A DNA stretch of 36,813 bases, from the IMG/VR virus record IMGVR_UViG_3300016484_000181, positions 1 to 36,813 of that record; one strand, given 5' to 3'. Source of the DNA: a virus (Duplodnaviria > Caudoviricetes). The notes under the pieces are model-generated. The model searched no databases. It had not been told where the DNA came from and was given only the letters and a program-made list of their open reading frames with translations. The position numbers and the translations under genes are program-made. Numbering within the stretch: position 1 is the stretch's first letter; every line of letters starts with the position of its first letter. Positions 1 through 36,813 of the stretch are shown here, piece by piece.

Positions 1-3000
1 CCTGCTCATAGTTAGACACAAAGTCATCAAGTCTTTGTTTTAATGCCTTGTCAGATATAACTGACTTAAGACCTTTAGCCATGTCTAACAATGCATTGTT
101 TTCCATACCCTTCTTAGCCAATAGGTCGTGGAATGCTTCGTGGAAAACGGTGGTAACGCCAGCCGTTTCTAAGTTAATGTGTATGTCACCGTTAACGTAT
201 GACCCTCTGTTGTTATTAACACCTTGAGATATAGCCTCATCGTTTGTTATACCAGCAGACTTTGCAACACCAGCAACAAATGCATCAACGTTGTCGTGCA
301 AAATTATTTTTGCATTAGGAATGGCAGACAATACCTTCTGAACAGCTGTAAAAACTTTCTTTCTCTTTGTGTCAGTCTCCTTATTAATTCTTTCAGTAAC
401 AGTCTGACTAGTCTCTGGAGTAATAGTAACCTCAGATATTTGTGTAGTAGCCTGTTGCTCTGGCATTACCTTCTCGTCAAAGTTGTATCCAATAGAGAAT
501 GTCTTTAAGCCATCCTTTGTGTTCACTACAGAAACAAAGTCAGAGTCTGGACTATAGCTCTCAGTAAAGCTTAGATTGTCGTCGGACTTTACCCTTGGAT
601 TCATTGATCCGTCCTGGTACACCAATCCGTCAGAGTGTGCGACAGCCTCTTGGTTGAACTGTTTAGCAAAGTCAATGGCATCCTGTCTTGTTAGGTTAGG
701 AACAAAGAAAGAGTTCTCTGCCTGTCCATACTTTCCAGTTACACGTCTTGGCTTGTATCCTCTTCCAGTAAGCCACTCCTCAGCCTTTTGGTTTAGCTGT
801 TTGTTTTCTTCCTCGGTAAGAGGTTGGGCCATTGGGTTCTCAGCGGTAAGCAAACCGAAGTCTCCGTCAAGTTCTTTTGTCAACGTCTCTACGTCTTCAA
901 CTGGAAGCTCTTTAGATGCGTTCTCAACGTACTCACTGGTAGATCTGAATGCCTTTCTTTCCTCTGCCTGTGGTTCTGTTGGATATACGATGTCTACGTC
1001 AGCAATCTTTGCAGTAGCTCCTGGAACTACTTCTTCTTTGGTTGTGGCTTCACCTTCTTTGGTAACTTCTTCCCCTTGGACGATTGGTTCCACTCCTCCA
1101 CGTTCACCCCCTGCTTCTGTAACTCCTTCCTGTTCGCGTTGAAGTACGCCCTCTGTGCTTGGCTCTTGTACGGCATTTCCTAAATTTTTAAGTTGTTCAT
1201 TAATTTGACCTATTCTTTCCTTCTCTTTTACAACAAGGAAAGGATCCTTACCCTCAATCTTTTTATTTAGATTGTCTCTCTCTATCATTAGATCTAGTGC
1301 CACAGACTTATTGTCAATAGACATGTCTTCTGGCATAGAGTTTATTTTTCCTTTTATCTCTTTGAATGATTCTACAATTTCTTTTGCCTCGCTCTTTGAC
1401 ATTTTTCCACTAAGCATACTTGCCTTTAAGTTTGTAAGTAGTGCATTGTCAATTCCTTCAACGTTAGCAGATGTGATTAATAACTTTATCTGATCGTTAT
1501 TTTTTAGTGCATTTACTCCACGAGATAGTACGTCTACAGATTGTTGGGCAGACTCTACCATACCAGCACCTAATAATCCCATATAACCTTCGTATGCAAT
1601 GTCTCCAGTTATCTTCCAAGCCGATTCATTATTAAAATAATCAGTTTTTTTAATTCGATCGTAGGCTTCTTGAACTAATTTTTGAGCACCAGCCTGTGAC
1701 ATCTCTACTCCAGCTTCTACAGCAGAACTTCCTGCTGTTGTTATAGCAGCTCTACTAACGTATAGCTTTGTGCTGTTCATGATCTGTGCCTCGATCATTT
1801 CCTTACTAGCATTCTTTGATATCTGAGAGAACGCATTCTTTAGTATCCAACTTGATGCAGCCCTTTTAGCTACAGTCTTTTGTGTTAAATAACTTAATCC
1901 GTAGTTCTCAAGACCAGCACTAACTAGTGCATATAGCGATGACATTAATACCTTATCTTCTGATGATATGTCACCGACACCATCTAGAGTATCTCTCATC
2001 TCATTATATCCCATAGCATATAATGATATTAATGAACCTATTTGTGAAGCTCCTGGAATAACACTTTCCATTGATGAACCAATGGCTTTACCTATTCCCA
2101 TTGCAGACATTGATTTAGTTATTGATAGTGCTGCCTTGGTTAAATCAGATCTATTTTCTGACTGCATGTACTCCTCTGTAGTCCCAACACCAACTATATA
2201 GTCAATAAATTCTGTTCTCTGCTCCTTGTTCATCCCAGCTATAAAAGTTGGAACAGACATAGCTCCATCAACTATACTTCTGCCAAATGCACCAGCAGTC
2301 GTTCCAGTCATCTCTTTTATCATAAGGTTAGAGGCAATAGCCTTCTCTGAACCCTTAACATAATAGTTTAATGAGGTAAGGTCTCCCTTTACCTTTTCTC
2401 CCTTCATCTCTAAGTCAGCAGCACCATCCTTAATTTTCTGTCTGTAGTTGTTGTCGTATTCCTCTTGCGATATTTCTCCAGACTTAAGTTTAGCGTCTAT
2501 GTCATTTACGTATTGATTGAAGTTTTTTTGTTGAGATACAAACGTATTGTAGTTGTCCTTAACCTCATTAGAGTAATTGTTTGCGGCATTGATTATAATG
2601 TCGTCAGTCTTAATAGCCATGAACGCAGTTGCCTGCTCTTCTTTTGACTTGTTCTTTACTCTAGCATACGTGTCTCTTACTACCTTAGCATAGTCCTTTG
2701 TTAGTTGTGCTCCAGCTTCTTTAGCTTTTTTAGTTTCTTCTGGAAAGAACACAGACGATAGTCCCGATACATCTCTTCTGATCTGCTCGTTTAGTATTGT
2801 TTTATCTAAAGATGTTGCGTCAGATACTACCTTTGAGATCTCAGGATCTTGACCGTATATTGTTTCAGATATTCTTTTCTCTACACCAGCTACAGCCTCA
2901 TTGTACGCCTTGTAAGAATTGTTTAAGTCTGATACAACATTAGTTCTTAACCAGTCCTTTAGTACTTTAGCATTTTGCTTATCTGTATTATCAAAGAAAT

Positions 3001-3970
3001 TATCTAAAGAAATCTCATCACTAGCAACAGTAACACCATTATTTATCTTAGACACTTTAATGTTGTCTGTCATTATTCCAGTCTGTTCAAACTTAAACTC
3101 TGGAAATAATTTACTTAATGTTTCAACAGCATTTCCCTCGCTTCCACCTATAAGGTCTTTATTAACACTATTTAACCTAATATTAAAATTATTGATGTAC
3201 TCGTTCTTTCTTTTTATCTCTTCAGCTTTCTTATCATCAAACACCTCAGCATTTTGCTTGAAGTATGAGTTTAATGAGCTAACAGATTTCGGACTGACTA
3301 TAGTTAAGAACTCATTTGAACCTGGTCTCTTTACCTCCCATAGTCCGTCATCATTAATACGATATTCACTTCCTTCTTGACCTGGATATCCAGTAAAGTA
3401 TTGTTGTTCTTTACTTGTTGATGCCTGTACTCCGTTCTTCTTGTTTAGTTCAGCTACCTTCTTAGGATCGGTAACATCTTCGTATACATTTACATACGAC
3501 ATACCCATTGGCTGTCCAGTCTTAGGGTCAATTCTTTCTTGAATCTTTACCTCTTTCTTTTTCTGCCATGTTTGAACTCCATTGTTCTCATCTATCTTAT
3601 ACTCATCAGCTTTTTTTACTGGCTTAACCTGTTTAACTAGAGGGGTTTCCTTTGCCTCAAATACATCTTTATATTGTTGTACAGGTTGGTTTACATCAAT
3701 GTCCTGTATGTTCGTAAATCTCTCGATTAGTTGATTGTCCTCTGGAACTGCTACGGCCTTTTCTTCAAGCAGTTTTATCCTCTCTTCAACGTCACCAGCC
3801 TCTAATGGAGCATAGTTAGCTTGACCAATCTTTTTAAACCATCTACCGTTTTCTTTTTTGTACAAGGCATCAACGCCTTCATAGGTATATATACCATCAG
3901 GAAGTCCTTCTGGTGGATTGGCAGATCCATCTACCAATGCATCTGATGATTGTGAAAAGATATCTTCCAT
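1..3970 (-). CDS. Giant polyvalent ejection/internal virion protein, 3'-partial (over 1320 aa), with SAM-lyase-like and zincin domains
   Basis: ATG at 3970 (MEDIFSQSSDALVDG...). The frame was open in every segment I translated and runs off the left edge, which explains its absence from the ORF track. It has Gly/Ala-rich helices at about 1550-2300, TAENP/GKYG/ENSF/NQEAV at 476-862 and HEAFH at 128-142. It is the third gene after the GNAT, the usual position of the largest podovirus ejection protein. Confidence 0.85.
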   Translation of the reverse strand, partial: MEDIFSQSSDALVDGSANPPEGLPDGIYTYEGVDALYKKENGRWFKKIGQANYAPLEAGDVEERIKLLEEKAVAVPEDNQLIERFTNIQDIDVNQPVQQYKDVFEAKETPLVKQVKPVKKADEYKIDENNGVQTWQKKKEVKIQERIDPKTGQPMGMSYVNVYEDVTDPKKVAELNKKNGVQASTSKEQQYFTGYPGQEGSEYRINDDGLWEVKRPGSNEFLTIVSPKSVSSLNSYFKQNAEVFDDKKAEEIKRKNEYINNFNIRLNSVNKDLIGGSEGNAVETLSKLFPEFKFEQTGIMTDNIKVSKINNGVTVASDEISLDNFFDNTDKQNAKVLKDWLRTNVVSDLNNSYKAYNEAVAGVEKRISETIYGQDPEISKVVSDATSLDKTILNEQIRRDVSGLSSVFFPEETKKAKEAGAQLTKDYAKVVRDTYARVKNKSKEEQATAFMAIKTDDIIINAANNYSNEVKDNYNTFVSQQKNFNQYVNDIDAKLKSGEISQEEYDNNYRQKIKDGAADLEMKGEKVKGDLTSLNYYVKGSEKAIASNLMIKEMTGTTAGAFGRSIVDGAMSVPTFIAGMNKEQRTEFIDYIVGVGTTEEYMQSENRSDLTKAALSITKSMSAMGIGKAIGSSMESVIPGASQIGSLISLYAMGYNEMRDTLDGVGDISSEDKVLMSSLYALVSAGLENYGLSYLTQKTVAKRAASSWILKNAFSQISKNASKEMIEAQIMNSTKLYVSRAAITTAGSSAVEAGVEMSQAGAQKLVQEAYDRIKKTDYFNNESAWKITGDIAYEGYMGLLGAGMVESAQQSVDVLSRGVNALKNNDQIKLLITSANVEGIDNALLTNLKASMLSGKMSKSEAKEIVESFKEIKGKINSMPEDMSIDNKSVALDLMIERDNLNKKIEGKDPFLVVKEKERIGQINEQLKNLGNAVQEPSTEGVLQREQEGVTEAGGERGGVEPIVQGEEVTKEGEATTKEEVVPGATAKIADVDIVYPTEPQAEERKAFRSTSEYVENASKELPVEDVETLTKELDGDFGLLTAENPMAQPLTEEENKQLNQKAEEWLTGRGYKPRRVTGKYGQAENSFFVPNLTRQDAIDFAKQFNQEAVAHSDGLVYQDGSMNPRVKSDDNLSFTESYSPDSDFVSVVNTKDGLKTFSIGYNFDEKVMPEQQATTQISEVTITPETSQTVTERINKETDTKRKKVFTAVQKVLSAIPNAKIILHDNVDAFVAGVAKSAGITNDEAISQGVNNNRGSYVNGDIHINLETAGVTTVFHEAFHDLLAKKGMENNALLDMAKGLKSVISDKALKQRLDDFVSNYEQ
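1027..1176 (-). CDS. Small basic phage protein nested out of frame in the giant gene (MPYKSQAQRAYFNANRKELQKQGVNVEEWNQSSKGKKLPKKVKPQPKKK, 49 aa)
   Basis: ATG at 1176, TAG at 1029-1027, AT-rich upstream sequence (TTAAAAATTTAGGAA). Resembles stand-alone MP(F/Y)KSxAQ phage proteins from memory. Confidence 0.65.
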   Translation of the reverse strand: MPYKSQAQRAYFNANRKELQKQGVNVEEWNQSSKGKKLPKKVKPQPKKK

Positions 3971-3973
3971 TTT

Positions 3974-5407
3974 TTATTTTAAAGATTCAACAGCTTCGTT
4001 CCATTTTTCTAAACTTGAACCAGATCCGTAACCTAGTGCTGGCCCAAAGTCAGACGTACTCCATCCTATGTTTGGTATTTTAGTAACCCATGCTCCGCCA
4101 GTTACTTCTCCCCTTCTATTTTTTTGTCCTTTAGGGTCGTATTCTTGAATTGCAAAACTACTTCCAGTCCAAATAACTTTTGTTGTTTTACCTCCAAAAA
4201 TATCATTTAATGAATTTACGGCTTTATTTTTATCTTCAGTTGATAGTGCTGTTTTAACTCTTTGAGCAAGACCTAACGCTTTCTTGTCAACTGTATCTTT
4301 AGAACCTCCTCTACCTGTTCTTGGAGCTCTTGGCTCATCTTCAGTTCTGCTCATTGGGAACTGAGCCACGATTAAATCTCTCAGAATGTCTTCTGCATCC
4401 TTTTGTTGTTCTGGAGTAATCTGTGGTTGGTATCTATTGTTTTGATCTAATGAAACTTTTATCATTCTGTAAGAAACATTTTTAGCAAGGTTTTCTTTCT
4501 CACTTTCAGTCAAAGGCTTTTTACCTAGAATGCTTCTAGACTGCTCCTCTTCATTTATTGCTGACTGAATTATTTGCATTCTGTCTTCATCATCCTCATA
4601 AAAATCATAACCTCCATATCTAGCTAGTGCTTGTGCGGTTGTTCTTGGATTGTTTGTCATTCCAGTTATTAGTGCAACAACAGAATTTGCAACAGCAGGA
4701 TTCTTCATTGGATCTTTTATCGTAACAGTCCCATCTTCCATTGTGTATGCCTGTTTCATACCCCTAGTAGCAGTTACTATTTCCTTTTCAAAGTCATATC
4801 TTTGGTCCATTATGTTTGACTTGTCTGCTATAGCTAAACTATTCATAACTTTTTTAGTTTGGCCAGTAGCTGGATCAATCTTAACCATGTATCCCTCGCC
4901 ACTATCTGGACTGAACATGTAGTTGGAGTTTCTTAGATCAGATAAACCTGCATGTTTTTGAAGCAAGAACTCTTCAAACTCTGATCCATCAGGTGGAGAT
5001 CCATCCTCTCCAGGTTGTTGCCTCATAAGTAACTCTTGGTTAACAGTGTCAAAGTTCTTCATACTGTTAGACATACTAGACCAGTAAGAGTTTACGTTAT
5101 TAATAATAGATCTATACTCAGCTGGTTTTATCTGTCCTGCTTTTAGTCTTTTGTTTGCATCATTAATAACGTTTCTTCCATTCTCTGCACCAGCCAATAC
5201 GTAGTCCTGTAAGCTTTGTGTTTTTAATAATTCAGAGTTGTTAATGGCTGATATAGAGTCAGTCATTATTTTATCTAGATCCTGTCTTTGTTTTTCTCTG
5301 TCAAGACCTATATTGTTAATTGTATTATATAAGCCACCAATCGCCTTACCCCAGTCTACTGCTTCAACTGGCACGAATGTTCCGTAATTTTGTCTTGTTG
5401 TTGCCAT
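3974..5407 (-). CDS. Putative ejection/internal virion protein (477 aa)
   Basis: Helical, charged ORF between the small and the giant ejection-type genes, with 3-nt gaps on both sides. Confidence 0.6.
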   Translation of the reverse strand: MATTRQNYGTFVPVEAVDWGKAIGGLYNTINNIGLDREKQRQDLDKIMTDSISAINNSELLKTQSLQDYVLAGAENGRNVINDANKRLKAGQIKPAEYRSIINNVNSYWSSMSNSMKNFDTVNQELLMRQQPGEDGSPPDGSEFEEFLLQKHAGLSDLRNSNYMFSPDSGEGYMVKIDPATGQTKKVMNSLAIADKSNIMDQRYDFEKEIVTATRGMKQAYTMEDGTVTIKDPMKNPAVANSVVALITGMTNNPRTTAQALARYGGYDFYEDDEDRMQIIQSAINEEEQSRSILGKKPLTESEKENLAKNVSYRMIKVSLDQNNRYQPQITPEQQKDAEDILRDLIVAQFPMSRTEDEPRAPRTGRGGSKDTVDKKALGLAQRVKTALSTEDKNKAVNSLNDIFGGKTTKVIWTGSSFAIQEYDPKGQKNRRGEVTGGAWVTKIPNIGWSTSDFGPALGYGSGSSLEKWNEAVESLK

Positions 5408-5410
5408 GTA

Positions 5411-6121
5411 TTATGGGTTTTGATTATAATAATTAGGTGGAGCTAATGGTCCTTGACCAGCTGCAAATGGATCAAAATATTGAGCTCCATATCCTCCAGC
5501 AGCAGTTTCCGCCTCGGTAAGTGGTCTATTATAATTTAATCCAGGTAATGATTTTTTTGCGTTTTGTTTATTTTTATACAAATTTGCTAATTCAGAAGCA
5601 GATGATAACGCACTACCAGCAAATCCAAATGCGCCTTCAATTGCTGCGTTTCTATTAGCCTCAGCTTGAGCTCTTCTCATTTCAGCATCTTGCTTTTCAC
5701 CAAATGAAATATTAAAGTCTCTCTCTTGTTTTCTTTGATTAATACCCTGCTGTGCCTGAGCCTGTAATGCGTCTCTCTCAAACTTTAACTCATCAAGTCT
5801 AGCTGCATTTTGAAGGTCACTCTGTTCTCCTGCAACTGCAAGCTGTCCTACACCTCCAATAACACCCTCAGCACCTGCTCCTTGAAGCATGTTTACTGCC
5901 TGTGCCTCTCTTTGTGCTTGAGATTGTTGTGCTAATTGAGTTCCTAGAGTTGGAACTTGTAGTTGCTTGAATGCATTCTGTTCGCTTATACTCTTTAAAT
6001 CTTGACTTGCCTTTAGTGATGCTGCCTCAGCTTTCTTCATAGCTTTATTTTGACCGATAGCTTGAGCTGCGCTAACACCCAAACCACCTAAAGCTACTAT
6101 TGTTCCTGTTACTGCTGCCAT
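5411..6121 (-). CDS. Putative small ejection protein (T7 gp14 / P22 gp7-like architecture)
   Basis: Hydrophobic Gly/Ala N-terminus (MAAVTGTIVALGGLGVSAA), Gln/Ala-rich coiled coil, second hydrophobic patch AIEGAFGFAGSALSS, directly after the GNAT gene. Confidence 0.65.
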   Translation of the reverse strand: MAAVTGTIVALGGLGVSAAQAIGQNKAMKKAEAASLKASQDLKSISEQNAFKQLQVPTLGTQLAQQSQAQREAQAVNMLQGAGAEGVIGGVGQLAVAGEQSDLQNAARLDELKFERDALQAQAQQGINQRKQERDFNISFGEKQDAEMRRAQAEANRNAAIEGAFGFAGSALSSASELANLYKNKQNAKKSLPGLNYNRPLTEAETAAGGYGAQYFDPFAAGQGPLAPPNYYNQNP

Positions 6122-6122
6122 A

Positions 6123-6521
6123 TTATAAAATCTTTATCATTTCAGTTGTGTTTGCTGATCCCTTTTGGAATCCGCACTCTTCGTACATCTTTACTAGAGA
6201 TGGACTCTTTAACGTTGAAAAAGCATAAAGTAAACCTTTTTGTTTACAAATCTCTAAAAGAGAATATATTAAGAACTCTATGGCCTCCTTTCTGTCTTTT
6301 TCTCTGTAATGGAAGTTCGAAACTATGAACTCAATCCAAGCAACCTTTGAGTTTGTCATGTACACAAATCCAGCGCATACATCAACTCCATTGCTTGATA
6401 CCATAAGTCCTCCTGTACCACTCTCTGGCAAGAAGTCTTTCGATATAACTGGCCATCTCCAATCCTTCCACCAGCCACACAACTTATGATAATCGTCTTC
6501 AACTAGGTATCGGACTTCCAT
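6123..6521 (-). CDS. GNAT-fold acetyltransferase-like protein
   Basis: MEVRYL..DDY start, VCAGFVY and AWIEFIVSN strands, C-terminal KMYEECGFQ (Y-x-x-x-G-F motif). Position matches T7 gp13-like genes before ejection proteins. Confidence 0.65.
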   Translation of the reverse strand: MEVRYLVEDDYHKLCGWWKDWRWPVISKDFLPESGTGGLMVSSNGVDVCAGFVYMTNSKVAWIEFIVSNFHYREKDRKEAIEFLIYSLLEICKQKGLLYAFSTLKSPSLVKMYEECGFQKGSANTTEMIKIL

Positions 6522-6525
6522 ATCA

Positions 6526-6533
6526 CAAATTTA
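6526..6533 (-). promoter_or_regulatory. Bacteroidota -7 promoter element TAAATTTG
   Basis: Matches TAnnTTTG, lies 4 nt before the ATG at 6521, and overlaps the upstream stop codon. Confidence 0.6.
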
Positions 6534-7361
6534 CATAAAACTTTTGAATATTGTAGAGCCTATCTCGAATAATTCAACAGGAACACTAGAGTTATATGTT
6601 AGTGTAATATCCATATAATAACCCCTAGCACCATAAGACTCAGCTGTTGAGTTTTTAATAGCTACTAACTCTTGTCCATTAGAAGGAAGAGTACCAGTAA
6701 AAGACAAATAAATATCTGGATTTCCAGTAGCTGTATTATTATCTACAAATCCAACATCACCTATATATGTTAATGTTGTTCCAATGTATCTATATATTTG
6801 ATCTGGAGGAGATACATCCTTTATTTCTAATCTTTCTTGTGGAAACTTATTTATTGTTAAAACATCAGTGTACGGAAATGTTGCTGGCCCACTCTGTAAC
6901 AGGTTACCAATACCTATTATTCTGGTTGAAAGTTGATCATCTAATTGACTAAAATCAGTCAAGAAGTTTCCTATTGGATTAGGATTTCTTCTTATGTGTG
7001 CAAAATAACTTCCTTCCTTAAGCTCAAACCATGAATCGTCAATATTTCCAGATATTAAATCAGTAAAAACAGAAACAGTCCAAGGACTAGTACTCTCTAG
7101 TGAAACCGTCTTAAACAATTTAACTTCTAGTGGAGAATCATTAAATACCGTTCTAACAGAGCAAAATGCAGCATTTGCATAAGGCGTAGATGGATAGTAT
7201 ACAGTTCTTTGAGCTGAAGGTGAGTTGTGAAGGTATATGTTACCATTCTTAAATGTGTAAAAGCTATTACTTGAGTATACCATGTAATCTGGAATAAAAC
7301 TCCAGAATGAAGTCCATCCTTGAACATCGTCAGAGTATGATATAGTAAGTGGTGCTAACAT
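6531..7361 (-). CDS. Tail stabilisation/muzzle protein, C-terminal part encoded as a separate gene
   Basis: TISYSDDVQGWTSFWSFIPDYM..FYTFKNGNIYLHN, VKLFKTVSLES, KEGSYFAHI and YGARGYYM..VELFEIGS resemble the C-terminal portion of crAss-like stabilisation proteins. Confidence 0.65.
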   Translation of the reverse strand: MLAPLTISYSDDVQGWTSFWSFIPDYMVYSSNSFYTFKNGNIYLHNSPSAQRTVYYPSTPYANAAFCSVRTVFNDSPLEVKLFKTVSLESTSPWTVSVFTDLISGNIDDSWFELKEGSYFAHIRRNPNPIGNFLTDFSQLDDQLSTRIIGIGNLLQSGPATFPYTDVLTINKFPQERLEIKDVSPPDQIYRYIGTTLTYIGDVGFVDNNTATGNPDIYLSFTGTLPSNGQELVAIKNSTAESYGARGYYMDITLTYNSSVPVELFEIGSTIFKSFM

Positions 7362-7365
7362 AATA

Positions 7366-7373
7366 CAAATTTA
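7366..7373 (-). promoter_or_regulatory. Bacteroidota -7 promoter element TAAATTTG
   Basis: Matches TAnnTTTG in the intergenic gap, 4 nt before the ATG at 7361. Confidence 0.65.
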
Positions 7374-7379
7374 ATGAAT

Positions 7380-8294
7380 TTAAACCAAACAGCTATCTAT
7401 TGACTTTACTAGCTTATAGTAGTTGTAAGAGCACTTGTACTCAGACACTTTTTCGTTACTATTGTATGGGTAAGAGTCCATGTACTTAGCCTTGTGAAAC
7501 ATCTCGTCCTTGTCAGACATTACTCCTGCATTATGAAAGAAGAATACTTGATCCCATCTCTTTATATTACAAGTAGCCCAGCAAAAGTCAAACTCTCTAG
7601 GAACAACAACCTCTATACCTAACTTCCAAGCTGTCCATAGCTCGGCCCACATGCTTGCAGTCCATGCCTGTATACCATGATTACTTCCATCATTTCTAAC
7701 GTGCTGTAGCTGCATCATAACGTCATATAGCTCAAATGAGTATTTCTCAACCATCTCCCAGTACTCGTGAGTTAAATTCTTCATTAGCTTCTGTGCTCCG
7801 CCACTATTATTTTGGTTTGACTTGACAAGTTCTCTAGATATCCCAACAACGTCACACATGGCATCTAACACCTCTTCTCCCTTGCTTGCTATATACTCAT
7901 AGCCTATGTACGATATTGTGTCAGAGAAGTACCACTTGTCATCGTTCAAGAACTTGCCGAAGTCAAGGAACCTAGTAAATGCAAAGTCAGCATCAACAAA
8001 AAAATAAGCGCTGTTATCTGGGTGTTCTTTAAAGTGTTTCTTAAGTATATGTGCCTGTATTGCAGGAAGATACTTGCACTCACCTAGAGTATCCTCATAA
8101 AAGAAAAAGTTAACTCTTGAGTGAACTTTCTGTAACTTTAACCAAGACTCTGGTATGTCTTCTTGATATCCTGCAACAACATGCATCTGTTCTGGATCAT
8201 ATCCAGTCAACATGAGGTTAACTATTTGCACCTCAATTTGCCAAGCATAATAGTCTATAGCTGGTTGAGCTGATAGAAATTTAATTTTATTCAT
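7380..8294 (-). CDS. Putative GT-A peptide O-glycosyltransferase (HPAT/SERGT, GT95/GT96-like)
   Basis: YYAWQ near the N-terminus, YLPAIQAH, DxD in FFVDADF, GGAQ, AWTASMWAE, FHNAG. The ATG at 8294 overlaps the upstream TAA (TAATG) and is preferred over the TTG at 8300. Confidence 0.6.
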   Translation of the reverse strand: MNKIKFLSAQPAIDYYAWQIEVQIVNLMLTGYDPEQMHVVAGYQEDIPESWLKLQKVHSRVNFFFYEDTLGECKYLPAIQAHILKKHFKEHPDNSAYFFVDADFAFTRFLDFGKFLNDDKWYFSDTISYIGYEYIASKGEEVLDAMCDVVGISRELVKSNQNNSGGAQKLMKNLTHEYWEMVEKYSFELYDVMMQLQHVRNDGSNHGIQAWTASMWAELWTAWKLGIEVVVPREFDFCWATCNIKRWDQVFFFHNAGVMSDKDEMFHKAKYMDSYPYNSNEKVSEYKCSYNYYKLVKSIDSCLV

Positions 8295-11137
8295 TAACAA
8301 TTTTTAGTAGTACCAGTCCACTCTAAACCATCCCACTCATAAGCAATGCTTCCAGTTGCTAATTTATAAAAATTTGATGGAGCAAGATCCGTAGCAAATA
8401 TACTGTCATATATGTTGTTTCCTGGAACTCCAATTGGTCCATCAATATAGAACGTTACAACTGGTGAAGAGCAAACCTCAGTAGATGACCCAAAATTCAT
8501 TAGTGATGCATATATTGGCTTAGTTGTAGTTGTGGTAGTTGTAGTTGTGGTAGTTGTCGTTGTAGTTGTAGTTGTAGTTGTAGTTGTAGTTGTACCAGTA
8601 CAGCTTGAGCAGTTATCAAATAAAAACAATATGTTTGCATCTTGAGTTCCTGGAGTTGTTGTAGTAAGTATCTCGTAGCAAATACCATCGTCACATCTAA
8701 CTATTGATCCTGCTGTTAACTCTGATGGATTTTGATGTGCCAACAAGTACGTAGGACCAGGTGATGAACATATTTGAGCATCATAATAAAACGTAGGTAT
8801 TGTAGTAGTAGTTGTTGTAGTTGTAACAACGCTACAAGGATTTATGTGTAATACTTGTCCAGTATTTGCAATCTGTATGGCATAGTTATATAAACTATCT
8901 GTGGCATAATACCAAAAGAACTCACCATTAAATCTATTTGTACATAATGCATCTGAGTATACAAAATCACCAACAAGAGGCATTGAATATAATCCAAAGA
9001 AGTAATAAGTAGATACAGCTGCCCCCATATAACAAGCAACATAGTCACTTGTAAACTGAGTCACATCATCCATATTAAAACTAGCTATTGGAGGAAGTGT
9101 CGTTGTTGTAGTACTAGTCGTAGTAGTAGTTGTACCAGTACACGTTGAACAGTCAGCATAAATAACTACAGGATTCTCAATATAGAAGTACGGAAATCCA
9201 CCAGGAGATGCCGAGTCTATCTCCCAACAATTACCATCTTGAGTTTTAACTACGTCACCACTTGATATTGCAGCACTTGTTATGTCTAATAATATAGCTG
9301 TTGTACTATTGTCAATGCATGATACAGCGTAATAATATGAACCAACAACTGGTATTGTTGTCGTACTTGTTGTACTAGTAGTTGTAGTACTACCAGCACA
9401 TACTGAGTAGTCAACAACATAACCATCGTTATCTATTCTAATAACATAATCAGACTTATCTATAAAATACCAGAAATTACCTCCATTAAAGTATTCTTCA
9501 GCATTCTGATCTCTGTATATTCTGTCTCTAAGTGTAGGAACATTATTGCTTCCGTCTGAGTATAATATAGAAAAAGTTGGAGTTATACTACAACAATCTA
9601 AAGATGTCTCCTTATATTGCTCTATATCTACTGAGAATGGTATTAATCCTCCTTCAGATACAAACACATTTATAGTGTATGGGTCACTAGTTCCAAAACA
9701 ATTTGTGGCTGTAACATTAAACGAGAAATTTTTTATATCTAGTGCCGAACCAGAAAGAACCCCATTAGATCCTAAAGATAAACCTGGAGCAAGAGATATG
9801 TCATTACACTGACCAGATACAATATAAGTTCCATCTCCATTTATAATGATAGGTGAAATAGATGCACACACAGTTACTTCTTGACTTGAACTTACAGTTA
9901 TATATCTATTATTTCCATTGCAGTCTAAATAGCTAAACAATGTAGATTTTGAGCCTCCATTAAGTACATAATTATAACAAGTACCAACCAAAGTAAATGA
10001 TGTTGGATTACCTAAAGATGCAAGAGATATGCTGACGTCTTCATTAACTGTTATATATATATCTCCTTGTGTTATTATAGGAACAGCTGTTTCTGGGCAA
10101 TTGCACGTATCTATTAAATTGACAACTCCATCTTGATCTACAAGAACGTATGACTTGTCTATAGGACTAGGAACCATACACATTACTATGTCTATCATGT
10201 GATATGAATCATTACCATTGTACCTACTTGATCCAGATATGTCATTGTATATTATATCTCCAAACTGAGGCGTTAGATTAAAACCATCATGCCAAAGAGT
10301 TGTTGTAGGACACTGAGAGCATACATTTGAAAGAGTTCCGTCTGTTGTATCTAAATAAAACATTGTAAGGAATGGATCAACCTTATTTATAATCCAAGTA
10401 GATGCAGGTATTGGTGAGGATACTATGATTTCAGCAGTATCAATAGATGCGTCATTCTTCTTAAATCTTAATGCTCCATTTCCATTATTTACAAGTCCAT
10501 CATACGGAAAAACTAAGTTGATATCATCTGGACTAACTCCAGCAGCAATTAAATCATTATAATTTGATAAGCTATTAAGTCCTACGTATCCAGAGTCTGC
10601 AACAATAGATCCGTTCCATTTTACTTGAAATCTTGTCGGAGCGTCGATAGAATTATAATTAATCCCAGCGACACCAATACCAGCTCCAATAGTCCAGTTA
10701 ATAATCCTTTCATCTGTAGTCCCAATGTATGATATGTTTGTTGATCCGTCAATTGTGTCGTTATAATCCCAAAATAAGTATAGGTATGGAAAGTCGTTTG
10801 GATTGCTAAACACAAATGTACCAGTAAACTCTCCAGATGAATATATTACTGGTATCTCAATTGAGTCTGCCTTAATTATATCTTTATCTTCTGGACCATA
10901 CAAAACATCAGACACATAGTAATAAAGCTTATTGTTTAATGTTGGAGATAACTCTTTAAATGTACCAGTAGTATCACCTGCTTTTACGGTAACAGTAGAT
11001 CCGTTATATGGCATATAGTCAACACCTCCAACACCAGTTAGTTGATCAAATATTGCAATATTGTTATTACTAATAACAACATTATCTATATCATAGACGT
11101 TACTACCAGTGTACTCAAAAGATTGTTTTGTCATCAT
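8294..11137 (-). CDS. Virion surface/tail-associated protein with repeated Cys-rich beta domains and poly-Thr linkers (947 aa)
   Basis: Beta-rich with an Ig-like segment (LAPGLSLGSNGVLSG..FSFNVTATN), four Thr tracts and many paired Cys. Lies inside the tail module. Confidence 0.7.
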   Translation of the reverse strand: MMTKQSFEYTGSNVYDIDNVVISNNNIAIFDQLTGVGGVDYMPYNGSTVTVKAGDTTGTFKELSPTLNNKLYYYVSDVLYGPEDKDIIKADSIEIPVIYSSGEFTGTFVFSNPNDFPYLYLFWDYNDTIDGSTNISYIGTTDERIINWTIGAGIGVAGINYNSIDAPTRFQVKWNGSIVADSGYVGLNSLSNYNDLIAAGVSPDDINLVFPYDGLVNNGNGALRFKKNDASIDTAEIIVSSPIPASTWIINKVDPFLTMFYLDTTDGTLSNVCSQCPTTTLWHDGFNLTPQFGDIIYNDISGSSRYNGNDSYHMIDIVMCMVPSPIDKSYVLVDQDGVVNLIDTCNCPETAVPIITQGDIYITVNEDVSISLASLGNPTSFTLVGTCYNYVLNGGSKSTLFSYLDCNGNNRYITVSSSQEVTVCASISPIIINGDGTYIVSGQCNDISLAPGLSLGSNGVLSGSALDIKNFSFNVTATNCFGTSDPYTINVFVSEGGLIPFSVDIEQYKETSLDCCSITPTFSILYSDGSNNVPTLRDRIYRDQNAEEYFNGGNFWYFIDKSDYVIRIDNDGYVVDYSVCAGSTTTTSTTSTTTIPVVGSYYYAVSCIDNSTTAILLDITSAAISSGDVVKTQDGNCWEIDSASPGGFPYFYIENPVVIYADCSTCTGTTTTTTSTTTTTLPPIASFNMDDVTQFTSDYVACYMGAAVSTYYFFGLYSMPLVGDFVYSDALCTNRFNGEFFWYYATDSLYNYAIQIANTGQVLHINPCSVVTTTTTTTTIPTFYYDAQICSSPGPTYLLAHQNPSELTAGSIVRCDDGICYEILTTTTPGTQDANILFLFDNCSSCTGTTTTTTTTTTTTTTTTTTTTTTTTKPIYASLMNFGSSTEVCSSPVVTFYIDGPIGVPGNNIYDSIFATDLAPSNFYKLATGSIAYEWDGLEWTGTTKNC
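8522..8593 (-). repeat. (ACAACT)n-based tandem repeat encoding 24 consecutive Thr
   Basis: Codons counted directly. Shorter Thr/Ser tracts at 8801-8824, 9098-9133 and 9356-9391. Confidence 0.95.
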
Positions 11138-11142
11138 AATTT

Positions 11143-14100
11143 TTATCCGTTTACCATTGGTATAATAACTGAAGGAGAACTTACACCACCTTGTGTTAAT
11201 AAGAAATCTTTAAATAAATTTCCACAATAACTTACTCTAAATATTACACTTCTAGGTGTAAGACTTGGATTAGAGGCATAAGAAGCATATATAAACTGAG
11301 AATATGAACCATTTATTGTCTGACAGTTTACCCAATTTGTTCCAAATCCATTATCTATAATATTTATTGTCCATGATGGTGACAAACTATTTACTGAAAA
11401 CATAAATGCTGGTCCAATAAAAGCGCTTGAACTAACACTTCTAATAGATGGAGATATATTTAAATCACAATATTGTTTTTGTCTATCAGACAAACTAATT
11501 ACATATAAACCATTGTAAGGGTCAAATCCACCAAACTTAAAGTTATTAGGATTGTCTCTCATAGTATCTATCCAAAACGATCCCATTCCTTGAGTTGATA
11601 TAGGTATTACTTGATCACCAATTAGTTTTATTACTGATCCTCTTTTTTCATCTGCAAAATAACAAACATCTCCCCAAGTTGCAAAACTTTCTGGGTTGTC
11701 ACTTATTCCAAATTCACCAGAATAAGCTACTTGATTACCAAGAACTTCTGGTATAGATGCTATCTGACTACCTCCTACTGCATCATAAAGTAAGTTTTTA
11801 CCATATAGCACAGATGTTACCTTGTCTTGATGCAGAGTTAATAAGTCAGTATCTCTAGCTTTTAGTTTTTGAACACTACCATATCTTTTATCTAGGTTCT
11901 TAAAATTAGCCAATGATAAGTTAAACTCATTTAATCTATTAATTGATGTAGTAGCTTGAAAAACACCGCTATATGTCAAAGATGAAAACTTATGCTCTTC
12001 TTCATAGTTTTCTATTACTGATGTAACCCTTGGGCTGTAATTCATTACAGGAGCATTAAACGAATCCTTAATTCTATAAGTTTCTAATCCTGTATTATAT
12101 GTAAATGAGTTATAGTCACCATTTGGATAGTCTGGATAGTTTATTTGTATTTTTGCACCATTTGTTACAGATGTCTGATCCTGCTCATATATTGTATAAG
12201 AAACAGATCCTGGGTATGAAGGTGACACAGACATTGATGGGGTAACGTCAATTGCATATCTATTAGGTGTGCCTATTATCGTATGAGCGGTTGTAGAGGA
12301 AACACCAGTAGTATTAATGTATATAGTATCACCAACACTAAAATAGTGAGGCCATTCCTTTGTTGATTGAGTTAGTCTTGTACTACTGCTTGGACCATTA
12401 GATCTACCAGTAAAGAACCATCTTGATATGTGTTTTCCATTTTTAATTGGAAATGTTCTTGATAACTCGTGAAATATTTCTGTTTCAGTATCTAGTGGTA
12501 CTGTTTCAAAAATTATGGAATTTACTGGAAAAATTTGATTAATTGTAAAACTAACTTCAAATAGATTTTGTTTACAACCATTTTTATTTCCATAACCCAT
12601 CATAAACATTGTAATTCTTTGAGAACTAGGGTTATATGTTACTTGATTTGTAGTGTTACCATTGTTAGGTGTTATTTGAGATACTAGACCGCTTGTTTCT
12701 CTAAACCAAATTGGTTTTGATCCTTGGTTTGTGTTATTTAAATCTTTAGAAATAAATGTTGTCCATGCTCCAGATTCAACAAACCATTCCTCTATATTTT
12801 CATATGATTGAGGTGAAATGAATGTTTGAGGATTAGAATATGCATTATTATTAAACCTATCATTTAATACTCTAATTGTAATTACTGCTTGAGAAGCTAT
12901 AGGTCCAGAAAAATTACCAGATAAAACTGCCATTCCACCATTTAGACCTTCTGTAAATCCATATACACTAGAATTAGTTATTGATGATGAACCAAAATAA
13001 TTAGATCCCATTCCTACACCAACAGCTGTTGGTGCTGGTATACGAGTTCTGCCTCCTATCTTCCATTTATCTCCAACTGTAAAATTGTTACTATTAAATT
13101 GTATAAAAAACGAAGACCAATTTGCGGTAACATTTATAGGTAATCCGTTAGATTGTCCTGATCCGTATCCGTTTCCATAAAAAGAAATACCTTGAGCGTG
13201 AGTTGGTGTTTTTATATTATATACTTTACCAACTACTATAGGTATATCATTAACCTCTATCCAATTTGATACACCGAATAAATCTACGGTATAATTAAAT
13301 TTATTACCAGGTTTTATTTCTATAGTATATCTTAAGTCCTTACTATAAAAATATTTATTACTTATTATATTTCCTGGAATTGGATTATTAACTCCTGGAA
13401 CTGTATTTCCAATAAATGGCGATGTTATGTTAGTAGAAAGTGCCGTTGAATCAGAGGCAATTGAACCATAAAAAACTGGTTTTGATGTATAACCAAAAGA
13501 TGCATTAACATTAGGCCCATTGACTAATGAAGGAACTGAATTTCTTTCATTTCCTGTATTGCAATTTAATTGATTTGTAGCTTGATTTGTAGAAGTAAAA
13601 GATTGATTGGTGCTGATTGGTAGAATAGAAATTTCATTAGGCTCTATTCTTATTTTAAAATATAATCCTGCTGAGGCATTTGTTATGTTATTAAATCCAG
13701 CTTGTTTTACTTCTAATTCTAATATTTTATATTGTTTATTTGAATAAGTAGGGATAGAATTCTTACCTTTTTTTAATATCACATAATCTCCAACTGCAAA
13801 TTTATCTCGATCTGATTCATTAATTAAAAAATATCTAAATAGACCATCACATACATACAATCTTGGAAATATATTATAATAATCTTTCCTGTTTTGTTTT
13901 AATACTAACCTATAGTTTGTAGCCCATGATGGCGGATTATGATTAATTTCAACTCGTAAACTATTTGCCTTATCAGATGCAGATGGTGGTATATAAACAG
14001 CATTGCTCAATATATTACCAGCATTACTTAGAGCAGGCGTAAGAACTGTTGTCATTCTTCCGTACTCGTCAGTATACACTATTCCAACTTCATAATCTCT

Positions 14101-15258
14101 ATCACTTCTAAATGATCTCTTAGGTCTATTTCCTGATATTGATTCTGAATAATAACTAACTTTAAAATTAATATTTATATCAACATCATTTTCATTAGTT
14201 ATATTTCTAAACTGAAGATAGTTTCCATATATCAATCTATTTCCAATAATATCTTGAGCAAGTGCCTTTAATGGAACATTATCAAATAATCTAGTCAATT
14301 GATCATTAGAAAGAGTAGTAAGTATCTTATTATTTCTAAATGTAAACGAGTACGTTGTATTGTCTTGTATATTGAGTTCGTCTTTATTAAAGCTATCAAT
14401 AACCATAACGTTTAAGCTTCTGGTATCTCTAACTAAAAGTTGTATTTCTTTTACAAACTCGTTTCCAGTTTCAAAATGAATATCAATATTATTTTTTTGA
14501 TTAATCATCCCTAAATTATCACCAGTCTCGTAGTCTATAGCAAATGCTCCAGCATCAAATCCAACTGCTGAGAATGGAGACATTGAGCTATACTCATTAT
14601 CAATGTACTTGTATCTATAACTAAAGTACACAAACTTTTCTTTTAGATTTGTAGAGTCTGGATTATTACTTTGAGATAATGAGATATATGGAGCATTAAG
14701 CGGAGGAGTCATGATAACACTAATGTCATCAGCTATTGATGGATCATCAGCTGTGTACCCCTTGCATCTGTTTATGTTTATTCTTCTAGGCGGATTATAG
14801 TTATCTGTCCAAAACAAGTAGTTGTTACCGTCTTCACCTTCAATATAGTTTATACCCGTAACAACATAATTTGCATTAAAGTTTAATGGACTTCCAGGGT
14901 TTGGCTTAGAACACTGTAGAACTCTAGTTACTTGTCCTTGACCACCATTACTAGCTAAACTTAGCTCAAATATAGCGTCAAACTCATTTGCGGTTACCAG
15001 CCAATATATTAATCCCTTTGGTTCATATACAACGGCTCCTATAACAATAGGATTGGTAACATTAGGTGATGTTACTAATTGTGAAATAGCTGATGACTGT
15101 AAGTTACCATAAGCATTTTGAATTGCACCAACATCTCCAGATGCGTAACTATTTACAGTTACGTTCTGTGCAGATATATATGAGCCATTAGGCAATAACC
15201 TCTCATCGAGGTCTTGATTCATTACTCCTTTTTGAAATGTTCTACTAATGTCAGCCAT
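11143..15258 (-). CDS. Tail stabilisation/muzzle protein, main N-terminal part (1371 aa)
   Basis: FQKGVMNQDLDERLLPNGSY, LFWTDNYNPPRRIN, RLFDNVPLKALAQ..GNRLIYGNY, YSGEFGISDNPESFA and GGFDPY motifs typical of crAss-like stabilisation proteins. Follows the two ring proteins. Confidence 0.8.
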   Translation of the reverse strand: MADISRTFQKGVMNQDLDERLLPNGSYISAQNVTVNSYASGDVGAIQNAYGNLQSSAISQLVTSPNVTNPIVIGAVVYEPKGLIYWLVTANEFDAIFELSLASNGGQGQVTRVLQCSKPNPGSPLNFNANYVVTGINYIEGEDGNNYLFWTDNYNPPRRININRCKGYTADDPSIADDISVIMTPPLNAPYISLSQSNNPDSTNLKEKFVYFSYRYKYIDNEYSSMSPFSAVGFDAGAFAIDYETGDNLGMINQKNNIDIHFETGNEFVKEIQLLVRDTRSLNVMVIDSFNKDELNIQDNTTYSFTFRNNKILTTLSNDQLTRLFDNVPLKALAQDIIGNRLIYGNYLQFRNITNENDVDININFKVSYYSESISGNRPKRSFRSDRDYEVGIVYTDEYGRMTTVLTPALSNAGNILSNAVYIPPSASDKANSLRVEINHNPPSWATNYRLVLKQNRKDYYNIFPRLYVCDGLFRYFLINESDRDKFAVGDYVILKKGKNSIPTYSNKQYKILELEVKQAGFNNITNASAGLYFKIRIEPNEISILPISTNQSFTSTNQATNQLNCNTGNERNSVPSLVNGPNVNASFGYTSKPVFYGSIASDSTALSTNITSPFIGNTVPGVNNPIPGNIISNKYFYSKDLRYTIEIKPGNKFNYTVDLFGVSNWIEVNDIPIVVGKVYNIKTPTHAQGISFYGNGYGSGQSNGLPINVTANWSSFFIQFNSNNFTVGDKWKIGGRTRIPAPTAVGVGMGSNYFGSSSITNSSVYGFTEGLNGGMAVLSGNFSGPIASQAVITIRVLNDRFNNNAYSNPQTFISPQSYENIEEWFVESGAWTTFISKDLNNTNQGSKPIWFRETSGLVSQITPNNGNTTNQVTYNPSSQRITMFMMGYGNKNGCKQNLFEVSFTINQIFPVNSIIFETVPLDTETEIFHELSRTFPIKNGKHISRWFFTGRSNGPSSSTRLTQSTKEWPHYFSVGDTIYINTTGVSSTTAHTIIGTPNRYAIDVTPSMSVSPSYPGSVSYTIYEQDQTSVTNGAKIQINYPDYPNGDYNSFTYNTGLETYRIKDSFNAPVMNYSPRVTSVIENYEEEHKFSSLTYSGVFQATTSINRLNEFNLSLANFKNLDKRYGSVQKLKARDTDLLTLHQDKVTSVLYGKNLLYDAVGGSQIASIPEVLGNQVAYSGEFGISDNPESFATWGDVCYFADEKRGSVIKLIGDQVIPISTQGMGSFWIDTMRDNPNNFKFGGFDPYNGLYVISLSDRQKQYCDLNISPSIRSVSSSAFIGPAFMFSVNSLSPSWTINIIDNGFGTNWVNCQTINGSYSQFIYASYASNPSLTPRSVIFRVSYCGNLFKDFLLTQGGVSSPSVIIPMVNG

Positions 15259-15260
15259 TA

Positions 15261-16169
15261 TTATTTAATCCATTTATCTCTACCTCTAAGACTCATTAAT
15301 AGTCTAGACGGATGAATATTGCTTAATCTAATTTTTGCGTTTCTTAGGTTGGAAGACTTCTCTTTTTTAGCTCTATTTACGATATACTCTTGAACGCCTG
15401 TTTTATTGTTTAGTACAGCCCATTTTAAGTATGAATAAATATATTCCTCGGCTAACTTGTTAATACTGATCAATGCATCGTCTCCATTCTCCATTCCATC
15501 AGATATGTACTCTAAGACAATCTTTCCGTTTTCAACACCAGTACTAAAGTCAATTACACCAGCAGCTTTGTTGATTGTGAATCTAGGATTACGATTTGCA
15601 TCTTCAGTATTTAGACCAAATCTCCCTCCAATATTGTAACCAAAGTACCAGTCACCCTCGAATGACCATCCATAGTAACCATTATATGGTCCAGCACCAG
15701 TGTATAGTTGCTTGTCTTGTCTAAGTATGTCAAGTTTTGATGTACCTGTAACAACTTCTCCGTTTGAATCAAAAACAATATCTAGGTTGTTGTCTTGAAT
15801 GTATGCTGTTGCAGTAATTGCGTTTCTACTTTCAACCAAAGGAATAAGTACGTTACCCTTTAACATTGAGATACGAACATAGTTAACGTAGTCTGGAGGA
15901 AGAACCATCTTAAGTTCCTCTCCTAGCTCTAGCTCCATTACTTTAATATTTCTTAGAGCGTCATAGTTTATCTCTTGAATTGCTCTCTTAGCATGAAAGC
16001 GTATATTGTATATCTCAACATTGTTAACTAACTTATCGTTACCTACATACATCAACATAAAGTTATTGATTATGTCTTTTAATGTAACATACTGATAGCT
16101 ACCCCAATTAGCATCTTGCGGTTGAGCTCCGTTATTTGTATAGTACTGATAGTTAGTTATATATGGCAT
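15261..16169 (-). CDS. Tail ring/tubular (head-tail adaptor) protein
   Basis: LPPDYVNYVRIS and IVLEYISDG motifs, plus synteny. Confidence 0.7.
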   Translation of the reverse strand: MPYITNYQYYTNNGAQPQDANWGSYQYVTLKDIINNFMLMYVGNDKLVNNVEIYNIRFHAKRAIQEINYDALRNIKVMELELGEELKMVLPPDYVNYVRISMLKGNVLIPLVESRNAITATAYIQDNNLDIVFDSNGEVVTGTSKLDILRQDKQLYTGAGPYNGYYGWSFEGDWYFGYNIGGRFGLNTEDANRNPRFTINKAAGVIDFSTGVENGKIVLEYISDGMENGDDALISINKLAEEYIYSYLKWAVLNNKTGVQEYIVNRAKKEKSSNLRNAKIRLSNIHPSRLLMSLRGRDKWIK

Positions 16170-16172
16170 CTG

Positions 16173-16907
16173 TTATTGTGTTTGTTGTGCTGTTTGTATC
16201 TCCTCTGCTTTAGCGTCTTGAACAACTTCAGACTCTCTGATAGATAGACCAGCATATTGTAATATTTTAGAAACAAGATTAGGTAACTCCTCATATGGAA
16301 CTTCAAAATCTTGAAACTGCGCATTTGTTGGATCATATAATGGCTCACCATTTGATATTATATTATATGTCCAGTTTGGATCTTGAGGATATCTAACATA
16401 TCTAATCTGAATATTAGTGGCATTGCTTACAGAAGGAGATATCGGATTCATTAATGAATTTGGATACACAGTAACAGCTCCTGGATCAGACATAACTATA
16501 TATGCTGGATAGCTAGCCGTTGGAGCAGTTAAATTGGAATTTAAAATATTTAATATTTTAGAATGATCAGCCCTATCTACTTCAACATTATTGTTATATA
16601 TTATTTTTTCTATGTAATAGTAATGTGGAGGTAAATCCAATGTGCCAGTCAGTGGATTATAATTCATTGTTTGATATTCAGAAAATTTATCTATTATTTC
16701 TGAAACTCTTTTTGATATGTTTGAGTAACCCTCACCATGATAACGAGAATTCTGTTTGATTATAGCGTTGCTATATTCATACATATACTTTTGAAATATA
16801 TCTAACTGCGCTTGTCTAGCATATGTATTGAACTCCATAGGAGTTATATAACCCCTATTATCCTTGTTCAATATAAACATGACGTTATTGCGAACTTCGT
16901 TGATCAT
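16173..16907 (-). CDS. Tail ring/tubular protein
   Basis: LNKDNRGYITPMEFN..A..AQLDIF, YVRYPQDPNW and LVSKILQYAG motifs, plus synteny. Confidence 0.7.
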   Translation of the reverse strand: MINEVRNNVMFILNKDNRGYITPMEFNTYARQAQLDIFQKYMYEYSNAIIKQNSRYHGEGYSNISKRVSEIIDKFSEYQTMNYNPLTGTLDLPPHYYYIEKIIYNNNVEVDRADHSKILNILNSNLTAPTASYPAYIVMSDPGAVTVYPNSLMNPISPSVSNATNIQIRYVRYPQDPNWTYNIISNGEPLYDPTNAQFQDFEVPYEELPNLVSKILQYAGLSIRESEVVQDAKAEEIQTAQQTQ

Positions 16908-16921
16908 GGAAATGCTTTTTA

Positions 16922-16929
16922 CAAAGATA
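16922..16929 (-). promoter_or_regulatory. Bacteroidota -7 element TATCTTTG
   Basis: TAnnTTTG directly after a terminator and 14 nt before the ATG at 16907. Confidence 0.65.
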
Positions 16930-16932
16930 AAT

Positions 16933-16961
16933 AAAAAAAGGCACTTTGTGAGAGTGCCTTT
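16933..16961 (-). terminator. Intrinsic terminator
   Basis: Minus strand GGCACT-CTCACAA-AGTGCC followed by T7. Confidence 0.8.
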
Positions 16962-16982
16962 CTTTCAAAAAAGTAAACGCTA

Positions 16983-17303
16983 TTAAGCGATTGCTACAGA
17001 TGTAATTAATTGTTGAGTAGCACCAACCAATGGAAGTGCTGGAACAATAATAGCATCTGGATTTGAAGATGCGCTATTTGCAAGAGCCAAAGCATTAACA
17101 ACTGCATAGTGAGATGCATAAGTAGCATCAGCAGTAGTAAATGTAATGGTAATCTCATCAGCAGTAGCAACACCACCTACAGCAGTCAAAACTAATGTTG
17201 ACGTAGTAGGCATTGTGATTAAATAATCAGCATTAGCTGAAATTAATGCTTTTGGAAGTGCGTTAGCAGCTCCAATAGTAAATTGTAAAAACTTCTTGTT
17301 CAT
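16983..17303 (-). CDS. Small structural protein (possible capsid auxiliary/decoration protein)
   Basis: Ala/Thr-rich beta protein with its own promoter and terminator, near the capsid gene. Confidence 0.5.
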   Translation of the reverse strand: MNKKFLQFTIGAANALPKALISANADYLITMPTTSTLVLTAVGGVATADEITITFTTADATYASHYAVVNALALANSASSNPDAIIVPALPLVGATQQLITSVAIA

Positions 17304-17330
17304 TTTAAAACGTTTTAAAAATTAATGCTA

Positions 17331-17338
17331 CAAATATA
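17331..17338 (-). promoter_or_regulatory. Bacteroidota -7 element TATATTTG
   Basis: TAnnTTTG in the gap before the ATG at 17303. Confidence 0.65.
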
Positions 17339-18103
17339 CTAATTCTCAGAGAATTTATTTTCTAAGAACTTGTATAGGTCAACACCTTCATCAGACTGCA
17401 AGTAAGATGACAATAGATAAACAGGATCTTCACCAAATGGAACAGTAAGGAGTTTTTTCTTATTGTCCTTTAGGTTGTAAAAGATTTCTTTTTTATTGTT
17501 TCTAAATGCTAAGTATCCATCAGACAACGCTCTAGCTGCATAGCTAGTAACTTTAATTGTAGGGTCATTTACCGCTTCCATAAAGTCTTGAGGGTATCTC
17601 TTAGCATACAACATCATGTCTCTTCTAATCTCAGATACTTTCATTGTATCAACAGATCCACCAAGAAGTAATCTAGCGATTGGCTCTATCTCCTCAAAAG
17701 GCATCTCTCTTGCAATTAACTGAGCATCTAGAACATCATACATATGTTTTATTTCTTGTTGAGCGTCTTTCTCTTGATCAAATTCATAGAATTCTACTCC
17801 ATTACCAGGATGATAATGTAAGAATTCTTGTAGTACTGGATTATTTTTTGGAACAATCAATGTGCCATCTTCAAAAATAATCGGCTCAATAATAACGTTA
17901 TCACCTTGCTCATCTTGAAATGGTGAATTTGCATTTCTAGCATAACGAAGAGGTCTATTTGTATTTGTCTCTTCATCATAGTATAATAATCTTGCTCTTG
18001 GGGTATCCCTTGAAGAAAGGAAATAAGTTAATGGACTTTTACCATCTTTTAAAAGATATGTTCTATCTTTTGGTTCTAACACAGATTTTCTTGTTGTTTT
18101 CAT
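17339..18103 (-). CDS. Conserved phage protein following the major capsid gene, function unknown
   Basis: 254-aa ORF (LRYARN..SPFQDEQ, IIFEDG.L.VP, LQEFL..HP) with an AT-rich leader. Confidence 0.7.
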   Translation of the reverse strand: MKTTRKSVLEPKDRTYLLKDGKSPLTYFLSSRDTPRARLLYYDEETNTNRPLRYARNANSPFQDEQGDNVIIEPIIFEDGTLIVPKNNPVLQEFLHYHPGNGVEFYEFDQEKDAQQEIKHMYDVLDAQLIAREMPFEEIEPIARLLLGGSVDTMKVSEIRRDMMLYAKRYPQDFMEAVNDPTIKVTSYAARALSDGYLAFRNNKKEIFYNLKDNKKKLLTVPFGEDPVYLLSSYLQSDEGVDLYKFLENKFSEN

Positions 18104-18129
18104 TTGATATAATTTAATTTATTAATAAT

Positions 18130-18159
18130 AAAAAGGGAGAGGAACTAGTCCCCTCCCTT
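18130..18159 (-). terminator. Intrinsic terminator after the major capsid gene
   Basis: Minus strand GGGAGGGGA-CTAGT-TCCTCTCCC followed by T5. Confidence 0.8.
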
Positions 18160-18169
18160 AGTTTTTCAA

Positions 18170-19615
18170 TTATCCCTTGAAGATAACGAAGTTGTTAGCA
18201 CCAAGTGTACAAAGCGCTCTTTCAGACAAGAAGTTAACTTGCATTGCATCAAGATCGCTAGTTGCAGCACCACCAGCTGAACCAGTCATCCAAGTTTTGT
18301 ATCTACGATCTTCAGCCTCAGAAGCTCTAAAACGCACGTGTAAGAACGGACGTCTAGCGTTTTTACCAAGAACTTGATCGTAAACAGTCATTGTTCCAGC
18401 AGGAACCAATACACCGTTAACTACACCACCAACTAAACCTCCACGAAGAGTTGCATCGTTAAGGTATTTCCAGTCAGTTTTGTAGAACTCGTATCCTCTC
18501 TTGAATCCAGAGAAACCAAGGTTCAATGCCATCTCCTCACTGTTATCAAATAAACCGTAAGAAGTACCACCAGCTCCGTAAGAGTTTTGAGCAGCCAACA
18601 TATCATCGATATCGAAAGAGAACTGACGATTCAAGAATAATACGTTTTCAGCGATAGCACCTTGTCTGTCTAATCTTTGAATGATAGTGTCAAAGTCAGC
18701 CAATGAAGATGGATTACCACCAGACCAAATGTTACCTCTAGTCTCAATAGCATCAAATAAACCTTGAGTACCAGCAGCTGTAGAACCAGCAGTTGTAGAA
18801 CCAGTTGCAGGAACAGTGCTAGGAGAAAGGTAAGCTAATGCATCAGAACCAGCTTGAGCAGGTACACCTTCAACCATTGCCATTTCAAGATAATCCTCAA
18901 AACGTAAACGAGTTTCGTGCTCTGACTTCATGTACCATAAGTACCCAGTAGCTCCATTTTCTGTAGTTACTTCAACCCATCCAACTTGAGCCATGTCAGA
19001 ACCAGATACAACATATGTATCTTTAATGATAATTGGTTTAACATCAAAGAATAAGTCTTCAGCCTCTAAAGATCCTACCATTCCAGTATCTCCCTTTCTA
19101 AACTCAGAACCGTAAACAAATACAGTTACAAGTTCAGTAGTTTGAGTAAATGGAGAACCAGATGCGTTGTAAAATTTAACAGTAAATGTAGTACCAGAAG
19201 GAGATACAGAACTAATAACACCTTTAGCAGAGTTTGCAGCTACTGATTGAGATGAAATAAATACTGTTTGATTTACTCTAAAGTTACATACAGTCAATGG
19301 AGAGGTAATAGGCATAGCAAAAGTTGCTGTGTCTGAACCAGCTGGGTCATTTGGAACGACATTTGTGTACTTTGTATGTAAACGACCTTGCTCTGCCCAT
19401 TTAATCATGTCAGAGTTTGTAGGAAGTTCAGCACCAACCATACGCAAGAAAGATGCGATTGATCTGTTTCCATAACGCTCAAATTCTTGCTCGTAAGTAT
19501 CTGGAAGATACTGATTCAAGAAGTTAAAGTTTGTAATATAATTTGAAGACAATGTTGCCTTCACCGCACTAGGTGTGATTGCTACACCTGGGCTTAATGC
19601 TAATGTACCAGCCAT
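18170..19615 (-). CDS. Major capsid protein (crAss-like, HK97 fold)
   Basis: QYLPDTYEQEFERYGNR, WAEQGRLH, TRLRFEDYLE, LNLGFSGF and PFLHVRFR motifs. Follows the scaffold and is followed by a terminator. Confidence 0.88.
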   Translation of the reverse strand: MAGTLALSPGVAITPSAVKATLSSNYITNFNFLNQYLPDTYEQEFERYGNRSIASFLRMVGAELPTNSDMIKWAEQGRLHTKYTNVVPNDPAGSDTATFAMPITSPLTVCNFRVNQTVFISSQSVAANSAKGVISSVSPSGTTFTVKFYNASGSPFTQTTELVTVFVYGSEFRKGDTGMVGSLEAEDLFFDVKPIIIKDTYVVSGSDMAQVGWVEVTTENGATGYLWYMKSEHETRLRFEDYLEMAMVEGVPAQAGSDALAYLSPSTVPATGSTTAGSTAAGTQGLFDAIETRGNIWSGGNPSSLADFDTIIQRLDRQGAIAENVLFLNRQFSFDIDDMLAAQNSYGAGGTSYGLFDNSEEMALNLGFSGFKRGYEFYKTDWKYLNDATLRGGLVGGVVNGVLVPAGTMTVYDQVLGKNARRPFLHVRFRASEAEDRRYKTWMTGSAGGAATSDLDAMQVNFLSERALCTLGANNFVIFKG

Positions 19616-19634
19616 TTTTTAAAAATTTAAAAGT

Positions 19635-20756
19635 TTAACGTTTTTTAATTACTAATCTACTTCCTCTGTCTGGATCTATTACTCTAATCTTTACTCCCTC
19701 TGATGGTGTAGATTGAGTTGCTTGACGAGTCATGTCAATATTTTTAGACTCCTTAGCAACATTTCCTACCGCATCTGCCATACCTTTTTCATAAAAGAAT
19801 TTGGCAAACTTATCAGGATTTCTAGCTATTGAAATAGAACGGTGAAAGGCTTCAGCATCTGCAAGATATCCTTTTTCATCAAGGAATTGTGAAACAAAGT
19901 TCCTTAAATCATTTTGTTCTTGCAGTAAGTTCTTACTATCTCCTGGCTTATAAACCAACTTCTTGTTCTCATCGACATTAAATTTGAAACCTTCAAATTT
20001 GTCAGAGAAAAGTTCTTGAGTTTTTTTAGAGAAGAATTCTGATCTTCTTGCGTTTTCTTCCTCCATAGACTTGGAAGACTCTTTATATCTCTTGAAAGCA
20101 TCGTAGTTTTCTTTTTCTTCCTGTGGAACAAATGTTTCCCTTGACTCAAGTGGAACCCTGTATTGTTCTTTAAGGTCGTTAAAGTACTTCTTAGCTTTTG
20201 AGAGCTCTTTTTTCTTTGCTAATCGTTTCTTCTTGATTTCTTTTTCATCATCGAAGTCTTCATCATAAGCAAATCTATCTGAAACATCAAACTTAATGTC
20301 TTCTGGTTCTAGATCTGGATTTTGCTCACGCTGATATTCAAAAAGCAAAGACTCTTCGTCCATTTCATCGTAGTTCTTATTCAAACGAATAAAATCTTCG
20401 ATTCCACGTCCTGTATCTTTTTTGTACTTTAGAAACGCAGAAACATCTTCGGGTAAATCCTCGTTTTGTTGTCTCTGCTCAAACAACTCATCTAAGTTGT
20501 TTATCTCTCTATTGTACCTTTGTCCAATATATGAAAGAACTTTACTATCATCAATTTCGTCAACAGGTGTTGACTCATTTGTTTCTGTAATAACTGTCTC
20601 TACAGTTTCTGGTGTAGTTACAATTGTTTCTACTGTCTCTGAAGGTTCAGCAACAACACCAGTCGATTCCTCGTGTTGTTTTAATAATTGTTCCTCAACT
20701 TCGGCAACAGACTTTTCTTCAAAGTCTACCGCCCTTACTTTAATTTCTCCTTCCAT
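19635..20756 (-). CDS. Capsid scaffolding/assembly protein
   Basis: Very acidic low-complexity N-terminus, coiled coil, FAKFFYEKGMADA, directly before the capsid gene. Confidence 0.7.
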   Translation of the reverse strand: MEGEIKVRAVDFEEKSVAEVEEQLLKQHEESTGVVAEPSETVETIVTTPETVETVITETNESTPVDEIDDSKVLSYIGQRYNREINNLDELFEQRQQNEDLPEDVSAFLKYKKDTGRGIEDFIRLNKNYDEMDEESLLFEYQREQNPDLEPEDIKFDVSDRFAYDEDFDDEKEIKKKRLAKKKELSKAKKYFNDLKEQYRVPLESRETFVPQEEKENYDAFKRYKESSKSMEEENARRSEFFSKKTQELFSDKFEGFKFNVDENKKLVYKPGDSKNLLQEQNDLRNFVSQFLDEKGYLADAEAFHRSISIARNPDKFAKFFYEKGMADAVGNVAKESKNIDMTRQATQSTPSEGVKIRVIDPDRGSRLVIKKR

Positions 20757-20777
20757 GTTAATTTAATTTAATTTTTA

Positions 20778-20785
20778 CAAAGTTA
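20778..20785 (-). promoter_or_regulatory. Bacteroidota -7 element TAACTTTG
   Basis: TAnnTTTG in the gap before scaffold-capsid, followed by a TAAATTAAATTAA leader. Confidence 0.65.
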
Positions 20786-20797
20786 ATAATAATTTTA

Positions 20798-21430
20798 TTA
20801 CTCATTTTCGTAGAACATTGACTGCGAGTCTTCTGTGTGCCACTTCTCGTAACCCTCGCAATTAAAGTACTCGTTGTTTACTAAATAGTTTGGTTTTTCT
20901 GGGAATGGTTTAGTTACAAATGAAGGCTCAGACCATTTTATCCTATTGTTAGGTTGTAATGCAATTTGACCATTATCAAGAAGTATTATATGATGTGACT
21001 TGTGCTCAAGTCCATCCTCAGCTAATGAAAGATCAGTATTTAAGTCGTTAGCTCCCCAGTTTATTGTAGCATAGTAACTACCAGAGTACCAATTTCTATC
21101 CTTCATGTATACATCAACCTTAGTGTCATAAACATAAGAAAGATGCAATAACGTAAAGTTATAAGAAAAACAATTCCATATCTGTAGGTAATGGAACGGC
21201 AAATCTGGATCTGGAGTCTTAGGTTCTGTAAGTAATGCGTGTGATGGAAGTTTATCTCTCATTACACCATTTTCAAGTAACACTTGAAATAATGCAGCCT
21301 GTCCAGGCATACACCTTACGGACATTATAACTCCTGGTGTAAACTCACCATGACCTTCTTTGAATTGGTACATGTACTCATTCCTAACAAATACTTTGAG
21401 AGGAAAAAAGTTGTGTTCTATGTATGCCAT
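20798..21430 (-). CDS. Hypothetical phage protein (210 aa)
   Basis: Clean ORF with LQIWNCFS, EHKSHH and LDNGQIALQPNNRI motifs. No function recognised. Confidence 0.7.
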   Translation of the reverse strand: MAYIEHNFFPLKVFVRNEYMYQFKEGHGEFTPGVIMSVRCMPGQAALFQVLLENGVMRDKLPSHALLTEPKTPDPDLPFHYLQIWNCFSYNFTLLHLSYVYDTKVDVYMKDRNWYSGSYYATINWGANDLNTDLSLAEDGLEHKSHHIILLDNGQIALQPNNRIKWSEPSFVTKPFPEKPNYLVNNEYFNCEGYEKWHTEDSQSMFYENE

Positions 21431-21431
21431 A

Positions 21432-23861
21432 CTACTTTGGTTCGAAAGACTCTAAATCAAATCCATCTAGAGAATCTTCAGTGCTCTCAAAGTTAATTGG
21501 AGGAAGATTGTTTTTTCTTTGATTAATTAATTCAGATTGTCTTGATGCTTGGATATCAACTCTTTTATCTTTAGCTTTCTCTTTATCTTCATCTCTCTTT
21601 TTAAGTTCTTCAGACTCCATGCCTTTTAATTGCATGTTGTACTGGAACTCAAGATCCATTAGCTCTCTTTTCATATCAACCTCAGCCCTCATTCTCATTA
21701 TATCATAATTAGCTTCAGCCTCTTTAATCTGAATTTTACTTTGAGCCTCCATTTGTAGCAATTGAGCCTTAGACTCAGCAGCAGCTTGTTGTGACTGCAT
21801 GTTAGTCTGCATTTGCATTTGGTACTCCATCTGCTTGTCCTTTTGTTGCTGCTCAATTCTTCTCTTTCTTTTCATCTTCAACAACTCATTAGCCAACTTA
21901 ATATTCTTGATGTTTCTAATATCAATAGCATCTTCTAGATCAATTGTTTGTTGTTGTAGAGCAACTTGAATGTTAGCTTCAAGCATTTGTCTCTCATCCT
22001 CATCTGGATCAAGGTCAATGAATATACCGAAATCAAATAAGTAAAGTTCTCTCATCTCATCGAGAATAGATATGTTATACTTACCAATTTGCATTGCAAA
22101 CTCTTCAGCAAAGTCAGAGTACTCTAGTATATCGGCAACTCTAATAGAAACACATTCAGCCAATCTCTTTGTGATGTTTAGGTTTCCTTCTAAGATATGT
22201 CTTGTAGCTGTGTTAGAGTTCATGGCAGCCATCTTCTGTATGCCAACTAAAGCATCTGGATTAGGCGTGCTTCCGTCTCTTGCCTCATTAATACCAGTCA
22301 CATCTCTAATCATGCTTAGATAGTGATTGTAGTTATTTATAAGAGAAGACATCTTAGCTTGTCCACTATTTGTGTTTAACTCTTGAATTGGAATTCTAGC
22401 ATTGTTAAACTCACCATCTTGAGTATAGCTTCTACCAATAACACTACCAGTTTGAAAGTAAAGTTTCAATGCATCCTCTGGATTGTATGCAGCACCAGTT
22501 CCAAGGTCAACCTCATTAATACCATCGGCATCAATAAATACACCATCTGGAACTACTCTTGCTGTAACTTGCTGTAGCTTTAAGTGTGTCAACTGAATCT
22601 GATCAGCAAATGGAATCATACGTCTAACTAATGACTCCATTGCTCCCTTATACATTCTAGGAGCAAAAGCTACATAGTTAGGATAAGCTCTTTGAGATGC
22701 TGACTTAGGACGAACCATGTTACGCATCATCTCCCACTTGAGTATAATATTTGTACCAGCCACAAGAACACCCTCATACCACACATCTCTAACTGCCTCT
22801 ACTCTTTCAAATGGCATTCCATCTTCCATTGGTGGATTAAAATCTTCATCCTTCCTAATTACTCTCTCTCCACCATTCTCTAGTAATTTCTTCTTCCAAA
22901 CAAACTTCTTGCTTGCCTTGTAGTTAAAGTATATAAGTGTTACGATTTCGTTTGTAAAGTAATCATCTTGATAGTTTCTGATAATAGGAAAGTATGTGTA
23001 CCAAGCAGCACTACTATTTCTAATCTCGTTTAATTGCTCTTCAGTAAGTGTAGGATCAATCTTTAGAACCTCTGTGTAGTGCATCTGCTTAACCTCACCA
23101 AAATAGTAACAATCTGAGAAGTCATTCTTCTCAGTGTAGCTATGAATCCAGTTTGCAGGGTCAACGTATTCAACCTTTAATCCATCGTTAACTAAGAAAG
23201 AATGCTTAACAACAGATACGCCAAGCGTCACTAAGTCATAGTTCATTAGTTTTCTTAGCTCATCGTAACTGTTCATCTCAAATATAGTGTCAATAGCAAT
23301 CTCATTAGCTATCTCTATACTCGGCTTGTACTTGATTTGCATGTACAACTCAAGCTCTTCATCAGTATCTGGAAGTTCTTTTGGATCAACATTAAATGCA
23401 TTTACACCAAACTGATCTTGAGTCATTTGTAAGAAATCTTTGGCTACCATGTCAGCCTCAATCATTTCTTGGAATATATTCTTTTTCTCAGCAGACATTA
23501 CGTCTTGAGCTTCTGTCCTAACTTTAAACAGTCTATCAGACATTCCATTAACAACAACGTCAACGAACTTAGGAATAACAGGAACTGGAGTCCAGTCTAA
23601 GTTCATCATTGACATGTCACCATTTATAGCTAACTCATCCTTGTACTTTTGTACTGGCTGTTGACCACGAGCATAAAGTCTTAATCTGTGGAACTCACCC
23701 CACTGATCATAAAACCTACAGGTATTATTTTTTCTCTTGAACCATTCTCCTTCAATGGCCTTGCCAACACTTAAGCCGTACTTAACTGTTTGCTTCTCTT
23801 CATCCGATACCATTTGGCTTGGAAACGGATTTTGATATATGACAACGGATGGTTTCTCCAT
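21432..23861 (-). CDS. Portal protein
   Basis: LDWTPVPVIPKFVDVVVNG and IRDVTGINEARDG motifs, Gln-rich C-terminal coiled-coil barrel, follows the terminase. Confidence 0.88.
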   Translation of the reverse strand: MEKPSVVIYQNPFPSQMVSDEEKQTVKYGLSVGKAIEGEWFKRKNNTCRFYDQWGEFHRLRLYARGQQPVQKYKDELAINGDMSMMNLDWTPVPVIPKFVDVVVNGMSDRLFKVRTEAQDVMSAEKKNIFQEMIEADMVAKDFLQMTQDQFGVNAFNVDPKELPDTDEELELYMQIKYKPSIEIANEIAIDTIFEMNSYDELRKLMNYDLVTLGVSVVKHSFLVNDGLKVEYVDPANWIHSYTEKNDFSDCYYFGEVKQMHYTEVLKIDPTLTEEQLNEIRNSSAAWYTYFPIIRNYQDDYFTNEIVTLIYFNYKASKKFVWKKKLLENGGERVIRKDEDFNPPMEDGMPFERVEAVRDVWYEGVLVAGTNIILKWEMMRNMVRPKSASQRAYPNYVAFAPRMYKGAMESLVRRMIPFADQIQLTHLKLQQVTARVVPDGVFIDADGINEVDLGTGAAYNPEDALKLYFQTGSVIGRSYTQDGEFNNARIPIQELNTNSGQAKMSSLINNYNHYLSMIRDVTGINEARDGSTPNPDALVGIQKMAAMNSNTATRHILEGNLNITKRLAECVSIRVADILEYSDFAEEFAMQIGKYNISILDEMRELYLFDFGIFIDLDPDEDERQMLEANIQVALQQQTIDLEDAIDIRNIKNIKLANELLKMKRKRRIEQQQKDKQMEYQMQMQTNMQSQQAAAESKAQLLQMEAQSKIQIKEAEANYDIMRMRAEVDMKRELMDLEFQYNMQLKGMESEELKKRDEDKEKAKDKRVDIQASRQSELINQRKNNLPPINFESTEDSLDGFDLESFEPK

Positions 23862-23862
23862 T

Positions 23863-26082
23863 CTATTCTATAATTTTGCTGTGACTGCCCTGATTATTAT
23901 ATCTTACAAATTTAATACTAATTTTTGATTCTTTTCTCTCTGGAGTAAACATATGTCTTCTTGTTGCCATTATTGCTAATCCAGAACTAATTGAAGCATC
24001 GTATTTGGTCCTGTTCATTGGGTCAAACCTGGCCCAATCCTCAAGAGTTTTATTGAAGTACATGGACCCAATAGTCTCTGGATCTCTATACGTACCCTCT
24101 GTATCAAAACCTACGTACTCTTCGATGTAAGACTCTATACATGACGCATGAGCTTGTCTAACGTCCTCGCTAGAGTTTGGTATACCACCTATCTCAAGCT
24201 CAGTTTTTGATAGCTTATTCATGTTCTTATCTGGCCTATTCATAGCAAACCCCCTGTATCCCCTATTCTTAAAGTGATACAATAGTCTAGCCTTGTTGTT
24301 CTCTGCAAGTATTGGCATTCCATAAAAGTGACAAGCCATTAGTACATCCTCAAAAAATATTTCAGCTGTTTGTGGCCTAGCTATGTACTCTAAAAAGAAT
24401 TCATTAGTTGGACCTTCAGACATGTGAAACTTGGTCATACCATGGAGAGCACCGTTAGAACCACCTCCTCCAACAACACCCGATATGTCATAAGGGTCAC
24501 AACCAAACGCTCCCATATGTTCATTACCTGGATATTTTTTCCCATTTTTAGTTATAACATTATTTCTTAAATTCTGTTTTGGTATCCATGACACCAAGAA
24601 CCTACCATTCTTATCTGGAGTCCATATCACCTCAGTGTCTTTCTCACCGTTCTTCCAGTGGAAGTATCCTCTAGTCAAGAACTTCTCCTTGATTAGAGAG
24701 TCGTTATAGTCAATCTGCTGATATATCTTAGTCAAGTTGAATATAGACTGCTTAGACTCGTCTCTAAACGCATGAGACTCAGTCCTAGGAAACTGTCTAT
24801 AGAACTCGTTAAGGGCATCAGAGTCTGATTTGAGTGCGTTAACCTCGTTGTTCCACCAAGTTATTACACCTGTACTTATCATCTCTCCATCTATACCCTT
24901 TATAGGTTTTTCTGGATTATCAAATACTGGCCATCCAAACTCATCGATGTATCCCTCAACGTTCCACTCCATTGGAATAAACAACGAGTATAGACCACTC
25001 TTGGTCTGATCATTAGCCGATCTCTGGGCCACACTACTATCATTGTATAGCTTCTTAAAGTTCTCACCGCCCTTTGGTAGTGCGTTTGACGTTGATCCCA
25101 TCATACACTTACCAATGACCTTAGCTCCCAAACGCAAACAGGTCTTTGTTACTCTCCAGTTATTTAAAATGTTCTCTGGCTTTTCCCACTTACCACTCTC
25201 GTCATGAACAAGCAACAATAGTTTCTCACCATCGTAGCTGTTATCGGCTGTGTTCTTCCAGTCAATAGTTGTGTCTAGTCCCTCTATGTCCTCAGTCTTT
25301 TCCTCGTCCATATTCTTCCTAGTAATCTTACTAGCAGGTACACGAAACGCCAGCTCAGTTTTTGGATTATCCATACCGTCCTGTATTGGCTTGAAGAAGA
25401 ACGGATAGTTTCTTATGATTGGTACAACCTTGTCGGTAAACATCTTCTTGGCATCGCTACCAGTCTTTGATAGTATGCCTATTCTAGAGTCCCTTACAAT
25501 TGTACCTGTATTGCACGTCTCAGCTGAACTCATAAAAGAGAATCCAGAACGTCTGTTCTTTAGGTAGCACATACCAAACGATCTGTTGTCCGCCTTGCAT
25601 GCCTCCCAAAATATATAAAATATTCTGTTTGACTCCCTAAAGTCTGGAAGACCAATATCAATCTTGGTCCATTGTAAATACATATAGTGAGTTCCAGTTA
25701 TGTACGTTGGCTTTCCGTTATTTACAAACCAAAATCCATTGTCTCTCCTATCAAACTCATTCTCTATATAGTCTACGTACTGAACCTTGAATGCGTTGTC
25801 CTTTCTATTCCAATCGAATATGCTCTTTATTCTTTGAAGTTCTTTTGGATACTCAACAGCCTCCCACTTTGAACCTCTATCTTCTACCTTGTCTGGAACA
25901 GATGGTAGAGCTATCTTTAGTCCGCTTATATTGTATATATCACCTATTGTTCCATCTTTAGATATAACTACAAGGTCATGATCTTTATTGTATCCATACT
26001 CCCAGTTCTTCCTCCTATTTTTATTAGAGATTGTAGACTTACTTACATAGTCCTCAAGAACAGTATACAGATTATTTTCCAT
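23863..26082 (-). CDS. Terminase large subunit
   Basis: Walker A-like KNRRSGFS, Walker B LLVHDESGKW, MGSTSN coupling motif, nuclease motifs GCDPYD, LAENNK and YDASISS. Confidence 0.92.
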   Translation of the reverse strand: MENNLYTVLEDYVSKSTISNKNRRKNWEYGYNKDHDLVVISKDGTIGDIYNISGLKIALPSVPDKVEDRGSKWEAVEYPKELQRIKSIFDWNRKDNAFKVQYVDYIENEFDRRDNGFWFVNNGKPTYITGTHYMYLQWTKIDIGLPDFRESNRIFYIFWEACKADNRSFGMCYLKNRRSGFSFMSSAETCNTGTIVRDSRIGILSKTGSDAKKMFTDKVVPIIRNYPFFFKPIQDGMDNPKTELAFRVPASKITRKNMDEEKTEDIEGLDTTIDWKNTADNSYDGEKLLLLVHDESGKWEKPENILNNWRVTKTCLRLGAKVIGKCMMGSTSNALPKGGENFKKLYNDSSVAQRSANDQTKSGLYSLFIPMEWNVEGYIDEFGWPVFDNPEKPIKGIDGEMISTGVITWWNNEVNALKSDSDALNEFYRQFPRTESHAFRDESKQSIFNLTKIYQQIDYNDSLIKEKFLTRGYFHWKNGEKDTEVIWTPDKNGRFLVSWIPKQNLRNNVITKNGKKYPGNEHMGAFGCDPYDISGVVGGGGSNGALHGMTKFHMSEGPTNEFFLEYIARPQTAEIFFEDVLMACHFYGMPILAENNKARLLYHFKNRGYRGFAMNRPDKNMNKLSKTELEIGGIPNSSEDVRQAHASCIESYIEEYVGFDTEGTYRDPETIGSMYFNKTLEDWARFDPMNRTKYDASISSGLAIMATRRHMFTPERKESKISIKFVRYNNQGSHSKIIE
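23907..23914 (-). promoter_or_regulatory. Possible -7 element TAAATTTG for the portal gene
   Basis: TAnnTTTG inside the 3' end of the terminase, 45 nt before the portal ATG. Confidence 0.45.
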
Positions 26083-26353
26083 TCTTTATTTTTGCTTTGC
26101 CCTCTGCAAAACCATGCTTACCAAATTCAATTTGTGCAACAGGTTGCTGCGTATCTTTGTTCTCTTCCTCGTCAATCTTACCAAGCATATATATGGCATC
26201 CTCAAATGCAAGTCTCTTTGCTGATGCCGCATTTTTTAACTTATCAGCAGATATGTCATCCTCAGCATGAGTGATTATTGGTTCCTTAAGAACCTTTATC
26301 AACTCATCAACAGCTATCTTTGCAGCCTGTATTAACTCTATTTTTTTAGACAT
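26072..26353 (-). CDS. Helical protein, candidate terminase small subunit
   Basis: Overlaps the terminase large subunit start. Function is inferred from position only. Confidence 0.45.
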   Translation of the reverse strand: MSKKIELIQAAKIAVDELIKVLKEPIITHAEDDISADKLKNAASAKRLAFEDAIYMLGKIDEEENKDTQQPVAQIEFGKHGFAEGKAKIKNGK

Positions 26354-26898
26354 ATATTCTTGTTATACATTCTATAAAGTACTTCATCGTCTATTCTGAA
26401 CTCGTACTCACTATCTGGTGAAAAAGCTACAATATCACCCCTTGATACATCTTTAAGCAAATCATTAAAGTATACTAGTTCACCCCATAATTCTTCCCTT
26501 GATCCAGTGGTTGAGATAACCTTGTCTTGATTTTTTATAGGTCTTACAAAGCAAAATGGATATGGTGACATCCATTCTCCTTCTGGATCTTTGTACAGAT
26601 ATAACTGATCAGACTCTATAATAAAGTAATCATCAAACAAGTGATGCCAGCTACTCTTCTGGTTACCCTTCATGTCATAGTAGAACTTAAATACGTTATG
26701 ATGAACTATCACATGATCGCCACTCTTTATTGGACCATCATAGTTTATTGGAACAGAAACAACCACACCGAGTCTGTTAGATACAGTGTGGTCTTCCTGT
26801 GATGTGCTTATAATAAAATCAACTTCACCATACTTACGTATGTTGTCATAACGCCTACTATTGTAAGGTTTTATGATAAAATGATGTGGAGACTTCAT
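26338..26898 (-). CDS. Tandem GroES-like (double Cpn10-fold) protein
   Basis: Two GroES-like units: FIIKP..GVVVSVP..IKSGDHVIV and CFVRP..GELVYFN..VSRGDIVAF..EFRIDDEVLYRM. Confidence 0.6.
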   Translation of the reverse strand: MKSPHHFIIKPYNSRRYDNIRKYGEVDFIISTSQEDHTVSNRLGVVVSVPINYDGPIKSGDHVIVHHNVFKFYYDMKGNQKSSWHHLFDDYFIIESDQLYLYKDPEGEWMSPYPFCFVRPIKNQDKVISTTGSREELWGELVYFNDLLKDVSRGDIVAFSPDSEYEFRIDDEVLYRMYNKNICLKK

Positions 26899-27122
26899 TA
26901 GAAATCTATGTTGTACTCAATAGATACTGGCATTGAAGCAGAGAAACTTTTCCACTTTACAATCTCCTTGTCTTGATTCAATATATAAATAGATATAGAT
27001 GAATCAGACTCCATTAATATAGTGTCTATGGATCCGTTTCCTCTTAGGACATCTTGACCTACTACATAGTGCATTGACTTCATGTAGTCAGGACCTACTG
27101 ATATTTTTCTAATTATATTCAC
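26898..27122 (-). CDS. Small beta-rich hypothetical protein
   Basis: IRKISVGPDY..MHYVVGQ..WKSF..MPVSIEYNIDF. GTG at 27122 is preferred to reduce overlap with the upstream gene. Confidence 0.65.
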   Translation of the reverse strand: MNIIRKISVGPDYMKSMHYVVGQDVLRGNGSIDTILMESDSSISIYILNQDKEIVKWKSFSASMPVSIEYNIDF

Positions 27123-27354
27123 CTGTTTGAAGATTGATTTTAATGTCTCCATATTTAGACACTAACTCATCTTGAAACTGTGATAAATCAAAAGCAGATG
27201 TTTCTAGATTAGCTAATGATGCCATCTTTTGACTTTTCATTCGTTCAAATGAAACTTCAATGTCAGCGATTTGGAATTTAAGATCTCTGTAAGTTTGATT
27301 TAAAGATCTAAGTTTGTCTAACTCTTCTTGAGTAATTTTTTTTTCTTTTGCCAT
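27109..27354 (-). CDS. Small coiled-coil protein
   Basis: KKITQEELDKL..LVSKYGDIKINLQTGE, with an AT-rich leader and an upstream promoter. Confidence 0.7.
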   Translation of the reverse strand: MAKEKKITQEELDKLRSLNQTYRDLKFQIADIEVSFERMKSQKMASLANLETSAFDLSQFQDELVSKYGDIKINLQTGEYN

Positions 27355-27378
27355 TTTATTTAATTTAGAATTACGTCA

Positions 27379-27386
27379 CAAATATA
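27379..27386 (-). promoter_or_regulatory. Bacteroidota -7 element TATATTTG
   Basis: TAnnTTTG in the intergenic gap ahead of the packaging genes. Confidence 0.65.
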
Positions 27387-27404
27387 GTAAAATTTAGTGA
27401 CAAA

Positions 27405-27809
27405 TTACATAGATATGTACCAAGTAGTGTCGCTATTATTATACTGAAAACAAACTGGAGTATGTGCAGTTAAAGAAGATGGTGCGCCAACAATTGATCC
27501 GCCAGGAGTAACCCAAGTAGTAGTAGGTCTGTTTACAGTAGACATAATAACATACTTAAGGCCATCAATATTAGAACTAGCGGTTGGCAATGTAATTGCA
27601 AAGTTTGCACCAGCAGTACCAGTAAAGTATGTATTAATGTTTGCTATTGTAGCAGCAATCAGAGTGTTTGTAGATACAATAGACGGTGTCTGAGTTAAGT
27701 TAACTACATCCTGCATCTTAAAGTTAACAGTTTCACCTGTTGAATTCTTTGTTCCAAACAACAAGTCATTTACACTTGGTGTTTTTATCTGATAATTTGC
27801 TGCTTTCAT
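27405..27809 (-). CDS. Small fibre-like structural protein
   Basis: Thr-rich beta protein with an AITLPTAS..GLKY motif common in fibre domains. Confidence 0.55.
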   Translation of the reverse strand: MKAANYQIKTPSVNDLLFGTKNSTGETVNFKMQDVVNLTQTPSIVSTNTLIAATIANINTYFTGTAGANFAITLPTASSNIDGLKYVIMSTVNRPTTTWVTPGGSIVGAPSSLTAHTPVCFQYNNSDTTWYISM

Positions 27810-27943
27810 CGTCCTTGTCCTTTATATTTTTTCTTATAGTTCTTTGATGTCTTTAAAACAGATGTCTTAGTCTTGGCATGTACGCCAGGTCTTTCCACGT
27901 GTTTTTTATCAAATGATTTTACCTCTAGTGTTTTCTTGCTCAT
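27806..27943 (-). CDS. Small basic protein (MSKKTLEV...RPGVHAKT...KNYKKKYKGQGR, 45 aa), below the ORF-track cutoff
   Basis: Translated by hand. ATGA overlaps at both ends. Confidence 0.75.
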   Translation of the reverse strand: MSKKTLEVKSFDKKHVERPGVHAKTKTSVLKTSKNYKKKYKGQGR

Positions 27944-28092
27944 CTGTTTCTAAGTGTAAAGTTAATAAAAGTAATTGAATAAAAATTTCTGCATACGTCA
28001 ACGTCAATAGCAAAGAACCTTACAGGACCAAGTATAACTCTTATACTTACGTGTCCCCAGATCTCTCTAAACCAGTGACTCTTGAATTTCAT
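27940..28092 (-). CDS. Small hypothetical protein (MKFKSHWFRE...FINFTLRNR, 50 aa), below the ORF-track cutoff
   Basis: Translated by hand. ATGA overlaps with the amidase stop and the next start. Confidence 0.7.
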   Translation of the reverse strand: MKFKSHWFREIWGHVSIRVILGPVRFFAIDVDVCRNFYSITFINFTLRNR

Positions 28093-28736
28093 AGGTTCTT
28101 AAGCATTTGAATCATTCGTGGACAAGGGTATATGTCAGACTTATCCTTACGAACCGAGTTGTGTGTATATATACCTGGAGTTCCTTTGAATGCCTCCTTA
28201 TCTATCTTCCAAATTTCTTCTCTGTAGTTCTTAGGTATGTTATATGTTTCGCACAAGTAGTTTAATAGCTGTCTAGTGCTCTCTATTTGCTCGTCAGTAT
28301 ACTTGTACCATAAAACATGACCTTTATATGGCTTATCTAATGTTGTAACCATAGATGGATCAACAACACCATTTACGTAGTTATAGTACTTTCCATTCTT
28401 AAGCTTTAGTGGTCCCCAGTTACAAATTTCAATACCTACTGAAAGTTTGTTTAGGTTCTGATACTTCGCTCCGTTTACAACAAAGTCCTCAGCATCTACA
28501 CCCAAGTGCCATGCCCAGTGTCTAGAAGAGAAGCACTGAACAATCGTTCCTCTCTCACCAATAACAAATGCTGTAGCTATTCTTGAGTCATTACTATTCC
28601 AAAACTTGGATACAGCAACAGGATTACCTCCACCAGCTGTGTGATGCAGGTATACTTGAAGTTTTTTACTATCCTCAGCAAAGTACTGATTGCTAGATAG
28701 CCTCTCCTGTACTATCTTGGTTATGTCTAATTCCAT
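28089..28736 (-). CDS. Endolysin, N-acetylmuramoyl-L-alanine amidase (Amidase_2)
   Basis: YLHHTAG, AWHLG, SVGIEICN, YTDEQI, THNSV..KSD Zn-amidase motifs. Adjacent to the holin. Confidence 0.88.
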   Translation of the reverse strand: MELDITKIVQERLSSNQYFAEDSKKLQVYLHHTAGGGNPVAVSKFWNSNDSRIATAFVIGERGTIVQCFSSRHWAWHLGVDAEDFVVNGAKYQNLNKLSVGIEICNWGPLKLKNGKYYNYVNGVVDPSMVTTLDKPYKGHVLWYKYTDEQIESTRQLLNYLCETYNIPKNYREEIWKIDKEAFKGTPGIYTHNSVRKDKSDIYPCPRMIQMLKNL

Positions 28737-29184
28737 CTAGATCTTTTTTAATTTCTTTTGCTCTGGCAAACAAATTCTTCATTGCCTGCCATAAATCTAA
28801 TCCCTTAACGGCCTTATAGTTCTCGTTAATGCTCATTACCTCAATACTTATAAGTATTAATGAAACAACCTTTGTCAACATTAGATCAACAGAAAAAAAT
28901 TGTTTCATTATATCATTCATTATGAAATGATCAATTAAGAAGAATGTAAGTAGTGTAATCTGATACAATGCCATCTTTGATGCGATTGCACTGGCTCCAC
29001 GACTTGTTACTGGTATTTTATGTTTTTTAGCCTTCCATATACCTGTAACTGTATCTAGTAATATAACAAAACCTATAAGCATAGATAAACCAAATATTGG
29101 CATAAAGAATGTTGTTACTGTCATTATAATATGAGGCGTGAATTTTTTAAACGATGATGCTAGTATGATTAGTTGTATTTTCAT
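28693..29184 (-). CDS. Holin (Phage_holin_4-like)
   Basis: Several TM segments with LDTVTGIWKA, TSRG..SK and IEVMSINEN. Directly upstream of the endolysin. Confidence 0.8.
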   Translation of the reverse strand: MKIQLIILASSFKKFTPHIIMTVTTFFMPIFGLSMLIGFVILLDTVTGIWKAKKHKIPVTSRGASAIASKMALYQITLLTFFLIDHFIMNDIMKQFFSVDLMLTKVVSLILISIEVMSINENYKAVKGLDLWQAMKNLFARAKEIKKDLDGIRHNQDSTGEAI

Positions 29185-29669
29185 GGGATAGGTACAATGC
29201 TTTTCTTGATGATTTTTACTATGACATATATTAGTATAATTATGAATAATATTCCACCTAGTACAGCAAAAAAGTTAACCCACCATGGTATGTACTTTAT
29301 ACGCTCTGGTTTTTGAGTTTTAGTTACAAGTTTTGTCTTGTAAATAGTGTTTCCTTTTATTGTTCTGTATATAGTATCAGTCCTAGCGATAACCTTGTAC
29401 TTATTATTTCTTATTCTAGACTGAAGCTTTAGTATTGTACCATCTTTTTCAGATAGTCTACTCGCGTATACATTACCTAATGAATCACAGAATAATGTAT
29501 CTTCTATATAAACTGTTTCTCCTGGAAGCTTTATAGTCGTATCGCGATATGAAATAACTGTAACTGTGCTATCTTTCTGTGTACACAAAGGGCAGTACTT
29601 CTCTAGCCTACGCTCAATTGAGCAAGAAAAAAGAAATAAAAACAGAATGGAAATGAGTATATATTTCAT
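29181..29669 (-). CDS. Lipoprotein with C-terminal TM helix, u-spanin-like
   Basis: MKYILISILFLFLFS-C lipobox, beta-rich middle, C-terminal TM followed by a basic tail, first gene of the lysis cassette. ATG at 29669 is preferred because the GTG at 29675 lies in the promoter motif. Confidence 0.65.
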   Translation of the reverse strand: MKYILISILFLFLFSCSIERRLEKYCPLCTQKDSTVTVISYRDTTIKLPGETVYIEDTLFCDSLGNVYASRLSEKDGTILKLQSRIRNNKYKVIARTDTIYRTIKGNTIYKTKLVTKTQKPERIKYIPWWVNFFAVLGGILFIIILIYVIVKIIKKSIVPIP

Positions 29670-29674
29670 ACTCA

Positions 29675-29682
29675 CAAAGATA
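29675..29682 (-). promoter_or_regulatory. Bacteroidota -7 element TATCTTTG for the lysis cassette
   Basis: TAnnTTTG 5 nt before the ATG at 29669. Confidence 0.6.
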
Positions 29683-29683
29683 A

Positions 29684-29830
29684 CTATTTTAATTCATAGT
29701 ATATTTTCATTGTATCATCCACTAGAATGATACCCTTATCCGTTTCAACGTGAAGTTGTGTATCACTGATGACCTCGATAGGTCCTATGATCGTGTACTC
29801 TATTTCGTTATGTGTAAACTTAGACTGCAT
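29684..29830 (-). CDS. Small acidic protein after the fibre gene (MQSKFTHNEIEY...IYYELK, 48 aa), possible fibre chaperone
   Basis: Translated by hand. Fills the gap and overlaps the fibre stop by 11 nt. Confidence 0.65.
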   Translation of the reverse strand: MQSKFTHNEIEYTIIGPIEVISDTQLHVETDKGIILVDDTMKIYYELK

Positions 29831-31250
29831 ATTTAGATACATTCACGTTAATAAAATTAGTGATCTCAGTAGTAGCAAAATTTTGTATTGCAAATAATAG
29901 ATAATAAGTATTGCTAGAATTAAATGGTACTAATGTATATGCTCCATTTGTTACATCTGATGAGATTAATGTACTAGGTGAGTAGCAGTAAAGGTTACCA
30001 CTAATTAAAGGGAAGTCTCTCCAAAATGTTTGAATCTGTAATGAGGTCATGTTAGCTGCTGATGCTATCAATGTTGCACCACTTAAACTATTGGATGTGT
30101 TAATGTACATCCTGATGTTAGTAGTACCACTACTTACACTCTTAAATGCCTTACTTCTAATTTGTAATACATTCCCATTCACTAACTTGTTAGCAGTTAT
30201 AATTTGACTAGCACTAATAGTATTAGCTATTGTACCTGTTACCTGTGTACCTATTTGATTCCCTATCAATACATATGGGCTAGAATCAATATTGATATTA
30301 CCACTACCTAGTAAAGATGTTGAGTTGATGGTCTTAATGCTAGTGCCACTAACCAGTTCAGTTTGTATTCCAGCACCTGATATAGATTTATTCTGCCATA
30401 AATCAGTGGCTAAGTCATACTGTAGTATGTCATTATCAGCAAGTCCAGATATCTGAACGTCATGGAGCTCATCTAATTCGTATCCATTCTGTACCCTAAC
30501 ATACATTCTTCCAGCACTTCCATTACTTGCTGTAGTTACAAATCCTAAATAAACCAAGTGATTTGGAGCGTGAGGCTTGATATTCGTAATTGATCCTGCT
30601 GTTGCACCTAAATACACAGGATCACCATCAGCCCATGTTGACGTTGGAAGAATACTCAATCCGTCAAGCTGACCATTAAGTATAATAAATCCCTTTTGGT
30701 TAGCTCCAATTGATGTAGACAATACTAGACCTACCGTTTGAGCTGAAGTAGCGTCAGACGTGTTGTATGCAAGCTTAACCTTTAGTCTGTCACCTTGTCC
30801 TCCAAACGCATATACTGGTTGACCTTTTGTTATTGTTATAGACTCAGCGTTTGTTACGTATGCAAGTAGTGTATTTGGTGACGTACCTATAACTTGAAAA
30901 ACATTTAACGTTGAGTTATATACACAAAGCATTTCTGCTCCGTCCTCAATGTCACCACCTATTAATTGACCGTCATTATTTCTATACATTGTAATGGTAC
31001 CAAGCCCATTAATATTTAATGTAGATCCTGTGGTATTACCATTTGTAAATCTAACAAGATATGCATCACCGTCAGCATAAGAAGTTACTCCAGATATTGA
31101 TACGGTATACGTGTCTGTACCGCTTGCAGTACCATGAGGTATACTACCACTACCACCACCACTAGAAATAACTTTAGGCTTACCGTCAGATCCGTTTACC
31201 TGTAGACCGTTTGGACCAAATATATTTCCACTTGAGTCGGTTACTTGCAT
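29820..31250 (-). CDS. Tail or head fibre protein
   Basis: Mosaic of fibre motifs: NTTGSTLNINGLG, ITKGQPVY, ELDELHDVQIS..DILQYD..WQN, LVSGTSIKTINSTSLLGSGNI. Confidence 0.8.
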   Translation of the reverse strand: MQVTDSSGNIFGPNGLQVNGSDGKPKVISSGGGSGSIPHGTASGTDTYTVSISGVTSYADGDAYLVRFTNGNTTGSTLNINGLGTITMYRNNDGQLIGGDIEDGAEMLCVYNSTLNVFQVIGTSPNTLLAYVTNAESITITKGQPVYAFGGQGDRLKVKLAYNTSDATSAQTVGLVLSTSIGANQKGFIILNGQLDGLSILPTSTWADGDPVYLGATAGSITNIKPHAPNHLVYLGFVTTASNGSAGRMYVRVQNGYELDELHDVQISGLADNDILQYDLATDLWQNKSISGAGIQTELVSGTSIKTINSTSLLGSGNINIDSSPYVLIGNQIGTQVTGTIANTISASQIITANKLVNGNVLQIRSKAFKSVSSGTTNIRMYINTSNSLSGATLIASAANMTSLQIQTFWRDFPLISGNLYCYSPSTLISSDVTNGAYTLVPFNSSNTYYLLFAIQNFATTEITNFINVNVSKYAV

Positions 31251-31570
31251 CTTAAGAATGATAAGTTTGGACCTTCTTCACCACTAATTATAAATGTAGT
31301 GTTTGCGTCTGTTGTTGTGGCTATCAACTGGTCACCCTTATGAAGTATATACACCATATCGTCAGTAACGGTGTCACCATGAGTTAATGAAAGTGAGTAT
31401 ATATCTACAGTTGTAGATGTTGATGAAACATACTTCTGTAGAATTATATCATAGTTAGTAACAGCATTAGAGAATCTTACATAGTTTACTGCACAAACAT
31501 TCTGGTTCTTACATTCGTATAGAACTGTGCCAGTTAAACTAACCAATCCTTCGTTACTAATAAGAGCCAT
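31241..31570 (-). CDS. Small beta-sandwich structural protein (fibre-associated)
   Basis: GTVLY..YILHKGDQLIA..FIISGEE pattern and position. Confidence 0.55.
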   Translation of the reverse strand: MALISNEGLVSLTGTVLYECKNQNVCAVNYVRFSNAVTNYDIILQKYVSSTSTTVDIYSLSLTHGDTVTDDMVYILHKGDQLIATTTDANTTFIISGEEGPNLSFLRCK

Positions 31571-31890
31571 TACGTTATTATTATTTGGTTAGAACTTCTT
31601 AATGTAATAGATTGTATTTCTAAAAAATAATAAGTAACATTAAAATAATAAGATGCTGGAACATCTAGACTTATTTTTATTTCAGTAAAACCTATATAAT
31701 CTGGAATTAAAACACCATCTTGATACCATAATAAATCTTGAGCTATTGGAGTATAAATTATTTCAGCAGGCTCATAAAAAAGTATATCATCTCTTTGAGA
31801 TATAAATGGATCTGATAATACTATTTTTCTAGGCTTAGCATCATTAGATGAAGACCCAATACCAGTTGATGTACCTATAAAAGTACCCAT
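31570..31890 (-). CDS. Hypothetical structural protein, possibly Ig-like
   Basis: Gly-rich N-terminus (IGTSTGIG) and WYQDGVLI. Follows the spike base gene. Confidence 0.5.
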   Translation of the reverse strand: MGTFIGTSTGIGSSSNDAKPRKIVLSDPFISQRDDILFYEPAEIIYTPIAQDLLWYQDGVLIPDYIGFTEIKISLDVPASYYFNVTYYFLEIQSITLRSSNQIIIT

Positions 31891-31891
31891 C

Positions 31892-32152
31892 TTACCAAAG
31901 AGCTATAATATCAGTAGCTGATGTAGTAGAAGCAAATACTCTAATCACTTGAACAGGTAAAAATGCACCTGCTGCAACATTAGTAAATGTAACGTCATCA
32001 CCACCTGCTGTTAAAACTCTAATTATACCTCCAGATCCAGAGTATAAAATACAAGGCCATACTTCAGTTGGATATCCAACATATGGTATGTTAACGTTAT
32101 CATCTGGAGTAACTGGAGCTGCTCTCTCTACCTGTAATTTTTGATATGCCAT
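31892..32152 (-). CDS. Head-spike base protein (RcGTA Rcc01079-like)
   Basis: AAPVTPDD..LYSGSGG..VTFTNVAAGAFLPVQVIRVFASTTSATDIIALW matches the family pattern as I recall it. Confidence 0.7.
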   Translation of the reverse strand: MAYQKLQVERAAPVTPDDNVNIPYVGYPTEVWPCILYSGSGGIIRVLTAGGDDVTFTNVAAGAFLPVQVIRVFASTTSATDIIALW

Positions 32153-32158
32153 CTTTAG

Positions 32159-32419
32159 TTATTTTTTTGTGCTTTTACCATTAGCTCCGTTTCTACCCCT
32201 ATTGATAGAAGGAGACTCAAGTACAAATTTACCATTTTTTTTCATACTAACATCAGGACCACCTTTTCCGTCAATTCCTCTCTTCCTTCTCTCCTTGGTA
32301 TGCTCTGCTCTGTACTTCTTCTCAGACTCACTCTTGTTAAGCTCCCTCTGATACTCTCTCCTCTTCTCCGCTGCCGTTGGGTTTGCTGCGTAGTACTTGG
32401 ATGTCTTGCTCTGTCCCAT
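32159..32419 (-). CDS. Small basic protein, degenerate HNH-like
   Basis: GKGGPDVSM..SINRGRN resembles G.G.DV.H...S.NR.RN but lacks the His. Confidence 0.55.
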   Translation of the reverse strand: MGQSKTSKYYAANPTAAEKRREYQRELNKSESEKKYRAEHTKERRKRGIDGKGGPDVSMKKNGKFVLESPSINRGRNGANGKSTKK

Positions 32420-32585
32420 AAAATATCTTATTAATTAATAGGTTTGGATTGTTTAATTTTTCTTTTCTTTCGCTGCATCCGCAGTCCTCTCCAGCGACTG
32501 CTTTAACAACTTTTTCAATTCCAGTGGCCTTGGTTATTGATTGAACAGTATCTCCAAAGCCATAATGCTTTTTAATTATAATCAT
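32337..32585 (-). CDS. Small protein with a CGC motif
   Basis: GFGDTV..ITKATGI..DCGCSERKEKLN. ATGA-coupled to the upstream gene; its tail overlaps the next gene by 83 nt. Confidence 0.65.
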   Translation of the reverse strand: MIIIKKHYGFGDTVQSITKATGIEKVVKAVAGEDCGCSERKEKLNNPNLLINKIFYGTEQDIQVLRSKPNGSGEEERVSEGA

Positions 32586-32971
32586 TTCCTGTACTTTGCT
32601 GTTTTCTTTGCAATGCTTTTTGGCTGATCAACAACACTACCAGTGCCACCACCCATTCTCTTTGCCCTTGTAGTTGCAGCGTACTCAGATGAACTCAACG
32701 CCTCAATGGCCTTTTTGGGTAGGTATCTCTCTCCAGTCTCTTTACTCGGCTTACCACTCTTTGTGGTCCACTCCTGTTTTGTCCACTTTGACAAACTGTT
32801 TGACTCAGACTTCTTACCAACGTACTTGCCTCCAGCCTCTTTATATTTGGCTACAGCTATCTGCGCTTTTCTAGCTGACCACTGACCTGCGTCACCTCCC
32901 TTTGTGCCTGACTTAACACTAGACACTATTCTACTCCAAAGCTCTGGATTTTTTTTCTTTGCTACAGACAT
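32582..32971 (-). CDS. Basic protein, DUF5872-like (129 aa)
   Basis: GGDAGQWSARKAQ..YKEAGGKY, SLSKWTKQEW, RYLPKKA. The ATG at 32971 lies just after the upstream stop and is preferred over 33055. Confidence 0.7.
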   Translation of the reverse strand: MSVAKKKNPELWSRIVSSVKSGTKGGDAGQWSARKAQIAVAKYKEAGGKYVGKKSESNSLSKWTKQEWTTKSGKPSKETGERYLPKKAIEALSSSEYAATTRAKRMGGGTGSVVDQPKSIAKKTAKYRK

Positions 32972-32972
32972 T

Positions 32973-33275
32973 CTACGATCCCTTAACCCATTTCTTGCTT
33001 GGAGATGCTGTCTTGCTTGGTGACCACTTAACCTTGTCGGCCCAGTATGCAGCACTCATCTTACCCTTAGCAATGTTCTTGGCGTGACGGCTCTTAAATG
33101 CCTCACGCTGACCTGCCGTTTGATTGGTCTTAACACCCTGTTGTCCAAAGCGAATAGTCTTCACTTCGTCACCCTGCTTGGCAACAACAATATGACTTTT
33201 TGTTGGGTGACTTGGAGTTCTTTTTGGTTTATTGAATCCTTCAACGCCAGCTCTTTCTAATCGAGGGTCTTTCAT
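32973..33275 (-). CDS. Conserved basic phage protein (100 aa)
   Basis: NKPKRTPSHPTKSH..IRFGQQG..FKSRH..SAAYWADKVKW. Confidence 0.75.
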   Translation of the reverse strand: MKDPRLERAGVEGFNKPKRTPSHPTKSHIVVAKQGDEVKTIRFGQQGVKTNQTAGQREAFKSRHAKNIAKGKMSAAYWADKVKWSPSKTASPSKKWVKGS

Positions 33276-33415
33276 TTTTTCATCTTCTTCATAGCGGCCT
33301 TCATGCCGTACTCCTTAATCATCTCTTTCTTAGACTCAGACTTTTCGTGCTTCATCTTAGCAGACTTGCTTGCATATTTCTCGCCAGTCTTTTTTTCTGT
33401 TACCATTTTTTTCAT
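33272..33415 (-). CDS. Lys/Met-rich small protein (MKKMVTEKKTGEKYASKSAKMKHEKSE..., 47 aa), below the ORF-track cutoff
   Basis: Translated by hand. Starts 5 nt after the upstream stop and has an ATGA overlap with the next gene. Confidence 0.75.
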   Translation of the reverse strand: MKKMVTEKKTGEKYASKSAKMKHEKSESKKEMIKEYGMKAAMKKMKK

Positions 33416-33420
33416 AATTC

Positions 33421-33924
33421 TTAGTTTATTCCTCTATCCTTAATTGTTCTATTAACTGGCATACCTTCAGCGTTGAATCTGGTTCTCTCCATTCTTCTAC
33501 CACCTCCAGGCATATTGTTAAATCTTTCTACCTCAACTCTACCACCTCCAGCTGTAGGTCTCTCCATAAGAGTTCCTTCTACCTCTTGACCGTCAAACTC
33601 TCTTGAGATGTCGTATCTCTTTCTGTCAAACAAGTCGATAGCGTTGTTTCTGAAAGGAGTTCTGTTGTATCGCTCTTGAGCCATCATCTCTTTAGCATAT
33701 GCATCCATATATGATGGATTTCTTTCAATTGCATCCATTGATTCTGTACCCAAAGATTCTATAGCAGCTGATTTTAAAGCTTCCATTCTCTGTGAAGGAT
33801 TACCAGTAACGTTTGATTTTTTAGCTGGCATTTTTTGTGAAGCATTTCCAGTAGCGTTTGACCTCTTAGATGGCATTTTCTGTGAAGGGTCTATAGTAGT
33901 TGTTTTTGCAGTTCTATTTTTCAT
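33421..33924 (-). CDS. Hypothetical protein with N-terminal 15-aa repeats
   Basis: 167-aa ORF directly after a -7 promoter. Confidence 0.7.
   Translation of the reverse strand: MKNRTAKTTTIDPSQKMPSKRSNATGNASQKMPAKKSNVTGNPSQRMEALKSAAIESLGTESMDAIERNPSYMDAYAKEMMAQERYNRTPFRNNAIDLFDRKRYDISREFDGQEVEGTLMERPTAGGGRVEVERFNNMPGGGRRMERTRFNAEGMPVNRTIKDRGIN
33784..33889 (-). repeat. 45-bp imperfect tandem repeat (about 2.3 copies)
   Basis: Units start at 33784, 33829 and 33874, encoding PSQKMPSKRSNATGN / ASQKMPAKKSNVTGN / PSQRM. Confidence 0.85.
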
Positions 33925-33931
33925 AACTTTG
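33924..33931 (+). promoter_or_regulatory. Plus-strand -7 element TAACTTTG
   Basis: TAnnTTTG 18 nt before the ATG at 33950. Confidence 0.55.
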
Positions 33932-33941
33932 TTTTGAAATA

Positions 33942-33949
33942 CAAATATA
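33942..33949 (-). promoter_or_regulatory. Minus-strand -7 element TATATTTG
   Basis: TAnnTTTG 17 nt before the ATG at 33924. Confidence 0.6.
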
Positions 33950-34456
33950 ATGAAAATAATAAAAAAAAGAAAGAAGCGTGTTGATGCTATATACTATGGT
34001 CGTGACACAAAGTATGACTTTCTTAAGAACTGGGGAATGATTAGAAAGTGGGCAATATACCAGTACGGACTTAAATCATCGGCAGATATCGACATGTTGC
34101 TATTCTTGTACTCAGAGAAACTATTTACTAGATCAAAGTTTAATGAGTATGCGTCATTTATGTCTTGGGATAGAAGGAGGTTTGATAGACTTCTAAGCGA
34201 TGGATTCATCTCAATATGGAGAAAAAGAAAGTATGGGGAGTATAACTTATATGAGCTATCTTTCCAGTCTAAAAAGATGATATCTAGTATGTATAGAAAG
34301 CTAATTGGGCTAGAACCCTTCCCAGAGACTCCAAGACGAAATAAGGTAATGAAACCAAACGCCTCTTACTCCGAAAGGATGCTAGCCCAAGCTATTAAGA
34401 GATTTAATTCAGACTTTAAAGAACACAAACAATGTCCTTCTCCTGAACTACAGTAA
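33950..34456 (+). CDS. Putative winged-helix DNA-binding protein
   Basis: Only credible plus-strand gene, filling a gap with no long minus-strand ORF. LKSSADIDMLLFL..FDRLLSDGFISIW..LYELS resembles a MarR-type winged helix. Confidence 0.6.
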   Translation: MKIIKKRKKRVDAIYYGRDTKYDFLKNWGMIRKWAIYQYGLKSSADIDMLLFLYSEKLFTRSKFNEYASFMSWDRRRFDRLLSDGFISIWRKRKYGEYNLYELSFQSKKMISSMYRKLIGLEPFPETPRRNKVMKPNASYSERMLAQAIKRFNSDFKEHKQCPSPELQ

Positions 34457-34673
34457 ACCTGTTGTTGTCAATTAGGACCTCATATGAGTGTACCTTGTCG
34501 TACATCACCTTGTCTCCCTTAGACATTCCAACAACGTTTATTCCTGGCTCAACAATTACACCGTAGTGGTATCTCATATCTTGGTACTCGTCACCACTTA
34601 GGATTAAACCGCTGTTTGATTTTTTCTGCTCTACAACCTTCTCGATTAGTAGAAATTTATTTAGTACTCTCAT
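34416..34673 (-). CDS. groES: Co-chaperonin GroES (Cpn10)
   Basis: FLLIEK..KSNSGLILS mobile loop, GVIVEPG, KGDKVMY, VQEKDIVCVL. Confidence 0.88.
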   Translation of the reverse strand: MRVLNKFLLIEKVVEQKKSNSGLILSGDEYQDMRYHYGVIVEPGINVVGMSKGDKVMYDKVHSYEVLIDNNRFTVVQEKDIVCVL

Positions 34674-36222
34674 CTGCTCTGACGTTTGTTATAATTGCGT
34701 TTGTACTCATAATTGTTGTTGCAACAGACACAGCGTTTAGTAGCGCGTTCTTTGTAACCTTAGTCGGGTCAATGATACCCATCTTGATCATGTCACCAGC
34801 AACCTCGTTCTTAACGTCATACCCCCATCCCTTATTCTCAAACATATTAAGAGCAATTGACTTAGGGTTCTTTCCTGCGTTGATCAAGATTTGATTAAAA
34901 GGAGCGATAAGTGCGTCATACATAATCTTAGATGCTACGTCATCAGTGTCGTCAATCAAAGAAGCACACTCTGCCAGCGCGATACCACCACCTGGAAGTA
35001 TTCCCTCCTCTAGTGCTGCCATAACCGCATACACAGCGTCATCAATTCTGTCTCTCTTCTCCTTCTGCTCAATGTCGCTCTGTGCACCTACATAGATTAC
35101 ACCGATACCACCAGAAATATTTGCGATTCGCTCTCTCAAGAACTCTCTGTCTACTTGGTCATCAGTCTGATTGATCATATCGTTGAGCTCAACCAAATGA
35201 TTGTCGATGTCTTCCTTGAACTCTGCCTGGTGCATGAACACCGTCATGTCCTTCTTAACAATAATCTTTGACGCTCTACCTAAGTCAACAAGGTTTACAA
35301 TAGATAGGTCGTCACCAGTGTCCTCACTGAAGTACGTTCCACCAAGTGCAACAGCTAGGTCTTTTAATAAATCTTTCTGTCTGTATCCAAACGATGGAGG
35401 CATGATGTTGCAAGCCTTAATCTTGCCTTGGTATACGTTAACGTTTAACGTCTGTAGTGCGTTTGGTCCCAAGTTACCGATAATCAACAATGACTTTCCT
35501 TGAGATACAATTGGAGCCAATATCTTCTCTAGATTAGAGATATTGTTGATCTCATGGTCGCAAATCAATACGTATGGATTCTCAAGAACACACTCCTGCT
35601 TCTTTTGATCAGTAATAAAGTAAGGAGAAGTGTATCCCCTCTCGATTCGCATTCCGTTGATGATCTCAACTCGTGTCTCAGAGTTCATGCTGTTCTCAAC
35701 TGTTACCAAAGACACCTCAGAAAATGCGTCACCGATCATCTTGCCGACCTCTTGGTCGTTGTTTGCAGAGATCGTAGCAACGTCATACAGCCTTCTCCCG
35801 TTAACCTTCTTTGATGTCTTGTCAAGTGATGCGATTACCTTCTTAGTAATAGTATTTATCTTGCGTATCACCTCAGTAACGTTGTGCTCTGGCTTAACAT
35901 ACTTGTCAGCCGCGTCAATAATAGCCTCTGCAAGCACAATTGACGTGGTTGTACCGTCACCAGCAACAGTTGCAGTCTTGTCAGCCGCCTGTCTCATCAT
36001 GATTACAGCCAAGTTCTCAGTCGGGTCATACAGATTGATTGACTTAGCGACAGTCACACCGTCCTTTGTCACTGTAATACCTCCTACGTGCTGCTCTGAC
36101 TCGATTAATACTGTCCTTCCTCTCGCTCCGAGAGTACTTTTTACTGCTCCAGCGATCTTCTTGATGCCAGATTTCAATTTTTTTTGGCCTTCATCACCAA
36201 AATGAATCTCTTTTACTATCAT
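34657..36222 (-). CDS. groEL: Phage chaperonin GroEL (Cpn60)
   Basis: AVKSTLGARG, TKDGVTVA, AGDGTTT, ATISANND, RGYTSPYF, RIDDA, PGGG, GIIDPTKVT. No GGM tail. Confidence 0.97.
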   Translation of the reverse strand: MIVKEIHFGDEGQKKLKSGIKKIAGAVKSTLGARGRTVLIESEQHVGGITVTKDGVTVAKSINLYDPTENLAVIMMRQAADKTATVAGDGTTTSIVLAEAIIDAADKYVKPEHNVTEVIRKINTITKKVIASLDKTSKKVNGRRLYDVATISANNDQEVGKMIGDAFSEVSLVTVENSMNSETRVEIINGMRIERGYTSPYFITDQKKQECVLENPYVLICDHEINNISNLEKILAPIVSQGKSLLIIGNLGPNALQTLNVNVYQGKIKACNIMPPSFGYRQKDLLKDLAVALGGTYFSEDTGDDLSIVNLVDLGRASKIIVKKDMTVFMHQAEFKEDIDNHLVELNDMINQTDDQVDREFLRERIANISGGIGVIYVGAQSDIEQKEKRDRIDDAVYAVMAALEEGILPGGGIALAECASLIDDTDDVASKIMYDALIAPFNQILINAGKNPKSIALNMFENKGWGYDVKNEVAGDMIKMGIIDPTKVTKNALLNAVSVATTIMSTNAIITNVRADESTK

Positions 36223-36239
36223 TTTACTAAATTTTAGTC

Positions 36240-36247
36240 CAAATTTA
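36240..36247 (-). promoter_or_regulatory. Bacteroidota -7 element TAAATTTG for groEL-groES
   Basis: TAnnTTTG between a terminator and the groEL ATG. Confidence 0.65.
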
Positions 36248-36270
36248 GTAATTTTTTAGTTACCACAAAC

Positions 36271-36291
36271 AAAAAAAGGGCCCGAAGGCCC
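36271..36291 (-). terminator. Intrinsic terminator with a cUUCGg tetraloop
   Basis: Minus strand GGGCC-TTCG-GGCCC followed by T7. Confidence 0.9.
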
Positions 36292-36314
36292 AATTTTCAG
36301 AAATTTTGGATGAT

Positions 36315-36813
36315 TTATTTGATTTTTTTATCCCATCCCTTGTATGTTGCCATTTGTGCTATGACAGTGTTTCGATTTGCAGCATTGTCTGTTGCTAATT
36401 TTACAAAACCTTCAATCTTTCTAGGTTCCTTATTGAAATCTGCTCTCATTTGGTTTGATTTAGCAGTTCTTTCATTTTCTTGATATAACCTTGCTGCCTC
36501 TATATTTTTTTTAGCTGAAGCAACATAGTTATCCATAGCACCTGTATCACCACTTTTAGTTAAATCTGGAGTATAGATTTTTAGTTTAGATTTTTGACCT
36601 TCCTTCCAAACACCTCCAGATTCAGCATCTAGTGGATTTGTATCTAAACTCTTAAGGTCACCTCTTTTTGCATATCTAGCAGAAAGTCTACCAGTCTGAA
36701 TGTCTTCCTTAAACATCTCTCTAGATGCAGCTCTCTTTTCGGCTCCCTTCAATGATGTATCTTTTTTCCAGTCTCTCCTTTCAGCTCTTATGTCTTTAAT
36801 GTCTGATCTAATC
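36315..36813 (-). CDS. Hypothetical charged protein, 5'-partial
   Basis: The frame stays open from the TTG at 36752 to the right edge, so the true start is outside the window. Confidence 0.7.
   Translation of the reverse strand, partial: IRSDIKDIRAERRDWKKDTSLKGAEKRAASREMFKEDIQTGRLSARYAKRGDLKSLDTNPLDAESGGVWKEGQKSKLKIYTPDLTKSGDTGAMDNYVASAKKNIEAARLYQENERTAKSNQMRADFNKEPRKIEGFVKLATDNAANRNTVIAQMATYKGWDKKIK

Follow-up and report, generated by a model that had tools for sequence, protein, structure and literature searches.

The window analysed here is the whole of the IMG/VR record IMGVR_UViG_3300016484_000181, a stretch of 36,813 bases that is ~60% complete. Its major capsid, portal and large terminase genes (18170..26082, minus strand) belong to the same co-oriented virion block as a giant open reading frame (ORF) at the window start, and GroEL and tail genes are encoded on that strand as well. 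A crassvirus muzzle C-terminal domain, part of the nozzle of a short tail, lies at 6531..7361 (minus strand; PF25729, E 8.7e-10). The capsid protein matched 85 phage records, 68 of them from Flavobacterium (Elemovirus), 15 from Cellulophaga and 2 from others, and the sequencing runs that hold window DNA were freshwater, estuary or aquatic. We infer a short-tailed phage with a host among the Bacteroidota; it is likely a freshwater phage and its host likely a Flavobacterium.

Between the muzzle gene and the window start, all on the minus strand, lie (i) a 132-aa ORF (6123..6521) that is homologous to Elemovirus gene 85 and to phi38:1 gp098 and served as an unbiased anchor, (ii) a Gly/Ala-rich (29%), cysteine-free ORF of 236 aa with a hydrophobic N-terminus (5411..6121), (iii) a cysteine-free ORF of 477 aa (3974..5407) and (iv) the giant cysteine-free ORF (2..3970), which is open at the window end and of which 1323 aa are visible. 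By size and position the 236-aa and 477-aa products would be gp14-like and gp15-like, and the giant occupies the gp16-like position; the 236-aa ORF also matches the virion structural protein phrog_13764 (E 8.8e-8). The 236-aa, 477-aa and giant trio agrees in order and size with the gp14/gp15/gp16 ejection operon of podoviruses, with the giant last and largest, after the tail genes (layout from PMC8954989). Ranked by N-terminal identity, the two nearest full-length relatives of the giant ORF have 3,051 and 3,259 aa. Cysteine is absent from all three trio ORFs and from 90 of 103 relatives of the giant, versus 2-9 cysteines in five other proteins of the window. Ejection proteins are not known to contain cysteine, although the word 'cysteine' is absent from the two ejection-protein papers searched for it. 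The syntenic phi38:1 genes gp098-101 are labelled structural by similarity only, and the label of the Elemovirus orthologue, 'Structural protein; DUF3293', is an annotation only. Elemovirus gene 88 and phi38:1 gp101 match over 348 aa (23%), and both the domain described below and an HExxH motif are missing from gp101; phi38:1 proteomics covers methylated proteins only, under other numbering, and gp101 is not among them in the available text (PMC13288928).

The visible part of the giant ORF ends in the N-terminal part of a zincin-like metallopeptidase that is cut by the window end (2..373, minus strand). Its HEAFH motif (128-142, aa 1277-1281) is located 112 residues downstream of the domain discussed below. 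In a zincin alignment of 272 rows, H1277 and E1278 are conserved in 100% and H1281 in 96%; a Pfam search of the region gave no match. Among 193 long proteins that carry the domain, 104 have an HExxH within the 200 aa after it and 147 match the zincin profile. Several of 12 relatives scanned add LPD23, LPD38, ART-PolyVal, GNAT or DUF7178 domains, and RNA polymerase was not found in the full-length relatives scanned. Injection and self-processing have been proposed for polyvalent proteins, of which zincin is a hub domain (Iyer et al. 2017, PMC5512222). The giant ORF is large and multidomain, has the HExxH zincin, and its relatives hold disparate enzymatic and LPD domains; by this domain content it is a polyvalent protein. 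The sequence-only reading had placed its domain of interest within a virion ejection protein, and the operon layout, the lack of cysteine, the zincin and the polyvalent domains of the relatives support that placement indirectly. We regard it as likely that the giant protein is packaged and ejected with the DNA.

Upstream of the zincin, at 476..862 (minus strand; aa 1037-1165 of the giant ORF), lies a predicted T3-type SAM-lyase-fold domain (DUF3293 / PF23780-like). The peptide first picked out is indeed the stop-free translation of 476-862 on the minus strand, in frame inside the ORF that runs from 3970 to 2. Its placement at aa 1038-1165 was about right, in that the quoted F is aa 1038 and nt 862 belongs to D1037; about 45 further residues, beyond the segment first delimited, precede the core of the domain. 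The flanks had been called low-complexity linkers. They are polar and rich in E, K, Q and T, and sequence entropy is 2.9-3.3 bits at aa 941-990 and 1181-1210 versus 3.4-3.85 inside the domain, but the left one is a conserved motif rather than a mere linker.

The DUF3293 family (PF11697) matched the domain over model positions 1-73 of 73 with 53.9 bits against a cut-off of 25 (E 2.8e-14). The score for PF23780 (S-AdoMet_lyase) was borderline, at 28.2 bits against a cut-off of 28, and fell to 27.8 bits with 16 extra flanking residues. Across the aligned relatives DUF3293 was matched in 26 of 26 and PF23780 at E<=0.001 in 17 of 26, and the nearest Atlas cluster (0.94, a recognition slightly below the mark of the tool) is 45% DUF3293 and 26% PF23780. 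PHROG searches returned nothing for the domain or for the giant ORF, and sequence and profile searches of the PDB with the domain turned up designed kelch repeats (a sum of weak repeats, of which no single stretch passed) and noise but not a SAM lyase. A six-frame profile search found no second copy in the window, in elemoF_6-3D or in the parts of phi38:1 covered (best other E 0.09).

The domain occurs in 103 proteins of 2,317-5,000 aa and, among cultured phages, in 68 records, all from Flavobacterium elemo phages (77.5% identity in the best 60 of the 68). One contig of run X4 covers 433-1093 and so spans the domain. The giant proteins, the cultured-phage records and this contig together exclude an assembly artefact. 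A contig from an RNA library (X15) covers 522-867, which does not show transcription. A scan of genome contigs placed one domain locus (L146, in an ORF of at least 1,885 aa) in a Flavobacteriaceae MAG, as a prophage or a mis-binned phage. Homologues of the domain number 643 representatives at 50% clustering; of the best 150 of these, 124 are at least 1,000 aa long and 13 are shorter than 300 aa. Stand-alone relatives of 191-236 aa exist outside giant proteins, and none of the six candidates of 70-226 aa from a word-based search proved to be a stand-alone homologue.

To avoid selecting on the domain, we also sampled loci anchored on the 132-aa neighbour ORF. Of 31 such loci, 19 had at least 1,800 aa of the giant ORF in view, most ending at 2,300-2,600 aa, and the SAM-lyase-like domain was present in 3 of the 19. 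What varies is a cassette larger than the domain core (about 458..1048, minus strand; aa about 975-1171): L095 and L099 keep 77-89% identity in the flanks but have other sequence in place of aa 975-1171, and in L104, L106, L107, L110 and L122 the cassette is absent. A conserved acidic motif borders the slot on the left (1052..1192, minus strand; aa 927-973); it is 84-89% identical in L095 and L099, was detected in 12 of the 19 giants and might, speculatively, be a recombination anchor or a cleavage region. Both slot flanks were detected in 10 of the 19, with a gap between them of 53-63 aa in 5 (two of them near-duplicates), of 226-374 aa in the 3 carriers and of 199 and 402 aa in 2 others. Present in 3 of the 19 giants, the domain is dispensable at the lineage level.

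The sequence that replaces the domain is one of at least 298 family members, in which G-I-Y, S-I-D and Q-E-S are invariant and Asp stands where the SAM-lyase-like domain has Glu. The two were found together in 0 of 120 among the proteins listed and in 0 of 241. An hhalign comparison of this family with the domain gave 77% (pairwise E 2e-5). The model of the replacement family (pLDDT 89.8) had no SAM lyase among its best 50 VIA matches listed (best Z 4.3) and reached 6zm9 in Foldseek only at rank 28 (E 0.54); 19 members had no relevant Pfam match, and their Atlas matches (0.85) were unnamed. On its motifs and the hhalign link, the replacement family is a candidate for a second family of lyases. 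What is new here, as far as the compared sequences go, is that the module fills a slot that in relatives is left empty or is filled by a mutually exclusive second family.

We modelled the domain with AlphaFold2 from an alignment of 42 sequences (pLDDT 95.1, pTM 0.88). In a Foldseek search of the PDB the first three rows were all SAM lyases, led by 8bb1 (E 6.5e-3, TM 0.59), and no match reached E<=0.001. VIA-align over 48,161 representatives returned T3 SAMase as the sole chain with Z>=8 (7ock, Z 10.5, 123 aligned, rmsd 3.1); Svi3-3 followed at Z 5.5 and the first unrelated chain at Z 5.2. In a second VIA comparison, the T3 SAMase entry 8bb1 fits model residues 10-136 (Z 12.0, 117 aligned, rmsd 2.6), Svi3-3 fits residues 1-95 only (Z 5.5-5.6) and PII proteins reach Z about 4. 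The SAM-AMP lyase entries 9GAD and 9GAB were absent among the Foldseek and VIA matches listed, which leaves room for that family among matches not listed. The proposed SAM-lyase fold is thus borne out by a predicted PII-like ferredoxin fold, by T3 SAMase as the best match and by the DUF3293 match, with PF23780 borderline; of the two enzymes that had been named for structural comparison, T3 SAMase and Svi3-3, the former is the closer. A trimer had been expected by analogy with known phage enzymes. Bound to MetK, T3 SAMase is a monomer with a nine-stranded barrel, and when free it is a dimer, unlike the trimeric Svi3-3 (bioRxiv 10.1101/2023.02.27.530186); since the model fits T3 SAMase far better, the trimer claim probably does not apply to this domain. 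The domain is predicted to be a self-contained T3-like barrel, which would suit a module embedded in a long chain that has to refold alone after extrusion, with no need for a trimer.

In Svi3-3, G56, E69 and Q104 are strictly conserved and Y58, S71 and E105 lie in the pocket (Guo et al. 2021, PMC7877911); activity depends on this Glu and Gln in Svi3-3 (PMC7877911) and on their counterparts in T3 (bioRxiv 10.1101/2023.02.27.530186). The domain has a G1079-x-Y1081...E1085 motif (716..736, minus strand), the putative equivalent of G56, Y58 and E69 of Svi3-3 and, for the Glu, of E68 of T3, and a Q1107-E1108 pair (647..652, minus strand) that would correspond to Q104-E105 of Svi3-3 and Q94-D95 of T3. 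These equivalences are proposed from motif order and secondary-structure position; the AlphaFold2 model places the motif residues on a hairpin and on the loop that follows helix 2. Conservation was counted over 242 sequences, all gathered by similarity to the query, which is one of them; the counts were 241 for G1079, 241 for Y/F1081, 242 for E1085, 239 for S/T1087, 241 for Q1107 and 219 for E/D1108, with G, Y/F, E, Q and E/D all together in 218. The residues that had been read as typical of SAM lyases, G-x-Y, E-x-(S/T) and Q-(E/D), are present in the claimed order, and the E and Q are nearly invariant.

Two rival readings give the domain a role other than SAM cleavage. The module might be a non-catalytic PII-like ligand-binding or MetK-binding sensor or inhibitor, since its fold lies within the PII-like superfamily (PMC7877911) and catalytically dead T3 SAMase retains some anti-BREX activity via MetK (bioRxiv 10.1101/2023.02.27.530186). 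Near invariance of E and Q, the low Z of PII proteins and the inability of few copies to saturate about 7,000 MetK (bioRxiv 10.1101/2023.02.27.530186) make this highly unlikely. Alternatively, the ejected domain might act on the SAM-AMP of CorA-type III CRISPR and would then be a virion-borne anti-CRISPR. SAM-AMP lyases have the common fold and share only E and Q with SAM lyase, and in the latter a T-loop would clash with AMP (Chi et al. 2025, PMC12255297). The spacing from Y to E is 4 residues in the domain and 11 in Svi3-3, so that here only a short loop would close the SAM pocket, which counts against SAM cleavage as well. SAM-AMP signalling is known from Bacteroides (PMC12255297), in the same phylum as the inferred host, and a low-abundance substrate would suit few enzyme copies (half-life 10-100 s at an assumed kcat/Km of 1e6). 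Against these points stand the closer match of the model to T3 SAMase and the consideration that type III signalling needs phage RNA, so that a pre-formed enzyme would gain less; we consider the SAM-AMP reading distinctly unlikely. Our preferred reading is that the domain cleaves SAM, and catalysis as a lyase is probable on the strength of the conserved residues and the model.

Codon comparisons show that the domain is under purifying selection. Of 14 comparisons, 4 were saturated, and the 10 that allowed an estimate of dS gave dN/dS of 0.066-0.146 (the 14 loci were hand-picked and include three pairs of duplicates). Where alignable, aa 600-930 gave 0.16-0.59, a contrast between domain and flank that is biased by the use of the domain to find the loci; for the zincin, one duplicate pair gave a dN/dS slightly below that of the domain. 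Identity to Elemovirus is 78% in the domain versus 31-38% in two alignable flanks. A functionless relic or a structural spacer would sit well with an empty slot, as seen in 5 of the 10 giants from the neighbour-anchored set with both flanks detected, yet ratios of 0.07-0.15, invariant residues of active-site type and the 643 representatives leave it extremely improbable.

We give an even chance to the full proposal: a T3-type SAM-lyase domain, carried as a swappable cassette in an ejected giant protein, that cleaves SAM to slow type I restriction or BREX early. The giant polyvalent protein would be packaged and then ejected into the host with the phage DNA, the domain would cleave SAM to MTA and homoserine lactone, and the loss of SAM would slow SAM-dependent type I restriction or BREX in the first stage of infecting a small aquatic cell of the Bacteroidota. 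Of its parts, an anti-restriction role is slightly favoured, and release of the domain by the neighbouring HExxH zincin is conceivable but on balance doubtful.

The SAM pool of E. coli is 200 uM. N4 virions hold 4 +/- 1 copies of a 3,500-aa protein, the ejected vRNAP with an HExxH domain (PMC13434306), about 6 copies of each large cargo protein would fit into crAss001 (PMC10172136), and Svi3-3 has a kcat of 9.5 per second (PMC7877911). With a kcat of about 10/s, 4 copies, assumed pools and no SAM resynthesis, we calculated that SAM would be halved in ~1,500 s (about 25 min) at 200 uM in 1 fL and in ~38 s at 50 uM in 0.1 fL. A few copies would thus drain SAM in ~1 min only in a small, SAM-poor cell, with a partial effect in a large, well-fed one. 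Local depletion at the entry site was rejected as a way around this, being calculated at <0.1%. T3 SAMase takes about 10,000 copies plus inhibition of MetK, partly via its free N-terminal tail, for full effect (bioRxiv 10.1101/2023.02.27.530186). The claim that SAM is depleted before any phage transcription is therefore quantitatively doubtful, and such depletion is plausible only in small, starved cells.

The copy-number problem would be gone if the domain acted late, in the producer cell, where an abundant unpackaged precursor or a zincin-cut fragment would lower SAM so that progeny DNA is left unmethylated or late SAM-dependent defences fail. P1 DdrB is cut before packaging (PMC5512222), stand-alone relatives of the domain exist, and 0 of 5 near-complete relatives encode a methylase of PF00145, PF01555 or PF02086. 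A cytoplasmic enzyme needs no fusion, however, and N4 vRNAP is packaged whole, unprocessed, despite its zincin (PMC5512222). We rate late action as unlikely and keep the ejected enzyme as the best reading, since fusion is the rule among the best representatives (124 of 150) and the 5 near-complete relatives lack these three methylase families.

A bolder version, which is speculative and in our view unlikely, is that freshwater and Baltic Flavobacterium podophages maintain a recombining 'SAM-attack' slot in the ejected giant, filled by two exclusive, remotely related lyase families, and that, ahead of any phage transcription, the handful of enzymes injected into small starved cells destroys SAM itself or an alarm signal made from it. 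If true, this would be an anti-defence that works only in the wild, and DUF3293 would gain a function. The copy-number problem is informative either way: if the injected domain does work, either a few enzyme molecules can tilt restriction in small aquatic cells or the substrate is a rarer one such as SAM-AMP.

The phage SAM lyases characterised in the papers covered are free proteins or cloned fragments (PMC7877911; bioRxiv 10.1101/2023.02.27.530186). In the part of the phage SAM-lyase, polyvalent and ejection literature covered, we found no paper that places a SAM lyase in a virion protein, and none came up for the term DUF3293; an earlier mention is possible in Jerlstrom Hultqvist 2018, Hoetzinger 2021, the Iyer 2017 supplement or the paper for PDB 9LQD. 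The words SAM, lyase and DUF3293 each have 0 occurrences in the main text of Iyer et al. 2017 (PMC5512222). If true, a SAM lyase delivered by the virion would let metabolic counter-defence begin at time zero, and the repertoire of polyvalent proteins would gain a SAM-lyase domain.

Compared with T3 gp0.3 (8BB1, 7OCK; PF23780), the domain shares the predicted fold over 117-123 residues (Z 10.5-12.0) and the order of E and then a Q-acidic motif (T3 E68, Q94, D95). Unlike it, the domain is internal to a protein of >3,000 aa from the virion block and is 11-15% identical, whereas T3 gp0.3 is free, is the first protein made after entry, reaches about 10,000 copies and holds on to MetK by its N-terminal tail together with the beta4-beta5 loop; an embedded domain has no free N-terminus unless it is cut out. 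With Svi3-3 (6ZM9, 6ZNB) the domain shares G-x-Y, E-x-S and Q-E in the same order and a ferredoxin-like core (82 residues aligned, Z 5.5), whereas Svi3-3 is a trimer with inter-subunit active sites and a longer hairpin, and the C-terminal strands of the model are unaligned. The ends of the native Svi3-3 ORF are undefined (PMC7877911), so Svi3-3 may likewise come from a larger protein. The SAM-AMP lyase and candidate AcrIIIB4 is of the same superfamily, with conserved E and Q and a phage version fused to another domain (PMC12255297); in contrast to the reading preferred for the domain, it is trimeric and SAM-AMP-specific, and no virion protein is described for it in the text available.

The giant protein resembles polyvalent proteins (PMC5512222) in its size, its multidomain build, its place in the virion block and its HExxH zincin, with LPD23, LPD38, ART-PolyVal and GNAT in its relatives. 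Its operon resembles the ejection operons of podoviruses (T7 gp14-16, P22 gp7/20/16, N4 gp52/51/50) and the cargo proteins of crAss001 in the small, medium, giant order and sizes of the genes, a likeness by order and size with no detectable sequence homology shown; a giant protein with an HExxH domain is found in N4 as well. The nearest system is the giant structural protein of Flavobacterium phage elemoF_6-3D (Elemovirus; QMP85251.1), an orthologous gene with the domain (77.5%) in the same gene order, of which the N-terminal 920 aa are unaligned. Since cultured Elemovirus phages carry the domain and a host, BAL314, exists, the reading is directly testable there.

In homologous loci from other viruses, the slot that holds the lyase domain in the window is occupied by a second family of ~150 aa comprising at least 298 proteins (L095:15389-15901 and L099:16767-17897, with proteins P0243 and P0244; also loci L126-L145). 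Among the second-family carriers listed, the two are mutually exclusive. G-I-Y, S-I-D and Q-E-S are invariant in the second family, and hhalign gives a remote connection to the lyase domain; the second family has no Pfam match, and a fold search with it was negative. The L099 slot also carries an extra module of ~200 aa ahead of the second family (16767-17390), for which there was no convincing Pfam match.

At the left border of the slot lies an acidic conserved motif (window 1052-1192, minus strand), present in 39 of the 193 long lyase-domain carriers, 25 of the 120 second-family carriers listed and 12 of the 19 giant proteins found via a 132-aa neighbour. This motif may be a recombination anchor or the region of a zincin cut. 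In another homologous locus (L093:12919-20396), the giant ORF reaches a stop after 1,917 aa and is followed by a separate ORF, whereas P0002 is a comparable giant form without interruption. This apparent split is either genuine or a sequencing error.

Stand-alone relatives of the lyase domain (191-236 aa) are encoded on other viral contigs (L016:9899-10597, L021:9887-10597 and L024:9857-10432). Two of the three lie directly downstream of a 623-aa gene that, by eye, looks like a ribonucleotide reductase; a gene near one stand-alone relative looks, again by eye, like an MT-A70-like methylase. A weak Foldseek match in BFVD (A0A7D5JMV7, 113 aa, Elemovirus elemoA_7-9A; rank 45, E 0.23) could be a distant stand-alone relative or a chance match. 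In L146, a Flavobacteriaceae MAG contig, the domain, unlike that of the window's giant ORF, is close to the N-terminal end of its ORF, which is at least 1,885 aa long and follows ORFs of 695 and 326 aa.

Toward the other end of the window, a phage GroEL/GroES-like pair (34416-36222, minus strand) is accompanied on the opposite strand by a 168-aa ORF (33950-34456), the sole apparent plus-strand gene in the window. The muzzle/nozzle gene (6531-15258, minus strand) is split into ORFs of 1371 and 276 aa, between which lie two more, one Thr-run/Cys-rich and 947 aa long, the other of 306 aa, whereas in Elemovirus and phi38:1 this gene is a single ORF.

What the first reader, a model, noticed from the sequence alone, without database searches (positions are those of the whole stretch)
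7380..11137. Candidate phage mucin system: poly-Thr virion protein translationally coupled to an HPAT/SERGT-like peptide O-glycosyltransferase
Seen: the 947-aa tail-module protein has four Thr/Ser tracts of 12, 12, 8 and 24 residues between Cys-rich domains. Its TAA overlaps the ATG of a 304-aa protein with YYAWQ, YLPAIQAH, FFVDADF (DxD), GGAQ, AWTASMWAE and FHNAG. Established (from memory): plant hydroxyproline arabinosyltransferases (GT95) and peptidyl-serine galactosyltransferases (GT96) have Y-x-x-W-Q, DxD and W-x-x-E-M-Y in the same order and act on hydroxy-amino-acid-rich peptides. Inference: this is an enzyme-substrate pair that glycosylates the Thr tracts into stiff bottle-brush spacers, which could extend adhesion domains, resist proteases or mask the virion. 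The Thr/Ser loop in the capsid protein (SPSTVPATGSTTAGST) is a possible second substrate. Caveat: the EM motif is SM here, so activity or donor may differ.
Basis: partly seen in the sequence, partly recalled or inferred. Interest (0 to 1): 0.9.

Follow-up and report, generated by a model that had tools for sequence, protein, structure and literature searches.

The report
Phage poly-threonine tag and sugar-transferase
A freshwater phage carries a likely tail-tip protein whose small domains are joined by four threonine runs, directly followed by an unnamed enzyme with a predicted sugar-transferase fold; this enzyme family and such runs come and go together in unrelated phages, so the enzyme likely sugar-coats the runs, though no sugar has been measured.

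Summary
Observation confirmed: a 947-aa protein with Thr/Ser tracts of 12, 12, 8 and 24 residues whose stop overlaps the ATG of a 304-aa protein. That protein is predicted to have a GT-A fold (Z 14.9 to LgtC) with DxD, glycine loop and C-terminal His. It belongs to a large unnamed family (phrog_4417). Enzyme and threonine tracts co-occur in 79 of 79 IMG/VR loci and 10 of 10 cultured phages examined. In three sister-phage comparisons they are present or absent together (7/0/0/21; 12/0/0/12; 31/0/2/25). Bacterial relatives sit in peptide (RiPP-type) clusters beside precursors with Thr-rich cores. Best reading (about 0.77): a phage-encoded enzyme that starts O-glycosylation on poly-Thr tags of virion proteins. 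Not shown: activity, donor sugar, virion location, purpose. Membership in plant GT95/GT96 is not established (no Pfam match; an embedding hint only). The capsid loop as second substrate is not supported. This clade replaces the family's D/E214 with Ser. Closest known case: mycobacteriophage virion glycosylation. The scan noted this same pair before in seven other genomes; the near-identical sister-phage test and the RiPP link were done here.

The parts
8294..11137 (-). 947-aa beads-on-a-string protein, likely a detached and extended piece of the tail-tip (muzzle) protein: jelly-roll domain (about 127-255), Ig/cadherin-like domain (about 346-496), then small Cys-bearing beta domains joined by four Thr tracts
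   Evidence: (residues 42-580 are fused to the muzzle C-terminus in L165)
9356..9391 (-). Thr/Ser tract 1 (12 residues, 583-594), predicted disordered
9098..9133 (-). Thr/Ser tract 2 (12 residues, 669-680), predicted disordered
8801..8824 (-). Thr tract 3 (8 residues, 772-779), predicted disordered
8522..8593 (-). Thr tract 4 (24 residues, 849-872), predicted disordered; one other sample holds an in-frame 27-nt shorter form
8292..8296 (-). TAATG stop/start overlap; translational coupling is inferred
   Evidence: same 1-nt overlap in 45 of 79 related loci, some overlap in 69 of 79
7380..8294 (-). 304-aa predicted GT-A glycosyltransferase of unnamed family phrog_4417
   Evidence: E 3e-62; pLDDT 95.5
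7986..7994 (-). DxD motif D101-A-D103, likely metal/diphosphate binding
   Evidence: invariant in 105 of 105; D in 160 and 161 of 168 rows
7791..7802 (-). GGAQ 165-168, likely the GT-A glycine loop
   Evidence: motif role from passages of PMC7185993; the mapping is inferred from motif order
7641..7664 (-). WTASMWAE 211-218 on helix 210-224, likely the xED-equivalent; Ser214 replaces the family's D/E, with a clade-specific Glu218 one turn later
7524..7538 (-). FHNAG 253-257 with His254, likely the metal-binding C-terminal His
   Evidence: His in 162 of 168 rows
11143..15258 (-). Upstream neighbour: 1371-aa virion structural protein, N-terminal part of the muzzle
   Evidence: phrog_14478; fused with the downstream part in Elemovirus
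6531..7361 (-). Downstream neighbour: 276-aa protein with the crassvirus muzzle C-terminal domain
   Evidence: PF25729, E 8.7e-10

Best explanation
The 304-aa protein has a predicted GT-A fold and is likely a metal-dependent enzyme that transfers a first sugar from a host nucleotide-sugar onto the threonine hydroxyls of the four tracts in the upstream 947-aa protein, which is likely a tail-tip appendage of this phage. Shown: the fold prediction, the conserved GT-A motifs, the gene overlap, and the joint presence or absence of enzyme and tracts across phages. Inferred: both genes are made late and coupled; the enzyme works in the cytoplasm before or during assembly; the poly-Thr run is a portable recognition tag; dense glycosylation would stiffen and extend the linkers and shield them from proteases, so that the small domains project from the tail tip. 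A retaining mechanism and a short glycan are weakly inferred (nearest folds are GT8/GT24; no second glycosyltransferase was recognised in this 36.8-kb fragment). The donor sugar cannot be predicted.
For: (1) Fold: Foldseek top hits are GT8/GT24-type enzymes (E about 2e-6, TM 0.43-0.52); VIA Z 14.9 to LgtC, rmsd 3.5 over 231 residues, then Skp1 galactosyltransferase and glycogenin. (2) DxD, Gly166, Gln168, Met215, His254 and Lys268 are kept in 160-162 of 168 rows. (3) Relatives are fused in front of chain-extending GT2, GT6, GT7C, GT25, GT29 or GT32 domains. (4) 79 of 79 IMG/VR loci have a T/S-run protein just upstream, including other phage architectures (L072, L073/074, L078/079). (5) 10 of 10 cultured phages examined, out of 75 records, carry Thr tails or tracts on capsid, tail-tube or accessory proteins. 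(6) Sister tests: this clade 7 both, 21 neither, 0 mixed; phiFL-type tail tube 12 both, 12 neither; iLp84-type capsid 31 both, 25 neither, 2 tract only. In the last set capsids 94-99% identical differ just by the Thr tail. (7) 10 of 11 prophage loci have strict tracts, 0 hits in 492 kb of 24 enzyme-negative loci; 31 of 31 negative records lack the family in the whole record, 5 of 5 positive controls match. (8) In L165/166 the homologue of residues 42-580 ends at the Cys just before tract 1 and the enzyme is absent. (9) Bacterial members (34% identical) lie beside double-glycine precursors whose first 18 core residues hold 75 Thr of 288 against 47 of 625 in the rest.
Against: No activity, sugar or glycopeptide has been measured. 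Ser214 replaces an acid kept in 145 of 168 rows, and Lys169 replaces Tyr/Trp, throughout this clade. Loci are not independent: the 53-row tree needs only about 4 gains or losses (3-4 in bootstraps, at least 2) in this clade. Exceptions: two near-complete Lacticaseibacillus proviruses (L258, L262) keep a Thr tail on the tail tube without the enzyme; L179 has the enzyme and only a short, interrupted Thr tail; only 4 of 37 bacterial loci meet the strict poly-Thr rule and 24 of 38 show no precursor by my pattern. Structural similarity to solved enzymes is at fold level only (8-13% identity in the top rows). Virion location of the 947-aa protein rests on gene context and one fusion.
Confidence: 0.77

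Rival explanations
1. The enzyme modifies the Thr tracts, but with something other than a plain sugar, such as a sugar-phosphate (Stealth-type) or another nucleotide-activated group.
For: Weak Stealth_CR2 matches in 9 of 105 members, best E 0.0019, below the family cut-off; GlcNAc-1-phosphotransferase and CpsY appear at Z 10.0-10.6; the acid at 214 varies.
Against: GT8/GT24/GT6 enzymes rank higher, at Z 12.8-14.9; fusions are with chain-extending glycosyltransferases.
Confidence: 0.09
2. In this clade the protein is a catalytically weak or dead binder of the Thr tracts (assembly chaperone or virion component), while D/E-type relatives are active.
For: Ser214 and Lys169 are invariant in 105 of 105 close members in place of family D/E and Y/W.
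Against: DxD, His254 and the other pocket residues are intact; Glu218 is invariant in the clade, one helical turn from 214, and could stand in; retaining GT-A enzymes often vary at this position (PMC7185993 passages).
Confidence: 0.07
3. The enzyme alters a host surface or host protein (receptor masking, superinfection exclusion) and the Thr tracts are plain flexible linkers that travel with it by linkage.
For: Neighbouring genes are co-inherited for physical reasons; two proviruses keep a Thr tail without the enzyme; phage glycosyltransferases that alter host surfaces are known (recalled).
Against: The tails sit on unrelated proteins and on several separate genes of one phage, some over 1 kb away and downstream (bIL285, iLp84, phiFL1A, 1706). 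The model uses all 304 residues as one soluble domain. The family was found in 0 of 400 other genomes drawn from a host phylum.
Confidence: 0.07

Closest known systems
Virion glycosylation of mycobacteriophages Che8, Corndog, Myrna (Freeman et al. 2023, doi 10.1016/j.chom.2023.05.028; not held, seen only through passages of PMC12363180, PMC13445384, PMC12691614, PMC12582341)
   Same: Phage-encoded glycosyltransferases O-glycosylate capsid and tail-tube proteins; in Gram-positive carriers of this family the tags also sit at capsid and tail-tube C-termini.
   Different: Different hosts (Bacteroidota, Bacillota) and no actinophage among the first-word tally of the 75 tblastn records apart from one Arcanobacterium phage; a multi-site poly-Thr tag rather than one terminal Ser (the single-Ser detail is recalled); one enzyme here rather than a set; antibody escape is an unlikely purpose for a freshwater phage.
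Plant HPAT (GT95) and SGT1/SERGT (GT96) (PMC8012813 and PMC8476585, passages)
   Different: No Pfam HPAT match at sequence level; soluble instead of Golgi type II membrane protein; acceptor would be Thr, not hydroxyproline or Ser; donor unknown.
GT8/GT24 enzymes (LgtC, glycogenin, Gat1, UGGT)
   Same: Nearest solved folds, Z 13-15; DxD and C-terminal His.
   Different: 8-12% identity, no Pfam match; most extend glycans rather than start them on a peptide.
Glycocins and other glycosylated RiPPs (recalled)
   Same: Bacterial members of this family lie with double-glycine precursors, C39-peptidase ABC exporters and disulfide-forming enzymes.
   Different: Known glycocin transferases are GT2-type and modify one or two Ser/Cys residues (recalled); here an unrelated domain and a Thr-rich core start.

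Membership tests
GT-A fold glycosyltransferases | Single Rossmann-like GT-A domain | tested here: met
   Model pLDDT 95.5; Z 14.9, rmsd 3.5, 231 aligned to LgtC; Foldseek top hits all GT-A
GT-A fold glycosyltransferases | DxD motif, glycine loop and C-terminal His in order | tested here: met
   D101/D103, G165-G166, H254 conserved; motif definitions from PMC7185993 passages; positions mapped by order, not by atomic superposition
GT-A fold glycosyltransferases | Acid at the xED position | tested here: inconclusive
   Family has D/E in 145 of 168 rows; the window has Ser214 plus Glu218; the position is variable in retaining enzymes
GT-A fold glycosyltransferases | Nucleotide-sugar transfer activity | not testable with these tools
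   Needs an enzyme assay
GT95 (HPAT) / GT96 (SGT1) | Match to the family profile (Pfam PF23452) | tested here: not met
   No HPAT row for the window protein or for 105, 78, 20 and 37 relatives. Genome searches with PF23452 also found none, but their controls rang nowhere
GT95 (HPAT) / GT96 (SGT1) | Remote homology or shared fold detail | tested here: inconclusive
   Atlas feature score 0.97, 211 of 256 shared, to a cluster with 10% HPAT; no GT95/GT96 entry among the listed fold-search rows; no plant sequence was available for a profile comparison
GT95 (HPAT) / GT96 (SGT1) | Golgi type II membrane anchor | tested here: not met
   The fold starts at residue 5 and covers the whole chain; feature from PMC8012813 passage
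GT95 (HPAT) / GT96 (SGT1) | Hydroxyproline/Ser acceptor with UDP-Araf/UDP-Gal donor | not testable with these tools
   Needs biochemistry; the linked tracts are 92% Thr
phrog_4417 (unknown function) | Full-length profile match | tested here: met
   E 3e-62, profile 2-292 of 293
Phage virion glycosylation systems | Phage-encoded glycosyltransferase linked to structural genes | tested here: met
Phage virion glycosylation systems | Glycan detected on virion proteins and dependent on the gene | not testable with these tools
   Needs glycoproteomics and a deletion
Phage virion glycosylation systems | Homology to the Che8/Corndog/Myrna enzymes | not tested
   Those sequences were not fetched; no mycobacteriophage in the organism tally of the tblastn search
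DUF7164 (PF23741) | Profile match | tested here: not met
   No Pfam match; alignment A1 against one DUF7164 protein gave probability 0.6%, a weak single-sequence test

The most novel reading that the evidence does not exclude
This is one undescribed, portable system for cytoplasmic mucin-like O-glycosylation: a poly-Thr tag that can be appended to any protein, plus an initiating glycosyltransferase. Podo-, sipho- and myophages of Bacteroidota and Bacillota use it on their particles, sometimes on only a fraction of capsid subunits through a frameshift; Bacteroidota use the same enzyme to make glycosylated ribosomal peptides; and the family is the viral/bacterial sister of plant GT95/GT96.
Probability: 0.35. 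Interest if true: 0.9.

Novelty: new variant of a known kind. Interest (0 to 1): 0.76.

Why it matters
If true, virion glycosylation is not a mycobacteriophage curiosity but is spread over aquatic, dairy, gut and skin phages, with a simple sequence tag that lets one predict which subunits are modified. It would define a new glycosyltransferase family (955 clusters at 50% identity), give a soluble one-enzyme tool for dense O-glycosylation of a genetically encoded tag, and point to a class of Thr-glycosylated bacterial peptides. It is directly testable, because cultured carriers and natural tag-less sister phages exist in laboratory lactic acid bacteria.

Tried and rejected
Sequence search of solved structures: only chance TALE-repeat hits. 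Pfam and NCBIfam give no name for the enzyme. HPAT and DUF7164 genome searches found nothing in carriers, with silent controls. DUF7164 kinship was not confirmed. Capsid loop as substrate: rejected as unlinked. Microsatellite or assembly artefact: rejected. The idea that the cassette itself split the muzzle gene: not supported as stated, since enzyme-negative relatives also have the muzzle in two genes, and only Elemovirus among those checked has it whole. Foldseek on the whole 947-aa model gave only low-TM multi-Ig hits; the domains after residue 497 remain unassigned because they were not folded alone. Promoter scan: below shuffle level, no signal. Expression: the one RNA run laid covers 7 of 30 bins, mostly repeats, so it shows nothing. 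No complex prediction was run. Literature: searches found no description of a poly-Thr/glycosyltransferase pair in phages; the library lacks most subscription journals, Freeman et al. 2023 and its supplements were not readable, and no search was made for the RiPP link, so prior description is not excluded.
Full report
Context. The window is a 36,813-base fragment of a virus record, about 60% complete. Its minus strand carries terminase, portal, capsid and virion proteins, a GroEL and lysis genes. The capsid protein is 55% identical to that of Maribacter phage Panino and 47% to Flavobacterium Elemovirus; all 85 matching records are Flavobacterium, Cellulophaga, Maribacter or one uncultured phage. 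A podophage of Flavobacteria-like hosts is therefore inferred. Twenty of 24 listed runs hold the stretch or part of it, mostly freshwater, estuary or aquatic metagenomes, from 13 studies.

Observation. No shuffle of 10,000 gave a T/S run of 12. Among 79 related loci the overlap is 1 nt in 45, another overlap in 24, a short gap in 5, and no ATG was found nearby in 5. In 62 relatives with four tracts the median lengths are 12, 12, 8 and 24, although identity to the window protein falls to 37-50% in most aligned members. The tracts are 92% Thr with all four codons, so selection acts on the amino acid.

The enzyme. It matches phrog_4417 of unknown function (E 3e-62) and no Pfam or NCBIfam family. 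A profile finds 955 representatives at 50% identity. The model is confident (pLDDT 95.5). Foldseek returns WbbM, UGGT, glycogenin and LgtC; VIA gives Z 14.9 to LgtC, 14.3 to a Skp1 galactosyltransferase and 14.2 to glycogenin. Among viral models the best are an uncharacterised phage protein (TM 0.92) and Lactobacillus phage LP65 Orf49 (TM 0.77). In 168 alignment rows from 162 diverse sequences, D101, D103, G166, Q168, M215, H254 and K268 are kept in 160-162 rows. These fit, by order, the DxD, glycine loop, xED helix and C-terminal His of the GT-A core (PMC7185993, passages). Position 214 is D in 117 rows and E in 28; the window's clade has Ser214 and Glu218 in 105 of 105 sequences. Of 78 representatives scanned (chosen from 150, favouring long ones), many carry a second domain of GT2, GT6, GT7C, GT25, GT29 or GT32, mostly behind this one, as expected of an enzyme that lays the first sugar.

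Is it GT95 or GT96? Not shown. No member scanned matched Pfam HPAT. The Atlas places the protein at 0.97 from a mostly viral cluster in which 10% of members carry HPAT, and equally near a DUF7164 cluster; the DUF7164 link failed a direct comparison with one sequence. GT95 and GT96 are related Golgi enzymes (PMC8012813, passages); one study predicts GT95 to be GT-A-like and GT96 a new fold (PMC8476585, passages). It may work like HPAT, but I do not file it there.

The substrate candidate. The 947-aa model has folded domains and pLDDT below 50 at exactly the four tracts, plus two short loops. Residues 127-255 form a jelly-roll and 346-496 an Ig/cadherin-like domain (Z 9.1 and 11.3); the small Cys-bearing domains after 497 are unassigned. 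The gene lies between the two parts of the muzzle, which are one gene in Elemovirus. In enzyme-negative L165 the homologue of residues 42-580 is the C-terminal part of a 1787-aa muzzle protein and ends at the Cys before tract 1; in L163 and L170 residues 15-126 or so match the muzzle C-terminal region. So the protein is likely a tail-tip part, and the Thr-linked extension appears only with the enzyme.

Co-occurrence. All 79 loci found with the enzyme have a T/S-run protein directly upstream (in five rows the run is read from the last column). Most are one clade, but L072, L073/074 and L078/079 have other architectures. Of 75 GenBank records I opened 10, chosen for diversity. All 10 have Thr tails or tracts on capsid, tail-tube or accessory proteins: Chryseobacterium MA9V-3, Enterococcus phiFL1A, 9183 and 4995_1, Lactococcus 1706 and bIL285, Lactobacillus iLp84 and Iacchus, Clostridium phiCTP1 (interrupted runs) and Staphylococcus PMBT8. 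Several carry tags on two or three separate genes.

Controls chosen without the enzyme. With a tail gene as query, 34 of 80 loci had at least 4.5 kb downstream and 28 reached the far muzzle gene: 7 had enzyme and tracts, 21 had neither; 6 truncated loci were left out. On a 53-row tree of that gene the cassette needs about 4 changes, so these are a few events, not 28; five rows were labelled from partial loci. For phiFL-type tail tubes, 24 of 27 loci were long enough: 12 both, 12 neither. For iLp84-type capsids, 58 of 74: 31 both, 25 neither, 2 with a tract only. Capsids 94-99% identical end with or without the Thr tail according to the enzyme. The two exceptions are near-complete proviruses without the gene whose tail tube keeps seven Thr. 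Thirty-one negative records lack the family over the whole record, many being fragments; 5 of 5 controls matched. Among 11 prophage loci, 10 have strict tracts and L179 has a short interrupted one; the same rule found nothing in 492 kb of negative loci. The capsid loop of the window does not follow the enzyme.

A second setting. A plasmid hit led to bacterial members fused to a second glycosyltransferase. All 38 loci hold the domain, and 14 have a double-glycine precursor by my pattern, which misses a few seen. In 16 distinct cores Thr makes up 75 of 288 residues in the first 18 positions against 47 of 625 later (not corrected for kinship, no control clusters). Neighbours in the five loci scanned include C39-peptidase ABC exporters, HlyD, VKOR-thioredoxin fusions, LanC-like proteins, further glycosyltransferases and a radical SAM enzyme. 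Only 4 of 37 loci meet the strict poly-Thr rule. This independent setting again points to a Thr-bearing peptide as acceptor.

Mechanism. Shown: fold prediction, motifs, overlap, joint gain and loss. Inferred: late, coupled expression; a soluble metal-dependent enzyme uses a host nucleotide-sugar to modify many Thr residues in the tracts; the glycans would stiffen the linkers and guard them from proteases, holding the small domains out from the tail tip. No second glycosyltransferase was recognised among the 26 larger window proteins scanned, but 40% of the genome is missing. The cassette is dispensable in the clade, so it is an accessory trait. Confidence 0.77; rivals are a non-sugar group (0.09), a dead enzyme in this clade (0.07) and a host target (0.07).

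Known and new. The closest case is mycobacteriophage virion glycosylation, which I saw only through citing passages. Eight searches found no account of this pair, within a library that lacks most subscription journals. Seven earlier notes of this scan describe the same pair in other genomes; they are not independent evidence. Verdict: real, a new variant of a known kind, biochemically untested, interest 0.76.

Noticed in passing
L088:9790-9910; L288-L291 near 7190-7330; L176:7874-7960; L177:7831-7930: In Enterococcus phage 9183 and kin the poly-Thr tail lies in another frame just past the capsid stop, behind a CCCAAAA or GCAAAG site, which suggests a programmed -1 frameshift making a tagged minor capsid form (precedent in phage A2 is recalled). 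L176 and L177 have a short in-frame tail followed by a second tail in another frame.
   Followed up: partly
L294-L331 (e.g. L302:4659-4913 and 4992-6737; L317:4632-4952): Bacterial members of the enzyme family sit in RiPP-type clusters with double-glycine precursors that have Thr-rich core starts and Cys-rich ends, C39 exporters, VKOR-thioredoxin fusions, LanC-like genes and extra glycosyltransferases: candidate glycosylated peptides.
   Followed up: partly
L258:9386, L262:9386: Near-complete Lacticaseibacillus proviruses lack the enzyme but keep a seven-Thr tail on the tail tube: a natural orphan tag.
   Followed up: yes
L072:10915-11559; L074:4610-6083; L078:8015-11443; L079:10945-14373: In other phage types the enzyme is followed by further glycosyltransferase-like and methyltransferase-like genes (judged by eye from the translations), suggesting longer glycans.
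   Followed up: no
window:34657-36222, 34416-34673, 26338-26898 (-): Phage GroEL, a small GroES-like neighbour (by eye) and a second GroES-family gene near the terminase.
   Followed up: no
window:6123-6521 (-): Conserved 132-aa gene (phrog_17252) after the muzzle; a relative is annotated as an acetyltransferase subunit, so a second virion-modifying enzyme is possible. It is present with and without the cassette.
   Followed up: no
window:31143 (+) and 29820-31250 (-): A seven-Thr run on the + strand is the reverse of a Gly run (GGGGSG) in the 476-aa fibre-like gene; not a real tract.
   Followed up: partly
window:8522-8593: One contig from another study has tract 4 shorter by 27 nt in frame, so tract length varies between strains.
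   Followed up: no
L100:14965-16266; L110:8650-9945; L117:14864-16543: In enzyme-negative sisters the muzzle C-terminal gene carries one or more variable N-terminal domains in place of the cassette, so this tail-tip slot is a hot spot for swapping appendages.
   Followed up: partly
P0251: A 792-aa family member with a Gln/Pro-rich N-terminus carries its own Thr run behind the enzyme domain: a possible enzyme-substrate fusion.
   Followed up: no
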